Part shown: positions 1 through 64,000 of the stretch, in pieces | Layout: each line of letters starts with the position of its first letter | Numbering within the stretch: the stretch's first letter is position 1 | Assembly: GCA_046543095.1 (NCBI GenBank) | Contig: JBKHAC010000002.1 | Coordinates: 2,525 to 66,524 of the forward strand | Length of the DNA stretch: 64,000 nt | Direction of reading: 5' to 3' | From: Candidatus Woesearchaeota archaeon | GTDB taxonomy: Archaea > Nanobdellota > Nanobdellia > Woesearchaeales > 21-14-0-10-32-9 | Translations under genes and position numbers: made by a program | Notes under the pieces: model-generated | Databases searched by the model: none | What the model was told of the DNA's origin: nothing | Seen by the model: the letters and a program-made list of their open reading frames with translations, nothing else

Positions 1-1
1 T

Positions 2-364
2 ACAGACTACTTGACAATAACAGAATTAGAAAATTCCTTCGATATACCAACAGATGCAGCAGACAGCATACAAAACACATTCAACCAATTCACACATCCA
101 ACAATTTATCCCGCATCATCAACAATACCTGAGAACACTTGTCACTCAACACAACTATACCAAAACGAAATACCTGGAACTGATTTTCCTGAATTGTTAC
201 TTTATGCAGATGATTCCAATTCAGTAATATTCACATCAATAATTCCCGGAAGTACAACAGGTTTCGACGGATCACTTATGGACTTCCAATTACTAGTCCC
301 TGCAAACGGAAGATTAGGACAAACAACACCAACAACATATTATTTATATGTTGAATTAGAATAA
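2..364 (+). CDS. C-terminal part of a secreted paralog-family protein. The reading frame is open to the window start, so the gene is truncated at the 5' edge.
   Basis: Ends TTYYLYVELE. Shares the FTSIIPGSTTGFDGSLMDFQLL motif with the CDS at 4523, 5377 and 8037. Confidence 0.5.
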   Translation, partial: TDYLTITELENSFDIPTDAADSIQNTFNQFTHPTIYPASSTIPENTCHSTQLYQNEIPGTDFPELLLYADDSNSVIFTSIIPGSTTGFDGSLMDFQLLVPANGRLGQTTPTTYYLYVELE

Positions 365-393
365 CTGACGAATTAGAAATGAATACTTTCTTC

Positions 394-538
394 GGCTCTG
401 TCCCAAATAACAATGAAGTGTATACTGCGCAAACCGAACAATGTTCACTAGATTTTAAATCCGAGTCCATAAAAACCAATGTTTATTTTGAGTGGTTTGC
501 TCGGCAGTATACAAAAAACAACTATTTTGGACAAAGCC
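394..538 (+). repeat. Family-1 hairpin repeat (MITE-like)
   Basis: Near-identical to 31529..31673. Terminal inverted arms GGCTCTGTCCCAAATA / TATTTTGGACAAAGCC plus TGTATACTGCGCAAACC / GGTTTGCTCGGCAGTATACA. Confidence 0.85.
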
Positions 539-593
539 CTTTCTTCAAAAACTTTAAAAACATACAAGATATTATTTTTTTAAAGGAGAGGGT

Positions 594-2399
594 TTGATGA
601 ATTTAAAAAACCAAATAATTATGCTAATTTTATTTGTAATAATAATTACAACAATAGCTATAGCCCTGAACATAAATTTAACAAATCCTACAAATCTATC
701 AACAATTAATGAAACACAAATAATATTTACATATTCAATAGATACAATAGCAGATAATTGCACATTATATACAAATGAGACAACATGGAGTGCCAAAGAT
801 ACCAAAACAAATACGCAAATAGGCGAGAACAATTTCACACAAACAATTAATACAGAAGGTAAATATTTGTGGAACGTTCAATGCACAAATTCAACAAATA
901 CATTCTGGGCAATAAATAATAATACATTCACATTAGATTTAAATGCCCCCACAATTACACTAATAAATCCCGAAAATAATTTTAAAACAACAGAAAATGA
1001 AATAGAATTTGAATATTACGTATCAGATATAGGAGGCGTAAATTCTTGTGCACTCATCATAGATTCACAAATAAACCAAACATCAAACACCATAACAAAT
1101 AATGCAAATAATTATTTTACAGCAAATCTTAAAACAGGACAATATGCATGGGCAATACGATGCACAGACACATTTTTACAAGAGCAAACAACAAATACAA
1201 GAAATGTAGAAATAGACTCAAAACTCGAATGGAACACAACAAATCTAAATTTAGGAGACGCGCCCTCAAATAATGAGGAGATAACAAAACTTACAGAACT
1301 TCGCGCAATAAATGAAAATAACCAAATAACGCTAACTTGCACAGGCAACTGCGCCGAAATAACACACGGATTTATAACTCAAAGTGCAGAAAATACCGAT
1401 ATATTTATAGAATTTGCCTGCTCATCAAATACCCCAAATAATTATACAGCGACATTTAATGCAACATCAAATGAACATGTTGAAGGAACTTTATTAACTG
1501 TTGAATGTGAAATATTTCAAGCAAGACCTGATTTGATGTTAAATAATAGTCTTATTTATTACGAGGGAGAGTTAGTCGAAGGACAAGAAATAATATTAAA
1601 AGCAGATGTTATGAATACAGGTGACGTCAATGCGAATAATGTCAACACATCATTTTTCTTAAAAAACGAATTAATAGGATATGAAATAAAAAATGTAGAT
1701 GCAGACACAAATATAACATTTCAAACCACATACGAAGTAGGTGTTGGTGATGTGTCAATAGATGTAAAAACTGATAATCAAAATAAAATATCAGAATATT
1801 TAGAAGATAATAATAATGCTACATTAAATATTAGTGTCGGTTCATGGCAAAAACTTACAGGAAACATATCAGGAAGATTTGTATTACAAGACGCGAGCAA
1901 CAACACCGTTTTTTTATGGGAAAAAGAATTACTTGACGAAAGCAATTTATTCGTAGTAGACGCAGACAGCTCAATAAACTGGAATGAATTAATTGCACTC
2001 ACAAAAGACACAAACAATAATACAAGAATGCAAGACCTAGAAATAGCGGATCAACTACTCAACACAACATCAAATTCGGATTCCATGAATAAAACATTCG
2101 CAGAAAATTTCCAAACAACAACATTTAATGTATTCGGACAAGAAATAAACCATGTACCAATATTTTACACAACGCCAGGCGAATTCAAAACAGGAATACT
2201 ATGGGATACAACTAGAGATACCAACGGATATTACGACTCTGCAGATAGAGAAGATTTAGTTTTTATAACACAAATAAAACAAGAAACACTAACGGATATA
2301 GGCATATTCGATTATGAAATAGAATTCGTCGCATCACTTAGAGAATATGCACAAGAACAAACACAAAACAGAGTATCAATATATGTAGAATTAAAATAA
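594..2399 (+). CDS. Asn/Thr-rich cell-surface protein with an N-terminal TM/signal, two ~100-aa Cys-containing repeats and a CARDB-like domain
   Basis: N-terminal hydrophobic segment. The GKYLWNVQCTNSTNTF and GQYAWAIRCTDTF motifs recur about 100 aa apart. A CARDB-like segment (PDLMLNNSLIYYEGELVEGQEIILKADVMNTGDVNANNV) follows. SD AAAGGAGAGGG lies upstream. Confidence 0.6.
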   Translation: MMNLKNQIIMLILFVIIITTIAIALNINLTNPTNLSTINETQIIFTYSIDTIADNCTLYTNETTWSAKDTKTNTQIGENNFTQTINTEGKYLWNVQCTNSTNTFWAINNNTFTLDLNAPTITLINPENNFKTTENEIEFEYYVSDIGGVNSCALIIDSQINQTSNTITNNANNYFTANLKTGQYAWAIRCTDTFLQEQTTNTRNVEIDSKLEWNTTNLNLGDAPSNNEEITKLTELRAINENNQITLTCTGNCAEITHGFITQSAENTDIFIEFACSSNTPNNYTATFNATSNEHVEGTLLTVECEIFQARPDLMLNNSLIYYEGELVEGQEIILKADVMNTGDVNANNVNTSFFLKNELIGYEIKNVDADTNITFQTTYEVGVGDVSIDVKTDNQNKISEYLEDNNNATLNISVGSWQKLTGNISGRFVLQDASNNTVFLWEKELLDESNLFVVDADSSINWNELIALTKDTNNNTRMQDLEIADQLLNTTSNSDSMNKTFAENFQTTTFNVFGQEINHVPIFYTTPGEFKTGILWDTTRDTNGYYDSADREDLVFITQIKQETLTDIGIFDYEIEFVASLREYAQEQTQNRVSIYVELK

Positions 2400-2480
2400 A
2401 AATTAAACTAATAAAAAATTTAATTTTAACTATTTATCAGATAATTTTTCTTTATCTTTTTCATCTTTTAATTTACCAGT

Positions 2481-3479
2481 CTAATCGTCTTTATTTTTCT
2501 CATCATCAGCTTTCACTTCACCAGATGAAATTTTAGTATCTTTGTTTGAATTATCAGGTTCATCAGATTTCTTTAAATCACTAAGCTGACCCTCAATTTT
2601 CCTAATCTGATCATTCAAATAACCTTGCATATTCAAACCCTTAGCAAACAAAGGATTATCATCCATCAATTTACGAAACGCCTCAGATAACATTTCAGCC
2701 TTATTTAATTTCAAATCAAATTCAAGCTGCAACTCACGCTTTGCATGCTTCAAATTAACATCTAATTTGGAATAACTATCAGATGCCAATTTAATAACTC
2801 TTTTAGCTTTCTCAATATCTTTAGAAAACCCAGTTATACTATCAGATAACTCTTTTTTAGTTACAAGAGCAGGATTTCTCGCTTCAAGCTTAGATAATTT
2901 ACTATTAATTTCTTTAATTTCTAAACCAAAATCATCAAGCTTAATCTCAAACTCATTAAACTCCTTAAACGTTTTCTGCACCTCAATAAACATAGTCTCA
3001 ATTTTATCAGCATGCTGCTCACATACAGCCTCAATTTTCTTCACAGTCATAATTTCGCGCTTTACTTCCTCATTTAATTTAAGAATCTGCTCAGCCCCAC
3101 GAAAAACCTCAATTTGAGCACGGACCTGCTTCAATTGCTCAAATAAAGCCTTCATCATCTCCTCATTACTCTCAATATTCGACCTTAACGCCTCAATTTT
3201 ACCATCAGACTTTTGCAAATCAATAGTTATCTTATCAGGCTTCACACTCTCAACAATATCAACAGCCTTAATAGCTTTAACTTCAATCCCAGAAACATTA
3301 CGATTCATATCATTTAACATACCACGAAGCTCACCTAATTGCTCAGTTAAATTACTGGAACGCTCACTTTCAGCCTTATTCATCTCAGTTAAAGACTCAA
3401 TTTTAGATTTTAAAATAGCAATATCCGCAGTTAACGCAGCATACTCTTTAGTCTCATTTACCTTAGGCTCTTCTTTCAC
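2481..3479 (-). CDS. Coiled-coil (E/K/L-rich) protein with an acidic C-terminal tail; function unknown
   Basis: Long ORF with heptad-like E/K/L periodicity throughout. Confidence 0.5.
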   Translation of the reverse strand: MKEEPKVNETKEYAALTADIAILKSKIESLTEMNKAESERSSNLTEQLGELRGMLNDMNRNVSGIEVKAIKAVDIVESVKPDKITIDLQKSDGKIEALRSNIESNEEMMKALFEQLKQVRAQIEVFRGAEQILKLNEEVKREIMTVKKIEAVCEQHADKIETMFIEVQKTFKEFNEFEIKLDDFGLEIKEINSKLSKLEARNPALVTKKELSDSITGFSKDIEKAKRVIKLASDSYSKLDVNLKHAKRELQLEFDLKLNKAEMLSEAFRKLMDDNPLFAKGLNMQGYLNDQIRKIEGQLSDLKKSDEPDNSNKDTKISSGEVKADDEKNKDD

Positions 3480-3595
3480 ATCAGCCTCATTCTCTTTCTT
3501 TTTCTTCGAAGAACTAAATAAACCTATACTAACTCACCTTCTTTTTTAATAAGTCTTATCATATTCTTTATATAAAGCTTTTGTTATTTATTTTA

Positions 3596-3738
3596 GGTTT
3601 TGTCCAGAATAATACAAATAGGTGTACTGCGCAAACCAATCGAAACTGACTTGTATGTTGAACTGAGTCTATCAAATCCCTTGTTTAATTTGAGTACTTT
3701 GCTAGGCAGTATACAAAATATAGATTCTGGACAAGACC
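3596..3738 (+). repeat. Family-1 hairpin repeat (MITE-like), divergent copy
   Basis: Shares GTGTACTGCGCAAACC ... TTTGCTAGGCAGTATACAAAA with copies at 394, 21802, 31529 and 63459. Terminal arms GTCCAGAATA/TATTCTGGAC are complementary. Confidence 0.75.
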
Positions 3739-3900
3739 TTATTTTATTAATATTAGAGCCTGAGTAAGTCCTTACGCTTACCTGAGCAAGTTTTACTCTT
3801 ATAACCATAAACAAATATATTTAAGAATTTAAATTTAGTTAGGCACTCAGAATTTATTTATTGAACATTAATATGCACATATTAAAAACTAATGTGTTTA

Positions 3901-4044
3901 TTACAAATCGGGTTTAATACCTCGCTGCTTCGCAGTGACTTCAGACTCGATTTGTAATGACAGAAAATCCGCCAGCGAAAATTCGCGTAATACTTCGCAG
4001 CTCTGCTGCGCGAGATAGCGAATTTTAGGATTTTCGTTTTATTT
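3901..4044 (+). ncRNA. Family-2 structured repeat; candidate small structured RNA gene (3 copies, all on the + strand)
   Basis: Nested stems TTACAAATCGGGT/ACTCGATTTGTAA, CTGCttcGCAG, GAAAATTCGC...GCGAATTTTC and CGCAGCtctGCTGCG. Ends in a T-rich tract. Copy-to-copy differences are tolerated only as G-T(U) pairs on the + strand. Confidence 0.45.
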
Positions 4045-4522
4045 GATATTTCGCATAAGCTCTATGTTATTTTATTAAGGGGTTTATAATTAAGGGCATA
4101 TAATTTTTATTAGGGGATTTTATAGAATACTTTAGGTTTCTGATTAGTTTTTGATAGGCAAGTTTTGTTTGATTTATGTTTATCAAAGTTTGTGAGGCTT
4201 TTACTATATTGTTATACAACTAAATTTTAATTGTTAAATATAAATTAATTTAGCTTATTGACTTTTTTTGAGTTTTAACCACGACTAAAAAAATAGAAAC
4301 TTTTATAAAGAAAAAGGTCTGGAACATATTGTTGTTTTTTATTAGAGGGTGTATCGACTAATGCTCGAAAACGAAACATTTATATATTATAGGATTTAAA
4401 TATATGAAAAGGTATATTGAAATACAATAACTTACATTAGTTTTGTTTGTTGGTGCATTACAAAAATACCGACGACAAATATAAAAATAATAAAAAAATA
4501 AAATCAAAAACCACTACGCGAG

Positions 4523-5359
4523 GTGAATCATTTGAAGAAAAAAATAACAATGCTTTTGATGACATTCATATTATTGTTTGGAGCATATTCAGTACTAGCA
4601 CAAACAACAGTTCCAGAAGCACCATCAACATTTACTGAGGAAGGCTCATCAAGACGAGACTCTGGTTTGTTGCCTGACCGCTCAATAGAAGCTATAGCAG
4701 GAAATATAACCGCACTAAATATGCACGGTAACACAGTTACAAGAACCTGGTTCGGTGTATATGGTAACGTAACAGGAACACTCGTTTTGAGCAATGGAGA
4801 AAACGATGTGATGTATGATTGGTCAGTTGCAAATCCTCGCGGACAAGTATATGCTACAAGAGCGCCTGAATTATCAGAAACAATTCTATGGAATCAAGTT
4901 GATTGCTATAACTACACAATAACTGACTTGGCAAATTATTATACAATCTCAGAATTAAACGCTGATCTTGGAATTAACCCAACACTAGATCAAGATGCAG
5001 TAAACAGAACATTTAGATACGCGGTTCCAGATCCCGTGGAACCATTGATACAACCGCCTGTGGCTCATTACCATAATGGCTTTTTTGTTGGAACAAAGGA
5101 AATTTTAGAAAATACTTGTCCTGCAACATCACTTTATAGCTCAGGTGCAAATCAAAATTGGGATAGATATCAGCAAGTATTATTATATAATGCAGGAGTT
5201 ACAGGAAATTCTAGCCTAATATATACATCAATAATTGAAGATGGTGAAGTCACAGGCTTTGATGGAACAGATATGGACTTTCAAATGTTACTCGGAGAAA
5301 ATGGTCATGATGGTGACACAGATACAACAACATATTATTTTTATGTAGAACTTGAATAG
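4523..5359 (+). CDS. Secreted paralog-family protein (Sec signal peptide, C-terminal TTYYFYVELE). The more likely start is the TTG at 4532 (MKKKITMLLM...).
   Basis: Signal peptide ...FGAYSVLA/QTT. SD CGAGGTG upstream. Conserved blocks shared with 5377, 8037 and 2..364. Confidence 0.6.
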   Translation: MNHLKKKITMLLMTFILLFGAYSVLAQTTVPEAPSTFTEEGSSRRDSGLLPDRSIEAIAGNITALNMHGNTVTRTWFGVYGNVTGTLVLSNGENDVMYDWSVANPRGQVYATRAPELSETILWNQVDCYNYTITDLANYYTISELNADLGINPTLDQDAVNRTFRYAVPDPVEPLIQPPVAHYHNGFFVGTKEILENTCPATSLYSSGANQNWDRYQQVLLYNAGVTGNSSLIYTSIIEDGEVTGFDGTDMDFQMLLGENGHDGDTDTTTYYFYVELE

Positions 5360-5376
5360 ACGAGGTGTTAAGAAAA

Positions 5377-6219
5377 ATGAAATCATTAAAATTAAGCTTA
5401 TTTTTAATAAGTATGCTATTTTTAGCAACAGCTACAAGCGCGTTTGTGGCAGTATCCGGATTTGACCCAACATACGAGGGTAATTTCTCAGATAGTGCTA
5501 ACCAACCAACAGTTATGACGCACGAGAGAGGATTTATACATGTAGTAAACATAGATAAATCACAACAAACTCCAAGATGGAAAGCATATGTCGGAAACAT
5601 CACAGGCGAACTAGCGCTAGGAGATGGAACATACTCTATTTTCAATTGGAATTTAACTACAATAACAGGTGAAATATACGCAACAAGATATAACGGAACA
5701 TTCGCATCATCCCCTCCAAATTTATCCGAGGAGTGGCCACAAGGTGATTCTAGTAACACATTACCAATATGGTCAACGATGGAATGCGCAACACAAGACG
5801 AAATAAATAATGAAACAACATTATTAAATCATAATTATGATTTAGATGTAGATGCACTTAACAGAACCTTCACAACAGGATTTACATTTCAAAACTTCGC
5901 AGTCGCAAGTAGAACTATAGATACATCAACTTGCAGAGGCACTTTTTTAAATTACAACGCAACAAATGATAACTCCGAGCAAGGCGTAGCAGGCTGGCAA
6001 CAAGTAGTACTAACAGATAGAGGAGATGGAATATCATCAGGAGCTGATTATGCACCTGACCTTATGTATGCAGCATTACTAAAAGACAGCGGACTAGGAT
6101 TTAACGGTGAAGTGTATGATTATCAAATCCTTTTACCAGAAAACGGGGATTTATCTGAGCAAAACCCTGACCCAATTCCCTACTACTTTTACATGGAATT
6201 ACTAGGTAGCGTGAACTGA
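5377..6219 (+). CDS. Secreted paralog-family protein, tandem to the CDS at 4523. The ORF track begins at the GTG at 5365; the ATG at 5377 has better SD spacing.
   Basis: Signal peptide MKSLKLSLFLISMLFLATATSA. Motifs HVVNIDKSQ, W.AYVGNITGEL.LGDG, IYATRYNG and C-terminal PYYFYMEL. Confidence 0.6.
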   Translation: MKSLKLSLFLISMLFLATATSAFVAVSGFDPTYEGNFSDSANQPTVMTHERGFIHVVNIDKSQQTPRWKAYVGNITGELALGDGTYSIFNWNLTTITGEIYATRYNGTFASSPPNLSEEWPQGDSSNTLPIWSTMECATQDEINNETTLLNHNYDLDVDALNRTFTTGFTFQNFAVASRTIDTSTCRGTFLNYNATNDNSEQGVAGWQQVVLTDRGDGISSGADYAPDLMYAALLKDSGLGFNGEVYDYQILLPENGDLSEQNPDPIPYYFYMELLGSVN

Positions 6220-6297
6220 AAACTTTTTTTCTTTTATTTTTTCTTTTATTTTTATCAATAAAGATTTTCTATAAGTATAAATGACTTAATTAGTTTA

Positions 6298-6396
6298 AAT
6301 TACGAGCGGAAGAATCCTCGCTTTTTAGCGTTAGCTAAAAAGTTAACTGAAGGTTAACCCTTTAGGGAGGGGAAGCGCCCTCTAACTTTTTCAATT
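6298..6396 (+). repeat. Family-3 hairpin-rich repeat (short form)
   Basis: GAGCGGAAGAATCCTCGC, TTTTTAGCgttaGCTAAAAA, GTTAACCgaagGTTAACC and AGGGagggGAAGCGCCCT stems. Longer copies at 39181 and 42906. Confidence 0.8.
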
Positions 6397-6722
6397 TAAA
6401 TTTATAATAAAATAATAAATCACACTATTAAACTAAACATGAATTAAGATAATAACTTAATTTATCTATATTATTTCTTAATGCTTTCAATTAATCAACT
6501 AATACTTTAAAATAACGACTTTTTCAAATTAAACACACCTTGAAAAAATTCAATAAAAACTAATGCACATATAAAAAATTTTAAAATAACAAATGCAATC
6601 AAATTTAAACATACTAAAAAAGTTCAGAAAAAGCATTAATTTAATTAATCTAATTTTGAATCTGAAATTAAACATCTCCAACAAAGGTTTATAATTTGAA
6701 ATATAAGATAAAAAAAACTAAT

Positions 6723-7718
6723 TTAAGAATTTAAAATTCTAAGCAAATCATCTTTAGATCTAGCTTCTCTGAGCTTATTTGCTAACTCATTATTGTGAAA
6801 AACATGATCAACCCAATTCGCAAAATCATTACGATGATCATTTACATGATGATAAAAAACCGCATCACTCATACTCTTAAGCTTTTCTTTAAGTTCACGA
6901 ATACTTGAAATAGTTTCACCATTTGATAGATTAAAATGCTTATTTTCATCAAGTTTATCTTCAACAAAATCAGACATCAATTTTTTTAATTCAGAAAGCT
7001 CACTTTTCAATTTACTCTCGCTTGTATCAACTTCTTTTTGAAGCAATTTAAGCTCACTTTTTTTAGTATGCCACATGTTTTCAAGAACTTTTAAAGATTC
7101 AATTTTACTATGTATTATTTGATTTAATTCATCATGATGAATGATGAAAGGGGTGCCACTATCTTCATTATCGTGAAAATCATTCAATGTATCGAATAAA
7201 TCTTTCTCAATTAAAGATTTCAATTTATTCTTTTTCTTTAAATCATCATCATTATCTTTATCAAGCAAAACTTGAAGTCTGGAGAAAAAACTATGATTAT
7301 CAACAGAGGGGGTGCTAGGTGTTAGACTTGGCTTATCATGAGTTGTTACTGCACTTGATTGAGATTGAGGTGTTTGCGCTGGCACGTTAGTTTGTTGACT
7401 TGCGGGTTCTGTTTTAGGCGCTTGCTGCAAGGGTTGTTTTACTGCTTCTTGTTCTTGCGGTTTTTGAACCGGTTCTTGAGCTTGAGGCGTTTGAGTAGAT
7501 ACATTGGTTTGTTGGCTTGCAGGCTCTGGATTAGGTGCTTGCTGCACTGGTTGCTCTACAGGTGATTCTTTTGCAGATTCAGGCTTGTTTAAACTAGGCA
7601 GACTATCAGGCACAGCAGTGACGCTAGGTGCGGGCTCTTCTTGATGTGGAAGTGCAGGTAAATGCTCGGGCACAGATTTACTTTCTGATTTTTTAGAACC
7701 TAATTTAAGTAATACCAA
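6723..7718 (-). CDS. Pro/Gln-rich low-complexity protein with a conserved C-terminal DFANWVDHV domain, paralogous to the C-terminus of the CDS at 10551
   Basis: C-terminal VFYHHVNDHRNDFANWVDHVFHNNELANKLR parallels FTKHVTEEKDDFANWIDHVLGLADIAQKLR in the 10551 protein. Contains an internal ~126-bp tandem DNA repeat encoding QQAP..EPASQQTNV.(T/A)QTPQ.Q. Confidence 0.55.
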   Translation of the reverse strand: MVLLKLGSKKSESKSVPEHLPALPHQEEPAPSVTAVPDSLPSLNKPESAKESPVEQPVQQAPNPEPASQQTNVSTQTPQAQEPVQKPQEQEAVKQPLQQAPKTEPASQQTNVPAQTPQSQSSAVTTHDKPSLTPSTPSVDNHSFFSRLQVLLDKDNDDDLKKKNKLKSLIEKDLFDTLNDFHDNEDSGTPFIIHHDELNQIIHSKIESLKVLENMWHTKKSELKLLQKEVDTSESKLKSELSELKKLMSDFVEDKLDENKHFNLSNGETISSIRELKEKLKSMSDAVFYHHVNDHRNDFANWVDHVFHNNELANKLREARSKDDLLRILNS

Positions 7719-7894
7719 TTAACAACCCACCTCTAAATATTTTTGGTCACTATTTATTTATAAATATGTCGATTTTTTCAACTTTATTTTCATTTTTTTT
7801 TCAAACTATTTAAACTATTTATTAAATTATTTTTACTTTCATGATTTATTTTCTGAATTTTATTTATTTCTTTGAATTGTTTATGTTATATGAA

Positions 7895-8028
7895 GTATAT
7901 TCGCAGTAGCGCTTTATATGACGCATAAAGATTAAAAAACTATTTGAAAATTATTTGAAATTTACTTTTAAAGCTCGAAAATTTATAATTCTCACATGTA
8001 ATTAAACTTGTTTGATTTTTCTCGTTTA
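7895..8028. repeat. Family-7 element ending in the palindrome AATTAAACTTGTTTGATT plus a T-run, located 3' of the gene at 8037
   Basis: Shares TATATTCGC(A/G)GTAGCGCTTTATATG ... CTATTTGAAAAT ... AATCAAACTTGTTTGATTTTTCTCGTTTA with 62052, 41393 and 53234. Confidence 0.7.
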
Positions 8029-8036
8029 TTTCAAAT

Positions 8037-8762
8037 TTAAATTAATTCAATATAAAAATAATATTCTTCACTCACACTCAAATTCTGATTTTCAGGCAAT
8101 ATTAACTGAAAATCATAAGTGTTATTATTAAAACCAATAGCACCATTTTGCAAGACACTCGAAAAAATTAAATTTGAATTATTATCTGATAAAATAACTT
8201 CTTCAAAATCCCTTGATGATGTGTTGTTATAAACATTTAACGCCGCAGATTTGCAAGAATCGGTTTCAATATAATTAAAAAAAGTGTAAAATGATTCGTG
8301 TTCGCTATCGCTAAATGTTCTATTAACTGAGTACTCAATTGAGGGCTCAAAACCAAGATAACTATCTTCTAAAATAATTTCAGAATTATTCGCGCATCTA
8401 ATATTATTCCAATCTAATGTGTTGCTTCGAGACGCATAAATTTTACCGCGTGTATTGTCCATTATCCAATCAAATAAACTAGTAGAACCATCTCCTAATT
8501 TAAGCCTGCCCGAAATATTACCAACATAACCTCTCCAAAACGGATTAGGCTGAGATGCCTCAATGTTTACTACATGAATATGTCCTCCGCTACTAATAAG
8601 CTCAACTCCCGGCTCGAGAGGAATAGAATAATTATCAACATACGTTATGTTTCCACCAGATGGATAAAAAGGAGAAGAGAACACATTATTAGATAAAACT
8701 AATATTGATGAAAAAAATAAAAGTGCAAAAATTAATTTCACTAAACTATTTGATTTTATCAT
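8037..8762 (-). CDS. Secreted paralog-family protein (fourth member)
   Basis: Signal peptide. Motifs HIHVVNIEASQ, W.GYVGNISGRL.LGDG, IYASRSN and C-terminal EYYFYIELI. Confidence 0.6.
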   Translation of the reverse strand: MIKSNSLVKLIFALLFFSSILVLSNNVFSSPFYPSGGNITYVDNYSIPLEPGVELISSGGHIHVVNIEASQPNPFWRGYVGNISGRLKLGDGSTSLFDWIMDNTRGKIYASRSNTLDWNNIRCANNSEIILEDSYLGFEPSIEYSVNRTFSDSEHESFYTFFNYIETDSCKSAALNVYNNTSSRDFEEVILSDNNSNLIFSSVLQNGAIGFNNNTYDFQLILPENQNLSVSEEYYFYIELI

Positions 8763-9133
8763 TTAAAATCCCTCCGCTTAGTAAAAGTAATCCAAATCGT
8801 CTGATAAGACCTTGAGAGAATCTTAGAAATATCATTAATGCTTAGAAGTTTATCTTGATATAAGTACAAAATAATATTTCCAAGAATATTGCCTTCTTTG
8901 TGTATTGCACTTAAAGGAATTTTAATTTTATGATTTTTTTTAAACTGCTTAGGATGCTTTTTTTTCGCTTTACTATACGTAATAGAGATAGTAGATTTAT
9001 CCCTTCTTGTTAAGGACGCAATTTTAGTTATGGTAAAAGACTTATTTTCTTTTAAATATTTAACCACGCTCTCAAAACAACCAAGCTCTTTTTTAAAAAT
9101 AGATACAGGGATTAAAGTTTCTTGTTCGAGCAT
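8759..9133 (-). CDS. Small HTH DNA-binding protein, translationally coupled (4-nt overlap) to the secreted-family gene at 8037
   Basis: Predicted HTH segments FTITKIASLTRRDKSTISI and LSINDISKILSRSYQTIWI. Its stop overlaps the 8762 start (ATGA). Confidence 0.45.
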   Translation of the reverse strand: MLEQETLIPVSIFKKELGCFESVVKYLKENKSFTITKIASLTRRDKSTISITYSKAKKKHPKQFKKNHKIKIPLSAIHKEGNILGNIILYLYQDKLLSINDISKILSRSYQTIWITFTKRRDFK

Positions 9134-9488
9134 TGAATCTAGTTTAGATACATTATACCCTTCTTTTTTTAAAAATTCAAAAAATAATTTGGTAAGTTCT
9201 TTATTTTCTATTTTAATTTCCCCTTCAATTAAATTTAACCAATCAAAAATGTTTTCGTGTTTTAAATCAAAATTTATTTGTTTTAAATATAAACTACTAA
9301 AAAAGTTTTATTAAATTATAAATAATATAATATTTTGTTTTATTAAATTATAATATTGTTATGTGTTTTAATATATAAAATTATCTTTTTTAACGCCGCA
9401 CTTTAGAGAAAAAACCTGATTAAAAAAGTAACATTTATATATACTTTAGACATAAATTATTTTATCATACTTTCAAAGAGGTGTTTTC

Positions 9489-9788
9489 ATGATAAAAAAA
9501 CGAGTTAATGTTCAAGCATTAGAAATGTTTATTATGTCTTTAATGGTTTTATTTGGCCTAGGAGCTATAGCAATATTATATTATGCACTACAATACCCAT
9601 ATTTAATAGATTTATCATTAATAGTTATCGAGATGCTAATAATATTAATTATAGCAGTGCTCGGACTTGCATATTTAATAATAAGAATATGGGAGCGACA
9701 CATTGTGCCCTATTCAATGGTTTCTGCAGATGAAAAGAAGAAAATAGATTCAGACGATAAAAAAAGAGCAGAAAAAATTAAAAATTAA
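9489..9788 (+). CDS. Small membrane protein (2 TM) with a K/D-rich tail
   Basis: Hydrophobic helices. SD AAAGAGGTG upstream. Confidence 0.4.
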   Translation: MIKKRVNVQALEMFIMSLMVLFGLGAIAILYYALQYPYLIDLSLIVIEMLIILIIAVLGLAYLIIRIWERHIVPYSMVSADEKKKIDSDDKKRAEKIKN

Positions 9789-9849
9789 AAATTAAAAATT
9801 AAAAAAATTGAAAAGTTTTAAAAATTAAAAAATAAGGTTTTATAACAAA

Positions 9850-10440
9850 ATGTTCAAACAAAAAAAAGCAGTTATGGGCGTAGGAATGCTACTAATATTT
9901 GTAGCGAGTATAGTCTCAGCAGCAATAGCTGCAGCACTACTTATAACATCAACAAATTTACTACAAGATAGAGCAGCTAAAGTACAACAAGACGCAACAG
10001 AAGGACTTATTAGTGGACTTGATGTAGTTTCAATATATGCAACAGGAAATATGACAACAGAGATAATATACGAATTTGAATTCATCACAAGGCTTAGAGC
10101 AGGATCAAGACCTGCACAACTAGACTCCTTAGGCCTTACATTTATACAAGGTGAAAACACAGCAACAGGATACATGAACACATCACTTATAGGCGATAAC
10201 TGCACATTTGAAAATCTTCAAGCTGAAACAGAATTTTGCGTGAATAAAATATTCGGCGATGAAAACACAGTACTTGAAAGTGGCGATATGGCAATTATAA
10301 AATACAAATTATCCAACGAATCCGCACTACCAACAGACACTCCCTTCGATATAATATTCCAACTTAGAGTCGGCTCACCTTTAATTATGGCCTTGCAAAC
10401 GCCTGATATGGTACTTAGCAGTAAGATAAGACTTAGATAA
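9850..10440 (+). CDS. flaB: Archaellin (FlaB-family) with a class III signal peptide
   Basis: N-terminus KKAVMG/VGMLLIFVASIVSAAIAAALLI followed by the archaellin-type conserved block LQDRAAKVQQDATEGLISGLDVVSIYATG. Confidence 0.75.
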   Translation: MFKQKKAVMGVGMLLIFVASIVSAAIAAALLITSTNLLQDRAAKVQQDATEGLISGLDVVSIYATGNMTTEIIYEFEFITRLRAGSRPAQLDSLGLTFIQGENTATGYMNTSLIGDNCTFENLQAETEFCVNKIFGDENTVLESGDMAIIKYKLSNESALPTDTPFDIIFQLRVGSPLIMALQTPDMVLSSKIRLR

Positions 10441-10550
10441 ATATAAACTTAATTTACTAAATAGTTTAATGAACGATTTAAAGAATAACAAACTAATATT
10501 TTAATTATTTTTAATAAAATAAAAAAAACAAAAAAAAGAGGCAAATAGTA

Positions 10551-11786
10551 TTGGGACTACTATCATTTTTAAAGAAAAAACCTAAAGAAGAAAAAAAAGA
10601 AGGGGATAACACGAATCAACTGATTGAAGATAGTTCTAAAACTCAAAATACAACACTCAAACCAGAAGAGACTAATTCTATAAGTGCAAACACGGAAAAT
10701 AATACTCAAAGTACCCAAAGTGTTCAAAATAAAGATGAACAAAATAATCAAAATACTCAAGAAGATGACTCCAACGAAGATTTCGACAAACTCGTCACAC
10801 AAATAATAACAAAACTTGAAGATATGAAAACAGGCGCAGACACAAAACTAGAAGAACTCGAGACAAAAATACAAGAACTAAACAACACAAACAAAAAAGA
10901 AGAACTAGATGCAATAAAAGAAAAAGTTGAGAAACTAGAAAACAGCCTAAAAGAATTCTCATCAATATATGAGGCAATAAGCTCACAATACAACCCACTC
11001 TTAGACGGATTCGACGAGAGAGATAAAAAACAAAACCTAAACAAAGAAGAAAAACAACAAGAAACTGCGCGAAGCATAGATGCGTCAGAAATTCAACAAT
11101 CGCCTGAAATTGAACAGAAAAACGTTACTGAACAAATAAAAGAACAAAATACGGAAATGACACAGAGCCTAAACAAACAAAATGAAGAACAACAAGTTCA
11201 AGAAGCTCAGCAAACCCAACAAGCTCAACAGTCCCAAGAAATAATCACACAAACACAAGAACACACAAAAGAACAAATACAAGAAAAGGTACAAGAAAAG
11301 GCACAAGAACAAATAGAAGAAAAGGTACAAGATAGCACCTCACAAACACAAGAAACAAATTCAGATTATAATTTAAAATACACAATATCAACACAATCAG
11401 ATCTCGACGATGACAATAACACAGAACAAATACTAGTATCAAGACACGAGAATAAAAACCAAAGCGCAGATAGAGAATCAATACTAAAGAAAAAAATAAT
11501 AGAATACATGCTTAAAGAAAAAAGAATACACTTAGAGAGATTATCAAGAACAGTAGACGGCGATAAAAAATTCTTTTTAGATAATAATAAAGCAATAGCA
11601 AATTTAATTGATTTAGTAAATATAATAAAAGACGACGAACAATCATTCACAAAACACGTAACAGAAGAAAAAGATGATTTTGCAAACTGGATAGACCACG
11701 TACTCGGACTTGCAGATATCGCACAAAAACTTCGAGGAATAAAAAACAGAGAAGAATACACGCTAACACTTCTATCTGAAATATGA
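10551..11786 (+). CDS. Gln/Glu-rich coiled-coil protein with a conserved C-terminal DFANWIDHV domain; immediately downstream of an archaellin gene
   Basis: Low-complexity N-terminus with a Q/E coiled coil. The C-terminus shares a ~40-aa domain with the CDS at 6723. Confidence 0.55.
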   Translation: MGLLSFLKKKPKEEKKEGDNTNQLIEDSSKTQNTTLKPEETNSISANTENNTQSTQSVQNKDEQNNQNTQEDDSNEDFDKLVTQIITKLEDMKTGADTKLEELETKIQELNNTNKKEELDAIKEKVEKLENSLKEFSSIYEAISSQYNPLLDGFDERDKKQNLNKEEKQQETARSIDASEIQQSPEIEQKNVTEQIKEQNTEMTQSLNKQNEEQQVQEAQQTQQAQQSQEIITQTQEHTKEQIQEKVQEKAQEQIEEKVQDSTSQTQETNSDYNLKYTISTQSDLDDDNNTEQILVSRHENKNQSADRESILKKKIIEYMLKEKRIHLERLSRTVDGDKKFFLDNNKAIANLIDLVNIIKDDEQSFTKHVTEEKDDFANWIDHVLGLADIAQKLRGIKNREEYTLTLLSEI

Positions 11787-12000
11787 ATTAAGTTAATAAC
11801 TAAACAAACAATTAAATTAATGATAAAACTAATAATTATGAAAATAAATTTTCTAAACTTCTTTAAATAATTAATAAGTGCGGACACAATTTAATAATCT
11901 ATTTTTATATTAATTGAAAAAATAACAAAATTAAATTAAAAGTATGATGGGGCGCCATATTGATGATTAAAGTCTAATAAGAAATATTGAATGCACGAAA

Positions 12001-12813
12001 TCAAGATTTATAATTATTTTTTAAATATGCGGCGACGCTTGGAAATAAATGTGTACTTCTATTATTCAATTGAATGGTAAGATTAGGATTGTCATTAAAA
12101 TTAGTTTTTAAACTGCCAGAATACTGTGAATTCGCCTGTAATTCTTTAAGCATTATACCTTCAAGAAGTAGATTCTTTAAAAAAATATGAGAAATTAAAG
12201 GCTTTAAACCTGATTCTTGTCGCTCCATAAAATCAGGCAAATTATTTGCTTCTTCTTTTTCAATATGTGATTGTCTATTTAAACCAGTATTTTCAAAATC
12301 AATTATTGTGTCTTTTGTGTATAATTTAAATCCTTCATTTTTAAGAGAAGCCGTATTTCTTACATACTCTTTATATATTTTTAAATCTATATCTAAATTT
12401 TTTAAATCTTCAATATTGCTTTTATTAGGTATGGTTGCTATATATATGTGGTCTAATTCACACTTGAGTTTATTTTCATCATGATTATAATGTGAAAAAA
12501 TCATAATGTCTTTTTTATCACCATCAAAAAAGGATAATTTACTCGAATAAAACGGCAGGACGCGTTCTTCTTTACTTCTTATAGCTTCAATAGTTAATGT
12601 TGCTTTTGCAGTTTTATCTTTTAAGAAGTCATTGTATGCATTTAAAGAAATATTTTGTTTAAAATAATTATTAATGGAGTTGGTGTTCAAATCGTTTTCA
12701 ATTATGTCAATAGGTGACTTAATCATACTTAGACATAATCCTCCAGCTAGTAGGGTTGTTTTTAGTAGAAAATCTCTTCTCGACATTTCTTTACTTGAGC
12801 TCGTCATAAGCAC
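12001..12813 (-). CDS. Tat-secreted protein of unknown function
   Basis: Twin-arginine motif SRRDFLLKTTLLAGGLCLS at the N-terminus. Confidence 0.5.
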   Translation of the reverse strand: MLMTSSSKEMSRRDFLLKTTLLAGGLCLSMIKSPIDIIENDLNTNSINNYFKQNISLNAYNDFLKDKTAKATLTIEAIRSKEERVLPFYSSKLSFFDGDKKDIMIFSHYNHDENKLKCELDHIYIATIPNKSNIEDLKNLDIDLKIYKEYVRNTASLKNEGFKLYTKDTIIDFENTGLNRQSHIEKEEANNLPDFMERQESGLKPLISHIFLKNLLLEGIMLKELQANSQYSGSLKTNFNDNPNLTIQLNNRSTHLFPSVAAYLKNNYKS

Positions 12814-12891
12814 TAGAAAAACAACAAAACTATATAAATGTTTCTATTTAGTAGTGACGAAATAATTCTTTTTGATTTTTTTGAAGTAACT

Positions 12892-14568
12892 CTACCAAAT
12901 CGTACTCATATCAGGAAGAACCATATCAACAACAGAAGGAATAGTCCAATAAAGCAAAGCAATAATCCAAATCATAATAATTAAATTAATGATGGATGAA
13001 TAATTAGACCCACCATCAATAATCTTCAAAATCCACGAAGACGTAAAAGCATGAATTATAAGCATAACCATAATAAGAACAAGAGCCACACCAAAATTAA
13101 TCTCCTGATTCATAGGCATAATAGTCTGCGCAAAATCAACAGTCATCTCATCATCAATATTCGTCGTAGAAAAAAGCTGAGACATCTTCTCAGAAATCCT
13201 AAACGTAATAAAAATAGTTAAAGACACACCAATAGTAATACCATAAAAAACACCAGTGAGACCCTGCGCGAGCTGAGCCCTAAGCTTCCTTAAAGAAAGC
13301 AAATGCTGAACATTATTACTAACAATCTCACCAATCTTTTCAGCATTACCACCAAGATAAATAGACTCAGAGAAAATCTTACTAAAATTATTAACCAAGT
13401 TACTACCAGAATCAACCGCGTAATGATACCAAGACTTAAACTTATCAGTACCAAGCCTCAAACGCCTATAAAGATTAACACTCATATCATTAATAACACC
13501 AAAATCATGCATCTGAGTAGATTTTAAAGACGAAATAACGCCCCCATTACGAACCTCAATAGCAGACCCCAAAATCCTCGCATAAACAGGAAACTGAACA
13601 TCACGCTTACGCACAATCTCTTCCTCACGAACAGCAAGAAACCCAGGATATAAAAGCGGAAGCGAACCTAAAGCCATAACAGTAATAAACGATAAAGAAG
13701 TCAAAAATAATAAACCAACAAAAAAAACACCACTAATAATCACAGCAAATTTAAACGCCTGCTCAATTTTTAACTGACCTAAACTTTTATGCGCCAAATC
13801 ATGAAAAATTTGATCACGAGGAATAAAACCTTTCACTGCAAAAATAATCACAACATCCATAACAACTAAACCAACCAAAGCATAAATGAGCAAAACATTA
13901 ACAGGCAAAGCAATTAACAAAGGCGCAAGCAAAATAGTACTCACAAGAAACGCAAAAGAAACCGAGAGCGCCATAAACAATTCTTGAATCATCTTAATAA
14001 TCTCAAGAGATTTTTTATATTCAACAGAATAATCATCAAGCACAGCACCCTGCTCATCATACAAAAAAGTATCAAGCTCCTCACCAAAATCCATGACAAC
14101 AGCGAACCTATCAAGAAAATCACCAAGAATACGAGAAGGAGTCCTCGAACCCATCAAACGACAAGAATTAACAAAACCCATATTCCAATCTTTAGACAAA
14201 TAAATAACCTTCTCAAACGTCTTACTAATCTCACCAAAAACCTTTTTCTCAGCAATCTTCTTAAATAACGCATGACGAGAAATCTTCATAGTCGCAATAG
14301 TACCTGCATAAGTAATAAAAAAATGCAAATTCTCATTAATATTTTGTTTAACAGCAGAATACTTAATTAAAGGATAACCTATAAGTCCACCCATAGTTAA
14401 TAAAATTAAAAAAATACTAAACACAAAACCAACAGGAACAATAAAAGGAATAATTAAAGAAATTAAAACAACACTACTCAAAATAGGCAAAACTAACTTC
14501 AACAAATAATCATTCAAATTCGAATAACCCACAAGTAAAATTACTTTATCAATTTTTTTAGTATTCAT
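12892..14568 (-). CDS. flaJ: Archaellum assembly membrane protein FlaJ (TadC/GspF-like)
   Basis: Polytopic membrane protein of 558 aa immediately downstream of flaI. Typical FlaJ N-terminal TM pair and cytoplasmic domains. Confidence 0.8.
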   Translation of the reverse strand: MNTKKIDKVILLVGYSNLNDYLLKLVLPILSSVVLISLIIPFIVPVGFVFSIFLILLTMGGLIGYPLIKYSAVKQNINENLHFFITYAGTIATMKISRHALFKKIAEKKVFGEISKTFEKVIYLSKDWNMGFVNSCRLMGSRTPSRILGDFLDRFAVVMDFGEELDTFLYDEQGAVLDDYSVEYKKSLEIIKMIQELFMALSVSFAFLVSTILLAPLLIALPVNVLLIYALVGLVVMDVVIIFAVKGFIPRDQIFHDLAHKSLGQLKIEQAFKFAVIISGVFFVGLLFLTSLSFITVMALGSLPLLYPGFLAVREEEIVRKRDVQFPVYARILGSAIEVRNGGVISSLKSTQMHDFGVINDMSVNLYRRLRLGTDKFKSWYHYAVDSGSNLVNNFSKIFSESIYLGGNAEKIGEIVSNNVQHLLSLRKLRAQLAQGLTGVFYGITIGVSLTIFITFRISEKMSQLFSTTNIDDEMTVDFAQTIMPMNQEINFGVALVLIMVMLIIHAFTSSWILKIIDGGSNYSSIINLIIMIWIIALLYWTIPSVVDMVLPDMSTIW

Positions 14569-14608
14569 AAAAAACCTAACTCTCTAATTTAAAAAACCCA
14601 CCTAAAAT

Positions 14609-16255
14609 TTATAATTTAAACGGCAATGTTGCCTCACCACCATGATAATAATTACGAAGAATAGACCAAACATCATAATAATTAAAAATCTTCTCCTCAA
14701 CCATACGCTTTAAAATCTTAGTACGCTTATCCAATTCAGCATAAATCTCACGAGGATCTTTAAGCCCAAGAGTCTTCGCAATTTTCTGCTCAAGAATATA
14801 ACTATTAAAAAGACCCCTAAAAATTAATTTATCATTAACACTATTCCACGTAAAAACCTCACGCGTAATAACTTTATTTGCAGGAGCATAATAACGCTCA
14901 AGCTCACTTAAAGATAAAACACGACGAACAAATTTATTACCACGATAAACAGCTTGCTGAATCAAACACAAATTCAAGTTATCAATAAAAGCAATAGGAA
15001 CATTAATAGGATCACCCGTCAAACGCTGAATCATAGTATTAACATCACCAGCGTGAAAAGTAGATATAACAGGATGCCCAGTCTGCATCGCCTGAAACGC
15101 AATAGCACCCTCCTCACCACGAATCTCACCCACAATAATATAATTAGGACGACTACGAAGAGCAGCAATAAGCAAATCCAAATAACCAACATCAGACTCC
15201 TTACCAGCCTCACGAGTAACCAAATGCTGCCAAATATCATGAGGCATAGTAACCTCGGGAGTATTCTCAACAGTAAACACCTTCGCAGTAGGCTTAATAA
15301 AAGCAGCACACGCATTAAGCGTAGTCGTTTTACCAGACGCAGTTTCTCCACAAACAAACAAATTCATACCATTTTCAAGCGAGAGCCAAATGTACGCTGC
15401 AAGATCAGCACTAAGAGTATTCCAATTAATAATCTGAGTAATAGAGACAGGAACATCAGAAAACTTACGAATAGTAAAACTAGAACCCTCAAGACTAATC
15501 TCACGACCAAAAATAAAATTCGCACGAGAACCATCAGGCATAATCGCATCAACAACAGGATGACGATCACTAGTTGGACGCTCAACACGCTCAGTAGTAT
15601 CAATAACATACTTATCAAGCTCCTTATCTGACTTAAACTCAATAGTTGTATAAATCATACCAAACACTTTATGAATAGACGTTACAACACCAACACCAGT
15701 ACAATGAATATCCTCCAAATTAGGATCACGCAAAAGAGGCTCAAGCTTACCATAACCAACACGATTCCTAACCAAGAAATATTTAATTTTCTCATATTGC
15801 AAAGACGTAAGCCTAGTTTTAGATGAAATACTAAACAAACCCTTACTCGAACTAGCACCACCAGACTCAGAAACTTCAACAACGTCATCAAGAAGCTTCA
15901 ACAAAACAGGACCAATTTCAGTAACTTTATCAGGCACAGGCTCTTTATACGCAATATCAATTAAACGCTCAACACACTCATCATAAAGCTTCTGCTCATC
16001 ATCAGTTAAAAACGGCTCAATTACGGTATAAATGGTGTCTTCAGCCGGCTTCTTTCTCAAATGAATAAAAATAGGATCACCAACAGGATAAATAAGATTA
16101 GGAAAATCCATCTTACCCATATCACGAGTAAGCGCAGGCACAAAAGTAGGCATATCCTCTTTAGAAAAACCCTCAACATACAACCTAAGATGCTCAAACT
16201 TCTTTTTAGCCTCTTCAAAATCCTTAGTAATTTCAACTTCCTTTTTCATTTTCAA
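14609..16255 (-). CDS. flaI: Archaellum ATPase FlaI (type II/IV secretion ATPase family)
   Basis: Walker A VCGETASGKTTTLNA, Walker B/Asp box and His box. 548 aa. Confidence 0.9.
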   Translation of the reverse strand: MKMKKEVEITKDFEEAKKKFEHLRLYVEGFSKEDMPTFVPALTRDMGKMDFPNLIYPVGDPIFIHLRKKPAEDTIYTVIEPFLTDDEQKLYDECVERLIDIAYKEPVPDKVTEIGPVLLKLLDDVVEVSESGGASSSKGLFSISSKTRLTSLQYEKIKYFLVRNRVGYGKLEPLLRDPNLEDIHCTGVGVVTSIHKVFGMIYTTIEFKSDKELDKYVIDTTERVERPTSDRHPVVDAIMPDGSRANFIFGREISLEGSSFTIRKFSDVPVSITQIINWNTLSADLAAYIWLSLENGMNLFVCGETASGKTTTLNACAAFIKPTAKVFTVENTPEVTMPHDIWQHLVTREAGKESDVGYLDLLIAALRSRPNYIIVGEIRGEEGAIAFQAMQTGHPVISTFHAGDVNTMIQRLTGDPINVPIAFIDNLNLCLIQQAVYRGNKFVRRVLSLSELERYYAPANKVITREVFTWNSVNDKLIFRGLFNSYILEQKIAKTLGLKDPREIYAELDKRTKILKRMVEEKIFNYYDVWSILRNYYHGGEATLPFKL

Positions 16256-16944
16256 CCAGATAAATCCACAACAATACCAATACCCGCGCGAACCTTAAAC
16301 GGCAACTCACGCTCAACATCATTAATCGCACCAAGAAACCGCTTCACCTGCAAAATATTCAAAATATTACCATACTGCTCACGCTCAAACATAACAAGAT
16401 GAACCTCAACAGTATTTTGCAAATATTTCAAAATCTCTCTATTAATAATTTCAGGCTCTACACAAAAAATAACAGTCTTACCCGAACTTGTAAGCTTTTT
16501 AAAAGCACTAATGAACTCAAAAGTCTCACTTAAATTAGACTCATTTTTCAAAACAAAATCATTAAGCGCATCAATAACAATAACCTCAGATTCCAATAAT
16601 TTTTTAGATAAAAAAATCTTCTTAATCATATCAGGCTCAAAATTAACACGACCAAGCAAAGGAAAAGTCGTAATAAATTTTAACTGACCTGCAAGAAACT
16701 CTTTACGAATATCATACTTTAAAGAATCCATTTGAGAGAGAAAACTTTGAACAGAGAGCTCAGAGCTAACATAAGAAATACTAACATTATTTTTAATCGC
16801 GCCATAAACAAAACGCTGAGCCAAAATAGACTTACCAAGACCAGCCGGACCCTCAATTAAAACAAGACTATTCTTAGGAATGCCCCCGCCAAGTTTTAAA
16901 TGAAGCTCATCACCCTCAAGCTCAATACTATAAATTTTATCCAA
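16252..16944 (-). CDS. flaH: Archaellum protein FlaH (RecA/KaiC-like ATPase)
   Basis: Walker A EGPAGLGKSILAQRF. 230 aa. 4-nt overlap with the flaI start. Confidence 0.8.
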   Translation of the reverse strand: MDKIYSIELEGDELHLKLGGGIPKNSLVLIEGPAGLGKSILAQRFVYGAIKNNVSISYVSSELSVQSFLSQMDSLKYDIRKEFLAGQLKFITTFPLLGRVNFEPDMIKKIFLSKKLLESEVIVIDALNDFVLKNESNLSETFEFISAFKKLTSSGKTVIFCVEPEIINREILKYLQNTVEVHLVMFEREQYGNILNILQVKRFLGAINDVERELPFKVRAGIGIVVDLSG

Positions 16945-17018
16945 TCTCTCCCCTCTTTTTTAAAAAATGTTTATTATAATAAAATAAATATTAATTAATT
17001 ATGATTTTTATATTAATT

Positions 17019-17477
17019 TTAAGTCGTGACAATTACACTATCGCCAACACCATTAGGTGCAACTATTCTCGCTTGATTTTTTGTGGAACTTACAAAAAAA
17101 TCAGGGACAACAACTAAAATAACTTCGCTAGGATCCCACGAAGTAGGATTACCAACACTAGTGTCAGATTCAACCGAAATCGAAAAATCATCACGCGAAA
17201 TACGCTGATTAGATAAAAAAACCTCAACTCTATCAAGCATTAAAAGCGTCTTACCAGTATTCGCTGCAGTAATCGTCGTCGTGTTCGTTTCGTTATCAAA
17301 AAAAGCAGAGGTAATAGATATGTCCGTTCTAAGCTCATCACTCAAACGATCTTTTTGAACAGCCATCGCAGCAGTAGTCTCACTAGCAAAATTACTCATA
17401 TAAAAAATAACACTAGCAGATATAGTCACAATCGCGATAAAAAACAACATGTTTGCTGCAACAGTTCCAAAACCCAT
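17019..17477 (-). CDS. flaG: Archaellum FlaG/FlaF-like protein (N-terminal TM plus beta domain)
   Basis: Position upstream of flaH. N-terminal hydrophobic helix MLFFIAIVTISASVIFY. About 150 aa. Confidence 0.55.
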   Translation of the reverse strand: MGFGTVAANMLFFIAIVTISASVIFYMSNFASETTAAMAVQKDRLSDELRTDISITSAFFDNETNTTTITAANTGKTLLMLDRVEVFLSNQRISRDDFSISVESDTSVGNPTSWDPSEVILVVVPDFFVSSTKNQARIVAPNGVGDSVIVTT

Positions 17478-17852
17478 ACTTTATAACCCCTCTTTTTTAA
17501 TAAAAAATAATCATCACTCAACAAATATAAATGTTTCTATCTTTATAAGTATTTGCCTTTAAAAAAAGACAGAGATAAAACTATTTAGAAAAATAGATGC
17601 GTAAATTAATGCGCAAAAAATAAAAGATAATTTAACAGATTTAAAACTAAACAAACAAAATAAAAAAGCCAAAGAAACAAATAAAAAAACATAAACTGAA
17701 ACTAACTTTGAAAATTAAAATAAAATTTATTGATGTACTTCTTATCGTCTAAAATTACCTCTAAACGGATTTGATGGAAAAGTTTATATATTAAATTAAT
17801 TATTTTTTGTTTAAACCCACGGGGGGTTTGCTTAAAAAAAGAGGTAGTAATA

Positions 17853-18437
17853 ATGAAAAATTATAATAAAAAAGCAGAAGTAGCTATGGGCACGCTAATC
17901 ATATTTATCGCAATGATACTGATTGCAGCAGTCGCAGCAGCTGTTTTAATTTCATCAATAGGAAGTATTCAATCTAAAGCACTAGAGACTGGGTCTGCAA
18001 CAAGACAAGAAATAGGAACAAATGTAAATGTGGTCGAAATATACGGACCGAAAGATACAAATGAATCAACAATAACAAACATAAGCATGGTTGTACGCCT
18101 CGCAGCAGGATCAGACCCAATTAGACTTAGTGATTTACTTCTAACTATTGGCGCTGAGAATTTCACAAACGAATTCACATATAATTCAACAGACCATAAT
18201 AAAGGAGGAACTGCTGGCGCATCATTTAACGTATCATACCTTCTTGAAGGAAATAACAACCAACCTGATTATCTAGTTAAAGGAGACGTTGCAAGATTCG
18301 ATTTAGAACTTGAATATGCAGTAGGAGAAGATGCGAGTTTAAGATTTACACTTATACCAAAAATAGGAACTCCCGCAATAGTGTTTGCAACAACACCTAA
18401 TGCAATAGCAAATTCAAGAGAAACTATTTTCCCATAA
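17853..18437 (+). CDS. flaB: Archaellin (FlaB-family), tandem copy 1
   Basis: KKAEVAMG/TLIIFIAMILIAAVAAAVLISS class III signal/archaellin N-terminus. Divergent from flaGHIJ. Confidence 0.85.
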   Translation: MKNYNKKAEVAMGTLIIFIAMILIAAVAAAVLISSIGSIQSKALETGSATRQEIGTNVNVVEIYGPKDTNESTITNISMVVRLAAGSDPIRLSDLLLTIGAENFTNEFTYNSTDHNKGGTAGASFNVSYLLEGNNNQPDYLVKGDVARFDLELEYAVGEDASLRFTLIPKIGTPAIVFATTPNAIANSRETIFP

Positions 18438-18653
18438 GTTTTCGATATGAACAGAGGCGCATCTTTTTTTCTTTTTTTATCTATATTTTAATCATCCAAA
18501 AAATAACAAAAAAAGCGTTATTAGTATAGATTTTAGGCTACTTAGCGCTATTTTTTAATCAAAAAATGGAAAGATTTATATACTACTACAATAAAGTATT
18601 CTGTATGCCCCTATCTCAGGGCTTAGATTTAATTAAAAAAGAGGTAGATAAAT

Positions 18654-19226
18654 ATGAGAAAAAATAATAAAAAAGGAGAAGTTGCTATGGGCACATTAAT
18701 TATATTCATAGCAATGATACTGATTGCAGCAGTCGCAGCAGCAGTTTTAATATCTTCCATAGGAAGTATTCAATCTAAAGCACTAGAGACTGGGTCTGCA
18801 ACAAGACAAGAAATAGGAACAAACATCAACACAGTAGAAATCTACGGATTTAAAGATGGTGATGATGCTACAATGACTAACTTTAGCATGGTTACAAGAC
18901 TTGCAGCAGGATCAGACCCTGTAAGACTTGGAGATTTATTATTAACAGTTGGAACAGAATCATTTACTGATGAGTATACATACAACTCAACAAATTTGAG
19001 TGCGGGCACCACATTTAATGCATCTTACTTGCTTAAAGGTGCAAACAATCAAAATGGTTATATAGTTAAAGGTGACGTTGTGAGACTTGATTTTATTTTA
19101 AGTGATACAATCGGCGAAGATGCAACAATGAGATTTACAATGATTCCAAAAATTGGAACTCCAGCAGTTGTATTTGCATCAACACCAACAACTATTGCGA
19201 ACTCTAGAGAAACAGTTTTCCCATAA
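18654..19226 (+). CDS. flaB: Archaellin (FlaB-family), tandem copy 2
   Basis: Same N-terminus as 17853. About 110 nt of 5' coding sequence is nearly identical between the two copies. Confidence 0.85.
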   Translation: MRKNNKKGEVAMGTLIIFIAMILIAAVAAAVLISSIGSIQSKALETGSATRQEIGTNINTVEIYGFKDGDDATMTNFSMVTRLAAGSDPVRLGDLLLTVGTESFTDEYTYNSTNLSAGTTFNASYLLKGANNQNGYIVKGDVVRLDFILSDTIGEDATMRFTMIPKIGTPAVVFASTPTTIANSRETVFP

Positions 19227-19455
19227 GGAAAAACAAAAAAATATTTTTTTCTTTTTTTCTTTTTTAATTTCATTAATTATTTTATTGACCAATTATTAAA
19301 CACACATTCTTCGAACTAAAAAATTTGTTATTAAAAATTATTAAATAAAATACGACAATAAGATAAACATAATAAAATAAATTAATCAAGATAAGACATA
19401 ATGTACTGATTATTTTGTTTAGTTAGTTCAATTGAGAGTTACTAAGGTCAATATT

Positions 19456-20568
19456 TTAGAATTTAAAGGTCAAAGACTTATCTTTTTTATTAATAGATAC
19501 AAACTTCTTATTAGATTTCATAACTCGCTCAAGAGCATCTAAACCCTCTTCTTTTCTAATTTTATTCGCATCATTAATCAATTTTTGAAAATCTTGATAA
19601 TTACTATAAACAAACTCGCCCTTCGCCTGATTCTCCTCGATTTTACGCTCAAACGATTTAATCATCTTTTCCTGAATATCAACTAATGAAGCCGTTTTAT
19701 CCTTCTTTTTCTGAGCAGGCTTTATAGCATCTTCTTTAATTAAAGGCGAAAGCAAATCAATACCCGCACTAATGCTCTCAACACTATCGCCGCTTTTAGT
19801 TAACATACGCGTAGGAAAAATATTATTATTTGAAATAAAAGGCTCAATTTCACTTGAAAAGAACGATTTAATCGCACCCATTAATTTCATAGTATCAGTT
19901 TTTGAAATAGTCTCAGCATCTTTATCTAGATTCGCAATAGTGATAAGCTCCTCAGCATAAACACCACCCAAACCAAACTTTGCTGCAAGCGTCTTCACAA
20001 GAGATCTATCCGAATCATTAACTATTTTTATAAGTTCATCTTCAGTTGTTAATAGAGGATTGATTAATTCAGGAGGAAATTCATAAGGCTTCCTCGCCTG
20101 AATGACCCTATCTTTAAAACGCTGACGCTCAAAAGAATTCAAAACAATCAAAGAATTATCTTCACTTTTTTTACATAAAACAACATTACCGGGCTTGAAT
20201 AATTCAACAATCAATAAATAAGAACCCTCTTTTTTTGAGAATTTAACTGTGAGAATACGCTCAAAACCCCTCTGCTCAAGCGACTCAATACGAGCATTAG
20301 TTAAATATTTACGCAAAAACATACAAAAACCAGGAGGAAGCATAGGGGCATTAAATTCTTGAGATGTTAAAGAAACAAAACTCGGCGCACAAATCCTAAA
20401 ATTATACTTCGCACCCTCTTTATAAATCCGAAAAATAATAGTGTCTTTACCAAGCTGATAAATCTTCTCGACTTTACCACCAACAAGAGTATTCAATTCA
20501 CGAACTTGAAAATGCAAAAGCGCAGATGATGTTTCATTAACCATAAATAAAAGAAAAACAACACACAT
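19456..20568 (-). CDS. NFACT-N (FbpA/RqcH/NEMF-like) domain protein, short form
   Basis: N-terminal LHFQVRELNTLVGGKVEKIYQ...FRI...NFRICAPSFVSLT...PPGFCMFLRKYLTNARIESLEQRGFERIL matches the NFACT-N consensus. 370 aa, i.e. lacks the long C-terminal half of canonical NEMF. Confidence 0.55.
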   Translation of the reverse strand: MCVVFLLFMVNETSSALLHFQVRELNTLVGGKVEKIYQLGKDTIIFRIYKEGAKYNFRICAPSFVSLTSQEFNAPMLPPGFCMFLRKYLTNARIESLEQRGFERILTVKFSKKEGSYLLIVELFKPGNVVLCKKSEDNSLIVLNSFERQRFKDRVIQARKPYEFPPELINPLLTTEDELIKIVNDSDRSLVKTLAAKFGLGGVYAEELITIANLDKDAETISKTDTMKLMGAIKSFFSSEIEPFISNNNIFPTRMLTKSGDSVESISAGIDLLSPLIKEDAIKPAQKKKDKTASLVDIQEKMIKSFERKIEENQAKGEFVYSNYQDFQKLINDANKIRKEEGLDALERVMKSNKKFVSINKKDKSLTFKF

Positions 20569-20717
20569 TATTAAATATTTACATTAATAACAATAAAAAT
20601 CAATTTGTCCCAAATAATACAAAAAAATATACGCCGCGCAAAACTACGCAAATCAAATGAAATTCAATGACAGTAATCTAATAAAAATAATTCAATAAAA
20701 ATAATTTGATAAACAGA

Positions 20718-20880
20718 CCTCATAGAAATCCTTTTCGAACCAATAAAATCTTAATGATGCCTCGCTTCGTTTTCATGTTATTTAGATATTTGAATCGAGT
20801 CTCACATACAACGGATGTTTGATCTAGAACTTAAGCAAGATAGCATTATTATTAAAATTTTAATAGAATTTCTATGAGGC
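20718..20880 (+). repeat. Family-4 ~165-bp TIR element
   Basis: Termini CCTCATAGAAATCC ... GAATTTCTATGAGG. Copies at 29905 (-), 37908 and 48043. Confidence 0.8.
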
Positions 20881-20927
20881 TAATAAAAAGTACGTGCATA
20901 GCGCAACGAGCATCTCTTCTTTAGATG

Positions 20928-21000
20928 TATTTAAAACCGAGTCTAGTGTATCACATTTATAAACACGGAGCTCGTTTAGGCGCTAGCTATGCATGCACAA
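20928..21000 (+). repeat. Family-6 element (core related to family 5)
   Basis: AAAACCGAGTCTAGT...AAACACGGAGCTCGTTTAGGCGCTAGCTA, also at 55196..55260. Confidence 0.6.
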
Positions 21001-21124
21001 TAAAAATAAAGATTTATAAATGAAAAACCATTCCTCAAAGTAAAACCGACCTTAAAACAAACTTCGTTTTAAGATAGCCGCGTGAGGTAAAAAAAATTCG
21101 CGGAGCTTCTAATTAAGCTTTGGT

Positions 21125-21724
21125 TTGGAGGAAAAACAAATGAGTGATGAAACTTTATTAATAGCAAATGACGAGTATTTAAAATCAGGAATACACATAG
21201 GAACAAAATTTAGAACAAAATACATGGATAACTTCATATACAAAACAAGACCAGACGGACTTAGCGTTCTAAACGTACAAAAAATAGACGAGAGAATAAA
21301 ACACGCAGCAAATATGCTATCAAATTACGCACCACACGAAATACTAATAGTGTGCAGACGTGAAACAGGATGGAAAGCAGTCAAATTATTCTCAGAGATA
21401 ACAGGTTCGAAACACTTCGCAGGAAGATACCCGCCAGGAGTACTTACAAACCCCTCACTTAAAAACTTCATAGAAGCAAAAATAGTACTCGTCGCAGACT
21501 CATGGCCAGATAAAAACGCAGTAGAAGACGCATTAAAAATAGGCCTACCAGTAATAGCACTATGCGATACAAACAACCAAACAAACAACATAGACCTCGT
21601 TGTGCCATGCAATAACAAAGGTAAAAAAAGCCTAGGTCTTGTATTCTATTTACTTGCAAAATTATACACAGAGAAAAAAGGAATAGAATTTAAATACACA
21701 ATTAATGATTTTACAGAAGAATAA
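21125..21724 (+). CDS. rps2: Ribosomal protein uS2 (S2/Sa)
   Basis: LLIANDEYLKSGIHIGTKFRTKYMDNFIYKTRPDGLSVLNVQKIDERIKHA matches the uS2 consensus. About 200 aa, the archaeal size. Confidence 0.85.
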   Translation: MEEKQMSDETLLIANDEYLKSGIHIGTKFRTKYMDNFIYKTRPDGLSVLNVQKIDERIKHAANMLSNYAPHEILIVCRRETGWKAVKLFSEITGSKHFAGRYPPGVLTNPSLKNFIEAKIVLVADSWPDKNAVEDALKIGLPVIALCDTNNQTNNIDLVVPCNNKGKKSLGLVFYLLAKLYTEKKGIEFKYTINDFTEE

Positions 21725-21801
21725 ATACTAAACATTTTTTTTCTTTTTTTCCACTTCTATTTTTTAATATTTCAAGATATGTTAATATCGCCTAAGAAAG
21801 A

Positions 21802-21946
21802 GACTTTGTCCCGAATAGTTGTTTTTTGTATACTGCCGAGCAAACCACTCAAAATAAACATTGATTTTTATAGACTCGAATTTAAACCCTAGTGAACATT
21901 GTTCGGTTTGCGCAGTATACAATTCATTGTTATTCGGGACAAAGCC
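21802..21946 (-). repeat. Family-1 hairpin repeat, inverted orientation
   Basis: Reverse complement aligns to the 31529 copy. Stem GTCCCGAATA/TATTCGGGAC carries compensatory changes. Confidence 0.85.
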
Positions 21947-21970
21947 AAGAAAAAAATTAATTTAAAAAAA

Positions 21971-22696
21971 CTAATCAGAACTAGTATTAGTGTCGATATC
22001 AGTGTCATGAATGCCTGTATCTCTAATTACAAAAGACACTTCTTTACCCTCAGGCAAACTCCTATGCTTTCTAATGATTGCTTTTTTTTCAGTATCATGA
22101 CGCTGAAGTTCAATTAAACATTTACTTGCATAACGCAAAATATCCCCACCAACCATATTAATTTTATTTTTATCCTCAAAATCAGCATAAACTTGATTCG
22201 TCACAATTACAGGAATTTTAAATTTACGCGCAATCTGAATTAAATTCACAAGCTGAACACCCAAATCCCTATTAACTTTAAAAACCTCCTTAGTAATGCC
22301 AATCTCAAGCCTATAGAGCATCGCGATACTATCAACAATAATTAAACCAATCTTATCAGTCACAAGATTCTTAAGCTTCTCAAAAACTTTTTTCTGCTCA
22401 GAAAAATTAGTCGGAGTTAAAACAATAACTTTCCTTAAAATCTCATCATAATTATCAGCAAGCTGCTTAATTCTCGAAATAGAAAAAGAACCCTCAGTAT
22501 CAACATAAATGACTTTTTTATCATAATTATTAACCATAGCAAGCAAACACATATTAGACTTACCAGAACCAGGAGGACCATAAATAGTTGTGATTACTTC
22601 ATTTTCATAACCGCCTTCAAGCAACCAATCCAAAATATCAGAACCAGTACTTACCTTAGTATCTTCGTTTTTCATTTTATCAAAACAAGAAAACAC
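21971..22696 (-). CDS. radB: RecA-superfamily ATPase, RadB-like
   Basis: DILDWLLEGGYENEVITTIYGPPGSGKSNMCL Walker A. About 240 aa. Walker B IIVDSIA. Confidence 0.55.
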   Translation of the reverse strand: MFSCFDKMKNEDTKVSTGSDILDWLLEGGYENEVITTIYGPPGSGKSNMCLLAMVNNYDKKVIYVDTEGSFSISRIKQLADNYDEILRKVIVLTPTNFSEQKKVFEKLKNLVTDKIGLIIVDSIAMLYRLEIGITKEVFKVNRDLGVQLVNLIQIARKFKIPVIVTNQVYADFEDKNKINMVGGDILRYASKCLIELQRHDTEKKAIIRKHRSLPEGKEVSFVIRDTGIHDTDIDTNTSSD

Positions 22697-22730
22697 GCTC
22701 TTGTTTTTTTAAGTTTCGCTAAATTTTCCC

Positions 22731-23132
22731 CTAAACTTCCGGAACAGACTCAAATAAAGATAATAACCCAGACTTAATTGAGCCTTTATCAGTAATATTA
22801 TCATGAATCTTAGGATTAATAGTCCAATGCATAGCTCTTTGAGGATTTGCAAAAAGAAAAATAATATTAACATTTTTCAAAACAGACCAATTATTAATCA
22901 ACCAATCAAAATTAACCTTGGTATTAAGACAAGAAACCCTAACATTATCTAAATTTGACGCATCCAATTCAATTAAATTATCAACACACAAATACTTATG
23001 AGTTGAACCATCCTTCATAACACAAACAATTTCTCCTTTATCCTTTAAAACATCTATTTTACTGATGCTTCGTTTAATCGAATCTTTATACCGCAAATAC
23101 GCCTCAGTCCAACCAATAATATCTAAAGTCAT
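22731..23132 (-). CDS. Hypothetical protein
   Basis: ORF only. 7-bp gap to the next gene. Confidence 0.3.
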   Translation of the reverse strand: MTLDIIGWTEAYLRYKDSIKRSISKIDVLKDKGEIVCVMKDGSTHKYLCVDNLIELDASNLDNVRVSCLNTKVNFDWLINNWSVLKNVNIIFLFANPQRAMHWTINPKIHDNITDKGSIKSGLLSLFESVPEV

Positions 23133-23138
23133 AAAATC

Positions 23139-23555
23139 TTACCTTGAATTTTTATAATAATGGTATGCAAAAGGTATTAAAAAACTTATGGTGAAAGTAA
23201 ACGCACCAAGAAACGCCAAAATAGACGTTTTATCACTAAAAACCATGAAAGATGCACTCAGAGCAATAAAATTAATTAAAGCAGTAATTAAAATAATAGA
23301 AAATAAACCCGCATGATGCGTGTGTGTAAGCTCATCCAAGTCATGAAAAAAACCTTTTAAGAAAGCACCAAGAGAGACACCCAAAATAAACAAAACAAGA
23401 TGAACATGAATTAATTTACCAAACAATAATAGCGGACTTAGTAAGAAAAGCACACAAGATATAAAAATAATAGTTAAACTTAACAAAATATAATATAATA
23501 ATTCATGAGATTTTCTCCTCTTAGACTTCACCATTAAAAACATATTATTAATCAA
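23139..23555 (-). CDS. Hypothetical membrane protein (4 predicted TM)
   Basis: Hydrophobicity pattern. Confidence 0.35.
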   Translation of the reverse strand: MINNMFLMVKSKRRKSHELLYYILLSLTIIFISCVLFLLSPLLLFGKLIHVHLVLFILGVSLGAFLKGFFHDLDELTHTHHAGLFSIILITALINFIALSASFMVFSDKTSILAFLGAFTFTISFLIPFAYHYYKNSR

Positions 23556-23652
23556 ATTATTTAAATATTTACTTTCTAAAACAACGAGTTGAATAATATA
23601 ATGATTAATTTAATTTAATTATATGATAAATAAAACAGAAATATGAAAAAAA

Positions 23653-23768
23653 GGTGGACAGCTTTCCGGATCTCCCGCCCTTGAAGGCAGTACGCACCGG
23701 AACGTGCATGTGCTTGACTTCCGTGTTCGAAATGAGAACGGGTATATCCACACGGCTTTGACCGTCCA
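23653..23768 (-). rRNA. rrf: 5S ribosomal RNA
   Basis: Reverse complement reads GGACGGTCAAAGCC...CCGTTCTCATTTCGAACACGGAAGTCAAGC...GTACTGCCTTCAAGGGCGGGAGA...GCTGTCCACC. Helix I termini pair. Matches the universal 5S loop C and helix IV/V consensus. GC-rich island in an AT-rich context. Confidence 0.85.
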
Positions 23769-23982
23769 ATACATAGGAATGCACATCCCTTTATAAAGCT
23801 TTTTCTTAAAAATAATTATCTTCAATAATGAAAATAAATTATTTTTCAGGATTTTTAAAAATTATGAAATAAATGTCTTAAATGTCTTGTTCATAATACT
23901 GCAAATATTCCACATAATTATTATCTCATCATGAACTAAAAAAATAAAAGATTTTTAAAGAAAAGACAAGTAATAAAATAAA

Positions 23983-24654
23983 ATGAACGCCGAATTAAAC
24001 GATGTTTTTATTATACTCCCAGGCTACAACGAGGAAAAACACGCACAAAATACAATTTTAGAGCTTGAGATGGAAGGATATAAAAACATAATCTTTATCG
24101 ATGATGGAAGCATGGATAAAACTGCTAATGCTGTTTTAAAAACAAACGCGACCCTATTAAAACACAAAGTAAATCTTGGCAAAGGCGCAGCAACAAAAAC
24201 AGGATGCGATTATGCAATATCTAAAGGCGCAAAGATAATAATTTTAATGGACAGCGACGGACAACACGAAGCAAAATATGTAAAAAAATTCATAAAAGCA
24301 CTAAAAAACAAAGACATAGTGTTTAGTTATAGAAAATTTGACGAGAACATGCCAAAAATGATGAAACTTGGAAACATATTCTTATCAACAGCATCAAATA
24401 TGTTATTCAATTATAAAATAAAAGACACACAAGCAGGATTTAGAGCATTTACAACAGATGCATACAAAAAAATAAGATGGCACTCAAATAATTACGCAAT
24501 GGAGAGCGAAATGATAGCAAGAGCAGCCAAACACAAACTAAAATACGACGAAATAGAAATAAAAACAATATACCACGACAAACACAAAGGAACAACACCA
24601 CTAGACGGCCCAAAAGTATTATTTAATATGATGAGATTCAAATTCTTCGATTAA
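23983..24654 (+). CDS. Family 2 glycosyltransferase (dolichyl-phosphate sugar synthase-like)
   Basis: IILPGYNEE...IIFIDDGSMDKT...DSDGQH motifs of GT-A/GT2. Confidence 0.7.
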   Translation: MNAELNDVFIILPGYNEEKHAQNTILELEMEGYKNIIFIDDGSMDKTANAVLKTNATLLKHKVNLGKGAATKTGCDYAISKGAKIIILMDSDGQHEAKYVKKFIKALKNKDIVFSYRKFDENMPKMMKLGNIFLSTASNMLFNYKIKDTQAGFRAFTTDAYKKIRWHSNNYAMESEMIARAAKHKLKYDEIEIKTIYHDKHKGTTPLDGPKVLFNMMRFKFFD

Positions 24655-24661
24655 AAAAATA

Positions 24662-27556
24662 TTAAAATAAAGGCAAAGTGCCTTTAGATTTATAAGGATC
24701 AATCCCAGTTAATGCACGAATATATTTTTGATTAGCTTTCCAAAACGCCGGAGGCCTACTATAAATTTCATCAAGAAATTTATTCTGCATATCTTTATGA
24801 TCCCCCAAATTATCTAAAAAATAATTAAACATACGAAAAATCAAGTCATCATTTTTAGATTTTGGCTCTTTACGATTTAAATAAACATTAAAATTATCAA
24901 TCCTACCAATAAGCCCTCTATCTTTAAAATTAACAGCATCAACCACGCCAAGACCAAAATTCAAACCAGTAAATTCACGAACATAAAGACCTTCAGTTTT
25001 AGCAACTAAACCAACACCCAAATACCTAATATGATCAGCAATAATATTATTAATATCGAGCATAGTATAATCAAAAGGAATCAACCCTCGACGAACAATT
25101 TTTCTGCCGCATTTATATTCTGCGCTAAAAATATAATTAGTCCTAGATAATTCAAAATCAGAAGACCCACCCAGATTATCAGAAAAATAAACATCCTCAA
25201 AAACATCACCCTCAACATTAAAACTTTTAAAAACATCCTCTACCCTGTAACGCTTACCAAATTCTAAGCCTGCCAAATCCATAAAATTTTTAATTTTATC
25301 AATCGCAACATGCAAAAAAGAATGATGCTTTGCAAGCAAATCATACTTCTCAACAAAATTAGAACTTTCAAGCATCCTCTCATGAATTAACTTCATGGAA
25401 TGATTATTTTTAATAATATCAATACCAGCATTAATAATTACGCCCGGAAAAACAAGCTCACCTGAAATAATTCCTTCAGTTTGTTTTTCACGTTTAAACA
25501 AAGAATAAATAATCTCATCAGGACTAAGCCTATCTTCAAGCTTTTCAAGATTATGCCGCAGGCTAAATTCATGCCTGAGCTTATATGTACCAAGACGCAT
25601 AAAATAATCACGAGAACCCATATCATAAAAATTTTTAACAGGATTATTATTAAAAACAGAAGGCAAAGGCTTATTTGATGCAATAGACTCAAGCACAGCA
25701 TTTTTTAAAAATAAATCCTTTACAACTCTACTTTTCACACCATCTTCAATAGTATAATCAATAATTTTCCAAATTAAATCAGGATTGCCTGAATTAACAT
25801 ATTCTTCCATTAAATTATAATCTAAAGATTTAGAAGAATTTGCAAAAGTTGCAAGCTTAAAATCTTTCAAAATAGGAATTCTATTTTCAACATACTTTTT
25901 AGTGTCAAGAATTTTTTTTGAACTTAAAGTCCAAAGATTCTTAGAATTATTTTTCTGTTTATATTGTTTAATTTTATTTTCAACACTATCAGAAATAATT
26001 CCTTGCCTATTTAAAGCAGAATCATTATTAAATTTAATTAAATGCTTTTGATCAAATTCCTCAAAATTATGACCAATTATATATTCATACTTCATAGAAT
26101 CAAAATTAAGCAAACCAATAAGATCAACCTCATCATCTGCAAAAACAAGCTCAACATTAGAATTAGTTAAAGAATTACGTTTTGAAAGATTATCTAAATA
26201 AATTGATTTTACATCATCATTTAACCAAGCATCCTTCGTCATATAAATCTTATTTTCAACCTCACTTTCAAGAACAGCCATAAAAACCCTACCAGATATG
26301 TCTCTTGAAGATTTATCGTAACCTGTAACTTCAATATCAATAACCGCAGAATTTTTTAAATAAAAATTAAAAGCACAATTAACAGCGCCTTCAAGAGACG
26401 ACACAGGCTTTTCACTTACAAAATGAGACAAAGCAGGAACTTTATTATTAATTTGACTTAAAAGAGTTTTCTTAGGATTAAACAACATATGTAACGGAAA
26501 AAAATCCCTGAGCTGACTAGTCGGACTATTCAAATTTAAAGGATCAAAAAGCTCCTCACGCGCACGCCTCAACTTAACATTTTTATCATCGTTTGATTTG
26601 ATTAAATCACCTAATGGTTTTAAACCACGATACTTCGTTTCACCAATTAAAATATCCTCACTTAGACTTTTCATAAAACTAATATTATTATTTGCAGTCA
26701 ATCTAACACAATACTTCACATCAAATTTACTTCTCCGTTTATGAACAACACCAAATTGATCAACATGATTTTTAAAATTACTCACTTCTTTTATTTTATT
26801 AAGATACTCGGATGCAGTTTTCTCAGAATCAAATTCAGGACCCTCATATATATTAATTCTAAACAAAGAAGAATCAAGCTCTTTTAATAAAGACTCCACA
26901 CATTTAACCTCGACAAATTTTCTTTTATAATTAACAGAAATATCGTCTTCAAAAACACCTCTTTCTTTAAGAGACTCAAAAAGATAATCTTTTTTAGAAG
27001 CTAATTCATCAAAATCAGGAATAATTTCAGTTCTCGCTAAAAACCTTTTTTTCGAATTACGAATAAAAATTTGTTTTTTTTTATCTTCATCCAAAAAAAA
27101 TTCTAAATTATGCCTATCTTCTCGATTACCACGATGCCAAATAAGAACAGTTTCACTGCCTTCACGATAAAAAGTACTATCATCATATTCATTTGAGAAC
27201 ACATTTTTACTACCGTACTTTTTTAATTCAAAAGAACCGTCAACGGACTCTCGAATCTTAGATAAAAGCTCACTTGGAGATTTAAAACCATATTTTTTCC
27301 AATCAATCTCAATGCTAGGCGTTATGTGATCCCACACATCCTCTTTTTCAAATAACGAAAAAGTTTCAGAATCATAATATCTAATTATAACTTCATTACC
27401 TTTATTAGCCTTAGGTAAAACTTCCAAAATTCTATATTTGTCCAATTTATCCTCAAGACCAGACTTATTAACTTTAGATAAACTATTTTTGAGTTCTTGA
27501 GCAGTATTATTAATTGAATTTTGCTTTGACATAAAAAAAAGGTAATTAAAAAACAT
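24662..27556 (-). CDS. Large (964 aa) protein with family-B-polymerase-like DEDDy 3'-5' exonuclease motifs. Polymerase motifs are not recognisable.
   Basis: Exo I AVIDIEVTGYD, Exo II YIIGHNFEEFDQKHL (cf. archaeal PolB ITYNGDNFDFAYL), Exo III IIDYTIEDGV (cf. YSMEDAKV), with PolB-like spacing. GKRYRV resembles the KxY motif. No SLYPS or DTD motifs. Confidence 0.4.
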   Translation of the reverse strand: MFFNYLFFMSKQNSINNTAQELKNSLSKVNKSGLEDKLDKYRILEVLPKANKGNEVIIRYYDSETFSLFEKEDVWDHITPSIEIDWKKYGFKSPSELLSKIRESVDGSFELKKYGSKNVFSNEYDDSTFYREGSETVLIWHRGNREDRHNLEFFLDEDKKKQIFIRNSKKRFLARTEIIPDFDELASKKDYLFESLKERGVFEDDISVNYKRKFVEVKCVESLLKELDSSLFRINIYEGPEFDSEKTASEYLNKIKEVSNFKNHVDQFGVVHKRRSKFDVKYCVRLTANNNISFMKSLSEDILIGETKYRGLKPLGDLIKSNDDKNVKLRRAREELFDPLNLNSPTSQLRDFFPLHMLFNPKKTLLSQINNKVPALSHFVSEKPVSSLEGAVNCAFNFYLKNSAVIDIEVTGYDKSSRDISGRVFMAVLESEVENKIYMTKDAWLNDDVKSIYLDNLSKRNSLTNSNVELVFADDEVDLIGLLNFDSMKYEYIIGHNFEEFDQKHLIKFNNDSALNRQGIISDSVENKIKQYKQKNNSKNLWTLSSKKILDTKKYVENRIPILKDFKLATFANSSKSLDYNLMEEYVNSGNPDLIWKIIDYTIEDGVKSRVVKDLFLKNAVLESIASNKPLPSVFNNNPVKNFYDMGSRDYFMRLGTYKLRHEFSLRHNLEKLEDRLSPDEIIYSLFKREKQTEGIISGELVFPGVIINAGIDIIKNNHSMKLIHERMLESSNFVEKYDLLAKHHSFLHVAIDKIKNFMDLAGLEFGKRYRVEDVFKSFNVEGDVFEDVYFSDNLGGSSDFELSRTNYIFSAEYKCGRKIVRRGLIPFDYTMLDINNIIADHIRYLGVGLVAKTEGLYVREFTGLNFGLGVVDAVNFKDRGLIGRIDNFNVYLNRKEPKSKNDDLIFRMFNYFLDNLGDHKDMQNKFLDEIYSRPPAFWKANQKYIRALTGIDPYKSKGTLPLF

Positions 27557-27883
27557 TTAAAACATTTTAGAAAAAATCTACTATGAAGTGGTTAAACGAA
27601 AAAGAGGTTCTGCACAGATTCTTTATCGTGCCTAAAATGATGAATAAACAGTTTCTCTATTTATTAAAATATTGATTAAAATCTCCTTAGAAGCTATGTC
27701 GTGAGAATGCCCCAAAACAAAAACTTTAAAAATACAAAGATATTCTTGTCAAATCAGTAGAACCATTTTGCAAGAACAATAATTATTTCTTAGTACCCCT
27801 TTGGAATATCATTGAGTATTGTTATTAGTGATTCTAAAACTAAAAACATCTAACACAAAGATGTTAGATGAAGGTGCAAAAAA

Positions 27884-28099
27884 ATGAGAAGACATGGCAA
27901 CCCTAGAGGGGGCAGAGAATTTAACGACAGACAAGATACAGCTGATAGAGGAAACTTTTCAGGAGGATTTAATAGAGGTCCAAGACAATCATTTAAAGCA
28001 ACATGCGCAAAGTGCAATGCTGAGTGTGATGTCCCATTTAAACCAACAGAAGGAAGACCTGTATATTGTAGAGATTGTTTTCAAAAAAACAAGCACTAA
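27884..28099 (+). CDS. Small RGG-rich zinc-ribbon protein (CxxC-x17-CxxC, VPF.P...RPVYC type), probably RNA-binding
   Basis: CAKCNAECDVPFKPTEGRPVYCRDCF. N-terminal R/G-rich region. SD GAAGGTG. Confidence 0.5.
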   Translation: MRRHGNPRGGREFNDRQDTADRGNFSGGFNRGPRQSFKATCAKCNAECDVPFKPTEGRPVYCRDCFQKNKH

Positions 28100-28130
28100 A
28101 AAAAATAAAAACAAATGAGGAAAAAATAAA

Positions 28131-28325
28131 ATGAAAGGAAACGTAAAATTTTTTAACGAAACAAAAGGCTTCGGATTTATAACCGGAGAAGATGGAAAAG
28201 ACTACTTCGTGCATCAATCAGGAATCGCAGAAGGAGCATACATAAATAATGATGATGAAGTCTCATTCGATGTTGAAACAGGCGATAGAGGACTTAAAGC
28301 AGTAAACGTACAAAAAGCTGAATAA
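28131..28325 (+). CDS. csp: Cold-shock protein (CspA family, S1-like OB fold)
   Basis: MKGNVKFFNETKGFGFI...DYFVHQSGI with RNP1/RNP2 motifs. 64 aa. Confidence 0.85.
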   Translation: MKGNVKFFNETKGFGFITGEDGKDYFVHQSGIAEGAYINNDDEVSFDVETGDRGLKAVNVQKAE

Positions 28326-28409
28326 ACAAAAAAAAACTTTTTATTTTTTATAATTTTTTTTATAAATTCTAAAAGTACAAAACTAAAAGTAATTTAGAGG
28401 TTAAATTAG

Positions 28410-29840
28410 ATGAACACAGAAAACAACAAGATGAAATTTGAAGATTTCAATTTCAGCCCGCAATTAATGCGCGCAATAAATAAACTAGGCTACAGCGAGC
28501 CAACAGAAATACAAGCAAAAACAATACCTGCAGTACTCGAAGGATCAGATGTACTCGGCGAGTCAGCAACAGGATCTGGAAAAACTCTCGCATTCGGCGT
28601 AGGTGCAATAGAGACATCAAAACCAAAACAAGGACTTCAAACATTAATATTAGTTCCAACAAGAGAACTCGCAGAACAAGTGATGACATCAATAAAAGAC
28701 TTAAATTCTGGAAAATCACTAAAACTTGTATCAATATACGGAGGCGTATCAATAAATCCACAAATGGACGCACTTAGATACTCCGAGATAGCAATTGCAA
28801 CACCTGGAAGATTAAAAGATCATATACAAAGAGGAACAATTAATTTATCAAATATAAAACTCTTAATACTAGACGAAGCAGACAGAATGCTTGATATGGG
28901 CTTTGCAGACGACATTGAAGATATAGTAAAACAATGCCCAAAACAAAGACAAACATTATTCTTTTCAGCAACATTCCCACCACAAGTAAAAACACTAACA
29001 AAAAAATACTTAAAAGTACCAGTACAGGTAAAAGTACAAAACCAAGTAGACCCAAAACTATTAAAACAAATATATTACGATGTTAGGCGAGGAGATAAAT
29101 TATCATTATTAATACACTTAATTAGAAAAGAGAGCGCAGATAAAATAATGATTTTTTGCAATACAAGAATAAATTCGGATTTAGTACAACAAAATCTTAA
29201 ATTTAATAAAATAAGCGCGGAAGCTCTACACGGCGGATTTACACAAGCAAGCAGAACAAAAGTAATAGATAAATTTAAAGAAGGAAAAAGTAAAGTACTA
29301 GTCTGCACAGATGTCGCTGCACGAGGAATACATGTTGATGACGTCACACACATATATAATTATGATATACCTAAAGACCATAATGATTATGTGCACAGAA
29401 TAGGAAGAACTGCAAGAGCTGGAAGTGAGGGACTAGTCATAAATTTACTATGTGATTTTGACCACCAAAACTTTTCAAGAGTTATGAGCAACTTTGATTT
29501 TAACATACCAAAAGTAGAGATGCCAAAAGATATGGAAAAAATAAAATTCAACGCGCAAAAAATAAGCGGCGGAGAAGACAGAGTGCAATCAGGCGGCAGG
29601 GGCGGACCTAGACGTGAAGGCGGAAGAGGCCCTAGCAGAGGCAGAAGCGATAATCGAAGCAGAGGACGTAGCCAAGGCGGAAGATATAATAGGGACTCAA
29701 GATCAGATAGCTCAAATGAAGGAAGAAGCGAACCTAGACGCGAAGGCAGCAGAAGCCCAAACAGAAGTTCCAGCAGAGGCCCAAGCAGAGGAAGTAGTAG
29801 AAGCCCAAATAGGCGCTCAGATAACCGTCCTCGAAACTAA
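28410..29840 (+). CDS. DEAD-box ATP-dependent RNA helicase with an Arg/Ser/Gly-rich C-terminal tail
   Basis: Q-motif, GSGKT, DEAD, SAT and HRIGRTARAG motifs. The C-terminal ~100 aa is RGG/RS low-complexity. Confidence 0.9.
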   Translation: MNTENNKMKFEDFNFSPQLMRAINKLGYSEPTEIQAKTIPAVLEGSDVLGESATGSGKTLAFGVGAIETSKPKQGLQTLILVPTRELAEQVMTSIKDLNSGKSLKLVSIYGGVSINPQMDALRYSEIAIATPGRLKDHIQRGTINLSNIKLLILDEADRMLDMGFADDIEDIVKQCPKQRQTLFFSATFPPQVKTLTKKYLKVPVQVKVQNQVDPKLLKQIYYDVRRGDKLSLLIHLIRKESADKIMIFCNTRINSDLVQQNLKFNKISAEALHGGFTQASRTKVIDKFKEGKSKVLVCTDVAARGIHVDDVTHIYNYDIPKDHNDYVHRIGRTARAGSEGLVINLLCDFDHQNFSRVMSNFDFNIPKVEMPKDMEKIKFNAQKISGGEDRVQSGGRGGPRREGGRGPSRGRSDNRSRGRSQGGRYNRDSRSDSSNEGRSEPRREGSRSPNRSSSRGPSRGSSRSPNRRSDNRPRN

Positions 29841-29904
29841 AAAACATCATTCTTTATTTTTTTAATTCATTTTTTATTAAATCAACAAAAAACGCTAATT
29901 CTTA

Positions 29905-30068
29905 GGCCTTATAGGAATCCTATTAAAATTTTAATAATGATGCTATCTTGCCTAAGTCATAGATCAAACATCTGTGGTGTGTGAGACTCGGTTCAAATGT
30001 CTAAATAATATGGAAACGGAGCATAGCATCATTAAGATTTTATTGGTTCGAAAAGGATTTCTATGGCG
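29905..30068 (-). repeat. Family-4 TIR element (inverted copy)
   Basis: Reverse complement matches 37908..38086. Confidence 0.8.
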
Positions 30069-30115
30069 CCAATTCTTAGAAAAGTATAAAAAGAGAACTT
30101 GTTTAAATAAAACTT

Positions 30116-30313
30116 ATGAAACAAAAAATAATACTCACATTAACATTTTTATGCCTTGCTATTGCAGGAATATTCGCAATAGGAATGGGATCAGGACTCA
30201 CAGGATTTGTCATAGCAGATGCAAGCCAAGAAATTACAGTGAACCAAATATTTTCTGCAAGCTTTCTATTTTTAGGACTTGCAATATTCGTCGTGGGACT
30301 TTTACATGATTGA
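30116..30313 (+). CDS. Small membrane protein (2 TM), tentative
   Basis: Two hydrophobic helices. Could also be noise. Confidence 0.25.
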   Translation: MKQKIILTLTFLCLAIAGIFAIGMGSGLTGFVIADASQEITVNQIFSASFLFLGLAIFVVGLLHD

Positions 30314-30406
30314 CGAAATAAAAATAAAGTCAATAAAAAAAAATATTATGTTAATATATAAAAGAGAAGACTAATAAAAAAAACATAAGAAAAAACAATT
30401 GAAAAA

Positions 30407-31480
30407 TTAATTCTTATTAGTATCAAACGGCTCAAGGAAAGTACTAAGCTGACGATTAACCATAAGAAAAGTAGTCCGTTTACTAAATTCTCTCAAATTC
30501 CTTGCACCAATATAAGTACCAGTACTTCTAAGCGACCCAAGAATTTCATGAACAAAATTAGCAACATCCCCTTTATACGGAACCTCAACAGTCCTGCCCT
30601 CACTTGCACGATGCTCATCAACTTTACCATAATACTTATTCATCGCAGTAGCTGAACTCATACCAAAATGCTCCTTAAACTTCAAACCACTACGCTCAAT
30701 TAAAGCGCCACCGCTCTGATCAAAACCTGCAAACATAGACCCAATCATAACAAAATCAGCACCACCACAAAACGCCTTCGCAATACAAGACGGACTTATA
30801 ATGCCACCATCACTCATAATCCTACCTGAACCATTATTCTTACTAATGCCATGCGCAGCATCCGCGCACTCAATTACAGCACTAAGCTGAGGATAACCAA
30901 CACCAGTCTGCCTCCTCGTTGTACACGCAGAACCACTACCAATACCAATTTTAACAATGTCAGCACCTTCAAGAAGTATTTGTTCAGTTATTTCATTAGT
31001 TACAACGTTACCTGCAATAATTATGTGCTCAGGACAAATACTTCTAAGTTCCTTAACTTTACCAGTGAACCGCTCAAGATACGCATTAGGCACATCAAGA
31101 CAAATAAAACTAAATTTATCAAGAAGACCACGCTCTTTCATAATTTTTAATTTATCAAAATCTTCATCACGAATACCAAGACTATATGCAATATAATCGG
31201 GACTATTATAAGACTTAAAAAAAACCTCGAGTTCATCAGCAGAATAAAATTTATGCAAAGCAGTAATAATTTTATGCTTAGACAATGTTTTCGCCATCTC
31301 AAGCGTACCAGATGTTGCCATATTCGCAGTAATTATAGGAATGCCAGACCATTTTTTTGGTGAGTGCAAGAATGTGAATGTTCGCTCAAGCACAACATCA
31401 CGCCTTGATGTAAGCGTACTACGCTTAGGCCTTATTAATACGTCAGAAAAGTCTAGTTTTACTTCATTATCAATTCTCAT
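30407..31480 (-). CDS. guaC: GMP reductase (IMPDH/GuaC family, TIM barrel)
   Basis: Near-colinear with bacterial GuaC: MRI..E.KL.F.DVLIRPKRSTL.SR.DV.LER.FTF...GIGPGSVCTTR..TGVGYPQLSAVIECADAAHG. No CBS insert, which argues against IMPDH. Confidence 0.8.
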   Translation of the reverse strand: MRIDNEVKLDFSDVLIRPKRSTLTSRRDVVLERTFTFLHSPKKWSGIPIITANMATSGTLEMAKTLSKHKIITALHKFYSADELEVFFKSYNSPDYIAYSLGIRDEDFDKLKIMKERGLLDKFSFICLDVPNAYLERFTGKVKELRSICPEHIIIAGNVVTNEITEQILLEGADIVKIGIGSGSACTTRRQTGVGYPQLSAVIECADAAHGISKNNGSGRIMSDGGIISPSCIAKAFCGGADFVMIGSMFAGFDQSGGALIERSGLKFKEHFGMSSATAMNKYYGKVDEHRASEGRTVEVPYKGDVANFVHEILGSLRSTGTYIGARNLREFSKRTTFLMVNRQLSTFLEPFDTNKN

Positions 31481-31528
31481 ATTGTTTAATTAATTTGTTT
31501 TATTATATTAAACTTTCTCCTAAAATAT

Positions 31529-31673
31529 GGCTCTGTCCCAAATAACAATGAAGTGTATACTGCGCAAACCGAACAATGTTCACTAGATTTTAAATCCGAG
31601 TCCATAAAAACCAATGTTTATTTTGAGTGGTTTGCTCGGCAGTATACAAAAAACAACTATTTGGGACAAAGCC
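31529..31673 (+). repeat. Family-1 hairpin repeat (reference copy)
   Basis: 145 bp with imperfect long inverted arms and an internal palindrome GAACAATGTTC. Confidence 0.85.
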
Positions 31674-31782
31674 TAAAATATACAAAACGTAACTATCGCA
31701 TAATAGAAACTTTTAAATAAACGTTCAAATTAACAAGTTTAATTAAAGCAATTAAACAAAAATGAAGCTTTAAAGATTAAAA

Positions 31783-32241
31783 ATGAACTATCCTAATCTA
31801 AATTACATCGTTGAAGCATTATCTAACACATATTCTGTGTCACAAATAGGACAAATTTTTTCAGAATCACTTACAAGACGCAAATTAGACTCGATTGCTT
31901 ATTTTAACAGAGAAAATGTACAAAATAATGTAAAAGTAAAAAAAGTACAAGGAAAAGTAATATCAAATCTAAAAGCAGAACTAATAGTCGCAACATTTAA
32001 GCCATACACTTTTTCGAACACAGATTTCAGAGTACTAAAATTCCCAAATGAAAACTCCTTACTTGGATGCGTGAAAACAGCAATAGATCTAAAAGGAGAA
32101 GATGCATTTGAGGATATAGGTCAAGCAGTACTTAAAGGATCTGAGATATACTTAATGAAAGAACCACTTGCAAAATATATGAATTCATTCCAATTCAAAG
32201 AATACACGTCAATACAAGCAGAGCTACAAAAAATACATTGA
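31783..32241 (+). CDS. Hypothetical protein
   Basis: ORF, with coding-strand A-richness consistent with genuine genes here. Confidence 0.35.
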   Translation: MNYPNLNYIVEALSNTYSVSQIGQIFSESLTRRKLDSIAYFNRENVQNNVKVKKVQGKVISNLKAELIVATFKPYTFSNTDFRVLKFPNENSLLGCVKTAIDLKGEDAFEDIGQAVLKGSEIYLMKEPLAKYMNSFQFKEYTSIQAELQKIH

Positions 32242-32251
32242 GGAAATAAAG

Positions 32252-33769
32252 ATGAGGTATCAATATAAAATAGCAGATACTAATATTTTTTTAATAGATC
32301 CTATAGTCGCACTATATGGTTTTGGCCCAAAAGATCAAGACACAGTTAATCACTTAATAATACCATCAAAAGTATTAAACGAGATGGACAAATTTAAAAC
32401 AGAACAGTACACTGAGCGAGGTTACAATTCAAGAGTATTTTCAAGAGAATTAAAAAAAATAACACGCGAAAAAGGAGCCTTAAGCGAACCGGTAAAACTA
32501 AGAGACAATTATTTTCTACAAGTATCTTTTGAATCAACACCCGTACCATTTACAAAGGACGAACTAATAAATGATGATTACATAATAGGCACAGCAAAAT
32601 ATTATGCAGAAAATCACTCAAATGAGAATGTTGAATTAATTACGAATGACGATTTGGTATACATTAAAGCAAGCTCTCTTGGAATTAATGTTTCTGATTG
32701 GATAGGTGCTCGAGCAGTATCAAGTATTGAAGAAAGTTATAAAGGATGGAGAACAGTTCGTGCGCCAAAGCACATATATAACAACTTAAAAGATGGCGCG
32801 TTAGATATAACAAACACGAAAATTGAAGGATTAGAAGACATTATGCCAAACGAATATATTTTATTTGTAGATGAAAATTTGCCTGAAAGTTACGAAGTAC
32901 CTATATTTAACAGCAAAAATGAAAACTCGACAGATTTCGCATTAGCAAGATACGTATCAAACATTAAAAGTTTTGAGAATGGATGTATTGTTCACGTGAA
33001 TCCAAGAAGCGCAAATAATTCATCGGTTTTATCTATAAAATCAAGAAACTACGAACAAGCATTCGCACTTGACGCACTACTAAACCCGAATATAAAACTA
33101 GTCAATCTCATAGGAATGGCAGGAACAGGAAAGACGCTACTTTCACTTGCTGCAGGAATAAACATGCTAAATATGGAAGATGAATCTAAATCAAAACAAT
33201 ATGATAGAGTGATTGCAACAAGAATGATGATATCTTCAGGAGGCCAAGAACTCGGAGCACTACCAGGGGATATAGGTGACAAAATGGATCCTTACATGGA
33301 ACCAATATATGATAATTTAAAACCAGAAATGTTTAAAAAATTCATTGATAAGAATGGAAACGCAGAACCTAGAAAAACTAAAGTTTTGCTCGAACAAAAA
33401 AAAGAAGAAATAAATGAGATATATAAGATGAATGCATTTAAAACCCATTTATTAAATAATGACAAATTAGTAATACAACCACTACAAGCAATGAGAGGCA
33501 GAAGCATAGACGGGGCTTTTTTTATAGTGACAGAAGGACAAAACCTATCGCCTTCAGAAATAAAAACAATTATTACACGAGCAGGAGAAAACACAAAAAT
33601 TGTTGTTGAAGGAGACCCAGACCAAATAGATAAAAAAGGACTAACAGATGTAATAAACGGGCTAATGCATGCATCAGAAAAATTTAAAGAACAAGAAATC
33701 TCAGCTACAGTGAAATTATTTCAAGGAGAACGAAGCGAACTTGCAACACTTGGCGGAAAACTATTATGA
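32252..33769 (+). CDS. PhoH2-type protein: N-terminal PIN domain fused to a PhoH-like ATPase
   Basis: PIN-like N-terminus (acidic residues in IADTNIFLIDP). Walker A LIGMAGTGKTLLSLAAG. Walker B FFIVTEGQNL. Confidence 0.7.
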   Translation: MRYQYKIADTNIFLIDPIVALYGFGPKDQDTVNHLIIPSKVLNEMDKFKTEQYTERGYNSRVFSRELKKITREKGALSEPVKLRDNYFLQVSFESTPVPFTKDELINDDYIIGTAKYYAENHSNENVELITNDDLVYIKASSLGINVSDWIGARAVSSIEESYKGWRTVRAPKHIYNNLKDGALDITNTKIEGLEDIMPNEYILFVDENLPESYEVPIFNSKNENSTDFALARYVSNIKSFENGCIVHVNPRSANNSSVLSIKSRNYEQAFALDALLNPNIKLVNLIGMAGTGKTLLSLAAGINMLNMEDESKSKQYDRVIATRMMISSGGQELGALPGDIGDKMDPYMEPIYDNLKPEMFKKFIDKNGNAEPRKTKVLLEQKKEEINEIYKMNAFKTHLLNNDKLVIQPLQAMRGRSIDGAFFIVTEGQNLSPSEIKTIITRAGENTKIVVEGDPDQIDKKGLTDVINGLMHASEKFKEQEISATVKLFQGERSELATLGGKLL

Positions 33770-34090
33770 ACATATTTTAAAGAATTAGACTAAATTGATA
33801 CTTTGTTTTTTTCTCACCAAATAATTTTTCAGTATTTTTATAATATGTTTTTATAGTAGAAAAATAAAACTGAGGATTATTTGCAATATGCACAAATAAA
33901 AAAATATTTACGCGCACTAGATAAAGATGAAAATAATCGACTCAAAAACCCTGAATTTTTATCAAACAAAGTATCAACAATACAATTTGTAAACAAAATA
34001 AGATCAAAAACATACGAGGCAATGTCTGAGAGATATTTTTAATAAGAAAATTAAAAAACAAAATCAGATAAAATAAAAATACACAAAAAA

Positions 34091-34450
34091 ATGAGCATAG
34101 AAAAGATAATAAAAAAAACAATGACTACGCTGAGCGCAGTCGCATTAATTAGTGCAACCTTTTACGCACCAAGACTCAACACCCAAACATACACAGGAAA
34201 AATAAATATGGTAGGTGCATCAATAGAGACTGTCGAGCAAAATCCATCGCTAAAAAAATACCAAGTATTCACAACACAAAAAAATGGCGAAGTTAAAGTT
34301 ATGGATAATAAAGACACATATATGGGACTAAAATTTAATTCAAAAGAAATAAACAATGAGCTTGAACGAGAAAAAACCTACGAGTTCACAACATACCAAA
34401 TACCCTTCACACGAAATAGAAACATACTACGCGCCAAAGAAATAAAATAA
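34091..34450 (+). CDS. Small secreted/membrane-anchored hypothetical protein
   Basis: N-terminal signal-like helix. Confidence 0.35.
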   Translation: MSIEKIIKKTMTTLSAVALISATFYAPRLNTQTYTGKINMVGASIETVEQNPSLKKYQVFTTQKNGEVKVMDNKDTYMGLKFNSKEINNELEREKTYEFTTYQIPFTRNRNILRAKEIK

Positions 34451-34455
34451 CTTCT

Positions 34456-34782
34456 TTAAGATTTAAATTTTTTATCATATAAATTTTTTGCAGAAAAGTA
34501 AGATTCTTTAATTAACGGAAAAAAAGTTTTTGCATCAGATGAATTAGGCAAAAATAATAATTTTGATGAATCCATTAAATAAATTCTATGAACAGAAGTT
34601 AAATTAAGCTGATTGTAACCTTGTTCGTATTTGTTTTTTGATTTATACAAATCCTCAATTTCAAATTTAAGAATGCCTTTAGTTAAACACTCATCAAGAC
34701 AATACAAAAAGTTTTCTAATTCGCCTTCAGCGCCAGTAATTTCAATTCTATAATTCTCAGTATCAATAAGTTCATTTAACAT
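34456..34782 (-). CDS. Hypothetical protein, 2 nt downstream of hef (probably co-transcribed)
   Basis: Its start lies 2 nt after the Hef stop. Confidence 0.35.
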   Translation of the reverse strand: MLNELIDTENYRIEITGAEGELENFLYCLDECLTKGILKFEIEDLYKSKNKYEQGYNQLNLTSVHRIYLMDSSKLLFLPNSSDAKTFFPLIKESYFSAKNLYDKKFKS

Positions 34783-34784
34783 TT

Positions 34785-36974
34785 TTATTTATCAACCTCA
34801 TACTCCGCGTCAACAATTTCTTTAATTCTTTGCGCCTTTTTTTGACCAATAAGATCAACAATTTGCAAATCAGATGCACTAGCATTAATAACATTTTTTA
34901 CAGATTTAAAATGCTCAAGCAAACTAGGTGCGAGCTTCGAGCCAACACCAGGCAAACTTGATATAATATATTCTTGAAGCTCCCTATTAGAAAAAGGCTT
35001 TGACTGATGCATCTGAAAATCCTGCACATCAGGACTCTGCTCCTTGTTTGCAACAAAAATCAAATACGCAGCAGTATCTTTAGGATTCTTCGTAAAAATA
35101 ATAGGAATCTTCATAATACTTGTTAAAGTATAAATCATGCCACGAATAGCATTAGGATGAATTTTACGCTGAGCATAAACATCCTCATCGCCCTCAACAA
35201 TAAAAAAAGGCTTATGATATTGCTTAAGCTCCCTTGCCTGACTCAAAAGCCTACCATCAATGATACTATCAACAAAATCCTTAACAGTTTTATATTCAAC
35301 CACGACGTTTTCAGTTAAATGAAAATCACCAATACTCAAACTCTTAAGCTCAAGACTCGCACCCATATTCATCAAAGACTTCATAACACTCGAGCCCTTC
35401 TCACGAAAATCAACAAGAATAGAAACAGGCTTTTGATCAAATTCAACAATAGTTTTCTGTTCGCGCCTATCCATCGCAGAAACTTTATCTTTAATATTTT
35501 TAAGCACGCGATACATACGTTTCTCTTTATGATGTGCAACCCAACGATTACTCTCATCACGAGTATTGCTCGTAACTAAAACAACAACTCGCCCAGCCTT
35601 ATGACGACCAGTCCTACCACGACGCTGAACAGTACGAATCGCACTCGGAACAGGCTCATAAAATAAAACAAGATTAACCTCAGGAATATCAAGACCTTCC
35701 TCACCAACACTAGTTGCAATAAGACAAGAAAATTTATCTTCTTTAAATTGTTCAATCATAAGCTTCTGATTTTTCTGCGAGAGACCACCCACGTTCTTTT
35801 TTTTAGCCTGACCAGTAAATACCTCGCATTTAATAAAATTAGCATCAAGTACACTTTTAAGCTTAATACCAGTATCACGAAACTGAGAAAAAATAATTAT
35901 TTTAGATGCAGGATCACGCTCAAGCTCATCTAAAATGAGAGATTTCACAGCATCAATTTTAGGATGCTGAAAATTAGACTCTCTAAGCGCTCTTGCAGCA
36001 ATTAAAGCAGACCTAAAATTAACATCGCGAACAAGATTTTTAACAGCTTTCGTATTAGATGTTAAAGCCTGCTTTTCAAGACCCTCAAGATACTCAATTA
36101 AAGGAGCCACATCTTGAGTTTCAATTAAATCCTGCGCATGCTGAACCTTCAGAGATTCACTTAAAAGACTAATAGTTTTCAAAACCTCAAAATCACGCTC
36201 ACCAGCAGAAACTCTACTGTGAAGCTCAGATATTAATTTCAAAAGACTTGTTTTTGAATAAGTTAAATTATCTTTTGATACAAACCCTAGTTTTGATGCT
36301 TCCTCAAGTTTTGATACAAAACACTTATCAAGAAACATTTTCACACGTAGTAAGTCCTCAGGTAATTCAACTTTTATATAATCAATATTAATATCTTGAA
36401 CATACGGCGCAACATCAGCATCATCCACGCTACGATACTCAAGATCCTCAATTGAGAGATTCAAACAAACATTCAAAATAGTCTCCTCATCAGAACCAGG
36501 ACTTGCAGTAAGACCTAAAATCCTAGGATGATTTGCATCTTCCATATATTTTTTTGCAAGATACACATAAGAATAATCCCCAACAGCTCTGTGAGCCTCA
36601 TCAAAAACAATAACTGACACATCTTTTAGAGAAATTCTACTACTAATAACATCATTTTCAAAACCTTGAGGCGTACTTACAAATACGCTGTTATTTTCCC
36701 AAAGTTCTTTTCGTTTAGATGGAGGGGTACTGCCTGAAAAACTAGTGCATGTGCCTAAAAATTCAATTAAAGTTTTTTCATGTTGCTCAACTAAAGGCCT
36801 TGTTGGCGCGAGAAAAACAACTTTAGATTTAGGATATAAAGCAAGCCTGTGCTTTATTAACATGGCGGCGATAGCTGTTTTACCAAGTCCTGTAGGGATT
36901 ACAGCAAGAGTATTTTTAGAGGATGCAGTACCTAGAATAGATTCTTGATAAAGCCTCAATTTAATGCTTGACAT
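34785..36974 (-). CDS. hef: Hef: SF2 helicase fused to an ERCC4/XPF-family nuclease and HhH2 (archaeal FANCM/XPF homolog)
   Basis: N-terminal IPTGLGKTAIAAM, DEAH and QRRGRTGR helicase motifs. C-terminal ERCC4 block GDFHL...ELK. Terminal HhH2 LPGVGSKLAPSLL. Confidence 0.85.
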   Translation of the reverse strand: MSSIKLRLYQESILGTASSKNTLAVIPTGLGKTAIAAMLIKHRLALYPKSKVVFLAPTRPLVEQHEKTLIEFLGTCTSFSGSTPPSKRKELWENNSVFVSTPQGFENDVISSRISLKDVSVIVFDEAHRAVGDYSYVYLAKKYMEDANHPRILGLTASPGSDEETILNVCLNLSIEDLEYRSVDDADVAPYVQDINIDYIKVELPEDLLRVKMFLDKCFVSKLEEASKLGFVSKDNLTYSKTSLLKLISELHSRVSAGERDFEVLKTISLLSESLKVQHAQDLIETQDVAPLIEYLEGLEKQALTSNTKAVKNLVRDVNFRSALIAARALRESNFQHPKIDAVKSLILDELERDPASKIIIFSQFRDTGIKLKSVLDANFIKCEVFTGQAKKKNVGGLSQKNQKLMIEQFKEDKFSCLIATSVGEEGLDIPEVNLVLFYEPVPSAIRTVQRRGRTGRHKAGRVVVLVTSNTRDESNRWVAHHKEKRMYRVLKNIKDKVSAMDRREQKTIVEFDQKPVSILVDFREKGSSVMKSLMNMGASLELKSLSIGDFHLTENVVVEYKTVKDFVDSIIDGRLLSQARELKQYHKPFFIVEGDEDVYAQRKIHPNAIRGMIYTLTSIMKIPIIFTKNPKDTAAYLIFVANKEQSPDVQDFQMHQSKPFSNRELQEYIISSLPGVGSKLAPSLLEHFKSVKNVINASASDLQIVDLIGQKKAQRIKEIVDAEYEVDK

Positions 36975-37080
36975 TTAGTTGATAAATGCACTGGAATTTA
37001 AAAACATAATGGGTGCTTGTCTAGTGTAAATAAAGAGTTACTTCTTTTTAGTGGTTAAAAAAAGAAAGATTTAAATAAAT

Positions 37081-37878
37081 ATGTTTATTAAATACTTTAA
37101 TATGACAAATTTTTTTCAAAAAAGCAAAAAAGATCTAATATCAATAATAGCAGGAGCTAGCTTATTTTTAAATGTTGCGTGCATGCAAAATAAAAACATT
37201 TCTCAAATATATGAACTGCCAATTCAACAAGAAATAGATATAGAAGAAAATAAAATATTGTATGATGTAATAAACCAAACTCTAGGAGAATTCAAAGAAT
37301 ATGATTTAATCAAAGAAATAGATTTTTATAACGACAGAATATTGTGGGGCTATGTTGATGGAGATAGCACTCTACAAAATTTCACATTAGGTCTAAACAA
37401 GTACAGCGCACTTAAAAAAGATAAAACGCCAACTAACAACTTTATTTATACACTAATTCACGAGCAAGGACATTTAATTTCCTTAAATTCAAATCAAGTA
37501 ACTCCATATTATGATGCCGATATATGCCCAACACTTGAGTTGCCTGAAGGCTGCCTCAAACAAAATTCATATTTATACGATTTTTATAAAGAATTCTGGC
37601 AAGACGAACACGCCCAAAAAAATTATCTTGAAAATAATACAAATTCCTTAAAATTTAATATATTTCATTTTAAAAACAGAAAAAATTTCTTGAATGCTAA
37701 CGCATCAACAAATATCACAGAGGATTTCGCAGAAAGCTTCACACACTACGTACTTGATATAAGTGTCAATGAAAAACACAAATCATATCAAAAAATAACC
37801 TTCTTCGACAAATATGATGATTTAAAAGATATGAAAGAGAGAATACAACAAAATTTATCTAAATTTATAGAAAAATAA
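37081..37878 (+). CDS. Secreted/lipoprotein-like putative zinc metallopeptidase (HExxH)
   Basis: N-terminal signal with Cys (LFLNVAC). HEQGH motif (LIHEQGHLISL). Confidence 0.4.
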   Translation: MFIKYFNMTNFFQKSKKDLISIIAGASLFLNVACMQNKNISQIYELPIQQEIDIEENKILYDVINQTLGEFKEYDLIKEIDFYNDRILWGYVDGDSTLQNFTLGLNKYSALKKDKTPTNNFIYTLIHEQGHLISLNSNQVTPYYDADICPTLELPEGCLKQNSYLYDFYKEFWQDEHAQKNYLENNTNSLKFNIFHFKNRKNFLNANASTNITEDFAESFTHYVLDISVNEKHKSYQKITFFDKYDDLKDMKERIQQNLSKFIEK

Positions 37879-37907
37879 AATAAGCCAAAAATAATATTAT
37901 CAAAAAG

Positions 37908-38086
37908 GTCTCATAGAAATAAGGCCTCATAGAAATCCTTCTCGAACCAATAAAATCTTAATGATGCTATGCTCCGTTTCCATATTATTTAGACATTTGA
38001 ACCGAGCCCTACACACCACAGATGTTTGATCTGAGACTTAGGCAAGATAGCATCATTATTAAAATTTTAATAGGATTTCTATAAGA
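37908..38086 (+). repeat. Family-4 TIR element, with a duplicated left terminus
   Basis: GGTCTCATAGAAATAAGGCCTCATAGAAATCC ... GGATTTCTATAAG. Confidence 0.8.
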
Positions 38087-38132
38087 TCATCAAAAACCAA
38101 AATTTAAATACTAAAAAAACTTTTTAAAAAAA

Positions 38133-38522
38133 ATGTTACTCGGAATACAACTACTCGGAATTGTGTTTATAGTAATAATGCTATACTTTACATATTTAAA
38201 TTACAAAAGACACAACTACGGATCAAGAAGCTTCATATCATGGCTTATAATATGGATTATGGGATTTATAGTGGTATTGTTCCCACAAACATTATATAAC
38301 ATCATGGATGCAGTAAGCATAGATAGAACACAAGACTTCTTCTTCATAGGTGCATTTGTCATATTATTTATGGTGGTGTTTAATATGTATGTTACAATAA
38401 AAAAAACACACGCCAAAGTCGAAAAACTCGTACGAGAGATAGCAATAAAAAACCCAGAGCGAAACACACAAACAAAAAATACAAATAAAAACAAGAAAAA
38501 AACTAAATTTGAGAAAAAATAA
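38133..38522 (+). CDS. Small membrane protein (3 TM) with a basic tail
   Basis: Hydrophobicity pattern. Confidence 0.4.
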   Translation: MLLGIQLLGIVFIVIMLYFTYLNYKRHNYGSRSFISWLIIWIMGFIVVLFPQTLYNIMDAVSIDRTQDFFFIGAFVILFMVVFNMYVTIKKTHAKVEKLVREIAIKNPERNTQTKNTNKNKKKTKFEKK

Positions 38523-38548
38523 AATAAATAACTAATCAATTCTTAAAA

Positions 38549-39034
38549 TTAATCACCTAATTGACGAATATCTGCAACAACAGGACAAGACAATTTCTTA
38601 ATATCACCAACTTTAAGCTTAAATAAAGAATAAATAGTGCCACCCCCAACCAAAACAACCTCGTCATCAGATAAATCACAATCAATAACAAACCTCGCAG
38701 AGTAACCAAAAGGAGGAACGCCACCTGCAGGATAACCAACAAAACTCAAAACATCATCAAAACTAATCAAATCAAGTTTGCCAGAGCCAAAAACATCCTT
38801 GACTTTACTTTTCCGCACACGCTCAGTACTACGAATAATTGCAGAATAAACAACATTCTCTTTGTCTTTAAACAAAATAGTCTTAACAATCTTACTCAAA
38901 TCAAGCTTTGATGCTGAGGCTGAACTCTTCGAATCTTTAACAGATTCCTCAAAGACTATTAATTCAGCATTTATGTCTTTGTCTTTTAAAATCTTAAGTA
39001 ATTTATCTTGAGACATAAAAATAAACAAAAACAT
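38549..39034 (-). CDS. YbaK/ProX-type aminoacyl-tRNA deacylase domain protein
   Basis: GYPAGGVPPFGY...VIDCDL...VLVGGG matches the YbaK/ProRS-associated editing domain. Confidence 0.65.
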   Translation of the reverse strand: MFLFIFMSQDKLLKILKDKDINAELIVFEESVKDSKSSASASKLDLSKIVKTILFKDKENVVYSAIIRSTERVRKSKVKDVFGSGKLDLISFDDVLSFVGYPAGGVPPFGYSARFVIDCDLSDDEVVLVGGGTIYSLFKLKVGDIKKLSCPVVADIRQLGD

Positions 39035-39180
39035 AAAATATTAAAAATTTTATGAAACTAAAACATATTTAAATTAACACAAAATAGCGCACCTCACAAA
39101 ACAAGATACTTCAAAAATACATTGAGCACTGAGACTAATGGCTCTAAAGTTCAAAGGAACAAATATATTTGTATAACTTA

Positions 39181-39370
39181 AATTACGAGCGGAAGAAATC
39201 CTCAATTTTTTTGCGCGGGGCAAAAAAATGTTACCTTTAGGCTTCAGATTTTTTCTCTCTCTAATTTGCCAAAGTTAAAGCGGAAGAAATCCTTGATTTT
39301 TAGCGTTAGCTAAAAAGTTAACCGAAGGTTAACCCTTTAGGGCGGGGAAGTGCCCTCCAACTTTTTCAAT
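39181..39370 (+). repeat. Family-3 repeat, long form (duplicated head module plus a TTTTTTTGCgcgggGCAAAAAAA hairpin)
   Basis: Aligns with 42906..43097 and with 6298..6396 over its 3' 100 nt. Confidence 0.8.
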
Positions 39371-39488
39371 TAAGCAGTATTAATTTTACACAGCACTAAA
39401 ATATTATAACACAAATTAAAAAAAATTTTATTTCTAGAGCCTCTAATATTAGCAAAATATAAATATGCGGCCATCTTCCTAAACAATT

Positions 39489-40043
39489 ATGATTGACGAA
39501 TCAATAAAACTTACTGAAAACGAGAAAAAAGTATTAAAAGAACTAACTGACAAAGGAAGAATAACAGATACTAAACTCGCAGACTCAATGGCAATAACTC
39601 AACAAGCAGTATACCAAATAAGAAACAGACTCGAAAGTCTAGGGATAATAGAAGGATATGAACCCATATTAAATTTAAAAAAAATAGGAATAAAAATAAT
39701 ATGGGTTATAGGAATAGAAATACTACCTGAGATGTGGGAAAACTTAAAGGAACACGAAATAACAAAAAGATTACAAGAAATACCTCACACACTAAAAATA
39801 ATAAGATTGCCATCATCAGATATATCATATATTATAATACTAGGACTAAAATCCATAATTGAACGAGAAACACTATCAGCCCAAATAGAAACAAAACTAG
39901 CCAAAAAAATAAATATAGTCTGGTCATACACAACATCATGTGATAACTACATAGAAAAAAATAAAACAAACTGCATAGACTACGCAACGAGCAAAAAAGA
40001 ATTTAACTATACTAAACTAATCGAAAAATTAAACAAAAAGTAA
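39489..40043 (+). CDS. HTH transcription regulator (Lrp/AsnC-like N-terminal wHTH)
   Basis: LKELTDKGRITDTKLADSMAITQQAVYQIRNRLESLGII. Confidence 0.5.
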   Translation: MIDESIKLTENEKKVLKELTDKGRITDTKLADSMAITQQAVYQIRNRLESLGIIEGYEPILNLKKIGIKIIWVIGIEILPEMWENLKEHEITKRLQEIPHTLKIIRLPSSDISYIIILGLKSIIERETLSAQIETKLAKKINIVWSYTTSCDNYIEKNKTNCIDYATSKKEFNYTKLIEKLNKK

Positions 40044-40064
40044 CATACAAAAAAATACAAATAA

Positions 40065-40097
40065 CTATTTGTAATATACAAGAAACAATTTTTAAAC
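40065..40097 (+). promoter_or_regulatory. Duplicated 33-bp promoter-proximal module (family 8), 35 bp upstream of pcm
   Basis: Identical CTATTTGTAATATACAAGAAACAATTTTTAAAC at 41664..41697, 51 bp upstream of the 41748 gene. Contains a TATA-like TAATATAC. Confidence 0.5.
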
Positions 40098-40131
40098 TTC
40101 TACCACCTAAATAATACTTGGAGGCAAATTA

Positions 40132-40730
40132 ATGCGAGAAGAATTCGTAAAAAAACTACAAGAAAAAGGAGTAGCAAAAAATCCAAGAGTTGCAGCAGCA
40201 CTAAAAGACACAAACCGCGCAGACTTTATGATAACAGGCGACCCAGAACAAGATGAACCACAAAGAATTTACGCAGGACAAACAATAAGCCAACCATACA
40301 CAGTAGCGTTCATGCTAGACTTATTAAGACTCAAACCCGGACAAAAAATATTAGATGTCGGAAGTGAAAGCGGATGGACAACCACTCTTCTCGCACACAT
40401 AACAGGAGAAGAAGAAAATGTAATAGGTGTAAAAATAGAACCAGAACTCGTATCATTTGGACAAAACAATTTAAAAAAAATACCTTTTTGAAAATACAAA
40501 AATAATCAAAGCAACTACAAACACATACGGCGCGCCAGAATACACATTATACAACAGACTACAACTATCTGCCGCGGCAACAGAAGAAGCAATACAAATA
40601 CTATTAAAACAATTAAAATCAGATGGAATAGTAGTAGAACCCTTAGGCCAAGAAATACTAAAAATAACAAAAGAAAAAAGAGAAAGATGGCGAAGTTTTA
40701 GTTTTGTACCACTCAAAAAAATAAATTCAT
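40132..40730 (+). pseudogene. pcm: Protein-L-isoaspartate O-methyltransferase with a +1 frame break at an A8 run (40481..40488). Intact if the run were A7.
   Basis: N-terminal part ends ...NNLKKIPF* at 40491. The next frame continues YLFENTKIIKATTNTYGAPEY...GIVVEPLG...FSFVPLKKINS, matching the PCMT C-terminal half. Confidence 0.6.
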
Positions 40731-40751
40731 AAAACAACGAGGTAAATAAAC

Positions 40752-41078
40752 ATGACCAATAAAAAAAATACAGGAATATTAACCATAATTAAAGAAACCC
40801 TAAAACAAATAATAAACTTGATGTTAGATGACATTTTAGACAAAATAAATAACAAAACAGAAATCATGATAAAAAAAACAGAACACAAAATCCTGAAACT
40901 ACAAAAAAAACTACTAAAAAACATGACAGCATACACCCTAACAATAATAGGGGCTTTTTTTTTAATACTCGCATTTCTATTTTTCTTAATAGAATATGTG
41001 ATGCTAAGCAAAACAATATCATTCTTAATTACAGGAATGATAATAATAATCACAGGGTTTTTAATAAAAAAACTCTGA
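40752..41078 (+). CDS. Small membrane protein
   Basis: Two C-terminal TM helices. SD-like AACGAGGTAAAT upstream. Confidence 0.4.
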   Translation: MTNKKNTGILTIIKETLKQIINLMLDDILDKINNKTEIMIKKTEHKILKLQKKLLKNMTAYTLTIIGAFFLILAFLFFLIEYVMLSKTISFLITGMIIIITGFLIKKL

Positions 41079-41095
41079 TGAGGAGGTAGAAAAAA

Positions 41096-41371
41096 ATGGC
41101 AAATAAGAAAAAAGAAGAATTAAGAAAACAATTATATGACAGAGTAGACGCGCTAATAGATGAAACCGAAGATATAACAGAACGTGGAAAAAACATCGCG
41201 GAAAATATACATGAAAAAATACACGAAACAAAAAAAAACATATACGACGCACGAGAGAGAACAGACAAATACATACAAGAAAAACCCGAACAATCAGTAC
41301 TAATCGCAGCAGGCGTAGGCGCAGCAATAGGCGCAATAATCACAGCAACTATTATGAGACGACGAAACTAA
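41096..41371 (+). CDS. DUF883/ElaB-YqjD-like tail-anchored protein
   Basis: Coiled-coil N-terminus and a C-terminal TM helix ending RRRN. SD GAGGAGGTAGAAAAAAATG. Confidence 0.45.
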   Translation: MANKKKEELRKQLYDRVDALIDETEDITERGKNIAENIHEKIHETKKNIYDARERTDKYIQEKPEQSVLIAAGVGAAIGAIITATIMRRRN

Positions 41372-41392
41372 CTATTTTTTAGGTTATATAAA

Positions 41393-41480
41393 GTATATTC
41401 ACGGTAACGCGTTCATATAATACAGAAAAATCAAACTACTATTTGAAAATTTAATCAAACTTGTTTGATTTCTCTGGTTA
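41393..41480 (+). repeat. Family-7 element with the AATCAAACTTGTTTGATT palindrome, 3' of the gene ending at 41371
   Basis: GTATATTCACGGTAACGCGTTCATATAA...CTATTTGAAAATTTAATCAAACTTGTTTGATTTCTCTGG. Confidence 0.7.
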
Positions 41481-41747
41481 ACTTTTCAAAATCTTTATTA
41501 AATTACAACAGAAAGGAGTCTTGTTTTTTGTTGTTAGATGAGAATATAATTTATATGAATTGAGAACTTGTTTAAGTGATAATCATTTAAAGAGGAAAGA
41601 TAGTATTCTCTGTTTTTACAAGTTTCTCGCGCCGTATACTTGATTACAATTAAATTTAATTATATATTTGTAATATACAAGAAACAATTTTTAAACATTT
41701 GTTTACATATTATATTTATGATTTAGTTAACTGGAGGAGGTTATTTT

Positions 41748-42035
41748 ATGAAATACTTGTTAATTTTTGGAGCGCTTTCTTTACTTTTTTTGGCGGGTTG
41801 CACTCAGAGTATCAATGATATTAAAAACGAAGACAAAATAGGAGATCGCGTAGTTGTTAGGGGTGTTGTTGACTCATCTATTAAAATAGGTGATTTGTCA
41901 GGTTTTGTCTTAGTTGATGATAGAGACGAGTCTATTGCAGTGGCAAGTGATGATTTGCCTGCTGAAGGTGAGAACGTTATTATTCGTGGTGTTTTAATGA
42001 GAGACGCTATTTTTGGATATTATATCCAAAATTAA
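41748..42035 (+). CDS. Small lipoprotein (LAGC lipobox) with an OB-fold-like domain
   Basis: MKYLLIFGALSLLFLAGC. G/T3-rich codon usage, atypical for this window. Confidence 0.5.
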   Translation: MKYLLIFGALSLLFLAGCTQSINDIKNEDKIGDRVVVRGVVDSSIKIGDLSGFVLVDDRDESIAVASDDLPAEGENVIIRGVLMRDAIFGYYIQN

Positions 42036-42083
42036 TTATTAAATATTTTTTTAAATTAATTCAAGTAGAAGAAGGTGTTTTAT

Positions 42084-42218
42084 ATGGAGATTGGTTTATT
42101 TATAAGTCCTGTTATTACAATTATCACAGGGATTTTGATCTTAATATTTCCTAATTCGTTAAGATTCTTAGTCGGTGGTTATTTGATTTTAATAGGTATT
42201 GTTAATTTGTTATTTTAA
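42084..42218 (+). CDS. 44-aa two-helix membrane peptide (DUF3096-like)
   Basis: MEIGLFISPVITIITGILILIFPNSLRFLVGGYLILIGIVNLLF. SD GAAGGTG upstream. Not in the ORF track (below its length cutoff). Confidence 0.4.
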   Translation: MEIGLFISPVITIITGILILIFPNSLRFLVGGYLILIGIVNLLF

Positions 42219-42228
42219 GCTTTAGGAG

Positions 42229-42462
42229 GTGGTTTATTTGCCTTACAAAAAGGTTTCGAGTTTGCCTGAGCAAGTAAAAGATAATTTGCCCAAACACGCG
42301 ATGAAGATTTACAAAGAGGCTTACAATAATGCATTCGAACAATATAAAGATCCATCAAAAAGGAAAGGCGACGCATCTAGAGAAGAAGCGGCGCACAAAG
42401 TTGCTTGGGCTGCTGTTAAGCAGAAATATGAAAAAGAAGGTGATAGATGGGTAGAGAAATAA
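42229..42462 (+). CDS. ChaB-family protein
   Basis: LP..VKDNLPKHAMKIYKEAYNNA...EEAAHKVAWAAVKQKYEKEGDRW matches the ChaB consensus. SD TTAGGAGGTGG. Confidence 0.6.
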   Translation: MVYLPYKKVSSLPEQVKDNLPKHAMKIYKEAYNNAFEQYKDPSKRKGDASREEAAHKVAWAAVKQKYEKEGDRWVEK

Positions 42463-42488
42463 TTTTTTTAATTTTTTTATTGGTTTTA

Positions 42489-42632
42489 TTACAAATTGAG
42501 TTTAATACCTCGCTGCTTCGCAGTGACTTCAGACTCGATTTGTAATGACAGAAAATCCGCCAGCTAAAATTCGCGTCAGTACTACGCAGCTCTGCTGCGC
42601 GAGATAGCGAATTTTAGGATTTTCGTTTTATT
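42489..42632 (+). ncRNA. Family-2 structured element, copy B, ending directly at the SD of the gene at 42642
   Basis: Same stems as 3901..4044. Outer stem TTACAAATTGAGT/ACTCGATTTGTAA has a T-G wobble. Confidence 0.45.
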
Positions 42633-42641
42633 GGAGGTGAT

Positions 42642-42887
42642 ATGATGGAACCATATACAAATATACAACATGTCGTTCCCGCAGATGGTAAGTGGGGCGT
42701 TAGGGCTGAGAATAGTGAGCAACCATCTAAACTATTTGATTTGAAGATGAGTGCGATATCTCATGCGTTTGATATTACAAAAAAGCATGAGGGGGGACGA
42801 GTGGTTGTTCATCGCGAGGATGGCTCTTTTGAAAATGTTAATATAACTGAAGATACATCCAAGTTAATGACTATTTTGAGGTCTTAA
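42642..42887 (+). CDS. DUF2188-like small protein
   Basis: VVPADGKWGVRAENSEQPSKLFDLKMSAISHAFDITKK...VVVHREDGSF pattern. SD GGAGGTGA. Confidence 0.5.
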   Translation: MMEPYTNIQHVVPADGKWGVRAENSEQPSKLFDLKMSAISHAFDITKKHEGGRVVVHREDGSFENVNITEDTSKLMTILRS

Positions 42888-42905
42888 TTTTTTCTTTTTT
42901 TCTTT

Positions 42906-43097
42906 AAATTACGAGCGGAAGAAATCCTCAATTTTTTTGCGTCAAGGAAAAAAATGTTGCCTTTAGGCTTCAGATGTTTTCCCTCACTAATTTGCTAAAG
43001 TTAGAGCGGAAGAATCCTCGCTTTTTAGCGTTAGCTAAAAAGTTAACCGAAGGTTAACCCTTTAGGGGGGGGAAGTGCCCTCTAACTCTTTCAATTT
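42906..43097 (+). repeat. Family-3 repeat, long form; a partial extra copy at 43141..43215
   Basis: Aligns to 39181..39370. Confidence 0.8.
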
Positions 43098-43405
43098 TTG
43101 TCAAGATTCTTTTTTATTATCTTATGTCGTCTATTTATGTATAGAATAATTCTTAATTTTTAGCGCTAGCTAAAACAAAGTTAACGTTTTAAGGAAAAGC
43201 GCATCTAACTTTTTAAAAGTTCTTCATAGTTTAGTTTAATTTAAAAGCATTATACTAAAAAGACTTCGGTTTTTCTCGCATCCTTAAAATTCGCCGTTTA
43301 AGAAAGTGTTCAGTCATACCTCGCGCTTTAGCTTGGGATTGAACACTTTCGACAAATTGTCATAAGTTTAGAAAAAATATGCTCGCAATTTAATAAAAAA
43401 ATCAT

Positions 43406-43765
43406 TCAAATAACTAAATTCATACGAAGCGTAGCATACCTTAAAAGCTCACGCAAAACAACTTGCTCACCTGCACTCAAACTCTTCGATAACTCTTTTA
43501 CTTTAATGAAAAAAAACTTATCACGATTAACCCAAATCTGAGTTTTATCACCATTAAAATCATGAAAAAAAGCAACACTACTCTTTTTCTCCTCAAGAAC
43601 AAGAAGAATCTCACCAAGCTCAACATCACTCATCTTAACTTTCTTCCAAGACCAAGAACTACCAATGTTTTTACCGAACTCAAAATAAAATTCACACCGC
43701 TCATTAAGATAAGCCTTTAAACAATTATCTTTACCAAAAAAATCACGACCAAAAATTTTCTTCAT
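43406..43765 (-). CDS. Hypothetical protein
   Basis: ORF only. Confidence 0.3.
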   Translation of the reverse strand: MKKIFGRDFFGKDNCLKAYLNERCEFYFEFGKNIGSSWSWKKVKMSDVELGEILLVLEEKKSSVAFFHDFNGDKTQIWVNRDKFFFIKVKELSKSLSAGEQVVLRELLRYATLRMNLVI

Positions 43766-43857
43766 AAAACAAAATAAATAATAAATAGTTTAAAAAACAT
43801 TTTAGCACAAATGTCTAGTGCTCAAAGATTTTGAGGCATAAAATTTAGAGCACCAAT

Positions 43858-45651
43858 ATGTATATAAAGTTAGACCAAATCCTAAAATATATGGAAAATG
43901 AAAAAGAGATATGGAATTTAAACGATTTACTCAAAGAGCAAAGCGAAGAAGAAATAATTACACACGTACAAGAATTAAAAAAAGAAATAATATTAAAAAA
44001 AAACAAACTCGATGACGCAACACCTACACTCATCCTTGAAATTATAAAATTAAATGAAGAACTTGAAATAGAATTATCAAATATATTTTCATACTATTCA
44101 CTTAGAACTTATGCAAACATACATGATGAGGAAGCAAACGCGAAACTAGATTATTACACACAAATCGCGACCGAGATAGATAATGAAACAATGTTCTTCG
44201 AACTATGGCTGATAAAACTCGACGATGATAAAGCACAAGAATATTTGAACGCACCTGAACTTCGCGAATATAAAAAACACATTAAAGATTTGATAAAATT
44301 AAAACCTCACACAAAAACAGAGGAAATAGAAAAAATACTCAACATAAAAAACATAACAGGAAGAGACGCATTCTCAAATATATACGATTTAATTACAGCA
44401 TCATTTAAATTCGAATTATTTGATGAAAAAAAATTAACACAAGAAGAAATAACAGCGAAGTATTCAGATAAAGACCCAACTGTACGAGAAGCAGCATATA
44501 ACTCAGTTCTTAGCGTATACAAAGAAAACAGCACCACACTACACGAAATATACAAAAACATAGCACTAGGATGGTCTGGTGAAAAAATAAAAATAAGAAA
44601 CTACAAAAACGCTATACACCCAAGAAATCACGCAAACGACTTAACTGAGGAAGTAGTACAAAATATGCTCGAGGTTATACGAGAAAATAAACATATATTC
44701 CAAGAATACTTCAAATTAAAACAAAAATTTCTCGAAAAAAAAGGACAACCACACAAATACTCAAGATATCACATTTACGCACCATACAACGTGGAGAGAG
44801 AATACACATATGCTGATAGCAAAAAACTAGTGCTCGAAACATACAGAGAATTCGACGAAGAATTCTACCAATACGCAAAAAAAATATTTGATGAAAAACA
44901 CATACACTCACACCCTGAGAAAGGAAAGAGAAGCGGAGCATTCTGCCACGCACCAAACAACAAGATGACGCCATATATATTACTCAATCACACAAACAAA
45001 TTAAGAGATATATTTACAATGATGCACGAACTCGGACACGCAATACACGACATATACACATATAAAAACCCAAACACCTTACACCACCCAGTACTGCCAC
45101 TCGCAGAGACAGCATCAATATTCGGCGAGACAATACTTACAAAAAAATTAATAGAAACAACACAAAACGAAGATGAAAAAGCAGCACTATTAATGCATGC
45201 ACTAGACCATTACTACGCATCAATACTTCGCCAAGCATACTTCGTAATCTTCGAAGAGATAGCACACAAAAAAATAACAGAAGGAGTTACAAAAAAAGAA
45301 CTAGACGATATATATTACGAATTACTCAAAGAACAATTCGGAGACATGGACGTCCCAGAACTATTCAAATGCGAATGGAACTACATACCACACATACACC
45401 ACACGCCCTTTTACTGCTACGCATACAGCTGGGGGAACCTATTAGTACTCGCACTATACGCCGAATACGAAAAAAATCCAGAATTTAAAGAAAAAATAAA
45501 AAACATACTCAAAGCAGGAGGTACAAAGGATACGCTCGACATACTAAAAGAGGCAGGAGTAAATGCCGAACAAAAAAAATTCTGGGAAGCAGGATTTAAA
45601 ATAATACAAGAAGAATTAGATGAGTATAAAAAAATAATAGAAAAATTATAA
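43858..45651 (+). CDS. pepF: Oligoendopeptidase F (M3B family zinc metallopeptidase)
   Basis: HELGHAIH zinc motif at the M3 position. About 600 aa. Overall colinearity with PepF. Confidence 0.8.
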   Translation: MYIKLDQILKYMENEKEIWNLNDLLKEQSEEEIITHVQELKKEIILKKNKLDDATPTLILEIIKLNEELEIELSNIFSYYSLRTYANIHDEEANAKLDYYTQIATEIDNETMFFELWLIKLDDDKAQEYLNAPELREYKKHIKDLIKLKPHTKTEEIEKILNIKNITGRDAFSNIYDLITASFKFELFDEKKLTQEEITAKYSDKDPTVREAAYNSVLSVYKENSTTLHEIYKNIALGWSGEKIKIRNYKNAIHPRNHANDLTEEVVQNMLEVIRENKHIFQEYFKLKQKFLEKKGQPHKYSRYHIYAPYNVEREYTYADSKKLVLETYREFDEEFYQYAKKIFDEKHIHSHPEKGKRSGAFCHAPNNKMTPYILLNHTNKLRDIFTMMHELGHAIHDIYTYKNPNTLHHPVLPLAETASIFGETILTKKLIETTQNEDEKAALLMHALDHYYASILRQAYFVIFEEIAHKKITEGVTKKELDDIYYELLKEQFGDMDVPELFKCEWNYIPHIHHTPFYCYAYSWGNLLVLALYAEYEKNPEFKEKIKNILKAGGTKDTLDILKEAGVNAEQKKFWEAGFKIIQEELDEYKKIIEKL

Positions 45652-45655
45652 AAAA

Positions 45656-46408
45656 TTAATTTAAAGAAACACCAACTTTTTCAAGATTAATAATATTTAC
45701 AGATTCAATTTGCTCCTCGAGCTCACTAAACGTCAAAAACATCAAACTAATAGAATTCAAAAGCAAAGAATACGAAAAAAAAGCCATGAATTCATCATAA
45801 TCTTCAAATTTAACCTGCCAAGAATTTGCAATCTCAAAAAAATTATCAGAACCAAAACCCGCACGAAGAGCCAAACGAACATTGCCTGCAAGATCTTTAA
45901 AATAAGAATCAATTTCTCTAACATCCTTGCACGCAGCTAATAGAGCTCTAGCCTCCTCAACATTATATGCCCAACTAGTCATAAATTTATAAAAATCAGA
46001 CTCTAATTCAGTTTTCAAAAATAATTCCTGCGCATTAAAACGCTTAAAAGACTTATCCATTAAAGAATTAAACAAGTTATGAAATTCGAATAGCCTACCA
46101 ATGTTATTGAATAATGCAGAATTACCGGATCTCACTTTAATCCAACCACTCAATTCATCCAAATAAGAAATAGTCTTATCAAGACCCTTACGCACAAGAT
46201 CTAAATAAGGCCCCTCATTTTTATGAGCACGCCTCAAAAGACGCAAACCCTCTTCACTCGATACATCTTCAGATAATAACTTAGCACCCTCAATCAAATC
46301 ACTCGAAACAGATGTTCTAACATCAAGAGACCTAAATAAATGCTGCCTAAATTCATTAATCATAACAATTTTCGATTCAATAGTAATTTTAAGATTTTCA
46401 TCGTCCAT
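45656..46408 (-). CDS. Hypothetical protein
   Basis: ORF only. Confidence 0.3.
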   Translation of the reverse strand: MDDENLKITIESKIVMINEFRQHLFRSLDVRTSVSSDLIEGAKLLSEDVSSEEGLRLLRRAHKNEGPYLDLVRKGLDKTISYLDELSGWIKVRSGNSALFNNIGRLFEFHNLFNSLMDKSFKRFNAQELFLKTELESDFYKFMTSWAYNVEEARALLAACKDVREIDSYFKDLAGNVRLALRAGFGSDNFFEIANSWQVKFEDYDEFMAFFSYSLLLNSISLMFLTFSELEEQIESVNIINLEKVGVSLN

Positions 46409-46528
46409 AAATAAAAAAACACTCAGACTTATTTTATAAATTTATCGAAGAAAAAAATAATTTTTTTCACACCACTAATTATTCTAAGAAAAATAATTTA
46501 AAGAAACAACAATTCTTAAAAAAAATAT

Positions 46529-47542
46529 ATGAAAGCAATACGCACAGAATTAAAAAATGCAGAGAGAGTAAAAAAACAATTAATAGATAAAAAACTCCTC
46601 AACACAAAATATAGAATAAAAAAAGAACAAAATCACCTAATATTCCCCGTGACAGATTCTTTTAATTTAGACGGATACGAAACAATAGATGCAGAATTTG
46701 ACGAAACAAATAATACTGAGCGAGACCTAAAAAAATTACTTGAGAAAAAATTAACGCCTGAAGAACTAGAAAAACTAAAAACAGCATTCGACACAGTAGG
46801 TGATATCGCAATACTTGAAATCGACGATGATCTTCGCATAAAAGAACAATTAATAGCAAAAACACTCCTCGAGAGCCACCAAAACATAAAAACAGTACTC
46901 AGGAAAGATGACAAACACGACGGCGAATTTAGAACACAAAAAATGATGTGGCTTGCAGGAGAGAACAAAAAAGAAACCACGCATAAAGAGAATGGCGCAA
47001 TAATAAAAGTAAACGTCGAGGAAGTATATTTCTCACCGAGACTTTCAAATGAGCGAAGAAGAATAGCAAACCAAGTCAAAGAAGATGAGGAAATACTTGT
47101 AATGTTTTCAGGTTGCGCACCATACCCTTGCGTCCTTTCAAAAAACACAAAAGCAAAACACATAACAGGAATAGAACTAAATCCAAAAGGACACGAATAC
47201 GGACTTGAAAACATAAAATTAAACAAACTAAAAAATGTCATATTAATCAATGGAGACGTCAAAGAAGTATGCCAAAACCTTAATAAAAAATACGATAGAA
47301 TACTCATGCCACTCCCAAAAAACGCAGAAGACTTCCTCGACGCAGCACTAAAAGTCTCAAAACAAGGAACAATCATTCATTTCTACAATTTCTTGCATGA
47401 AGATGAATTTAATGAAGCTGAGAGAAAAGTACAAAATGCATGTACAAAATGGGGATTTGAATACAAAAAAATAGAACTCATAAAAGCAGGACAACAATCA
47501 CCCCACACATATAGAATATGCCTCGATTTCAAAGTAGAATAA
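46529..47542 (+). CDS. trm5: tRNA (m1G37) methyltransferase Trm5/Taw-like (Met-10+ domain)
   Basis: ILVMFSGCAPYPCVLSKN...ITGIELNP...NGD Rossmann/Met-10+ motifs. 337 aa. Confidence 0.7.
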   Translation: MKAIRTELKNAERVKKQLIDKKLLNTKYRIKKEQNHLIFPVTDSFNLDGYETIDAEFDETNNTERDLKKLLEKKLTPEELEKLKTAFDTVGDIAILEIDDDLRIKEQLIAKTLLESHQNIKTVLRKDDKHDGEFRTQKMMWLAGENKKETTHKENGAIIKVNVEEVYFSPRLSNERRRIANQVKEDEEILVMFSGCAPYPCVLSKNTKAKHITGIELNPKGHEYGLENIKLNKLKNVILINGDVKEVCQNLNKKYDRILMPLPKNAEDFLDAALKVSKQGTIIHFYNFLHEDEFNEAERKVQNACTKWGFEYKKIELIKAGQQSPHTYRICLDFKVE

Positions 47543-47650
47543 AACCCATTAAAACATAAATAAAACATAATGATGGAACACTAAACTAGAAAAAGATAAC
47601 AAAAAGAAAAAAAGAAAAAAAATAAATTCTCAAAAAAATTCAAACTAAAT

Positions 47651-47950
47651 TCAAGCCAAGTTATTCAATTCAGACTGAACAATCCCTGGAGTTATTATAC
47701 TAATAAACAAAAATAAAACAAACCACAAAACAGTGTTATCATCTTTTTTAACAAACTTAGAGAACGCCTCACTATATTTATAGAGCCAATAAATATTCAC
47801 AAAAGGAATAATCAAAAGCCAAGCAGTAGGAATATTCGCACCAAGACCATTCATCTCAGTTTTGGTTGAAACATACCAATAAATACCATATATGCCAAAA
47901 GTTATAAAAGTGTACAAATATACCAACAAAATATTTCTTTTCTTTACCAT
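47651..47950 (-). CDS. Small membrane protein (3 TM)
   Basis: Hydrophobicity pattern. Confidence 0.35.
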
Positions 47951-48042
47951 TCTCTAAAGCCTCCTTATATGCGCATACGCACACAAATTATTTATCCAAC
48001 TTTATTTATAACCTCTCGACTTTAAAAATATTTCTTTTAATC

Positions 48043-48208
48043 GGACTCATAGAAATCCTTTTCGAACCAATAAAATCTTAATGATGCTATGCTCCGTTTC
48101 CATATTATTTAGACATTTGAACCGAGCCCTACACACCACAGATGTTTGATATATGACTTAGGCAAGATAGCATCATTATTAAAATTTCAATAGAATTTCT
48201 ATAAGGCC
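48043..48208 (+). repeat. Family-4 TIR element
   Basis: GGACTCATAGAAATCC ... GAATTTCTATAAGGCC. Confidence 0.8.
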
Positions 48209-48303
48209 ATTTAATTAGCTGCAGGCAAAAATCTTGCAGGACGCAACAATCATAACTCGCAATTTAATAATATTTAAATAAACAGGGTCCAACCCCAATA
48301 ATA

Positions 48304-49017
48304 ATGGCAGAGATAAAAGTAACATACGAAACCCTCTTCGACCTCCTGCGCAGAGAGAAAGGACGAGGAGATTTACAACAATTAGATGCCGAATTCTATG
48401 AAGATGTTAAAGAATATATCGCTGAGAAAAAAAAATCACTCCAAATAACTACATCTAGAGGCGAGAGAGAAAAAACAAACATACAACTCAAAAACGTCAA
48501 AAAAATACTCCGAGAACTATACGAACTTCGAGAAAAAAAAATAATAAGCATAGCATCAAGTAAAGTAAAAACACAATCAAACCTAATAGATACAAGCAAA
48601 CTACTCACCTCAGAAAAAAAATTATTTGAAGATGCCTGCGAATTATTTCAAAAATACAAAGAAGAAATACTAGAAAATATAACAAACGATGAACAAACAC
48701 GAAACTACTACTCAGACGAAAAACAAGAATACACTCCAGAAACAAAAACTACAACTGAGAATAAGCACACCCACGAAAAACAAGAAGATAAACGAAGCGT
48801 GAACGAGACTCAAAAAAATATAGAAAAACAAGATATGACAAAAGAACAAATAATTAACGAAAACGAAATCACAAACATAAAAATATTAAACGACCTACCA
48901 AGATTCTTAGGAGTCGATAAAAAAATATACGGACCCTATAAAAAAGGAGACGAAACACAAATGCCCTACGGAACAGCAAAATTATTACTCGATAAAAAAA
49001 GAGCACAAAAGATATAA
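48304..49017 (+). CDS. GINS-family protein (Gins51-like A domain plus C-terminal B domain) with a low-complexity linker
   Basis: N-terminal YETLFDLLRREK...LQQLDAEFYEDVKEYI. C-terminal LPRFLGVDKKIYGPYKKGDETQMPYGTAKLLLDKK resembles the Gins51 B domain. Confidence 0.4.
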   Translation: MAEIKVTYETLFDLLRREKGRGDLQQLDAEFYEDVKEYIAEKKKSLQITTSRGEREKTNIQLKNVKKILRELYELREKKIISIASSKVKTQSNLIDTSKLLTSEKKLFEDACELFQKYKEEILENITNDEQTRNYYSDEKQEYTPETKTTTENKHTHEKQEDKRSVNETQKNIEKQDMTKEQIINENEITNIKILNDLPRFLGVDKKIYGPYKKGDETQMPYGTAKLLLDKKRAQKI

Positions 49018-49223
49018 TTATTCTTCATCATCTTCATCAAAAAAAGAAGCCAAATTCTTACTACCAATCTTCGCCTTATAACTAATATCAGCCATACTCA
49101 ATCTAAAACAAAACACTATATAAACACTATGGTTCTTGAAAGGCACCAAACAAAGAATTACAATAGACAAATATTTAAAAAAAAAGAAAAAATTAAACTC
49201 CGAAAAACAAGTAAAAAACTAAT

Positions 49224-49307
49224 TTACTTCTTTTTCTTTGCTGCTTTCTTAGCTGGAGCTTTTGCTGCAGGTTTAGCTGCTTTCTTAGCTGTTTTTTTTG
49301 CTGCCAT
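49224..49307 (-). CDS. Candidate 27-aa Lys/Ala-rich basic peptide (MAAKKTAKKAAKPAAKAPAKKAAKKKK)
   Basis: GAGGTG SD lies 8 nt upstream of the ATG. A local GC-rich patch that codes Ala. A + strand ORF (49129..49314) overlaps it. Confidence 0.3.
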   Translation of the reverse strand: MAAKKTAKKAAKPAAKAPAKKAAKKKK

Positions 49308-49584
49308 AATATAAACACCTCAAGAAACGCTTGTAATTTAATTATTTAAATAATTTTTGTTTTTTAACCAATAAAAACGTATCAAAACTGATTAAACGAA
49401 ATAAAACTAAATAAAAACCATTTAAAATTGTTTAAATTTTTTTAAAACAAGTTTAAACATTAAAAAGACGTATTAAGCGTTTAAATAAACAAAAAAAGAC
49501 CAAAAAAATCTTAAAAATCAAAAAAAAAAACAATTTTAAACTTTTTAAAAAAAACAAGTCTCAAAATATGATGCATTTATAAAT

Positions 49585-49980
49585 TCAATCAACAAAACCC
49601 TGTTTATACTCTTTAATTAAACTATTCAAACCATTAAAGAATTCATATTTTTGCTTTTTACGAGAAAAAAAACCAAGATCTTTCGAAACAAAAACAGAAC
49701 TCGCAACATAACAAAGATCCACAAGCTTTTTAGAGTCATCTTGATTTATTGCCCTAGAAAACGCAGAAGAATAATTGTTTACAAGATACTCTTTTATTTT
49801 ATAATGCCCTGATTTTTGATACGCAGGATGCATCAAAACTAACCGTTCAAATTCAAAGAAAACATCATCTAAACTACTAACAGGACCTGAAACACCCTCA
49901 TAATTAAAACTTTCCTGTGAAAACATACTTATTTTTCTTAAATGATCATAATCTACATTAAAAACAGAGTTTTTAGCCAT
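49585..49980 (-). CDS. Hypothetical protein
   Basis: ORF only. Confidence 0.3.
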   Translation of the reverse strand: MAKNSVFNVDYDHLRKISMFSQESFNYEGVSGPVSSLDDVFFEFERLVLMHPAYQKSGHYKIKEYLVNNYSSAFSRAINQDDSKKLVDLCYVASSVFVSKDLGFFSRKKQKYEFFNGLNSLIKEYKQGFVD

Positions 49981-50194
49981 AAGAATAAATAAACAAAAAA
50001 AAACAAATTTAAAACTTACTCAAAAAAAACCGAAAAAACCACGAACAAAATTAAAAATATGACTTTTAAAAATTATAATTGTTTTATAATATCTTCACAT
50101 CATAAAATCTTTTTATGATACAACCGAGTCTTAAATATGATACTTAGGTGCCAGCTACACATGCACAAAAATCAGGTCTTGCCTAGAATGGTGC

Positions 50195-50320
50195 AAATAT
50201 GTATGCTGCACAAATTAATAAAGCCAGAATTGTTTATTAAAACGAGGTTATTGAAACCAATATTTGAGTTCAGTGGTTTGCCAAACAGTATACAAAATAC
50301 AGACATTCTAAATAAGCACA
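50195..50320 (+). repeat. Degenerate family-1 repeat copy in the leader region upstream of rpl1
   Basis: GAAACCAATATTTGAGTTCAGTGGTTTGCCAAACAGTATACAAAATACAGAC aligns to AAACCAATGTTTATTTTGAGTGGTTTGCTCGGCAGTATACAAAAAACAAC. Confidence 0.55.
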
Positions 50321-50403
50321 AAAATCAATAAGATTTATAAATCAAAACCTATTCCTAGTGAACTAGACCCGCAAGTAACTACTTGATGTAGGAGGGAAAA
50401 AGC

Positions 50404-51054
50404 ATGAAAAAAGAATCATTAATAAAAGCAATTGAAGATTTGCGAAAAGCAGAAAATAAAAAGAAATTCGCACAATCATTTGATTTAATAGTAAATCTAA
50501 AAGACTTAAACTTAAAGAATCCTGAAGAACAAGTTGATTTCTTCACAAACTTGAAATATTCTTCATCTAAAGTTAAAGTTGCAGCACTTGTCGGACAAGA
50601 ATTAAACGATGCAGCACAAGTATGTGATAAAGTAATAAAACAAACAGAATTTGACGCATATAAAAAAGATAAAAAACTTGCAAAGAAACTCGCATCAGAA
50701 TATGACTTCTTCATAGCGCAAGCAGACATAATGCCAAAAGTAGCTCAAACATTTGGACGAGTACTTGGAACAAGAGGAAAAATGCCAAATCCAAAACTTG
50801 GAACAATCCTCCCAGGAAAAGCACCAGTTGAACCAGTATACAAAAAATTACAATCAACAGTAAGACTCTCCGCAAAAAAAACACCTGTTCTACAAATAAA
50901 AATAGGAACAGAGAAAATGAAAGATGAAGAAATAATAGATAATGCACTCATTATATATGATCAAATAATTCATCATTTACCAAAAGAGAGATCTAATGTA
51001 AAAAATGCTATGCTCAAACTTACAATGAGCAAGCCAATAAAACTCGAAATATAG
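50404..51054 (+). CDS. rpl1: Ribosomal protein uL1
   Basis: Colinear with uL1 (..FAQSFDLIVNLKDL.., ..GTRGKMPNPKLGTI..). Confidence 0.9.
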   Translation: MKKESLIKAIEDLRKAENKKKFAQSFDLIVNLKDLNLKNPEEQVDFFTNLKYSSSKVKVAALVGQELNDAAQVCDKVIKQTEFDAYKKDKKLAKKLASEYDFFIAQADIMPKVAQTFGRVLGTRGKMPNPKLGTILPGKAPVEPVYKKLQSTVRLSAKKTPVLQIKIGTEKMKDEEIIDNALIIYDQIIHHLPKERSNVKNAMLKLTMSKPIKLEI

Positions 51055-51055
51055 G

Positions 51056-51922
51056 TTGATTATCATGACTGAAAAAATTCAAGCACACGTATCAGACGCA
51101 AAAACAAAAGTAGTAGCGGAATTCGTAAAATTAATACAAGAACACCCAGTAGTTGCAATTGTAAATGTAGAAAACTTACCTGCAAGACAACTCATGCATA
51201 TGAGGCACTCTCTTAGAGGAAAAGCACACTTGCAAATGACGAAACACAGACTCTTAAAATTAGCATTAGAGCAATCTGGAAAAAAAGATATAACAAAACT
51301 TGTAGAACATTTTAGAGGAATGCCTGCGATGCTATTCTCAAAAGAAAACCCGTTCACATTATTTAAAATATTAAAGAAAAGCAAATCCTCAGCTCCAATA
51401 AAAGCAGGACAAACAACGCCAAAAGACATATTAGTTAAAGCAGGCGGAACAGGATTTGCACCAGGACCAATCATAGGAGAACTCGGATCCTTCGGCATAA
51501 AAGCAGGAATTGACGGCGGAAAAGTCTCAATAAAAGAAGACAAAATAGTCGCAAAAGAAGGAGATGTAATAAATGCAAAACTAGCAGGAATTCTGCAGAG
51601 ACTAGAAATACACCCAATGGAAATAGGACTAAACCTAACTGCAGCATATGAAAACGGAGACATACTCACAAAGAATGTACTCGACATAGACGAAGACGCA
51701 TTCCTAGACTCAATAAAACAAGCACACTTAGATGCATTTAAATTAACACTATCACTTGCAATACCTACAAAAGAAAACATAGTTATGCTATTGCAAAACG
51801 CACATAAAGATGCAAATGCACTAGCAATAGAGCAAATGATAATGACTGACAGCAATAAAGAGCAAATACTTGCAAAAGCAGAAGCTCAAGCAAAAAGTCT
51901 GAAAAACAAAACAGGACAATAA
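51056..51922 (+). CDS. rpl10: Ribosomal protein uL10 (P0)
   Basis: Directly follows rpl1. 288 aa with the archaeal P0 N-terminal domain and an Ala-rich tail. Confidence 0.85.
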
Positions 51923-51951
51923 AGACCCAAATTAATGGAGGAATTAAAAAA

Positions 51952-52251
51952 ATGGAATACATATATGGTGCAATGTTACTACACAAAGCAGGACAAAAAG
52001 TAGATGAAGCTTCACTAAAAAAAGTACTCGAAGCTGCAAACGTCAAAGCAGACGACGGAAGAATAAAATCCTTAGTCGCAGCACTCGACGGCGTAGATAT
52101 AGACGAAGCAATCAAATCAGCAATAGTTGCAAGCGCAGCAGCAGCTCCAGCAGCAGCAGCTCCAGCAGCAGCTCCAGAGAAAAAAGAAGAGAAAAAAGAA
52201 GAGCCTAAAGAAGAAGAAGCAGCAGCAGGCCTTGGCGCACTCTTCGGATAA
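51952..52251 (+). CDS. rpl12: Ribosomal stalk protein P1 (aL12)
   Basis: [11 protein letters not shown]... with an A/P/E hinge and C-terminal [12 protein letters not shown]. Confidence 0.9.
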
Positions 52252-52303
52252 AAAAACCTTTTTTTAATCTTTTTTTAAATAATTAAAAAAATAGTGAACA
52301 ATC

Positions 52304-53191
52304 ATGACTGAAAATATTGAAACAAAAGAAATAGCTCAGAAAATAAAGCAAACAGAAACAGAAGTAAGCGCACTAAAAGAGAAATTATCCTCTTTAAACA
52401 CAGAAAAAGAAGCTTGGTTTGCAAAAAAAGGAACATTCTCAGACGCTATAAAAAAAAATATAGCAGAAATAAAAGAGCTAAAAATAAAAAGAAACGAGCT
52501 CACAACAAAAGTAAAAACACTAAAACGAGAGCGAGACGAATTAAACAAAGAAATATCAGACAATGTTAAAGTCATAGTAAAAGAAAAAAAAGACGCAGGA
52601 CCCATACCTGAGATAAAAGGAAAAAAAATAAGTCCAGGTAAAATAAAAAAAGAAATAGAACAAATAGAATTCAAATTACAAACAGAACCAATGGGCTTTG
52701 AAAAAGAACAAAAACTCAGAAAACAAATAAAAGCACAAGAAAAAATACTACACGAATTCGAAGGACAATTCAAAGCAACAAAAGAACTACGCGAAGTCTC
52801 AAACAAAACATCCTCACTTAAAAAAACAGCGAACGGAATACACAAAGAAATACAAGATGTTGCACAAGAGAGTCAAGACATACACGAAAAACTAATAACA
52901 AAATCAAAAGAAGTAGATGACCTCAAAGAAAAAGAAGAGGAAGCATACAAAAAATTCTTAGAACTCAAAGAAGAATTCAACAAACTAAACACAGAATTAC
53001 AAGATAAACACAAAGTATTCTTCGAGAGCAAACAAAAAAACAAAGAAACAAAAGTACAAGCCGCAAAGAAAAAAGCAAAAGAAGATGAGAAAACACTAAA
53101 AGAAAAAGCAAAAGAAGTCGAAGAAAAAATAACAAAAAGAAAAAAACTCACAACAGAAGACTTACTCATCATGCAACGCGGAACAAAATAA
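52304..53191 (+). CDS. K/E-rich coiled-coil protein downstream of the stalk operon
   Basis: Continuous heptad-like charge pattern. Strong coding-strand A bias. Confidence 0.45.
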   Translation: MTENIETKEIAQKIKQTETEVSALKEKLSSLNTEKEAWFAKKGTFSDAIKKNIAEIKELKIKRNELTTKVKTLKRERDELNKEISDNVKVIVKEKKDAGPIPEIKGKKISPGKIKKEIEQIEFKLQTEPMGFEKEQKLRKQIKAQEKILHEFEGQFKATKELREVSNKTSSLKKTANGIHKEIQDVAQESQDIHEKLITKSKEVDDLKEKEEEAYKKFLELKEEFNKLNTELQDKHKVFFESKQKNKETKVQAAKKKAKEDEKTLKEKAKEVEEKITKRKKLTTEDLLIMQRGTK

Positions 53192-53273
53192 CTTTATTTT
53201 TTATTTTTAATAAATTTTTTAACTTCTATTATTAATCAAACTTGTTTGATTTTCTTGAAAATAAAAAAAAATA

Positions 53274-54140
53274 TTAAGATTTAAGATTATTTAATAAATC
53301 AACAACAAAAGACATAGACCCATCATTTACAATAACAATATCAAATTTAGACAAATACAAACCAAGCTTCTCCCCAACATTATCATTTAAAAAACCAATC
53401 TTCAAAACAACATCCAAATTAGAATCATCAACCATACTAATATCATCTAAAGAATCACCAAGCAAAATAACACAAGACCTATCACGAATTAAATCTAAAT
53501 ACATCTCATCCTGAATTAAACACTCAGACTTATTCATAAGATGAATAACATCTTCCTTGTAGCCAGTAGCAAAACCCTCGCTATTAAAGTCAAAAGTATT
53601 AGATAAAACATGAACATTACCAAAAAACAAACCATCTTTTTTCAAATAACCCTCAATTAAATTACCAATACCCGCCGAGAAAATAAGCAAAGGAATATCA
53701 TTATCAGACAAAAAACGTAAAACATCATCTGCGCCCTCACGAAAAACGTTAGGATATTTAACCAAAATATCATCAATAATACTCTTATGCATGCCACACT
53801 CAACAAATAATTTTTCATGAGTCTCCCACCACGCCTGCATCATCTTAAACCTAAAATCATAATCAAGAGATAAATCAAGCTCAATAGGATTATACTTATT
53901 GTACAAAGCAAACGCGCGAGAAGGATAATCCTCAGATAAATAACCACCCTCACGAATCAAACCAATAGCTGACGGAATCTTCTTACCAGAAATAAAACAT
54001 TTAGTTAAAGTCCTATCAAAATCAGATACAACGTGCAACTTAGAAAAACCACGAGACTTAATCTTATCCAGTTTATCTTTAAGCAAAACCTCGTCCTTGA
54101 AATAAATATTAGTCACAAAAACAATAAACAAACACCTCAC
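53274..54140 (-). CDS. HAD-superfamily hydrolase, pyrimidine 5'-nucleotidase (UMPH-1)-like
   Basis: Motif I HVVSDFDRTLT. Later IFSAGIGNLIE and GDSLDD HAD motifs. Confidence 0.45.
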   Translation of the reverse strand: MRCLFIVFVTNIYFKDEVLLKDKLDKIKSRGFSKLHVVSDFDRTLTKCFISGKKIPSAIGLIREGGYLSEDYPSRAFALYNKYNPIELDLSLDYDFRFKMMQAWWETHEKLFVECGMHKSIIDDILVKYPNVFREGADDVLRFLSDNDIPLLIFSAGIGNLIEGYLKKDGLFFGNVHVLSNTFDFNSEGFATGYKEDVIHLMNKSECLIQDEMYLDLIRDRSCVILLGDSLDDISMVDDSNLDVVLKIGFLNDNVGEKLGLYLSKFDIVIVNDGSMSFVVDLLNNLKS

Positions 54141-54167
54141 TTAAATAATTTATTAAAATAAAGTTGT

Positions 54168-54294
54168 GGACAAAATTTTTTGGTAATACCACGAACTTCG
54201 AGCATTATTTGGTTCGTGGTGCCGAGTCTATTTAATTCGTGTTTAAATCCATATTGCTCGTTTAGGTATTACCAACTTTTTATATCCTTTACTA
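54168..54294 (+). repeat. Family-5 TIR element
   Basis: GGTAATACCACGAACTTCGAG ... CTCGTTTAGGTATTACC. Copies at 55265, 57523 (head) and 58228 (tail). Confidence 0.75.
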
Positions 54295-54504
54295 ATAACG
54301 TGAAAATACCAAAAATCACTTTTGCGTAACAAAACCCAAGAAGAACTAACGCAAATTTCTACAATCTTATTTTTCTCGTGAAGTACCAATTAAAATCATA
54401 ATCGCCACTGACACAGTAAAGCAAAAAACCCAAGTTATAATAAAAACTCAAAGTATAAATAAAACAACAAATTACCTAAAAAAATAATAAGGAGGATGAT
54501 ACAA

Positions 54505-54969
54505 ATGTTAAAGGAAGGAGATATCGCACCAAGTTTTTCACTCAAAGACCAAAACGGAAAAGTACATACACTAAAAGATTACACAGGACAAAAAATAGTA
54601 CTATATTTTTATCCAAAAGATAACACACCAGGATGCACAAAAGAAGCATGCGCATTTCGCGATATATACGAAGAATACAAAAAAAATAATATACTTGTTC
54701 TAGGCATTAGCAAAGACACAGAAAAAAGCCACAAAAATTTTGCTGAAAAACACAATTTACCATTTAATTTACTTATAGACGAAAACCGAGACATACTAGA
54801 AAAATACGGTGCGTGGACAAAAAAAAGTCTATATGGTAAAATGTTCATGGGGATACAAAGAATAACCTATGTTATAGATGAGAAAGGCCACATACTCAAA
54901 GTATACCCAAAAGTAAAACCTGAAGATCACGCAAAACAAATACTTAAAGACATAGGAATAAATACATAA
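54505..54969 (+). CDS. bcp: Peroxiredoxin Bcp/PrxQ
   Basis: YFYPKDNTPGCTKEACAFRD peroxidatic Cys motif. SD AGGAGG 9 nt upstream of the ATG at 54505 (the track starts at 54496). Confidence 0.85.
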   Translation: MLKEGDIAPSFSLKDQNGKVHTLKDYTGQKIVLYFYPKDNTPGCTKEACAFRDIYEEYKKNNILVLGISKDTEKSHKNFAEKHNLPFNLLIDENRDILEKYGAWTKKSLYGKMFMGIQRITYVIDEKGHILKVYPKVKPEDHAKQILKDIGINT

Positions 54970-55036
54970 AACTACAAGGATAAAAAAACAATTTTTCTAA
55001 CAATACCTGCATAGCGTAGACGAGCAAAGAGTTTTA

Positions 55037-55180
55037 TTACAAATTGGGTTTAATACCCCGCTGCTTCGCAGTGACTTCAGACTCGATTTGTAATGACAGA
55101 AAATCCGCCAGCGAAAATTCGCGTCAGTACTCCGCAGCTCTGCTGCGCGAGATAGCGAATTTTAGGATTTTCGTTTTATT
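55037..55180 (+). ncRNA. Family-2 structured element, copy C
   Basis: Outer stem TTACAAATTGGGT/ACTCGATTTGTAA (two G-T wobbles). Inner stems conserved. Confidence 0.45.
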
Positions 55181-55195
55181 TCGTTTTTAAAACCG

Positions 55196-55260
55196 AGTCT
55201 AGTTAAAACGTGTTTGTAAACACAGGGCTCTTTTAAGCGCTAGCTACTCTCTACTTTTTA
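55196..55260 (+). repeat. Family-6 element
   Basis: Matches 20928..21000. Confidence 0.6.
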
Positions 55261-55264
55261 GCAA

Positions 55265-55395
55265 TGGACAAAAGTTTTTGATAATGCCACGAGCTTCGCA
55301 TATTATTTAGTATATGGCACCGAGTCTATCGAATTCGTATTTGAATTCGTATTGCTCTTTTAGGCATTACCAACTTTTTATGTCCTCAACTATTT
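55265..55395 (+). repeat. Family-5 TIR element (intact reference copy)
   Basis: GACAAAAGTTTTTGATAATGCCACGAGCTTCGC ... GTATTGCTCTTTTAGGCATTACCAACTTTTTATGTCCTCAACTA. Confidence 0.75.
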
Positions 55396-55451
55396 AGGGG
55401 CAAAACTTAAATAATACTTAGAGATTATATTGAATAAATAAGGTGATACAA

Positions 55452-56129
55452 ATGAAAAAAATAATTATGATAATAAGCCTTGTAGCATTACTTTTAGTCG
55501 CAGCATGCACACAAGACAATGCACAAGAAAACAACGAATTATCAGAGGATGTACTTTCTCAAGATGATAACTTAATAGAAATAGGAAATGAAAACCAAGA
55601 AGAAGAATTACCAGAAATAGCGGCAACAGCTAACGGCGATATAATACTCACAGAAGAAGTTCTCAGCTTCCAATCACAAATGATGATGCAAGGAGTACAA
55701 CTAAACTTAGATGACGCATTAACAGAATTAATTAACAGACGACTTATTATACAAGAAGCAAAAAATAGAGGATATGAAGTTACAATACAAGATGTAAAAG
55801 ATTTATTCTTAAAACAAGGATTTGAAGAAGAACAACTAAAAGAAACAATAGACTCGCAAGGAATGAACTACGAAGAATTCCTAGAAAGCCAAATGGATGA
55901 TACACTATTCATATTATTACTTGAAGAAGAAAAAGAAAAAGTAGAAGTTACAGATGAAAATGCACAAGCATTCTACGAAGAAAACAAACATTTACTTGAA
56001 GAAAATGTAACCTACGAAGAAGTAGAACAAGAAATATACGATATATTAAAAGAACAAGAATCAATGGAAGCATTAACAGAAATACTAAATGAAGCACTAC
56101 TCACAGCAGAAATAGAAAAATTCATTTAA
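55452..56129 (+). CDS. Lipoprotein with a SurA-N-like chaperone domain
   Basis: Lipobox LLVAAC. Acidic helical body resembling SurA N-terminal/PpiD-type domains. SD AAGGTGATACAAATG. Confidence 0.4.
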   Translation: MKKIIMIISLVALLLVAACTQDNAQENNELSEDVLSQDDNLIEIGNENQEEELPEIAATANGDIILTEEVLSFQSQMMMQGVQLNLDDALTELINRRLIIQEAKNRGYEVTIQDVKDLFLKQGFEEEQLKETIDSQGMNYEEFLESQMDDTLFILLLEEEKEKVEVTDENAQAFYEENKHLLEENVTYEEVEQEIYDILKEQESMEALTEILNEALLTAEIEKFI

Positions 56130-56712
56130 ATATTTTTTTTTCAATTTTTTTTTCAACAAATAAAAACATCAAATCCTGATATACACTAAAAATTCTTTTA
56201 CCCTCAAGCTTAGACTTAAGAACACGCTCAATCTCAGAGTAATACCACTTAATATTATCATAAGAACCATTAAGAGAAGACCAAACATCAATACCACTAT
56301 CCAAGTCCTCTTTAATAGATAAAAGAGTAGAAACCTTATCAGCACAAAAAACTAAAAGTTCATCAGAACTTGCACCCTCAAGCTTCGCAATTGCTCCTCG
56401 TTTACGTTCAAACCACGACATTTTCAAATCAGATTTAGAGAAATTAACATTATTTTTTGACTCAGTACAAAATTTAACCAACTTAAAAACACGATCCCCA
56501 AAATCAGCCCTAAGCTCACTTTCAGAATAATTAGTATCCTCCAAAGTATCATGCAAGATGCCTGCACAGATAACCTCAACATCATCAGTCTCATACATTA
56601 AATACTTAGCAGCATCAAGCAAATGAACAAAATAAGGCGCACCAGACGCCTTACGACGCTGACCATTATGAAGCTCATAAGCCTTACTAAACGCTTTTAA
56701 AATCAAATCCAT
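56122..56712 (-). CDS. HD-domain (p)ppGpp hydrolase-like protein (SpoT/Mesh1 small alarmone hydrolase type)
   Basis: HGQRRKASGAPYFVHLLDAAKYL...ICAGILHDTLEDT matches the RelA/SpoT HD hydrolase signature. 196 aa, single domain. Confidence 0.6.
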   Translation of the reverse strand: MDLILKAFSKAYELHNGQRRKASGAPYFVHLLDAAKYLMYETDDVEVICAGILHDTLEDTNYSESELRADFGDRVFKLVKFCTESKNNVNFSKSDLKMSWFERKRGAIAKLEGASSDELLVFCADKVSTLLSIKEDLDSGIDVWSSLNGSYDNIKWYYSEIERVLKSKLEGKRIFSVYQDLMFLFVEKKIEKKIFK

Positions 56713-56774
56713 AATATGAAACTGAATAAAACTTGCAATTTAAATTATTTACTAAATTATATTCATAAAAAATA

Positions 56775-57470
56775 TTAATCCCACAAAAATTCTTCAAGAT
56801 TAAAATCATTCTCAAATTGCATCTTCGCAATATTAGAAATAAAACTCGGCTCAAAATCAGAATTAAATACAGACTGATTAACACCACCTTCAAGCAAGAT
56901 ATCATATGAAATCTCAACACAATTGTTAAATAACATATTATATTCCCTATTTTTCTCAAGTAAAGATAAATCAAAATTAGAAAATTCCTCAAAAGACATA
57001 TTTTGATTATCTAAATAATCTAAAAAAAAAGACTCAGCCTTAACAAAACTAGAACTAAAATTACCACGAACAAGCAAAGCAGAATCAAAAGGCGCATGAT
57101 AGTTCTGAAAAGAACCACTTTCTGCAAGCCACAAATTAAACGCATCCAAACCAGACATAGCAAAAGACGGAACCTCAACAAAAACAACTTTTTTTAACTG
57201 CCAAGAAAAATAATACCAAGAATTATTATGCTCAAGTAAAAGAGTAGTATGACCAAAACCAAGCGCACCACTAGACGCAGTTAAAATAACAGCACGATTA
57301 TTCTTAGATGATTCAAATTCATTTATAAATCTAATTTTATCATCTGACATATTCAAATCATCAAAAAATAAAGGCCTAAACGCCAAAGCACCAACACTTA
57401 AGGAAATAATAACAAATACCAATAATAAAATAAAAAACCTAAACCTTCCACTTTGCCTATATTTAAGCAT
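56775..57470 (-). CDS. Hypothetical membrane-anchored protein
   Basis: N-terminal TM helix. ORF only. Confidence 0.3.
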   Translation of the reverse strand: MLKYRQSGRFRFFILLLVFVIISLSVGALAFRPLFFDDLNMSDDKIRFINEFESSKNNRAVILTASSGALGFGHTTLLLEHNNSWYYFSWQLKKVVFVEVPSFAMSGLDAFNLWLAESGSFQNYHAPFDSALLVRGNFSSSFVKAESFFLDYLDNQNMSFEEFSNFDLSLLEKNREYNMLFNNCVEISYDILLEGGVNQSVFNSDFEPSFISNIAKMQFENDFNLEEFLWD

Positions 57471-57522
57471 AAACCTAAGAATAAACAGCTTAAAATATAA
57501 ATTTTTTCATAAATTAGTCACA

Positions 57523-57640
57523 GACAAAAGTTTTTGATAATGCCACGAGCTTCGCATATTGGTTGGTTTGTGGCGCCGAGCATGTTGAATTCGTGTTTAA
57601 ATTTGTATTGCCCGCCAGAGGCTCTCTTAATTTTAAAAAC
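57523..57640 (+). repeat. Family-5 element head, interrupted at 57612..57622
   Basis: Matches 55265..55375, then diverges at CCGCCAGAGGC. Confidence 0.7.
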
Positions 57641-57667
57641 AATGATGCTTTTCAAACAAAGAATTAT

Positions 57668-57997
57668 TCACATTCGAAAACCAAACTTCTTTAAGTCTTC
57701 TTTTAATTTGTCAATTACATGTTGTTGATTATTTTTTTTGCTTAATGCCACGAACTTTATTATCAAGTTTTTTAATTCTTCTTTTGTAATTATGTGTTTC
57801 TTTGAGTCTTGCACTATAAAGTAAAATCTAAACGATTTTAATCTTTCTTCCCTTATAACAATGTTCGTGATTAAAGTCACAAAATCCCCATCAGCTGGAC
57901 TTGTTAATGCTAATTCGTTTACTAATATTTTAGCTTCTGTTTTAGAAGAATGTTTTTTTAATTCTTTAATAAATTGTTTTGAGAATTCAACTACCAT
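57668..57997 (-). CDS. RelE/ParE-superfamily toxin
   Basis: FSKQFIKELKK...KILVNELALTSP...FRFYFIVQD pattern typical of RelE/ParE. Overlaps the upstream antitoxin ORF by 7 nt. Confidence 0.55.
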   Translation of the reverse strand: MVVEFSKQFIKELKKHSSKTEAKILVNELALTSPADGDFVTLITNIVIREERLKSFRFYFIVQDSKKHIITKEELKNLIIKFVALSKKNNQQHVIDKLKEDLKKFGFRM

Positions 57998-58185
57998 TTT
58001 TCTATTTCTTTTAGTGCTTCGTCTAATGATAAAGTATCTGAACTAAAGAATACTTGAGCATTTAATCTAGTAATTTCGTGATTATATAATCTATTCAGAA
58101 CCGCGTCCCAACTCTCTGATTTGTTAGCAATTTGTCTAAGTTTATCTCTTGTTTCTTGTTGTACAGGGATTGTTGTTAATGACAT
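57991..58185 (-). CDS. Antitoxin-like small protein (64 aa)
   Basis: Immediately upstream of and overlapping the toxin gene. Size and acidic C-terminus typical of type II antitoxins. Confidence 0.5.
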   Translation of the reverse strand: MSLTTIPVQQETRDKLRQIANKSESWDAVLNRLYNHEITRLNAQVFFSSDTLSLDEALKEIEKW

Positions 58186-58227
58186 CTTATAACCTTATAA
58201 TTTGCTTATATTTATATATTTTTCGCT

Positions 58228-58273
58228 TCTAGTCTCCGCCAGAGGCATTACTAATTTTTTATGTCCTCAACTA
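58228..58273 (+). repeat. Family-5 element tail (resumes after CCGCCAGAGGC at 58236..58246)
   Basis: CCGCCAGAGGCATTACTAATTTTTTATGTCCTCAACTA matches the 3' end of 55265..55395. Confidence 0.7.
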
Positions 58274-58333
58274 AAGTATAAATGTCACAAAATCCACGAA
58301 ACCTTTTTTAATAAACAAAAAATCCCCAATTAT

Positions 58334-59131
58334 ATGTTATATATGATTGGAATAGGACTTGGATGCGCACAAGATATAACACTAAAAGGACTTCGCGCAA
58401 TAAAAGAATCAGATCATGTTTTCTTTGAAACATACACATCAATAACACGCGCCAAAGAAGAATTAGAACAAATGACAAATAAAAAATTCATCGACGCAAA
58501 CAGAGACCTCGTAGAAAGTTGTGCGGAGGAAATAATAAATAAAGCAAAAAATGAAACAGTATCATTTCTCGTCATAGGCGATGTTTTCGGCGCAACCACA
58601 CATACAGATTTATACTTACGAGCAAAAAAAGAAAAAATAGAGATAAAAATAATAAACAACGCATCAATACTTAACGCTGCAGGAAATACAGGTCTCGAAT
58701 TATACCGATTTGGACAAACAACAAGCATAGTATTTGACGATGCAGGTTGGATGCCCAACGCGCCTTATAATGTAATAAAACAAAACAAAGAACGCGGCCT
58801 ACACACATTATGCCTACTTGACATAAAAACAGCAGAACCCTCAATAGATGACTTAAAGCGAGGAATAAACAAACCCCAACCACCAAGATTTATGACAATA
58901 AAAAAAGCAATAGAAATACTCGAAAAACTCGAAGAAAAAAACCAAGAAAACATACTTGATGCAAATACACTCGCAATAGGTATAGCCCGCATAGGACTTG
59001 AAGATGAAACAATAATTACAGCACCACTTAGCAAACTTAAAGAAAAAGACTTCGGCGCACCACTACACAGCCTAATAATCCCAGGAAAACTACACGAAAT
59101 AGAAGAAGAGATGATAAACCAATTCAAATAA
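58334..59131 (+). CDS. dph5: Diphthine synthase (Dph5)
   Basis: MLYMIGIGLGCAQDITLKGLRAIKESDHVFFETYTS matches the Dph5 N-terminus. About 265 aa. The track ORF start at 58202 is an upstream in-frame extension through the repeat. Confidence 0.85.
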   Translation: MLYMIGIGLGCAQDITLKGLRAIKESDHVFFETYTSITRAKEELEQMTNKKFIDANRDLVESCAEEIINKAKNETVSFLVIGDVFGATTHTDLYLRAKKEKIEIKIINNASILNAAGNTGLELYRFGQTTSIVFDDAGWMPNAPYNVIKQNKERGLHTLCLLDIKTAEPSIDDLKRGINKPQPPRFMTIKKAIEILEKLEEKNQENILDANTLAIGIARIGLEDETIITAPLSKLKEKDFGAPLHSLIIPGKLHEIEEEMINQFK

Positions 59132-59201
59132 AAAAAACACATTTTTCAACCAAAACGTTTATTAATAAAACAGCTATTCTGCTAAAAGAAGGGTAATTTC
59201 A

Positions 59202-60158
59202 ATGAGAAGAACTCAAAGACAAAAACAAAAAACAAAAAAAACACAGATAAAAACAAAAAATGTTAAAGAAAAAAACACAGACAGAATTTCTTTTTACGAC
59301 AAAAATTATAAACAACTAATAATCATACCAATGCTCTTATTACTCGTTGCAATAATTCTAATAACAGTGAAAGTAGTAAATGAAGGAGAATTCTTAAATA
59401 AAGGCATAACTCTTAGCGGAGGCGTCGCAGTCACAGTAATACATGAGGATATAGATAAAAATTTACTTAGAGACCAACTCGAATTAGAATTTCCAAGCCA
59501 CCAAATAAATGTTCGGTCACTTGAAGATGCCGGGCGACGAATAGGCGTACTTGTTGAAACAAATATGCCGCCTGAAAATACGGAAGAAGTTTCAAGATTT
59601 GATTCAATAATAAGAACACAAACAAACGCAGAAAGCGCAGACGTTAGCACGGAGACAATAGGCTCATCACTTGGACAAGCATTCTTCAGACAAACAATAT
59701 TAGCAGTACTAATCGCATTCATATTCATGGGCATAGTAATATTTGCTTACTTCAAATCATTAGTGCCAAGCTCACTTACAATACTATCGGCATTCTCAGA
59801 TATAATAATCACACTTGCAATAGTAAATGTACTAGGAATAAATATTGGAACAGCAGGAATCGCAGCATTCCTCATGCTTATAGGATATAGCGTTGATGCT
59901 AACATAGTTCTAAATATGAGAACACTTAAAGGAACAAATGGAACAATACCTGAGAGAATACGAAGCGCAATGGGCACCGGACTTACAATGAGCATCACAA
60001 CACTAGTTGCAATAACAGTAGCATTTATAATCGCAGAGTCAGCAGTACTCAAAGAAATCATGCTTATAATGATGATAGGACTTATAATAGATGTATTAAA
60101 CACATGGATACAAAACGCAGGACTACTAAGATGGTACCTTGAGCGAAAGAAAAACTAA
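59202..60158 (+). CDS. secF: Protein-export membrane protein SecF
   Basis: LIGYSVDANIVL motif. 6 TM. Archaeal secF-secD order. Confidence 0.8.
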   Translation: MRRTQRQKQKTKKTQIKTKNVKEKNTDRISFYDKNYKQLIIIPMLLLLVAIILITVKVVNEGEFLNKGITLSGGVAVTVIHEDIDKNLLRDQLELEFPSHQINVRSLEDAGRRIGVLVETNMPPENTEEVSRFDSIIRTQTNAESADVSTETIGSSLGQAFFRQTILAVLIAFIFMGIVIFAYFKSLVPSSLTILSAFSDIIITLAIVNVLGINIGTAGIAAFLMLIGYSVDANIVLNMRTLKGTNGTIPERIRSAMGTGLTMSITTLVAITVAFIIAESAVLKEIMLIMMIGLIIDVLNTWIQNAGLLRWYLERKKN

Positions 60159-60174
60159 CAATCAGGATTAAAAA

Positions 60175-61806
60175 ATGACAAAAATCAAACAAATATTCAA
60201 AAACAAAAGAGTAATAATACTAATAATAGCATTAATTCTTGCAGTAATATTTATAAGACCCGTATTTGATGACGGCGTCGCAATAAGATCAGTTAGAGAA
60301 GATAGCGCAGCAGCAGAAGCAAGCCCACAGAGAATACCAAACCCCGGACCAAATATAAGACCAGTAAATAGAGAAGTAATAGTTGCAATAGATAATCAAA
60401 AAATAAACGATGAACAAGACTATTATGCAGCAATAGACCAAATAGTTCCAGGACAAACATTTGCAATACAAACAAATAAACAAACATACTACTTAACACA
60501 AAAACTAATTAACCAAACAACAATAAATGAAAACGGCGAAGAAACACAAGAAGAAGTATACCAAGAAATAGGATTAAACATATATCCAAGACCAAAAAAC
60601 AATATACAAAAAGGACTTGACCTTGAAGGAGGTACAAGAGTACTACTAGAACCCCAAGGACAAATCACAACAGAAGAACTTGACATGACAGTTCGAGGAA
60701 TGGAACAAAGATTAAACGCATTCGGACTTAGCGATATAAGTGTTAGAAGTACAACAGACCTTTTTGGAGGCATATTCATATCAGCAGAAATACCAGGCGT
60801 AAATGAAGACGAAGTCACAGAATTATTATCCTCCCAAGGAAAATTCGAAGGAATGGTCGGAGATACACCTGTATTCATAGGAGGCTCAAGAGATATAATA
60901 TTTGTATACACAACAGGAGAAAACTCACGCATTACAAGATGCGAAGGAGAAGCAGGGTCTTATTTTTGCGCATTTGAATTCACAATAACACTAAGCCAAG
61001 ACGCAGCGAAAAGAATGGCAGATGCCACACAAAACTTAACAGTAGTCGGAGTCGGACAACAAGCATACTTATCAGAGAATATAACACTAATGCTCGATGG
61101 CGAAGTAATGGACGAACTTAGAATATCAGCAAACCTCCAAGGACAAGTACTCACAAGAATAAGCATAACAGGAGGCAGAGAAGGCACAACAGAAAAAGAA
61201 GCAAGAACAAACGCCATGCAAGATATGCGAAACCTACAAGCAATACTCTCAACAGGAAGCCTACCAGTCAAACTCGAAGTTGTAAAAACAGACTCAATAA
61301 GCCCCGCACTCGGAGCAGGATTCATACAAAATTCATTACTCGCAGGACTATTCGCAATAATCGCAGTTAGCGCAATAATTGCAATAAGATACAGAGAATG
61401 GAAAGTTACAATACCAATAGTAATAGCAATACTATCCGAAGTAATACTAATACTAGGATTCGCAGCACTAATAGGCTGGAGAATGGACATTGCAGCAATC
61501 GCAGCAATAATAATCGCAGTAGGCTCCGGAGTCGACGATCAAATAGTAATAAGCGACGAAACACTCAAAAAACAAAAGAAAACAAAAAAAGACGAAATAG
61601 ACTCATGGAAAAAAAGAGTAGCAAGAGCATTCTTCATAATATTCGCAGCATACGCAACACTCGTCGTCGCAATGATACCCTTATGGTTTGCAGGCGCAGG
61701 ACTGCTCAAAGGATTCGCACTCACAACCGTCGTAGGAGTCACAATGGGCGTCCTAATAACAAGACCAGCATTCGCAGCAATACTCGAAATAATCGTTGAT
61801 GAATAA
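60175..61806 (+). CDS. secD: Protein-export membrane protein SecD
   Basis: Large extracytoplasmic domain, then a TM bundle with ALGAGFI and GSGVDDQIVI motifs. Confidence 0.8.
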   Translation: MTKIKQIFKNKRVIILIIALILAVIFIRPVFDDGVAIRSVREDSAAAEASPQRIPNPGPNIRPVNREVIVAIDNQKINDEQDYYAAIDQIVPGQTFAIQTNKQTYYLTQKLINQTTINENGEETQEEVYQEIGLNIYPRPKNNIQKGLDLEGGTRVLLEPQGQITTEELDMTVRGMEQRLNAFGLSDISVRSTTDLFGGIFISAEIPGVNEDEVTELLSSQGKFEGMVGDTPVFIGGSRDIIFVYTTGENSRITRCEGEAGSYFCAFEFTITLSQDAAKRMADATQNLTVVGVGQQAYLSENITLMLDGEVMDELRISANLQGQVLTRISITGGREGTTEKEARTNAMQDMRNLQAILSTGSLPVKLEVVKTDSISPALGAGFIQNSLLAGLFAIIAVSAIIAIRYREWKVTIPIVIAILSEVILILGFAALIGWRMDIAAIAAIIIAVGSGVDDQIVISDETLKKQKKTKKDEIDSWKKRVARAFFIIFAAYATLVVAMIPLWFAGAGLLKGFALTTVVGVTMGVLITRPAFAAILEIIVDE

Positions 61807-61811
61807 AAAAA

Positions 61812-62021
61812 ATGACAATAAAAATAGATCAAGAAAAATGTTGCTATAAAGACGGCAAATGCACAAAATGCACATGCAAAGGACAATGCAAAGGATGCGT
61901 TGAAGCATGCCCTGCAGGCGCACTCACAAGAAAAAATACAATAGAAATAAACCAAGACGCATGCATAAACTGTGGAGCCTGCGTCGATGCATGCAAATAC
62001 GGCGCAATCAAACTCGAATAA
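61812..62021 (+). CDS. 2x[4Fe-4S] ferredoxin
   Basis: Cys clusters including CxxCxxC ... ACP and CINCGACVDAC. Confidence 0.8.
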   Translation: MTIKIDQEKCCYKDGKCTKCTCKGQCKGCVEACPAGALTRKNTIEINQDACINCGACVDACKYGAIKLE

Positions 62022-62051
62022 AAAACCAGTTCTTTTTTATGTCATATAAAT

Positions 62052-62139
62052 TATATTCGCGTTAGCGCTTTATATGCCACACAAAAATCAAACAACTATT
62101 TAAAAAATTTAATCAAACTTATTTGATTTTTCTCGTTTA
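62052..62139 (+). repeat. Family-7 element with the AATCAAACTTATTTGATT palindrome, between the ferredoxin and the U32 gene
   Basis: TATATTCGCGTTAGCGCTTTATATGCCACACAAAA ... AATCAAACTTATTTGATTTTTCTCGTTTA. Confidence 0.7.
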
Positions 62140-62198
62140 ATAAAACGTCAATAAAAACAACAAAACATATTAAACAAAAAGTATTACCAAATATTAAT

Positions 62199-63449
62199 AT
62201 GCCTAAAAATTCTAATAAAAAAATAGAACTCCTAGCGCCAGCAGGCTCATGGGAATCATTACGTGCAGCAATACAAGCAGGAGCCAATTCAGTTTATTTC
62301 GGCGTAGACAAACTCAATATGAGAGCACGCGCAGCAAACAATTTCAAAATAAGCGATCTAAAAAAAATAATGACACTTTTACACACAAATAACCTGAAAG
62401 GATATTTAACGCTAAATATTGTCGTTTACGATGATGAAATAAAAGATGTAAAAAAAACACTAACAGCTGCAAAACGCGCAGGAGTTGATGCAATAATCGC
62501 ATCGGATTTTGCAGTAATAACAGAAGCAAAAACACAAGGACTTAACGTACATCTTAGCACACAAGCAAATATATCAAATACCTGTGCAGTAAAATTTTAT
62601 TCAAATTACGCTGACGCAGTCGTACTTGCCCGCGAACTCACACTTGATAAAATAAAAAAAATAAATACAGAAATAAAAAAATTAAATATTACAGGTCCCT
62701 CAGGAAAACTAGTTGAAACAGAAGTATTTATACACGGAGCTCTATGTGTTGCAATATCAGGAAAATGCTACATGAGCCTCGCAACATACGGACACTCAGC
62801 AAACAGAGGCGACTGCCTTCAAACCTGCCGACGAAAATACAAAGTACATGACGAGGAAACAGGAAATGAACTTATAATTGATAATGAATATGTGATGTCA
62901 CCTAGTGATTTATCAACAATAACAATTCTTGACAAAATTATAAGTGCAGGCGCACATATTTTAAAAATAGAAGGCAGAGGCCGAAGCCCGGAATACGTGT
63001 ATGAAGTCACAAAAACATACAGCGACGCACTCAAACTCATAAAAGAAAAAAAATACACAGAAAAAAAAATAAACGAGCTACAAGAGAGACTCAAAAAAGT
63101 ATTCAACCGCGGATTCTGGGAAGGAGGATACTACCTAGGCGCAAAAATAAACGAATGGTCCAAAGTATACGGCTCAAAAGCCACACAAACAAAAAGACTC
63201 GTCGGCAGAGTTATGAATTATTACACAAAACAAGAAGCAGCAGCAATCGTAATCGAATCAACACCAATAAAAAAAGAAGACATACTCATAATAATGGGAC
63301 CTACAACAGGAATAATTCAATTTACAATAGATAAAATACTACTTGAAGGCAAAACAGCAAACGATGCTAAAAAAAACCAAATAATATCAATAAAAACACC
63401 AACAAAAGTTCGACGAAATGATAAAGTTTACGTAATTAAGCAAAATTAA
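62199..63449 (+). CDS. Peptidase U32 family protein (PrtC/YhbU/RlhA-like Fe-S enzyme family)
   Basis: ELLAPAGSWESLRAAIQAGANSVYFG... U32 N-terminal signature. 416 aa. Confidence 0.8.
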   Translation: MPKNSNKKIELLAPAGSWESLRAAIQAGANSVYFGVDKLNMRARAANNFKISDLKKIMTLLHTNNLKGYLTLNIVVYDDEIKDVKKTLTAAKRAGVDAIIASDFAVITEAKTQGLNVHLSTQANISNTCAVKFYSNYADAVVLARELTLDKIKKINTEIKKLNITGPSGKLVETEVFIHGALCVAISGKCYMSLATYGHSANRGDCLQTCRRKYKVHDEETGNELIIDNEYVMSPSDLSTITILDKIISAGAHILKIEGRGRSPEYVYEVTKTYSDALKLIKEKKYTEKKINELQERLKKVFNRGFWEGGYYLGAKINEWSKVYGSKATQTKRLVGRVMNYYTKQEAAAIVIESTPIKKEDILIIMGPTTGIIQFTIDKILLEGKTANDAKKNQIISIKTPTKVRRNDKVYVIKQN

Positions 63450-63458
63450 TGATAAATC

Positions 63459-63603
63459 TGCTCCGCCCCAAATAACAATGAAGTGTATACTGCGCAAACC
63501 GAACAATGTTCACTAGATTTTAAATCCGAGTCCATAAAAACCAATGTTTATTTTGAGTGATTTGCTCGGCAGTATACAAAAAACAACTATTTGGGACAAA
63601 ACC
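63459..63603 (+). repeat. Family-1 hairpin repeat
   Basis: Near-identical to 31529..31673 (a few substitutions). Confidence 0.85.
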
Positions 63604-63693
63604 GATAAATTCAAATCTTTAAAAATAATTTTTTACTTAAAAATAGTTAAGGTCTTAGAAAGATTTATATAATATTTATCAATCAAAAAAAAT

Positions 63694-64000
63694 ATGAGTG
63701 GAAACTACGTCGTTTTATCTAATCTTCAATTCTTAGAACCAAAAATTACGGCGGCAATATCGGCTCAACTAAAAAATGCAGATTTTGACGGCATAATACT
63801 AAACGGAGACTTCTCAGGAGACTTATATGTTGAACAATCACATAAATCAATAAAAATGAGAATAAAACAAGAAAAAAAATACAAAGGCTGGATAAAAAAA
63901 CAAACACAAAAAGAAGATTATAAATTAGAACTATCCATGCATGATTTCGAATTACCTTTATTATACCAAGAAAGACGAATGATGACAAGTAAAGAAAAAA
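63694..64000 (+). CDS. Partial N-terminus of a putative calcineurin-like metallophosphoesterase. Open to the window end.
   Basis: MSGNYVVLSNLQF...DGIILNGDFSGD resembles the metallophosphatase motifs I/II. No stop before 64000. Confidence 0.35.
   Translation, partial: MSGNYVVLSNLQFLEPKITAAISAQLKNADFDGIILNGDFSGDLYVEQSHKSIKMRIKQEKKYKGWIKKQTQKEDYKLELSMHDFELPLLYQERRMMTSKEK

What the first reader, a model, noticed from the sequence alone, without database searches (positions are those of the whole stretch)
24662..27556. 964-aa protein carrying family-B-polymerase-type Exo I/II/III motifs but no recognisable polymerase catalytic motifs
Residues about 400-610 contain Exo I AVIDIEVTGYD, Exo II YIIGHNFEEFDQKHL and Exo III IIDYTIEDGV. 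These closely mirror archaeal PolB (FDIET / ITYNGDNFDFAYL / YSMEDAKV) in sequence and spacing. Downstream 360 aa contain only faint echoes (DMGSRDYF, GKRYRV) of motif A and KxY, with no SLYPS and no DTD. There is also an about 400-aa N-terminal extension. Candidate interpretations: a highly divergent replicative PolB, an inactivated PolB paralog of the kind documented in several archaeal lineages, or a novel PolB-exonuclease-derived protein.
Basis: partly seen in the sequence, partly recalled or inferred. Interest (0 to 1): 0.7.

Follow-up and report, generated by a model that had tools for sequence, protein, structure and literature searches.

The report
Polymerase-dead PolB relative keeping its exonuclease
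This Woesearchaeota gene encodes a relative of family-B DNA polymerases that keeps an intact proofreading-type 3'-5' exonuclease site but has lost the residues needed to synthesise DNA, and it is probably a sliding-clamp-tethered DNA-end trimming enzyme of a kind not yet described.

Summary
A 964-aa ORF (24662-27556, minus strand) carries PolB-type Exo I/II/III motifs and no SLYPS, KxxxNSxYG or DTD.

**Active sites.** The exonuclease residues are invariant or nearly so: D407, E409, Y601 and D605 in all 36 members, D502 in at least 90%. A motif A remnant (ISGELVFPGVII, 697-708) aligns to Pfu LDFRALYPSIII, but the catalytic Asp is Ser and varies across the family. No acidic residue in the polymerase remnant is conserved family-wide, and the remnant is about 100 aa shorter than in Pfu.

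**Context.** All named members come from Woesearchaeota/Nanoarchaeota MAGs, and the loci examined are chromosomal. In four other loci the gene lies directly upstream of PCNA. About half the members end in a clamp-binding-like (Q/G)xxLF tail.

**Verdict.** A polymerase-dead, exonuclease-live PolB derivative, most likely a PCNA-tethered 3'-5' DNA exonuclease. It is a new variant of a known kind. The function is inferred, not shown.

The parts
24662..27556 (-). Whole gene: 964-aa PolB-derived protein (stop codon 24662-24664)
   Evidence: ORF list. Identical to NCBI MAG protein ACLFN8_00810, 'hypothetical protein', Candidatus Woesearchaeota. AlphaFold model pLDDT 88.7, pTM 0.86.
26942..27556 (-). 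Residues 1-205: subfamily-specific N-terminal extension. Residues 1-36 are disordered; the rest is a beta-rich domain plus helices. Function unknown.
   Evidence: Confidently folded from residue 41. Absent from distant members, whose Exo I sits at about residue 165 as in canonical PolB. No family match. The boundary is inferred.
26399..26941 (-). Residues 206-386: probable PolB N-terminal domain, including FRINIYE (232-238, compare Pfu FRPYIYA) and the conserved DPLxLNSPxxQLRxFFP motif (338-354)
25697..26398 (-). Residues 387-620: DEDDy 3'-5' exonuclease domain of PolB type
   Evidence: hmmsearch against the PDB, E = 4.6e-13 to Pfu/KOD/Tgo PolB. hhalign 97%. Invariant in 36 sequences: D407, E409, D551, L568, K576, Y601, D605; D502 at least 90%.
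26315..26347 (-). Exo I, AVIDIEVTGYD (404-414); catalytic D407 and E409
26039..26083 (-). Exo II, YIIGHNFEEFDQKHL (492-506); N497 and D502
25736..25765 (-). Exo III, IIDYTIEDGV (598-607); Y601 and D605
25487..25696 (-). Residues 621-690: helical segment after the exonuclease domain (second part of the PolB N-terminal domain, up to the YxGG region)
   Evidence: Aligned to Pfu 320-392 by hmmsearch and hhalign.
25433..25468 (-). Motif A remnant, ISGELVFPGVII (697-708), aligned to Pfu LDFRALYPSIII. The catalytic Asp404 position is S698.
   Evidence: hhalign. Position 698 is S/K/E/R/D/N/Q/V/A across the family. It lies on beta strand 695-703 of the model.
24686..25486 (-). Residues 691-957: degenerate, shortened palm/fingers/thumb module with no conserved catalytic carboxylates
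24665..24691 (-). C-terminal tail KSKGTLPLF (956-964): candidate clamp (PCNA)-binding peptide
   Evidence: A [QG]x2-3[LM]F motif lies in the last 10 residues of 21 of 43 family members, against 3.7% of 191 background ORFs. Low pLDDT at 961-964. PCNA is the adjacent gene in four other loci. The function is inferred.

Best explanation
The gene encodes a full-length derivative of an archaeal family-B DNA polymerase. The DEDDy 3'-5' exonuclease active site has been kept under strict selection. The polymerase active site has been lost: the motif A Asp is replaced, motif B is degenerate, no motif C Asp pair exists, and the module is about 100 aa shorter.

The most likely mode of action (inferred) is as follows. 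The degenerate palm/fingers/thumb scaffold and the N-terminal domains still hold a primer-template or a frayed 3' end, as a PolB does in editing mode. The 3' end is fed to the exonuclease site and trimmed by two-metal hydrolysis. No resynthesis is possible. The short C-terminal (Q/G)xxLF tail tethers the enzyme to PCNA.

It would thus act as a stand-alone, clamp-bound 3'-end editing or repair exonuclease. Its targets would be mismatched or damaged 3' termini left by enzymes without their own proofreading, such as primase or translesion/repair synthesis.

Shown here: homology, fold, which residues are conserved or lost, and the gene linkage to PCNA. Inferred: exonuclease activity, DNA as substrate, PCNA binding and the cellular role.

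The confidence of 0.6 is for the whole statement. The structural part (a PolB homologue with a dead polymerase site and a conserved exonuclease site) stands at about 0.9. The PCNA-tethered DNA-exonuclease role stands at about 0.55.
For: **Homology to PolB**
- The family profile hits Thermococcales PolBs at E = 4.6e-13, and also Pol delta, E. coli Pol II and HSV UL30.
- hhalign gives 97% probability, E = 1.2e-10 to 3.4e-11.
- Three distant members pass the Pfam gathering score for PF03104.

**Fold**
- The model has pLDDT 88.7 and pTM 0.86.
- Foldseek E is about 1e-10, probability 1.0, over about 800 collinear columns.

**Exonuclease site intact**
- D407, E409, Y601 and D605 are invariant in 36 sequences that are on average about 20% identical, and D502 is conserved in at least 90%.
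- The same result holds in an independent alignment of the 16 most distant members.
- The PolB-specific positions between the motifs (D551, L568, K576) are also invariant.

**Polymerase site dead**
- No canonical motif A, B or C in any of 45 relatives.
- The Pfu D404 equivalent is S698 and is variable.
- No acidic residue in 691-964 is conserved across both subgroups.
- No PF00136 hit.

**Not a pseudogene**
- Intact 770-1060-aa ORFs in about 40 clusters at 50% identity.
- The polymerase remnant is still 32% identical pairwise among the 20 closer members, comparable with the other regions of the protein (0.22-0.43).

**Clamp link**
- PCNA lies directly downstream on the same strand in L007, L012, L013 and L014.
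- The C-terminal (Q/G)xxLF tail is enriched 13-fold over background.

**Genomic setting**
- The context is chromosomal and rich in replication and repair genes: RadB, Hef and GINS51 in the window; Hef and primase in L007; Hjc and DNA ligase in L014.
Against: - No activity has been measured.
- The clamp-binding tail is a short, degenerate motif. In the query's own subgroup the usual Gln is Gly.
- PCNA is not adjacent in the window itself or in its closest relatives.
- The closer subfamily keeps a private set of acidic residues in the polymerase remnant (D753, D774, D800, E802). Their role is unexplained and they could form a non-canonical site.
- Motif C could not be placed with confidence. Three candidate placements exist, and C-terminus-only hhalign gave only 1-2% probability.
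- The RNase J-like gene upstream in four loci, and the DEAD-box/CSD genes next to the query gene, leave an RNA substrate open.
- Whether these genomes also hold proofreading-competent PolB or PolD could not be checked.
Confidence: 0.6

Rival explanations
1. It is an RNA-directed 3'-5' exonuclease: a PolB exonuclease domain repurposed for RNA decay or primer/RNA 3'-end processing, working with the RNase J-like 5'-3' nuclease encoded next to it.
Against: The closest sequence and fold relatives are all DNA polymerases' editing domains. The PolB DNA-binding scaffold is retained. PCNA, a DNA clamp, is the most specific neighbour. The DEAD-box/CSD unit is transcribed divergently.
Confidence: 0.12
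2. It is a non-catalytic scaffold or regulator, like the inactivated C-terminal half of Pol epsilon. It would bind DNA, PCNA or another polymerase, with the Exo residues kept only for metal or DNA-end binding.
For: The other known polymerase-dead PolB derivatives are thought to act structurally (literature: PMC2669801, PMC4304020). The polymerase module is conserved yet lacks catalytic residues.
Against: In the described inactivated PolBs the exonuclease residues also decay (PMC7544198, PMC4104785). Here D407, E409, Y601 and D605 are invariant and D502 is at least 90% conserved, across sequences that are otherwise about 20% identical. That is the signature of a working active site.
Confidence: 0.1
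3. It is an active, extremely divergent DNA polymerase, possibly replicative, that uses a non-canonical catalytic site.
For: The whole PolB architecture is retained. The closer subfamily has conserved acidic residues D753, D774, D800 and E802, plus a DK dipeptide reminiscent of the D(K/R) motif proposed to rescue PolB2 (PMC7544198). No canonical PolB was found in the 64-kb window or in the fetched loci.
Against: The motif A Asp is absent and variable, and motifs B and C are absent. The private acidic residues are not conserved in the distant subgroup. The fingers/palm region is shortened. The family is rare and patchy: about 40 clusters at 50% identity among 1.84 billion representatives, and one hit among the GTDB species representatives. 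That is unlike an essential replicase. According to PMC7544198, Woesearchaeota are reported to carry B7 PolBs.
Confidence: 0.07
4. It is a decaying remnant or a mobile-element/viral PolB with no cellular role.
For: Patchy distribution.
Against: The ORFs are intact and long, with strong motif conservation. Synteny with housekeeping genes is conserved across homologues of 43-59% identity. There is no PHROGs hit. The fold prediction is high-confidence.
Confidence: 0.03

Closest known systems
Archaeal B3-type family-B DNA polymerases (Pfu, KOD, Tgo, P. abyssi PolB)
   Same: Best sequence-profile and fold match. Same domain order: N-terminal domain, DEDDy exonuclease with Exo I/II/III, then palm, fingers and thumb. 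The motif A strand is recognisable (LxFPxxII against LYPSII). There is a C-terminal tail resembling a clamp-binding peptide.
   Different: No catalytic Asp in motif A, no motif B, no DTD motif C and no PF00136 hit. The polymerase module is about 100 aa shorter, with roughly 40 aa missing between motif A and the fingers in the low-confidence hhalign. The query's subfamily has an extra N-terminal domain of about 200 aa. It therefore cannot polymerise by the canonical mechanism.
Archaeal PolB2 / B2 'inactivated' PolBs (Rogozin 2008, PMC2527604; Makarova 2014, PMC4104785; Kazlauskas 2020, PMC7544198)
   Same: An archaeal PolB paralog with substitutions in the polymerase active site. A RadA-family gene lies nearby in the window and in L001. 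A DK dipeptide is conserved in the closer subfamily.
   Different: In B2, Exo I is not conserved and Exo III is missing, whereas here all three are strictly conserved. B2 keeps one motif C Asp and shows weak translesion polymerase activity. The B2 operon partners are an inactivated RadA and arCOG07300, whereas here the neighbour is a genuine RadB with an intact Walker A motif, and it is not co-transcribed. No direct sequence comparison with B2 was made.
Inactivated C-terminal PolB module of eukaryotic Pol epsilon, and poxvirus F12 (PMC2669801, PMC4304020)
   Same: PolB-derived proteins that keep the fold but have lost polymerase catalysis and been exapted.
   Different: In those proteins the exonuclease site is inactivated as well, and their roles are structural. 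Here the exonuclease site is the most conserved part of the protein.
Stand-alone DnaQ-like DEDD exonucleases (Pol III epsilon, TREX1, WRN-exo, RNase D), and the N-terminal exonuclease fragment of T4 gp43 (PDB 1noy)
   Different: Those are small, single-domain enzymes of 170-250 aa. This protein carries the complete PolB N-terminal domain and a polymerase-like DNA-binding scaffold, and it is specifically of the PolB lineage (inter-motif residues D551, L568, K576).

Membership tests
Family-B DNA polymerase superfamily (homology) | PolB-type N-terminal + DEDDy exonuclease domain with Exo I (DxE), Exo II (NxxxFD) and Exo III (YxxxD) | tested here: met
   PDB profile search E = 4.6e-13. hhalign 97%. 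Catalytic residues invariant or at least 90% conserved. PF03104 passed by distant members P0030, P0031 and P0035.
Family-B DNA polymerase superfamily (homology) | Collinear N-terminal / exo / palm / fingers / thumb fold | tested here: met
Active family-B DNA polymerase (enzyme) | Motif A DxxSLYPS with the metal-binding Asp | tested here: not met
   Remnant ISGELVFPGVII aligned to Pfu LDFRALYPSIII. The Asp position is S698 and varies across the family.
Active family-B DNA polymerase (enzyme) | Motif B KxxxNSxYG on the fingers helix | tested here: not met
   No match in 45 relatives. Low-confidence hhalign shows a degenerate or deleted region.
Active family-B DNA polymerase (enzyme) | Motif C YxDTDS with catalytic Asp residues | tested here: not met
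   No DTD in any member. No acidic residue in 691-964 is conserved in both subgroups. The exact position of the motif C hairpin could not be fixed.
Active family-B DNA polymerase (enzyme) | Match to Pfam PF00136 (DNA_pol_B) | tested here: not met
   No hit for the query at E <= 10, nor for 20 relatives. The canonical PolB P0171 does carry it.
Archaeal PolB2/B2 inactivated group | Degraded Exo I and missing Exo III (PMC7544198) | tested here: not met
   Exo I, II and III are strictly conserved here.
Archaeal PolB2/B2 inactivated group | Operon with an inactivated RadA paralog and arCOG07300 (PMC4104785) | tested here: not met
   The neighbour is a true RadB: TIGR02237 at 217 bits, above the 172 cutoff, with Walker A GPPGSGKS intact. 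It is separated from the gene by a 5S rRNA gene and an opposite-strand GT2 gene in the window, and is convergent in L001.
Archaeal PolB2/B2 inactivated group | Sequence or phylogenetic grouping with B2 | not tested
The best PDB matches are B3-type PolBs.
DEDDy subgroup of DnaQ-like 3'-5' exonucleases | Four acidic residues plus Tyr in three motifs on an RNase H-like fold | tested here: met
PCNA-interacting proteins (PIP box) | C-terminal Qxx[LIM]xx[FY][FY]-type peptide that binds PCNA | tested here: inconclusive
   A shortened (Q/G)xxLF tail occurs in 21 of 43 members against 3.7% of background ORFs. Some members have QxxLFDxL or TLDFL. PCNA is adjacent in four loci.

The most novel reading that the evidence does not exclude
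This family is a dedicated, PCNA-tethered extrinsic proofreader built from a gutted PolB. In some Woesearchaeota/Nanoarchaeota, replication fidelity, or clean-up of primase or translesion-synthesis errors, would then be outsourced to a separate clamp-bound editing enzyme. That would be an archaeal analogue of the bacterial epsilon subunit, and of Pol delta proofreading for Pol alpha, possibly compensating for resident polymerases whose own exonucleases are missing or dead. An even bolder variant, judged much less likely (about 5-7%), is that the conserved D753/D774/D800/E802 cluster of the closer subfamily forms a new kind of polymerase active site on a PolB scaffold.
Probability: 0.2. Interest if true: 0.8.

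Novelty: new variant of a known kind. Interest (0 to 1): 0.58.

Why it matters
In the inactivated PolB derivatives found in the papers read here (archaeal PolB2, the C-terminal half of Pol epsilon, poxvirus F12), the exonuclease site is degraded along with the polymerase site. Pol alpha and Pol zeta keep the polymerase and lose the exonuclease. This family shows the opposite outcome: the polymerase dies and the editing nuclease survives, with a probable clamp tether.

If that is confirmed, three things follow:
- It adds a new functional class to the PolB superfamily.
- It gives DPANN archaea a previously unannotated replication/repair factor. Public records currently label members 'hypothetical', '3'-5' exonuclease' or 'family B DNA polymerase'.
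- It offers a natural test case for how editing-mode DNA binding works without a polymerase site.

It also matters for genome annotation. Counting such proteins as DNA polymerases would misstate the replication machinery of reduced archaeal genomes.

Tried and rejected
- **Single-sequence searches.** Pfam, NCBIfam, PHROGs and PDB found nothing meaningful. The 7-sequence profile A1 also missed the PDB PolBs. Only the 36-sequence profile connected the family to PolB.
- **First AlphaFold model.** Built on 7 sequences, it was poor in the N-terminal 386 residues (pLDDT 62). It was superseded by the 36-sequence model.
- **C-terminus-only profile comparison.** Residues 685-964 against Thermococcales PolB 380-775 was not significant, at 1-2% probability. 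Motifs B and C therefore could not be mapped reliably. Three candidate motif C placements were considered and none has a conserved acidic pair.
- **My first guess about SGELVFPG.** I initially took it for the YxGG motif. I dropped that in favour of the hhalign assignment to motif A.
- **PolB2-like operon idea.** An inactivated RadA partner was rejected, because the neighbour is an active-type RadB and is not operonic.
- **Upstream ORFs in L011 and L012.** These unknown ORFs are unrelated to each other and have no Pfam match.
- **Collection scans.** Scans with A1 found only one locus each in genome contigs and metagenome contigs.
- **AFDB search.** The afdb50 Foldseek library was unavailable.
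- **Canonical PolB nearby.** tblastn with Pfu PolB found no canonical PolB in the window or in any fetched locus. This says nothing about the rest of the genomes.
- **Literature.** Searches found no description of a PolB with a live exonuclease and a dead polymerase. The library is incomplete.
Full report
**1. The observation**

The window holds a 964-aa ORF at 24662-27556 on the minus strand. The public collection has the same protein (100% identity over 99% of the ORF) as P0001, called from an ATG 8 codons downstream. It is a 'hypothetical protein' of a Candidatus Woesearchaeota MAG.

- Exo I, AVIDIEVTGYD, at residue 404
- Exo II, YIIGHNFEEFDQKHL, at 492
- Exo III, IIDYTIEDGV, at 598

Neither this protein nor any of its 45 collected relatives contains SLYP, KxxxNSxYG or DTD. 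The single sequence matches nothing in Pfam, NCBIfam, PHROGs or PDB sequences. The motif pattern is therefore real but invisible to routine annotation.

**2. The family**

The word-indexed search found only six relatives, at 43-59% identity. An exhaustive HMMER search of 1.84 billion representatives with their profile found 40 clusters, 22 of them at E < 1e-30.

Every member that carries an organism name comes from a Woesearchaeota or Nanoarchaeota MAG. One contig (CAZCTY01), fetched through the genome scan, is titled 'Methanosarcinales' in its NCBI record, although its gene order matches the window.

Public annotations of members vary: 'hypothetical protein', '3'-5' exonuclease' (P0030) and 'DNA polymerase elongation subunit (family B)' (P0038).

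**3. It is a PolB homologue along its whole length**

Sequence evidence:
- Three distant members pass Pfam's threshold for the PolB exonuclease domain PF03104. None hits the polymerase domain PF00136.
- The 36-sequence profile A2 hits archaeal PolBs in the PDB (Pfu, KOD, Tgo, 9N, P. abyssi) at E = 4.6e-13 to 1e-7. It hits Pol delta, E. coli Pol II and HSV UL30 more weakly.
- hhalign against Pfu PolB gives 97% probability over query 402-708 and Pfu 136-415. My recalled Pfu sequence was verified as 100% identical to P0047.

Structural evidence:
- An AlphaFold model built on A2 is confident throughout (pLDDT 88.7, pTM 0.86).
- Fragments that hold only the N-terminal and exonuclease domains (T4 gp43 1noy, Pol epsilon 1-528) align 281-337 residues.
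- The difference of roughly 130-200 residues means that part of the palm/fingers/thumb module also superposes.
- Foldseek gives collinear alignments of about 800 columns to whole PolB chains (E about 1e-10, probability 1.0). The TM-scores are low because the domains are oriented differently.

**4. Exonuclease live, polymerase dead**

Across 36 sequences with a mean column identity of 20%, the only invariant residues are:
- D407 and E409 (Exo I)
- Y601 and D605 (Exo III)
- D551, L568 and K576, which align to the PolB-specific stretches HFDLY, YTLEAV and KPKEKVY of Pfu

D502 (Exo II) is conserved in at least 90%. An independent alignment of the 16 most distant members gives the same list and nothing else.

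In the polymerase part, hhalign aligns ISGELVFPGVII (697-708) with Pfu motif A, LDFRALYPSIII. The L-Y/F-P core survives. The metal-binding Asp404 position is S698 here, and it is S, K, E, R, D, N, Q, V or A in relatives.

Beyond motif A, the sequence signal is weak. C-terminus-only hhalign gives 1-2% probability. The extended alignment stays collinear to Pfu residue 651, but with near-zero posterior confidence. At that low confidence:
- ERMLESSNFVEKYDLL pairs with the first fingers helix, KTKMKETQDPIEKILLD.
- GLEFGKRY pairs with the palm helix VTAWGRKY.
- Motif B is largely deleted.
- Motif C cannot be placed uniquely.

Whichever placement is taken, no acidic residue in 691-964 is conserved in both subgroups. 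The distance from Exo III to the C-terminus is 359 aa, against about 460 in Pfu.

The closer subfamily does keep D753-K754, D774, D800 and E802. These are unexplained.

**5. N-terminus**

The genuinely extra part is about residues 1-205. Distant members whose Exo I sits at about residue 165 lack it. Its function is unknown.

**6. Context**

The window is ordinary archaeal chromosome. It holds:
- uS2, a 5S rRNA gene, NFACT, RadB and a GT2 glycosyltransferase
- DEAD-box helicase, IMPDH, PIN-PhoH and Hef
- GINS51, ribosomal protein L10/P0 and SecD/F

The local gene order is shared with homologues of 43-59% identity. This argues against a mobile-element origin.

The most informative linkage appears in other branches of the family:
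- PCNA lies directly downstream on the same strand in L007 (39-nt gap), L013 and L014. In L012 it is one small ORF away.
- An RNase J-like gene lies directly upstream in L013, L014 and L016, and one ORF away in L012.
- L007 also has Hef and primase nearby. L014 has Hjc and a DNA ligase.
- L012, L013 and L014 are related contexts and L007 is independent. There are therefore at least two independent PCNA associations.
- No PCNA lies near the gene in the window or in its closest relatives.

**7. C-terminal tail**

Despite poor conservation of the preceding helices, 21 of 43 members have [QG]x2-3[LM]F within their last 10 residues. Only 3.7% of 191 background ORFs from the same loci do. Examples:
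- KSKGTLPLF (the query)
- DQIGLF
- EQLSLFG
- QQTLF
- AQLKLF
- HQGDLFDKL

The tail is predicted to be disordered. From general knowledge, this resembles clamp-binding peptides: the archaeal and eukaryotic PIP box QxxLxxFF, and the bacterial QLxLF. Canonical archaeal PolBs carry theirs at the extreme C-terminus. Together with the PCNA gene linkage, this suggests PCNA tethering. That is an inference, not a test.

**8. Interpretation**

The best-supported reading is a PolB paralog that lost polymerase catalysis and kept a working DEDDy exonuclease, together with the polymerase-like DNA-binding scaffold. It most likely acts on PCNA as a stand-alone 3'-5' DNA exonuclease for 3'-end editing or repair.

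Confidence that it is a polymerase-dead, exonuclease-conserved PolB homologue is about 0.9. Confidence in the PCNA-tethered DNA-exonuclease role is about 0.55.

Rivals:
- An RNA-directed exonuclease working with RNase J (0.12)
- A purely structural factor like the C-terminal half of Pol epsilon (0.10)
- A non-canonical active polymerase (0.07)
- A decaying or mobile-element remnant (0.03)

**9. Comparison with known families**

It works like a proofreading domain detached from synthesis, as do the epsilon subunit, TREX and the T4 gp43 N-terminal fragment. By descent, however, it is a full PolB.

It fails the defining tests of an active PolB (motifs A, B and C, and PF00136). It also fails those of the PolB2/B2 inactivated group, which has degraded Exo motifs and an inactivated-RadA operon (PMC7544198, PMC4104785, PMC2527604).

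Literature searches found no description of a PolB group with a live exonuclease and a dead polymerase. Kazlauskas et al. 2020 list B7 (Pol II-like) and a B9 member for Woesearchaeota, not this family.

**10. Limits**

- I could not inspect model coordinates, search the C-terminal module alone by fold, predict a PCNA complex, or inventory the polymerases of the host genomes.
- The afdb50 library was unavailable.
- Function is inferred throughout.

Noticed in passing
L012:5619-12236, L013:4089-9047, L014:4596-9586, L016:4624-8496, L007:10001-13287: A conserved gene string, RNase J-like beta-CASP nuclease, then the PolB-derived gene, then PCNA, occurs in three related loci. L016 ends right after the gene. 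In an unrelated Nanoarchaeota locus (L007) the gene is followed by PCNA after a 39-nt gap, with Hef and primase nearby.
   Followed up: partly
window 21971-22696 (-): A genuine RadB (TIGR02237, 217 bits; Walker A GPPGSGKS intact) lies close to the gene, here and in L001. It is not the inactivated RadA that accompanies PolB2 operons.
   Followed up: yes
window 23653-23769 (-): A lone 5S rRNA gene (Rfam, 59 bits) sits between two small unknown ORFs and a GT2 glycosyltransferase gene. There are no 16S or 23S genes and no tRNA genes anywhere in the 64 kb.
   Followed up: no
window 27884-29840 (+): A divergently transcribed unit of Zn-ribbon ORF (71 aa, CxxC...CxxC), cold-shock-domain protein (64 aa) and DEAD-box RNA helicase lies next to the gene. 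The helicase has a long Arg/Ser/Gly-rich low-complexity C-terminal tail. The CSD+helicase pair is conserved next to the gene in L001 and L005; L006 keeps the Zn-ribbon and CSD genes, but the adjacent 506-aa ORF has no helicase hit on record.
   Followed up: partly
window 34785-36974 (-), 48304-49017 (+), 32252-33769 (+): Other replication and repair genes are in the window: full-length Hef (helicase + ERCC4 nuclease + HhH), GINS51 and a PIN-PhoH ATPase. No PolB, PolD or PCNA was detected in the ORFs scanned.
   Followed up: partly
L001/L004 (contig CAZCTY010000001.1): The contig holding the 43%-identical homologue is titled 'uncultured Methanosarcinales archaeon' in NCBI. It shares the window's gene order (uS2, DEAD helicase, CSD, RadB, GT2, NFACT). 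This looks like a taxonomic mislabel or a binning error.
   Followed up: no
window residues 753-754, 774, 800-802 of the protein (about nt 25151-25298): D753-K754, D774, D800 and E802 are conserved in the 20 closer family members but not in the 16 distant ones. This is a subfamily-private acidic cluster of unknown role inside the dead polymerase module.
   Followed up: partly
window 10551-16255: A cluster of type IV pilus/archaellum-like genes: a FlaC-like protein, a T2SSF-like membrane protein and a T2SSE-family ATPase. Large CARDB-domain and other unannotated surface-type proteins lie nearby (594-2399).
   Followed up: no
window 25438-25701 (-): An 87-aa ORF lies wholly inside the gene in another frame. 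It is Leu/Ile/Cys-rich, looks like a by-product of AT-rich sequence, and is not a gene.
   Followed up: no

Follow-up and report, generated by a model that had tools for sequence, protein, structure and literature searches.

A putative RNA-chaperone and helicase gene module with a structured leader in a Woesearchaeota (DPANN) archaeon

Results

The three genes and their surroundings

We use profile searches, comparison with related loci and RNA folding to study a cluster of three genes in a 64,000-nucleotide stretch of DNA (the window) from a Woesearchaeota MAG; identical DNA also occurs in GCA_964462285.1. The locus is laid out below, with coordinates counted along the window, the strand, and the basis of each assignment in brackets.

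24662-27556, minus: upstream gene, 956/964 aa, start more likely at 27532 (ORF list, gene calls)
27533-27883, no strand: divergent intergenic spacer with two promoters (ORF list, NCBI gene calls, spacer statistics)
27555-27562, minus: TATA box TTTTAAAT of the upstream gene (sequence; 30 nt from ATG 27532)
27725-27734, plus: predicted operon TATA box, cTTTAAAAATA, with an A-rich BRE-like stretch upstream (motif scan, conservation)
27756-27883, plus: predicted 5'UTR, about 127 nt long (start placed 30-33 nt from the TATA box; conservation; nhmmer)
27758-27836, plus: predicted long 5'-terminal hairpin domain, closed by UAGAA (27758-27762) and UUCUA (27832-27836) (single-sequence folding)
27783-27826, plus: conserved core of the 5'-terminal hairpin, TTATTTCTTAGTACC..GGAATATCATTGAGTATTGTTATT (leader comparison)
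27847-27870, plus: perfect 9-bp hairpin with a 6-nt loop, CAAAGA (inverted-repeat search)
27872-27876, plus: Shine-Dalgarno-like AGGTG (7 nt before ATG 27884)
27884-28099, plus: zinc-ribbon gene, 71 aa, RG-rich CxxC-x17-CxxC (Pfam and NCBIfam profile matches)
28131-28325, plus: csp gene, 64 aa, bacterial-type cold-shock protein (PF00313 match)
28326-28409, plus: csp-helicase spacer with three T-runs at 28338-28342, 28344-28349 and 28354-28361 (sequence alone)
28359-28366, plus: TATA-like TTTATAAA in the csp-helicase spacer (read from the nucleotides only)
28410-29840, plus: helicase gene, 476 aa, DEAD-box (profile matches and motif patterns)
28410-29549, plus: DEAD-box helicase core, two RecA-like domains (profiles, motifs)
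29550-29840, plus: R/S/G-rich basic C-terminal tail of the helicase, 96 aa plus stop codon (composition)

The three consecutive same-strand genes that the initial annotation described are indeed present, and profile searches assign them to a zinc-ribbon family, the cold-shock proteins (Csp) and the DEAD-box helicases; where the zinc-ribbon gene sits, NCBI annotates this contig with a 74-aa ORF in the wrong frame. An Rfam scan of the locus at gathering score, including the leader and downstream sequence, returned no family, and at E up to 10 on 27400-30400 it gave chance-level snoRNA and CRISPR matches alone (E above 3). A weak SNORD58-like match at 27774-27825 was rejected, with the C or D box absent when read by eye, and ARAGORN found no tRNA at the locus.

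The first gene product matches PF23477 (zf_Tbcl_2; E 8e-18, 64.2 bits against a cut-off of 27) and TIGR04272 (CxxC-x17-CxxC; 65.6 bits against 36), both over residues 34-70. This domain of about 37 aa has its cysteines arranged as C41-x2-C44-x17-C62-x2-C65 and carries the core VPFKPTEGRPVYC that is invariant in the family, while the N-terminus is 21% R and 18% G. An AF2 model reaches a pLDDT of 70.6 overall and 78-91 over the domain; Foldseek with this model against the PDB gave nothing below E 0.4 and no informative neighbour, and an HMM search of the PDB found no solved relative. The family is large, with 7073 representatives at 50% identity, many of which have two to five zinc ribbons joined by RG/RS-rich linkers, and it is abundant in methanogens, Asgard relatives, DPANN and CPR.

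The second gene product is a Csp over nearly its full length (PF00313 at residues 1-62 of 64; E 2e-18, 66.6 bits against a threshold of 27). It is 47% identical to B. subtilis CspB, in the PDB it comes closest to bacterial Csps (E 9e-14), and its RNP1 (KGFGFI, residues 12-17) and RNP2 (YFVHQ, residues 25-29) are invariant or nearly so among 22 DPANN homologues. We give it no bacterial paralogue name, since it falls below every NCBIfam equivalog cut-off (for CspE, 67 against 120), and its affinity was judged from the taxonomy of its closest homologues alone. The view that such proteins are patchy in archaea agrees with a published account (PMC5572242), but within Woesearchaeota and Pacearchaeota they are common.

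The third gene product matches both halves of a DEAD-box helicase (PF00270 at 169.5 bits, PF00271 at 113.4 bits). Pattern matching places motif Q at residue 10, I (SATGSGKT) at 52, Ia (PTRELA) at 83, II (DEAD) at 155, V (TDVAARGIH) at 300 and VI (HRIGRTAR) at 329, and motif III, SAT, was read by eye (...LFFSATFPP...). Its nearest relatives are DPANN archaeal helicases, and against the named bacterial subfamilies CshA, DeaD/CsdA, RhlE, DbpA, SrmB and RhlB it stays under all curated NCBIfam cut-offs (CshA 403.5 against 646, CsdA 348 against 890, DbpA 385 against 524). The 96-aa tail is 26% R, 22% S and 18% G with a net charge of +16, and tails of similar composition are found in 117 DPANN helicase homologues (median 47 aa). 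The label "RGG" that had been attached to the zinc-ribbon protein and to the helicase tail is apt insofar as both proteins are rich in RG and RS, but each holds only one literal RGG, so that they are not classic RGG-box proteins.

How the three genes are transcribed can be judged in part from the gaps between them. The 31-nt spacer between the zinc-ribbon gene and csp is free of T-runs, and these two genes are thus probably co-transcribed. Archaeal transcription is terminated by oligo-T runs; the T-rich spacer that follows csp, together with its TATA-like sequence, may act as a partial terminator combined with an internal promoter for the helicase.

Linkage of the genes across archaea

We surveyed 80 metagenomic loci centred on a DPANN-type Csp, covering 177 kb of flanking sequence over the whole set, and counted partners within 1.5 kb. 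A DEAD-box helicase gene accompanies csp in 13 of the 80 loci and a CxxC-x17-CxxC gene in 8, and a second small zinc-ribbon gene, unclassified, lies 4-56 nt upstream of csp in 13. At least one partner is present in 25 loci and none within 1.5 kb in 55, many contigs being short; among loci with full flanks, the fraction with a partner is 9/30. By our own estimate, from a gene frequency of about 1-2 per Mb, chance would supply roughly 0.3 helicase neighbours, which makes the enrichment about 50-fold. The genes for Csp, helicase and small zinc-ribbon proteins are recurrent neighbours in DPANN, and their order and orientation vary: helicase-csp and csp-helicase both occur, which favours selection over shared ancestry alone.

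In the nearest relative (locus L172, Csp 80-82% identical) we find leader, zinc-ribbon gene, csp and helicase in identical order, and csp followed by helicase is kept in the close relatives L167, L168-L170, L173, L083 and L163. Outside DPANN, zinc ribbon and helicase are linked in L011, L019, L040 and L074. The first of these, from Bathyarchaeia, has the zinc ribbon fused to the C-terminus of the helicase and a free zinc-ribbon copy next to it. A different RNA binder, the OB-fold protein aIF1A, is the immediate neighbour of the zinc-ribbon gene in 4 Methanosarcinales/Methanocellales loci. Around zinc-ribbon genes in archaeal genomes, by contrast with the DPANN loci, a Csp within 5 kb was found in 0 of 80 loci, and the gene triple therefore appears to be a DPANN speciality.

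The suggestion that the linkage marks an RNA module gains support from this recurrent neighbourhood, from the conserved order in L172 and from the helicase-zinc-ribbon fusion, and the three genes probably encode functionally linked RNA-binding or RNA-remodelling proteins. Could they instead be coincidental neighbours, brought together by chance or shared ancestry, with a leader conserved merely through the close kinship of the genomes? The partners are absent from the majority of Csp loci and from nearly every zinc-ribbon locus, as this explanation would predict, but it does not readily account for a helicase enriched beside csp in both orders and both orientations, nor for a fusion that lies in a different phylum. 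The leader supplies further evidence on both sides.

The upstream spacer, the promoter and the 5'UTR

The non-coding DNA before the zinc-ribbon gene had been taken for a 330-bp leader, long for this genome, a claim that fails on both counts. The upstream gene runs the other way, on the minus strand, which makes 27557-27883 a spacer between divergent genes rather than a leader pure and simple, and a length of 327-351 nt is typical, the median for divergent spacers in the window being 353 nt (n=15). A 30-aa small ORF picked out by eye in this spacer (27583-27675) is not kept in L167 and was dropped.

To place the transcript start within the spacer we use a ruler taken from the window itself, where in 7 leaderless genes the TATA box lies 30-33 nt from the ATG. 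The mRNA of the upstream gene is predicted to be leaderless, since its TATA box is 30 nt from ATG 27532. Carried over to the operon TATA box, the same spacing puts the predicted start near 27756 (range 27755-27758) and gives a 5'UTR of about 127 nt. Within the TATA region CTTTA.AA is invariant across all 6 related leaders, and TAGAA is conserved 31-33 nt after the TATA box at 6 loci. What survives of the original claim is that a long, conserved leader precedes the operon; promoter position and conservation put its predicted length at about 127 nt rather than 330 nt.

An nhmmer profile search found this leader in six closely related loci only, with matches in relatives at E 3e-21 to 6e-33, and the DNA pattern TTTATTTCTYAGTA is a candidate for collecting further Woesearchaeota leaders. 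The promoter, TAGAA and the core block are conserved among the related leaders (window plus five lineages), and GAAGGTGCAAA is kept at the Shine-Dalgarno (SD) site in L172. Leader identity to the relatives is 68-80%, whereas fourfold sites in the helicase gene reach 15-67% and a control spacer 48-60%. A looser motif upstream of other DPANN csp operons (TATA, UCAGRR, UUCUGA) has no strict match in the window leader and was not assigned to it.

Folded singly, the six homologous leaders each give the same single long hairpin, with z from -1.5 to -3.6. From two MAFFT leader alignments RNAalifold recovered an 8-pair apex stem alone, with no compensatory pairs and about 0 kcal/mol; MAFFT misaligns the A-rich and U-rich arms. 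The long-hairpin model hence rests on six related sequences folded individually.

The restriction of the leader family to one narrow lineage and the lack of covariation in RNAalifold are what mere genome kinship would give. Against it, leader identity stands far above that of fourfold sites in the same genomes, most clearly in L168/L169, where the figures are 69% and 15-22%. Taking genes and leader together we consider coincidence unlikely, and we read the leader as plausibly a lineage-specific element with a regulatory or stabilising role.

The hairpin before the Shine-Dalgarno sequence

A perfect hairpin had been noted directly 5' of the SD, and it is there: its arms, CATCTAACA at 27847-27855 and TGTTAGATG at 27862-27870, enclose a loop of 6 nt rather than 5, the stem ends 2 nt before AGGTG, and the predicted energy is -10.0 kcal/mol at 37 C. 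Perfect hairpins of at least 9 bp are not rare in themselves (the window has 10, shuffled versions of it 4.5 +/- 2.4), so the significance of this one comes from its relatives and not from the window alone. Hairpins of unrelated sequence occupy the same position in L167, L168/L169 and, more weakly, L172, while L173 has the leader and no pre-SD hairpin. The energies in the four lineages are -10.0, -8.0, -10 and -5.8 kcal/mol; for background, 6.1% of 489 upstream windows are at -7.5 kcal/mol or lower. An intrinsic terminator or attenuator is not what the hairpin resembles, with 3 G:C among its 9 pairs and AAGGTGCAAAAAAATG, without a T-run, after the stem.

This arrangement invites comparison with bacterial cold-shock mRNAs, and the leader had been proposed to act as an RNA thermosensor of the cspA kind, which would refold with temperature so that the SD-adjoining hairpin controls cold-specific translation. 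A long conserved 5'UTR is indeed predicted before this csp operon, as one precedes E. coli cspA, whose thermosensor mRNA has a 5'UTR of about 160 nt (PMC6386945, PMC9947658). The recurrence of a hairpin just 5' of the SD in several lineages fits as well, as does a predicted minimum-energy structure whose mid-UTR portion is not the same at 4 C as at 37 C. But the SD and ATG 27884 both lie outside the stem, so that the hairpin is no SD-occluding thermometer of the ROSE or fourU type. In ViennaRNA partition functions the predicted probability that the SD is unpaired holds steady at 0.34-0.35 between 4 and 37 C (0.34 to 0.40 over 4-50 C), and temperature-series folding of five relatives shows no consistent trend in SD accessibility, which as in silico evidence weighs little. 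Predicted accessibility of the AUG in the window leader drops in the cold from 0.63 to 0.17, the wrong direction for a thermosensor, although this too is an in silico result. The sequence of the hairpin is not conserved, L173 lacks it altogether, and we identified no cold-box-like element in the leader. In Lake Dziani Dzaha, Mayotte, csp genes are moreover reported to rank in the top ten of the genes that Woesearchaeota express in situ (PMC11606122), so that a constitutive chaperone fits at least as well as a cold-specific one. On this evidence the thermosensor proposal is unsupported, and we regard it as improbable.

We think it very improbable that the palindrome is a DNA operator, on which a dimeric transcription factor bound to CATCTAACA-N6-TGTTAGATG would repress the operon: perfect 9-bp inverted arms around a 6-bp spacer are typical operator geometry and the window has 4 copies of the half-site where 0.73 would be expected, but the palindrome lies about 90 nt downstream of the predicted start, the two other half-sites are unpaired (one inside a coding ORF, one intergenic) and look like chance, the full site is unique in the window, for which we also rejected a palindrome regulon, and the relatives' hairpins at the same position differ entirely in sequence, which argues for RNA structure rather than a conserved protein-DNA contact.

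Discussion

A model of the locus

We favour, with moderate confidence, the reading that the locus is an RNA-chaperone and helicase module with a structured leader. In this model a strong BRE/TATA promoter would start a transcript whose 5'UTR opens at its very 5' end with the long hairpin, followed by the short one abutting the ribosome-binding site. The transcript would encode two small, probably abundant RNA binders, the basic RG-rich zinc-ribbon protein and an acidic Csp, and transcription would probably reach the gene for the helicase, with its basic disordered tail, by partial read-through of the T-rich spacer or from a promoter of its own. Csp and the zinc-ribbon protein would hold single-stranded RNA unfolded while the helicase actively unwinds duplexes, and the zinc-ribbon/RG module may be seen as a free-standing form of the C-terminal extension by which other archaeal DEAD-box helicases, fused to it, are tethered to RNA. 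The leader would most likely shield the mRNA from 5'-end-dependent decay, serve as a feedback site for the encoded RNA binders, or both; it is probably no thermometer that melts off the SD.

A broader proposal, which we put forward as tentative and ourselves find doubtful, is that RG-rich CxxC-x17-CxxC proteins act as dedicated cofactors which bind RNA and keep DEAD-box helicases, along with OB-fold chaperones such as Csp and aIF1A, attached to it. They would then be part of a split prokaryotic counterpart of eukaryotic proteins that combine a cold-shock domain (CSD), Gly-rich segments and a zinc knuckle, and the 5'-terminal hairpin leader would be the autoregulatory target of the trio.

What is new here is comparative evidence that puts two small zinc-ribbon families, CxxC-x17-CxxC and an unclassified one, in the Csp/helicase neighbourhood. 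For a very widespread family, for which zinc binding and a guessed role in transcription had been described (PMC12704099), this offers a concrete candidate function in RNA binding or as a helicase cofactor. Also new is the internal ruler of 30-33 nt from TATA box to start, which permits transcript starts to be predicted in a Woesearchaeota genome, and with it a defined candidate 5'UTR element in DPANN archaea. To our knowledge these organisms cannot yet be grown alone, and their gene regulation is essentially unstudied.

Comparison with known systems

Csp and DEAD-box helicases are textbook partners in the bacterial response to RNA-structure stress, so that their occurrence in an archaeon is unsurprising in itself. 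E. coli CspA with CsdA/DeaD and B. subtilis CspB with CshA/CshB belong to the same families, with a CSD whose RNP1 is KGFGFI and a DEAD-box core extended at its C-terminus by a basic stretch, and they compare with our locus in a long 5'UTR upstream of csp, predicted in our case, and in the expected division of labour between passive RNA melting and ATP-driven unwinding. In the bacterial models the csp and helicase genes are not known to be linked, whereas here they form a physical cluster under an archaeal BRE/TATA promoter with a zinc-ribbon protein as third partner; the helicase is under all NCBIfam equivalog cut-offs and no cold box was found in the leader. The likeness to the E. coli cspA leader is that of a long, conserved leader, predicted to be structured, for which autoregulation by an encoded RNA binder is plausible. 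The Woesearchaeota leader is nevertheless not homologous to it (no Rfam match at gathering score), folds in silico without temperature-dependent opening of the SD, and precedes the zinc-ribbon gene rather than csp.

Plant CSPs (AtCSP3/WCSP1) and Lin28 combine a CSD, a Gly/Arg-rich low-complexity segment and a Cys-rich zinc module in RNA chaperoning. The Woesearchaeota parts are instead separate polypeptides from adjacent genes, and in place of a CCHC knuckle they have a C4 ribbon of the CxxC-x17-CxxC type as zinc module; homology is not implied.

Among archaea, Methanococcoides burtonii DeaD and Thermococcus kodakarensis Tk-DeaD are cold-regulated DEAD-box helicases with long 5'UTRs, and we know of no bacterial-type Csp or operon partner in either organism. 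The comparison extends to an archaeal DEAD-box helicase, low-temperature physiology and, in those systems, leader-dependent regulation. At our locus the long leader precedes the zinc-ribbon gene and csp, while the helicase has a short predicted UTR.

The closest comparison for the zinc-ribbon protein itself is with the CxxC-x17-CxxC small proteins of M. mazei, which are of the same family and share the invariant core. They are small and readily detected, two of them have been shown by ICP-MS to bind zinc, and a role in transcription was proposed by the authors (PMC12704099). The Woesearchaeota gene differs in being in a predicted operon with csp and a helicase gene; a helicase with the domain fused to it occurs elsewhere. 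Both associations point to a role of the family in RNA rather than transcription, and the protein encoded at this locus may accordingly bind RNA.

The three genes and their products

The window comes from a Candidatus Woesearchaeota (DPANN) archaeon. Its RNA-chaperone cluster was initially annotated as three co-oriented genes, and Pfam and NCBIfam matches together with sequence motifs bear out all three:

27884-28099, plus strand: zinc-ribbon protein, 71 aa, matching PF23477 (zf_Tbcl_2) and TIGR04272 (CxxC-x17-CxxC) over residues 34-70, well over the cut-offs
28131-28325, plus strand: Csp, a cold-shock domain protein of 64 aa with KGFGFI and YFVHQ motifs
28410-29840, plus strand: DEAD-box helicase, 476 aa, with motifs Q, I, Ia, II, V and VI found by pattern and III (SAT) by eye

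Csp shares 47% identity with B. subtilis CspB and is acidic (net charge -5); the zinc-ribbon protein (+7) has an R/G/N-rich N-terminal half, and the helicase ends in a 96-aa tail (26% R, 22% S, 18% G) of net charge +16. The helicase-encoding sequence is identical on NCBI contig CAYWYM010000012.1 (GCA_964462285.1), where archaeal flagellins and RadA are among the neighbours, and the NCBI names of all three proteins derive from Woesearchaeota MAGs. In the annotation of that contig, the zinc-ribbon gene is replaced by a wrong-frame 74-aa ORF (27894-28118, plus strand) without a Pfam match; an independent assembly calls the gene correctly. In public records, members of the CxxC-x17-CxxC family frequently go under the wrong name of 'DNA-directed RNA polymerase'.

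Recurrence of the neighbourhood

We sampled 80 metagenomic loci around DPANN-type Csps (59-75% identical; 1.5 kb on either side, 177 kb in total). A DEAD-box helicase lies near csp in 13 of them, co-oriented in 11 of the 13 and in both orders, where we estimate about 0.3 by chance (for a gene at 1-2 per Mb). A CxxC-x17-CxxC gene is found near csp in 8/80, and in 13/80 a second small four-cysteine zinc-ribbon ORF (about 40-55 aa, MVDYKIVKYCRxCKKRFVVNKGESKKxYCxxC) is co-oriented 4-56 nt upstream of csp (loci L084, L085, L087, L090, L098, L099, L104, L105, L107, L113, L119, L134, L153). This second ORF reaches the threshold of no Pfam family, and we found no copy in the window. Yet another zinc-ribbon ORF sits directly 5' of csp in L110 and L130.

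Centring the search on the zinc ribbon, in 80 archaeal genome loci that are mainly non-DPANN (Methanoregula and other methanogens, Bathyarchaeia, Hadarchaeota), gives no Csp near a CxxC-x17-CxxC gene (0/80) and places a DEAD-box helicase no farther than about 1.1 kb away in 4/80; one bathyarchaeial locus (L011) has a helicase that carries the domain fused to its C-terminus. The immediate neighbour in four Methanosarcinales/Methanocellales loci is aIF1A, an OB-fold RNA binder; tandem CxxC-x17-CxxC genes lie directly upstream of aIF1A in L061, L062, L065 and L079 (Methanosarcinales, Methanocellales). At 50% identity the family comprises 7073 representatives, and many members are chains of 2-5 zinc ribbons with RG/RS-rich linkers between them, a typical architecture of RNA-binding proteins. 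Across the DPANN helicase clade, basic tails rich in R, G and S are the general pattern (117 homologues, median 47 aa). Comparative genomics, through these recurrent csp, helicase and zinc-ribbon neighbourhoods in DPANN loci, supports the RNA-chaperone module first proposed from the window.

In some DPANN Csps (P0132, P0155, P0160, P0177, P0182, P0221, P0236, P0240) the C-terminus is extended by an acidic tail of 35-45 aa rich in E, A and P, which is unusual for Csps; the neighbouring helicases and zinc-ribbon proteins have basic tails, of the opposite charge.

Predicted promoters and transcription units

The gene upstream of the operon is on the minus strand, so the region 27557-27883 is a divergent spacer with two predicted promoters. 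Seven SD-less genes in the window, predicted to give leaderless mRNAs, show a BRE/TATA-like motif with its first T 30-33 nt 5' of the ATG (first T/ATG: 9817/9850, 12838/12807, 37070/37102, 38103/38133, 50013/49980, 57501/57470, 63664/63694) and provide a ruler from TATA to transcription start. Other genes in the window have an SD and a TATA-ATG spacing of 44-79 nt; leaderless messages, which many genes seem to have, and SD-led ones apparently coexist in this genome. The ruler places the two promoters as follows:

27555-27562, minus strand: TATA of the divergent gene, serving ATG 27532 (956-aa form, NCBI call); predicted leaderless
27725-27734, plus strand: operon TATA (cTTTAAAAATA); predicted transcription start 27755-27758, 5'UTR of about 127 nt

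The leader of the initial annotation holds up as a predicted 5'UTR, though a shorter one than its 330 bp, within a spacer whose 327-351 nt are ordinary given the median of 353 nt (n=15) for divergent spacers in the window. Even so, the predicted 5'UTR is among the longest of the scanned promoter-gene pairs, the majority of which imply 0-49 nt; one further long pair (TATA 21013 to ATG 21140) implies about 97 nt. The large divergent neighbour (24662-27556, minus strand, 956-964 aa), for which Pfam and NCBIfam searches gave no match, has a counterpart of 934 aa at the same position in the related locus L167.

Transcription units are proposed here from sequence features. The gap between the zinc-ribbon gene and csp is 31 nt, without a T-run and with GAGG 5' of csp. 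In the 84-nt csp-helicase spacer there are three T-runs, 5, 6 and 8 nt long, and, about 50 nt 5' of the helicase ATG, a TATA-like TTTATAAA. Because archaeal transcription terminates at oligo-T tracts, partial termination combined with a weak internal promoter here would yield far less helicase than Csp and zinc-ribbon protein. In L169 this spacer is just 36 nt and lacks a T-run, so csp and helicase are probably co-transcribed there.

A leader conserved among relatives

We compared leaders in loci fetched around the nearest Csp and helicase homologues. The order seen in the window (leader, zinc-ribbon gene, csp, helicase) is kept in L172, whose Csp is the most similar (80-82%). L167 shares the layout of a large minus-strand gene, spacer, csp, helicase, 65-aa ORF and GMP reductase (minus strand); csp, helicase, 65-aa ORF, GMP reductase and PhoH2 are common to L168, L169, L170 and L083; and L173 has csp and helicase in common with the window. 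Two downstream genes are also syntenic:

30116-30313, plus strand: 65-aa predicted membrane protein directly 3' of the helicase; in L167, L168, L169
32252-33769, plus strand: PIN-PhoH2 protein (RNA helicase/nuclease type), 2.4 kb downstream; in L169, L170

All six leader lineages contain CTTTA.AA, TAGAA at the predicted 5' end (31-33 nt past the TATA start) and the block TTTATTTCTYAGTA..GGAATA... A downstream TTCTAA occupies the same alignment columns in the window, L172, L168 and L169; L167 and L173 have TTCTAA or TCTCTAA, displaced in the alignment. From TATA to just 5' of the hairpin before the SD, the window leader is 68-80% identical to its relatives, against 15-67% at helicase fourfold-degenerate sites and 48-60% in the csp-helicase spacer. 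An nhmmer profile of the leader matches these related loci only (E 3e-21 to 6e-33). Since the window and L172 have the zinc-ribbon gene next to the leader, and the remaining lineages have csp there, the zinc-ribbon gene was inserted or deleted precisely between leader and csp.

Predicted structure of the leader

Folded singly from TAGAA through TTCTAA, all six leaders form one long hairpin with UAGAA/UUCUA closure and a conserved UAUUUC/GGAAUA apical stem (z -1.5 to -3.6). A second helix varies while keeping its pairs (window CAUU/AGUG, L172 CAAAAA/UUUUUG, L169 CAU/AUG), as read by eye from the folds of six related sequences; RNAalifold on MAFFT leader alignments gave the apex stem only, with no compensatory changes seen. 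A hairpin at the first transcribed nucleotides is a classical protection of mRNA from 5'-end-dependent decay, and by analogy the long hairpin would guard this mRNA.

Other DPANN csp operons show a different theme, (U)AUCAGRR about 20 nt past the TATA and UUCUGA 30-100 nt later, which could pair (L085, L096, L097, L106, L122, L129, L130 with two copies, L161). Some of these enclose a small hairpin, UUGAC-uauuu-GUCAA, varying as UCGAC/GUCGA, and the window leader has ATCAG at the corresponding place without a CUGA partner. Such leaders may belong to a wider group of csp 5'UTR structures.

The perfect hairpin noted just 5' of the SD is present at 27847-27870 (9 bp, -10.0 kcal/mol at 37 C). By itself it is unremarkable, since 10 comparable hairpins occur in the window where shuffled sequence gives 4.5 +/- 2.4. 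Relatives lend it more weight: at the corresponding position, no more than about 20 nt 5' of the SD, L167 carries CAAGGT-gtaaaa-ACCTTG (-8.0), L168 and L169 a G+C-rich hairpin (-10) and L172 a weaker one (-5.8); L173 has none there. Energies of -7.5 or below are seen in just 6.1% of 489 comparable upstream windows. The hairpin sequences are mutually unrelated across the four lineages that have one, and a structure that recurs while its sequence changes points to a role in RNA rather than to a DNA operator. In the window the full palindrome occurs once, and its two additional half-sites look like chance.

The leader was initially read as a possible RNA thermosensor of the bacterial cspA kind, which is described for E. 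coli cspA (PMC6386945, PMC9947658). The stem excludes both SD and AUG, which argues against an SD-occluding thermometer, and partition-function folding from 4 to 50 C, which as an in-silico test is not decisive, gives no opening of the SD with temperature (0.34 to 0.40) and an AUG that is less accessible in the cold, and so lends a thermosensor no support. A terminator is dismissed by the absence of a T-run behind the stem. A stabilising or autoregulatory 5'UTR accounts for the leader better than a thermometer does.

Interspersed repeats

Directly 3' of the helicase lies a MITE-like element of about 165 nt that occurs four times in the window (85-96% identity). It is bounded by 16-bp terminal inverted repeats, GGCCTTATAGAAATCC / GGATTTCTATGAGGCC, and has flanking direct duplications (e.g. 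AATTCTTAG either side of the 29905 copy) and a long-hairpin fold (z -2.7 and -3.4). It is not present in the syntenic L167 spacer. With at least five more intergenic families of 75-195 nt, the 64 kb contain over 20 copies, a larger number than expected of a small DPANN genome:

MITE-like: 29899-30074 (plus); about 20696-20886, 37922-38085, 48023-48208 (minus)
Family 1: 387-560, 21794-21952, 31523-31679, 63454-63625; diverged copy 3622-3718
Family 2: 3897-4044, 42483-42632, 55031-55181
Family 3: 6296-6397, 39178-39371, 42904-43097; recurring hairpin CTTTTTAGC-gtta-GCTAAAAAG
Family 4: 7876-7952, 41374-41479, 62033-62137
Family 5: 54167-54288, 55265-55386, 57523-57611

Because TATA-like motifs 5' of the genes at 597, 31783 and 63694 sit inside family 1 copies, this family may deliver promoters.

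Relation to known systems

Bacterial-type csp is absent from most archaea (PMC5572242), and in Lake Dziani Dzaha, Mayotte, cold-shock proteins rank in the top ten of the genes that Woesearchaeota express in situ (PMC11606122). M. mazei CxxC-x17-CxxC proteins bind zinc, and a role in transcription is suggested for them (PMC12704099). Our literature search found no paper joining DPANN, cold-shock protein and DEAD-box. The initial annotation is borne out for the most part. Each component of the operon belongs to a known family; the novelty lies in the recurrent three-way neighbourhood of csp, helicase and zinc-ribbon genes, the functional hint that it gives for the CxxC-x17-CxxC zinc-ribbon family, and a lineage-specific archaeal leader.

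Follow-up and report, generated by a model that had tools for sequence, protein, structure and literature searches.

We found that the 145-bp repeat named Family-1, which occurs in several copies in a Candidatus Woesearchaeota genome, is best explained as a non-coding MITE (non-autonomous DNA transposon) that generates an 8-bp target-site duplication (TSD) on insertion and is mobilized in trans by a transposase of the DDE type. We estimate the probability of this joint model at about 80%. The assignment as a MITE is based on the 8-bp TSDs, the 16-bp TIRs, the lack of coding capacity, the intergenic sites that are occupied in both orientations, and the assembly breaks at the copies. Family-1 alone is an ordinary MITE that was previously undescribed, and MITEs are already a known category in this archaeal group. 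Judging from the sequence comparisons given below, Family-1 belongs to a lineage-specific superfamily, as one branch beside two other repeat families (GT and D6), with which it shares an inner core of ~90 nt. The family D2 probably belongs to this superfamily as well. In the following, the window refers to the entire stretch of DNA analyzed, which is 64 kb in length and AT-rich (~31% G+C).

Host Genome and Gene Content

The genes in the window are archaeal and include those for RadB/Rad51, a Hef-type helicase-nuclease, and archaellins with FlaI/FlaJ-type partners, together with ribosomal proteins S2, L1, and L10, GINS, and a lone 5S rRNA gene (23653-23769, minus strand; 59 bits). No 23S rRNA, 16S rRNA, or tRNA genes were detected in the 64 kb. 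The PhoH/PIN protein encoded at 32252-33769 is identical to a protein of the Candidatus Woesearchaeota MAG GCA_964462285.1, and the next-nearest homologs have identities of 64 and 49%. The repeat elements are absent in the relatives that have these two homologs, whose divergence is too great for an empty site to be recognized. Exact-protein look-ups of the flanking genes led only to the host genome itself and a single Logan run, neither of which provided an empty site.

Several other features were observed in the window. An archaellum/pilus cluster contains an archaellin gene (9850-10440), a FlaC-like gene (10551-11786), T2SS-F/E-type and KaiC-like genes (12892-16944), and two tandem archaellin paralogs (17853-18437 and 18654-19226) that are ~81% identical over 300 nt (repeat D4). 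An ORF of 964 aa (24662-27556, minus strand), which adjoins the 5S rRNA gene and a family-2 glycosyltransferase gene, matches no Pfam family, and no identical product has been recorded. The gene at 53274-54140 (minus strand) has a strong match to UMPH-1 (pyrimidine 5'-nucleotidase family; 5e-68). The UMPH-1 family is mainly eukaryotic, and this gene may represent a transferred gene in a DPANN genome.

Copies of Family-1

With the focal copy (31529-31673) as the query, BLASTN against the window identified matches at 394-538 (99.3%), 63460-63603 (97.2%), and 21804-21946 on the minus strand (93.7%), as well as two diverged matches at 3622-3718 (76.5%) and 50254-50301 (79%). These correspond to six copies of 143-145 bp each (Table 1), which can be divided into a main subfamily, subfamily 1b (the 3596 copy and the copy at 4754 of contig L056), and subfamily 1c (the 50175 copy). 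The search recovered the copies listed in the original prediction, with a correction for the one that had been placed at 50195-50320 and labeled as decayed. That copy spans 50175-50319, its 5' TIR having been clipped, and is a full-length element of 145 bp with both TIRs and a perfect TSD.

Outside the window, two more copies were found on a different contig of the host genome (L056) and one on an unrelated metagenome contig (L043), the latter with a perfect TIR and a perfect TSD (AAGACTTA). In the host genome, the density is 8 copies in ~91 kb, and four of these have at least 97% identity to the focal copy. The 17-mer TGTATACTGCGCAAACC occurs five times, compared to an expectation of 0.08, and the 16-mer of the TIR, which is present at both ends of each copy, occurs eight times, compared to 0.34. 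All copies are intergenic; their neighbor genes are arranged in tandem, divergently, or convergently, and both orientations of the element occur. For example, the 21802 copy separates the convergent S2 ribosomal protein and RadB genes, the 63459 copy starts 10 nt past a peptidase U32 gene, and the 50175 copy adjoins a half GT-family element at the latter's right end.

A metagenome scan returned 26 matches, of which 25 were an unrelated bacterial gene or chance matches and one was a true copy (L043). When 185,579 reference genomes were scanned for a core pattern, only single chance matches in bacteria were returned, and nothing related to Family-1 was found in viral contigs (three scans) or in plasmids and phages (BLASTN). 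The repeat also fragments assemblies of the host genome. In GCA_964462285.1, the 31529 copy marks the junction of two contigs (CAYWYM010000012.1 and CAYWYM010000010.1), one ending and the other beginning there. The Logan contigs of SRR11308339 likewise run no further than the initial 30-38 nt of copies (~31480-31530 and ~63450-63500).

Table 1. Positions of Family-1 copies, their component features, and other repeat families. Positions refer to the window unless a contig is given.
Feature	Position	Strand	Details
Focal Family-1 copy, main subfamily	31529-31673	+	145 bp; 173 bits
Focal copy, left TSD	31521-31528		TAAAATAT; 8/8 match with 31674-31681
Focal copy, right TSD	31674-31681		TAAAATAT
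Focal copy, left TIR (outer stem, 5' arm)	31529-31544	+	GGCTCTGTCCCAAATA; 16 bp
Focal copy, right TIR (outer stem, 3' arm)	31658-31673	+	TATTTGGGACAAAGCC
Focal copy, inner inverted repeat, 5' arm (stems A and B)	31554-31570	+	TGTATACTGC+GCAAACC
Focal copy, inner inverted repeat, 3' arm	31629-31648	+	GGTTTGC-TCG-GCAGTATACA
Focal copy, 3-nt bulge	31636-31638		T-N-G; within the inner 3' arm
Focal copy, apical motif	31596-31603	+	CCGAGTCC; element center; also in other repeat families
Focal copy, divergent neighbor genes	30407-31480; 31783-32241	-; +	IMPDH/GMP-reductase-like; ORF
Family-1, main subfamily	394-538	+	99.3%; TSD CTTTCTTC at 386-393 and 539-546
Family-1, subfamily 1b	3596-3738	+	143 bp; ~76% to focal copy; TSD TTATTTTA at 3588-3595 and 3739-3746
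Family-1, main subfamily	21802-21946	-	93.7%; TSD AAGAAAGA/AAGAAAAA (7/8) at 21794-21801 and 21947-21954
Family-1, subfamily 1c	50175-50319	+	Degenerate yet full length; TSD AAAAATCA at 50167-50174 and 50320-50327
Family-1, main subfamily	63459-63603	+	97.2%; TSD GATAAATC/GATAAATT at 63451-63458 and 63604-63611
Family-1, other contig of the same genome	L056:10016-10160; L056:4754-4897		Perfect TSDs CATTTAAT and TAAAATAA
NCBI gene calls on the Family-1 frame	L055:2903-3121 (= window 376-594); L056:10001-10255		
D2	20716-20881; 29905-30070 (-); 37923-38088; 48043-48208; L056:7816-7980		166 bp; ends GGCCTCATAGAAATCC
GT	20890-20998	+	Family 88-110 bp, palindromic, ends GTACGTGCATAGC; this copy 109 bp, TSD AATAAAAA on both sides
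GT, other copies	55009-55254 (interrupted); ~50100-50166 (right half only); L043:378-500; L056:3955-4042		
D6	54168-54287; 55266-55385 (+); ~57523-57650		120 bp, palindromic; GGACAAAAGTTTTTGATAATGCC...
D5	3903-4035; 42491-42624; 55039-55172		134 bp, relatively GC-rich, two hairpins; copies 95-97% identical
D8/D12	39178-39372; 42904-43097; 6296-6397		~195 bp with internal duplication
D10/D14	7877-8028; 41375-41479; 62033-62140; L056:2220-2295		~105 bp; contain TATATTCGCRGTAGCGC

Target-Site Duplications and Proposed Mobility

An 8-bp direct duplication of AT-rich target DNA flanks all nine Family-1 copies (six in the window, two elsewhere in the same genome, and one on the metagenome contig), and the duplicated 8-mer differs at each site. 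The two flanks match at 8/8 positions in seven of the nine copies and at 7/8 in the other two. As a control, an 8/8 match at the same spacing was found at 28 of 63,820 window positions. The 16-bp TIRs directly abut the duplicated 8-mer. These duplications had gone unnoticed in the original prediction, which had also allowed for the repeat being the end of a larger IS. The latter is excluded because both ends of every 145-bp unit abut a duplicated 8-mer. At 143-145 bp, the elements are well below ~500 bp and contain no transposase gene, and they are scattered in multiple copies, the recent ones being 97-99% identical.

In the mechanism that we propose, a Family-1 unit consisting of 16-bp TIRs, a subterminal inverted repeat with a 3-nt bulge, and no gene would be moved in trans by a transposase encoded elsewhere, presumably of the DDE type. 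This enzyme would cut the target with an 8-bp stagger, such that each insertion would duplicate 8 bp of AT-rich intergenic DNA. The ends may be read either in duplex form, as inverted repeats, or after extrusion of a hairpin or cruciform.

Coding Capacity and Candidate Partner Transposases

A 48-codon frame is open across the whole element in the main subfamily. Six-frame translation found no conserved ORF in Family-1, and the L043, 1b, and 1c copies no longer have this frame intact. A coding function was dropped from consideration because the frame is lost in these diverged copies. A protein search with the frame returned only two small gene calls, neither of which has a family. The NCBI annotation includes proteins of 72 and 84 aa over Family-1 copies (P0121 and P0122), which are likely spurious genes created by the MITE. 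Against Rfam 15, there was no match for the locus at the gathering score or at E ≤ 10, nor for the repeats in the whole window at E ≤ 1, and the sole match was the 5S rRNA.

No partner transposase was found in the Pfam searches of 40 window ORFs or among the precomputed Pfam hits in the contigs L055, L056, and L062. Similarly, neither such an enzyme nor a full-length IS with Family-1 termini turned up in the window, in a further ~27 kb of the host genome, or in the collections of viruses, plasmids, and phages. IS families that combine 8-bp duplications with GG termini include ISL3, IS1595 (the ISPna2 group, with the ends GGCnnTG), IS6, IS256, and ISH6, and these are the candidate partner families for Family-1. 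The Family-1 terminus GGCTCTG fits the IS1595/ISPna2 end GGCnnTG, which we take to be the ISfinder consensus. No transposases of these candidate families were found near the elements. We also take Nanobdellota to be the phylum that holds Woesearchaeales. All 27 annotated IS families have been reported in Nanobdellota (PMC13343696), and an 8-bp target duplication has been documented for the ISL3 member ISAeme19 (PMC12554700) and for IS6 (PMC7986276).

Hairpin Folding and Paired Substitutions

Consistent with the original prediction, all copies in the window fold as one long hairpin. For the focal copy, the folding energy of this hairpin is -49.6 kcal/mol on one strand (z = -6.7) and -56.0 kcal/mol on the other (z = -7.2), and none of the 200 shuffled sequences folded equally well. 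The 5' arm of the inner inverted repeat (TGTATACTGC+GCAAACC) is near-invariant across all Family-1 subfamilies. The terminal stem changes on both arms between copies as had been described, from CCCAAATA/TATTTGGG to CCCGAATA/TATTCGGG in the 21802 copy and to CCAGAATA/(T)ATTCTGG in the 3596 copy. In the alignment of nine copies (A3), 91.9% of the stem cells are paired, compared to 29-46% with slid partners. There are eight two-sided pair changes, seven of which are located in the 16-bp terminal stem, and they mostly mark off the subfamilies main, 1b, and 1c from each other. The proposed covariation was also recovered in this alignment, with a score of 0.163 that compares to 0.109 in shuffles and was reached by none of the 500 shuffles, these statistics being derived from nine copies that represent a few lineages only.

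Within the main subfamily, 12 of the 19 substitutions are in paired columns (66 of the 145 columns are paired), and nine of these 12 break pairs. All five changes in the 63459 copy are located in stems. One-sided transitions that lead to G·T numbered nine on the plus strand and 16 on the minus strand in Family-1, and six on each strand across families. Because pair-breaking changes prevail in this young subfamily, we conclude that resident Family-1 copies decay neutrally and that pairing is not kept at individual loci. The paired changes had originally been read as indicating selection on base pairing, which is justified in part only: the two-sided changes in the terminal stem separate subfamilies, and most of the recent changes in stems break pairs. 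The lack of pairing upkeep at individual loci, the lack of a G·T strand bias, and the lack of Rfam matches together suggest that arm symmetry is upheld at the DNA level in the transposing lineage. The paired arm changes may have originated from selection on this lineage, in which both ends would have to fit one machinery. The overall pattern fits DNA-level inverted repeats in a mobile lineage rather than an RNA gene that is functional at each locus.

Other Repeat Families and a Shared Inner Core

The window contains other repeat families (Table 1), among which D2, GT, D6, and D5 are intergenic palindromes. D2 elements have 8-bp TSDs, of which TAAGAATT (29905-30070 copy) and AATCAAAG are perfect, and CCGAGYCY at the center. 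The D2 copy at 37923 has an extra partial left end (GGTCTCATAGAAATAA) ahead of the true end. GT elements follow the pattern GTACGTGCATAGCGC...GCGCTAGCTATGCATGCAC with a central ACCGAGTCTAGT and have 8-bp duplications, and their core is homologous to those of Family-1 and D6. D6 has the core common to other families and shares the 12-mer CATATTATTTAG with D2, and no clear TSD was found at its assigned boundaries. D5 is flanked every time by one 8-mer, GTTTTATT (7/8 at one copy), has no Rfam match, and may represent either a MITE with site specificity or a gene for a small RNA. In the D8/D12 and D10/D14 sets, several copies sit directly upstream of genes.

The motif CCGAGTC is the sole 7-mer common to Family-1, D2, GT, and D6, whereas any shared 7-mer was observed in 15 of 5,000 shuffles, and it is located at most ~4 nt from the element center in all four families. 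The degenerate form YCGAGYCY occurs 19 times in the window, compared to 2.7 expected, and in several families a TATA-like TTTAAA is found directly 5' of the apical motif. Two readings were rejected by eye, namely a likeness to the tRNA T-loop or B-box and a bulge-helix-bulge splicing motif, because there is a single bulge and no matching helix. A covariance model of Family-1 weakly detects GT, D2, and D6 copies at full length and in the same orientation. A model that was built from GT and D6 cores only, and that contains no Family-1 sequence, found the Family-1 copies over the full 91 positions (E = 8e-8 to 8e-4), also in the same orientation.

In the core alignment (A7), the order is ATA-NN-GC, a 7-bp helix, an apical region of ~59 nt in which CCGAGTCTA and GTTT have fixed positions, the return strand of the helix, the T-N-G bulge, and GC-NN-TAT. 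The helices vary in sequence and retain their geometry: the middle of stem A is AT/AT, GC/GC, or CT/AG, and stem B is CACGAGC/GCTCTTT, AACGAGC/GCTCGTT, or GCAAACC/GGTTTGC. Of the 13 pairs in the core stems, 10 change on both sides, and 83% of the cells pair, compared to 65% when shuffled and 31-40% when slid, in an alignment that includes three lineages only and was fitted to the model. The initial intuition of selection on pairing gains support at this level, where the inner stems show covariation from family to family while the bulge and the apical motif stay invariant. Based on these alignments, the shared core may be described as a 6-bp stem, the T-N-G bulge, a 7-bp stem, and the apical CCGAGTC, with stems that covary and termini that differ. 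The interior of these elements is conserved across families and the termini beside the duplications are not. MITEs usually show the opposite pattern, and this point counts against the MITE model.

Where elements of different families adjoin, they are flanked by identical 8-mers. Contig L043 has three occurrences of AAGACTTA, which enclose first a GT element and then a Family-1 copy. In the window, the order at 20708-21006 is GATAAACA, D2, AATAAAAA, GT, and AATAAAAA (GT with its flanks at 20882-21006), and the order at 50167-50327 is a half GT element followed by AAAAATCA, Family-1c, and AAAAATCA. Also, one D5 copy (55039-55172) is nested in a GT element (55009-55254). Because neighboring elements of different families re-use an identical 8-bp target, these families were probably integrated by the same machinery. 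This arrangement suggests that one common enzyme type serves all families and that new insertions are directed to the edges of resident elements. A further step would be that the conserved and selected part is the folded core of ~90 nt (with CCGAGTCTA) rather than the termini, and that the transposition machinery or a host factor reads the hairpin or cruciform together with the apical motif. We regard this structure-reading model as unlikely.

Origin of the Core and Alternative Explanations

These families may instead be independent internal-deletion derivatives of several related IS, in which case the core would correspond to the IS ends plus the promoter or leader of the transposase and no structure would be read. 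This possibility is a variant of the MITE model rather than an alternative to it, and removes the need for structure reading. Internal deletion is a standard origin of MITEs (PMC10969869, a review), which counts in its favor. Such derivation would account for the equal TSD length despite different termini and for the asymmetric central block with its TATA-like sequence, and the absence of strand bias fits duplex recognition. However, every parent IS would need inverted repeats of ~45-60 bp with the same 3-nt offset, every deletion would need to end at the same place such that CCGAGTC is central in four families, and no parent IS was seen. We consider deletion derivatives a genuine possibility, albeit one that is more likely wrong than right.

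The elements are very unlikely to be structured non-coding RNA genes, possibly mobile, in which the hairpin, bulge, and apical CCGAGUC loop form a functional RNA with selected pairing. Such genes would be in line with the stability of the long hairpin (z of about -7), the covariation of stems between families around invariant unpaired nucleotides, and the TTTAAA 5' of the apical motif in several families. However, variable 8-bp duplications at every copy indicate DNA transposition, the copies have no fixed orientation and occupy gene contexts of every type, and both strands fold equally well. In addition, resident copies gain pair-breaking substitutions with no depletion of changes in stems, the G·U-compatible changes have no strand preference, and there is no Rfam match even at E ≤ 1. 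The original prediction had left the choice between MITEs and structured RNAs open, and the 8-bp TSDs favor the former, while neutral decay and the lack of G·T bias leave a family of structured-RNA genes unsupported.

Even less credible are single-stranded DNA hairpin elements moved by a tyrosine (HUH/Y1) or integron-type enzyme (REP/RAYT, IS200/IS605 derivatives, or attC), for which one may cite the conservation of structural features (stem geometry, 3-nt bulge, and loop motif) over variable stem sequences and the status of IS200/IS605 as the most widespread IS family in archaea (PMC13343696), but none of these systems duplicates its target, whereas a fixed 8-bp duplication abutted by TIRs is present at each copy here, the 145-bp length far exceeds that of REP hairpins (20-40 bp), and the copies are dispersed among housekeeping genes with no cassette arrays. 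REP/RAYT and IS200/IS605-derived palindromes, as short or subterminal hairpins, also lack TIRs. Both the RNA and the single-stranded DNA explanations are disfavored by the duplications and the absence of strand bias, and we retain the MITE model with mobilization in trans.

Comparison with Known Systems

High MITE density is a feature shared with a censused DPANN genome, namely, a 'Woesearchaea' genome with 105 MITEs per Mb (PMC11602168). Family-1 resembles prokaryotic and archaeal MITEs, the latter including SM1-SM4 of Sulfolobus solfataricus (Redder et al., 2001, as cited in PMC10969869), in its small size, TIRs, TSD, lack of a transposase gene, many intergenic copies, and folding into a long hairpin. 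Unlike known MITEs, the Family-1 sequence matched nothing in the collections searched, and the termini differ between families while the inner folded core is conserved. SM1-SM4 are reportedly tied to known Sulfolobus IS elements, and no parent IS was found here.

The Correia elements (NEMIS) of Neisseria are similar in being ~100-155 bp, near-palindromic throughout, intergenic, and present in many copies with a conserved central site. These elements are bacterial and have a TA duplication, and archaea do not have IHF. The central functional site of Correia elements is an IHF-binding site (PMC10969869). Unlike in these elements, the central motif here is CCGAGTC.

CIR repeats are said to be long intergenic inverted-repeat elements tied to a GANTC site. 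The central GAGTC of the elements found here fits GANTC and in this respect resembles the CIR repeats of Caulobacter crescentus (Chen and Shapiro, 2003, cited in PMC10969869). Unlike in CIR repeats, the conserved block extends beyond GANTC, the window as a whole has no excess of GANTC sites, and no CcrM-like methyltransferase was seen. A role of the central motif in methylation or restriction was rejected, given that GANTC is neither depleted nor enriched (175 sites in the window, compared to ~183 expected from composition).

Family-1 also resembles the RPE of Rickettsia and MJRE1-3 of Methanocaldococcus jannaschii, which are palindromes of ~100-150 bp in a small AT-rich genome, and the ORF of the main subfamily spans the whole element as in RPE. 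RPE are in-frame insertions in protein-coding genes. Unlike RPE, all copies here are intergenic, and the open frame is lost in diverged copies. Identification of the 145-mer as a Rickettsia RPE, for which low GC content and palindromic structure were considered, was rejected based on the archaeal gene content (RadB, Hef, archaellins, and the lone 5S) and on the Candidatus Woesearchaeota label that NCBI gives to the source.

Implications

Family-1 is of practical use for annotation, given the spurious 72-aa and 84-aa calls, and for assembly, given the contig breaks. If the core is indeed read by the transposition machinery, this lineage would offer a natural means of testing whether a transposase recognizes ends by structure or by sequence, and the core would provide a marker motif toward finding the enzyme. 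If structure reading is true, one enzyme would serve families with unrelated ends and steer insertions to the edges of resident elements. To our knowledge, structure-guided transposition that makes 8-bp duplications is undescribed in archaea. DPANN archaea have very small genomes; despite this, there are ~20 copies of at least five mobile hairpin families in 64 kb, and these families occupy the promoter and terminator regions of housekeeping genes.

Follow-up and report, generated by a model that had tools for sequence, protein, structure and literature searches.

The stretch analysed here, hereafter the window, is 64 kb from the chromosome of an uncultured Woesearchaeota archaeon (DPANN), and its genes are archaeal, including those for Hef, an archaellum ATPase and membrane protein, SecDF, an archaeal ribosome-rescue protein, GINS and ribosomal proteins. 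The 5S rRNA gene, at 23653-23769 on the minus strand, stands alone, with no 16S or 23S neighbours in the window. Four paralogous proteins, 26–38% identical, are encoded within 9 kb (11-364, 4523-5359, 5365-6219 and 8037-8762), and their homologues were found almost only on archaeal MAG and metagenome contigs. The window also holds several families of short repeats, one of which, family 3, is the subject of the present analysis; its copies are all on the plus strand and all intergenic.

Family 3 occurs as one short copy (A), two long copies (B and C) and one decayed copy. Copy A (6296..6397, plus strand) is a single unit of the type that we call beta, whereas B and C each consist of a beta unit with another unit, alpha, placed directly 5′ of it. 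In copy B, the alpha unit (39178..39270, plus strand) contains a head and a perfect hairpin, TTTTTTTGC-GCGGG-GCAAAAAAA, and the beta unit (39271..39372, plus strand) contains the head, the hairpins TTTTTAGC/GCTAAAAA, GTTAACC/GGTTAAC and AGGGC/GCCCT, and a T5 tail. The alpha unit of copy C (42904..42995, plus strand) has a degenerate hairpin, TTTTTTTGCGTCAAGGAAAAAAA, and is followed by the beta unit at 42996..43097 (plus strand). The decayed copy (43144..43216, plus strand) is a full-length beta unit, running from head to tail with internal deletions. Copies A, B and C were seen in a self-comparison of the window, and nhmmer profiles added the decayed copy; the coordinates and modules given for them in the original prediction proved to be real, as did the letters of the two inserted hairpins that it had quoted.

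The self-comparison showed that the beta units of A, B and C (~100 nt) are 86–92% identical in pairs and that the two alpha units (~93 nt) are 90% identical to each other. With the unit profiles, nhmmer returned three beta units with E values of 1e-35 to 1e-37, two alpha units with E values of about 1e-31 and, more weakly, the beta match at 43144-43216 (E 1.5e-5), and no further copies elsewhere in the 64 kb window. The head module AGCGGAAGAA(A)TCCT occurs exactly five times in the window compared with an expectation of zero, and GTTAACNGAAGGTTAAC and TTTTTAGCGTTAGCTAAAAA occur three and four times compared with 0.04 and 0.1 expected from shuffled sequence respectively. When the long copies were compared as wholes, 39178-39371 and 42904-43096 aligned over 194 nt with 91% identity, which ended abruptly at both sides, the flanks being unrelated. 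This alignment shows that the 194-nt alpha–beta dimer was itself copied as one unit with sharp boundaries. No ORF of at least 30 aa was found within any family-3 unit, the units being 93–110 nt and the dimer 194 nt in size.

The original prediction had described the long form as a duplication of the head module with an inserted hairpin. The modules are real, but a dimer of two related units describes them better. A beta unit is about 100–110 nt long and has a conserved head, GAGCGGAAGAA(A)TCCTC, three palindromes and imperfect inverted ends of 13–18 nt. Alpha could be aligned with beta over its full length with about 58% identity, and the alpha and beta profiles detected each other's units (E 1e-7 to 2e-4). 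Alpha also has the head of beta (TTAAATTACGAGCGGAAGAAATCCTC), an analogous hairpin of a T-run, GC and an A-run, and the CCTTTAGG motif; its 3′ end, CTCTCTAATTTGCC, is the counterpart of the beta 3′ end, CCCTCTAACTTTTTCAA, and only the middle (GTTAAC) hairpin is absent. Because of this whole-length alignment, the cross-detection and the matching 3′ ends, the long form is best described as two diverged units of the same family joined head to tail in a dimer. The left tip of copy A, TTTAAATTACGAGCGGAAG, is of the alpha type, being identical to alpha over 20 nt, and is joined to a beta body, which is the product expected of recombination between two direct head modules. Copy A is thus related to the dimer through such an event, either a deletion from the dimer or, equally possibly, the reverse event in which the dimer was made. 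In the decayed copy (43144-43216), identity in the aligned columns is 78%, and 14 of the 20 substitutions are from G/C to A/T; it is an old copy, decaying toward the 31% G+C of the genome, as expected for a neutral selfish insert.

The inverted ends of the beta units are imperfect (18 nt at 78%, 16 nt at 75% and 13 nt at 85%); the 18-nt arms of the beta unit of C lie at 42989-43006 and 43080-43097 (78% complementary), and those of the beta unit of B at 39261-39276 and 39359-39374. When the core was defined as ATTACGAG...TTTCAA, copy A (core 6299-6394) was flanked by TTTAA on both sides (6294-6298 and 6395-6399) and copy B (whole-dimer core 39182-39369) by TTAA on both sides (39178-39181 and 39370-39373), whereas the flanks of copy C were TTTAA and TTTTT. 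From the frequency of TT(T)AA in long gaps, a match at two or more of the three copies has a chance of about 0.003; because the core boundary was chosen after inspection, this match is only suggestive. An alternative model with an 8-bp duplication, TTTAAATT, fits copy A only, and an identity of 9–10 nt between the family-3 head and the inverted end of another repeat family in the window, F2, is expected by chance. Several known classes of repeat were considered and rejected: a CRISPR array (the copies are 3.7 and 33 kb apart and non-coding, and no cas gene was found), the repeats of a diversity-generating retroelement (the copies differ at all four bases, and no reverse transcriptase was found), and domain V of a group II intron and ORB-like origin boxes, neither of which fits the sequence.

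Family 3 shares the window with at least five other families. F1 is a canonical MITE of ~165 nt with six copies (387-560, 3587-3738, 21794-21975 on the minus strand, 31493-31686, 50174-50303 and 63457-63625). Its inverted ends, GGCTYTGTCCCAAATA, are perfect, and its target duplications measure 8 bp, as in TAAAATAT for the 31493 copy and CTTTCTTC for the 387 copy. F2, also a MITE, is ~190 nt long with four copies (20696-20880, 29894-30065 on the minus strand, 37922-38085 and 48023-48219), inverted ends GGCGCCATAGAAATCC and duplications of 8–9 bp (CTAAGAATT and ATCAAAAA at the 29894 and 37922 copies, respectively). An F2 copy and a 265-aa ORF without family match occupy positions 36975-38132 between the Hef and DUF2304 genes, which are adjacent (56–110 nt apart) in the relatives L014 and L016. 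F4 (~150 nt; 3897-4046, 42483-42635 and 55031-55181) has two long hairpins without inverted ends. Compared with the empty site at 3200-3207 of the related locus L037, its copy at 42491-42624 has been inserted precisely between the genes for ChaB and DUF2188; the direct repeat GTTTTATT occurs once in L037 and twice in the window, where it bounds the insert, and is common to all three F4 copies. F5 and F6 are short intergenic repeats (7876-8028, 41374-41479 and 62033-62139; also 54167-54294, 55265-55392, 57523-57614 and 58243-58273), with three and three to four copies in the window respectively, and a weak BLAST similarity to F5 was seen past the right end of the window (L035 12680-12780, 72% over 106 nt, E 1e-5). 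In total, the window contains at least six short repeat families, which make up about 3.7 kb or 6% of its sequence; L037 contains none of them.

Gaps of more than 300 nt number 2.0 per 10 kb in the window compared with 0–0.65 in relatives, being three or more times commoner here, and most of them contain a repeat; coding density, by a crude ORF measure, is 0.83 in the window and 0.86–0.94 in the larger loci of relatives. The suggestion that small elements accumulate in long intergenic regions was therefore right in spirit, with six families and gaps that mostly bear repeats. The proposal that different families nest together in four particular gaps was not supported: 3480-4522 holds F1 and F4 copies and no family 3, 6220-6722 and 39035-39488 hold family 3 only, and in 42888-43405 an intact family-3 copy lies side by side with a decayed one. 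The F4 copy at 42483-42635 is just upstream of the small gene preceding copy C. Nor was there a link to tRNA genes, of which the window has none, or to a replication-associated site, since the trend of the cumulative GC skew is unchanged across the window and gives no hint of a replication origin.

The window matches a second assembly, GCA_964462285.1, with 99.95–100% identity over the overlapping parts. Of the short-read contigs of this organism, L044 (window 4015-6318) reaches from the interior of an F4 copy to the head of family 3 at 6318, and L036 (window 62091-63496) extends from an F5 copy to an F1 copy; an F1 copy near window 31428-31483 also marks the junction of the two contigs of GCA_964462285.1. 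Contig ends inside repeats fit a multi-copy sequence and, as independent assemblies break in F4, family 3, F5 and F1, repeat counts for this genome that are based on MAGs are underestimates.

Lengthening the contig, by 5 kb on the right and 2.5 kb on the left, brought in no further family-3 copy, and the ~71.5 kb of the genome examined thus contains three family-3 loci and one decayed copy. A search for more contigs of this genome by way of paralogues of a local protein family led only to other organisms. No copies were found in about 120 kb of related genomes, in which the nearest relatives compared show 56–78% protein sequence identity, or in GTDB species representatives, JGI metagenomes, IMG/VR, phages and plasmids. 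Pattern scans gave 12 matches in the GTDB representatives and 0 and 16 in the JGI metagenomes; all 28 were judged to be chance matches, because the similarity found by nhmmer was confined to the pattern itself. A 13-nt match, CTAATTTGCCAAA, in a spacer of L037 was within the range of shuffled controls. Family 3 is absent from L037 although the adjacent genes share about 80% nucleotide identity. In these searches it is therefore restricted to its lineage or species, and none of the collections searched holds a relative of it. Such restriction to one species is typical of MITEs. No relative offers a precise empty site for family 3, because even the nearest has only ~80% nucleotide identity and is rearranged.

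The two dimers bracket a block of genes, a point that the original prediction had missed and that is new here. The block (39373..42903, no strand assigned) contains an HTH_24/Lrp regulator gene, a frameshifted PCMT gene, two small ORFs, a 95-aa ORF and DUF3096, ChaB and DUF2188 genes, with a small DUF883_C gene among them. The genes that lie outside it, tRNA_edit (38549-39034) and a 119-aa gene (43406-43765), are 47 nt apart in the relatives L016-L018, and in a nucleotide alignment window positions 39049 and 43387 join at L016 positions four bases apart, indicating that 39050-43386 is extra sequence here. Dimers B and C are in direct orientation near both ends of this extra sequence. The 3.5-kb block is absent at the tRNA_edit/119-aa site in L016-L018 and is found as a cluster elsewhere in L037, with about 80% nucleotide identity, different neighbours and the second half inverted. 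The inverted part in the window is the sub-block 41744-42905 (the 95-aa ORF, DUF3096, ChaB and DUF2188), and a 52-nt copy of the HTH–PCMT spacer is duplicated before it (40046-40097 and 41645-41696); together these look like a rearrangement scar. The PCMT gene (40132-40740) is interrupted after about 117 codons, the L037 orthologue being intact with 197 aa, and represents either a pseudogene with a frameshift or an error in the consensus. Within the extra sequence, downstream of the 119-aa gene, a hairpin of 49 nt whose stem has 11 bp, GAAAGTGTTCA...TGAACACTTTC, lies at 43302-43350 on the minus strand and occurs only once in the window.

We consider family 3 to be a lineage-specific, short, non-coding and hairpin-rich family of MITE-like elements or small dispersed repeats, with a probability of about 0.6. 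This reading is based on the discrete copies with sharp edges and unrelated flanks at three loci, on motif counts far above chance, and on elements that are all intergenic and free of ORFs, one of them decayed. It also draws on the company that the family keeps, namely the canonical MITEs F1 and F2 and the precise F4 insertion, on its absence from the relatives and databases searched and on the contigs that break in repeats; the beta inverted ends, imperfect as they are, and the TT(T)AA flanks of A and B point in the same direction. In a published census, moreover, a Woesearchaeal genome is among the most MITE-dense archaeal genomes (PMC11602168). Counted against it are the small number of loci in the sequence examined, the weakness of the inverted ends and the failure of the flanking repeat at copy C. 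Furthermore, a scan of about 49 ORFs of the window turned up no transposase, integrase or reverse transcriptase, no insertion sequence with ends matching family 3 was found in the window, and a precise empty site is missing; B and C may also stem from one rearrangement rather than from two transpositions.

This last possibility deserves to be weighed on its own. B and C would be scars or substrates of a single rearrangement, and the 194-nt alpha–beta sequence would be the boundary repeat of the relocated 3.5-kb block, which would have moved through homologous recombination of dispersed copies, through mobilisation of a unit bounded by two small repeats, or at an att-like site by a recombinase encoded elsewhere. 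The separation of the 47-nt neighbours by 39050-43386, the direct dimers near each end, their 91% identity with sharp edges, and the occurrence of the block in L037, where it is a conserved cluster with other surroundings, are all consistent with it. We nevertheless regard it as rather unlikely, since no recombinase or transposase is in or near the block, the repeats are not fully identical, copy A and the decayed copy lie away from the block edges, and matching TTAA flanks B itself on either side. In addition, the outer flanks of B and C share no duplication, and the repeats are separated from the ancestral junctions by unrelated sequence, 143 nt in one case and about 300 nt in the other. The more general proposal that pairs of alpha–beta dimers in a DPANN archaeon mark out and move blocks of chromosomal genes, such as the 3.5-kb HTH/PCMT/DUF2188 cluster, is in our judgement quite doubtful. 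If true, it would provide an archaeal counterpart of MITE-bounded gene mobilisation units, driven by a putative transposase or recombinase. Such units are mentioned in PMC11602168, where MITE pairs bound blocks in integron or resistance-gene mobilisation in Acinetobacter and Enterobacter. As far as that mention goes, the likeness is that B and C are direct and bracket a few kb of cargo that sits elsewhere in relatives; unlike those blocks, no duplication flanks the whole B–C unit and the cargo consists of conserved chromosomal small stress-type genes, making it a candidate for mobilisation only.

Selection on family 3 as a functional RNA element, either a small structured ncRNA gene or a bidirectional terminator/insulator cassette, also seems unlikely. 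The copies are all on one strand, their folding compared with shuffles gave z values of -1.5 to -3.8, the third hairpin followed by T5 scores as terminator-like, and copies A and C are directly downstream of plus-strand genes. Moreover, a C-to-T change in hairpin 2 of copy A retains a G–U pair, on the plus strand only, and the first hairpin is kept in alpha and beta through an A–T to T–A flip. However, covariation did not support the consensus fold (term +0.94; 1 of 25 pairs compensatory), and in a search of Rfam 15 the only match of the window at the gathering score was the 5S rRNA, with nothing credible across 38900-43500 even at E values up to 10. One copy has decayed freely, the element is missing in relatives that retain the neighbouring genes, copy B is in a divergent promoter region with no obvious role for a terminator, and the promoter-like TATA of the downstream gene is outside the element. 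A palindrome-associated, hairpin-ended derivative of the IS200/IS605 type would move as ssDNA and integrate, without duplication, on the 3′ side of a short fixed target, and the family is very unlikely to be of this kind. TTAC precedes and TCAA ends every copy, these being the cleavage sites of IS608, about 18 nt lie between TTAC and the first hairpin, and all copies have a single orientation and no consistent target duplication. On the other hand, the hairpins at the two ends share no sequence relationship, as those of IS200/IS605 ends do, the conservation on the left reaches 9 nt (TTAAATTAC), no TnpA or TnpB gene (Y1_Tnp, OrfB) was found in the window, and TT(T)AA direct repeats flank two copies.

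Family 3 was also compared with known systems. Like MITEs, it is short, non-coding, intergenic, species-restricted and foldable, and coexists with several other MITE families in one genome; it has several copies in the ~71.5 kb examined, imperfect inverted ends and, at two copies, short flanking direct repeats. It differs from them in the weakness of the inverted ends (75–85% over 13–18 nt), in a flanking duplication at only two of the three copies, and in having neither a parent insertion sequence or transposase in the window nor a sequence match in the collections searched. Modular structured repeats are known from bacteria, where they include the pneumococcal BOX A-B-C, RUP, Correia and ERIC/IRU elements. 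Family 3 resembles these in having modules in varying number and combination, serial hairpins, intergenic positions and possible termination or promoter signals, but its host is archaeal, its sequence is unrelated and its modules are two diverged copies of one unit. REP/BIME sequences with RAYT transposases are extragenic palindromes in composite mosaics (PMC2817692 and PMC3733652), and the palindromes of family 3 are likewise extragenic and arranged as a composite mosaic. REPs, however, are 20–40 nt long and G+C-rich, with GTAG/CGTC heads, alternating orientation and high copy number, whereas family 3 shows none of these traits, having A+T-rich stems, no GTAG/CGTC head and one orientation, and no RAYT-like gene was seen.

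If family 3 is indeed MITE-like, the alpha–beta dimer would have become the unit that is copied. By analogy with the other families in the window, which carry clear transposition signatures, the elements may have spread by means of a transposase supplied in trans and inserted preferentially at TT(T)AA-like sites. Each copy would contribute palindromes and oligo-T runs on both strands, and would add dispersed homology able to drive rearrangement. Oligo-T runs are the archaeal intrinsic termination signal. The genome clearly hosts active or recently active small mobile elements.

The finding alone opens no new biological question. A genome of a usually compact type carries, in this window, about 6% of short repeats, along with enlarged spacers, a gene with a frameshift and rearrangements of local gene order. 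The repeats break short-read assemblies of the organism and mark spots where its gene order departs from that of relatives. Family 3 would be a new addition to the little-studied small mobile repeats of DPANN archaea.
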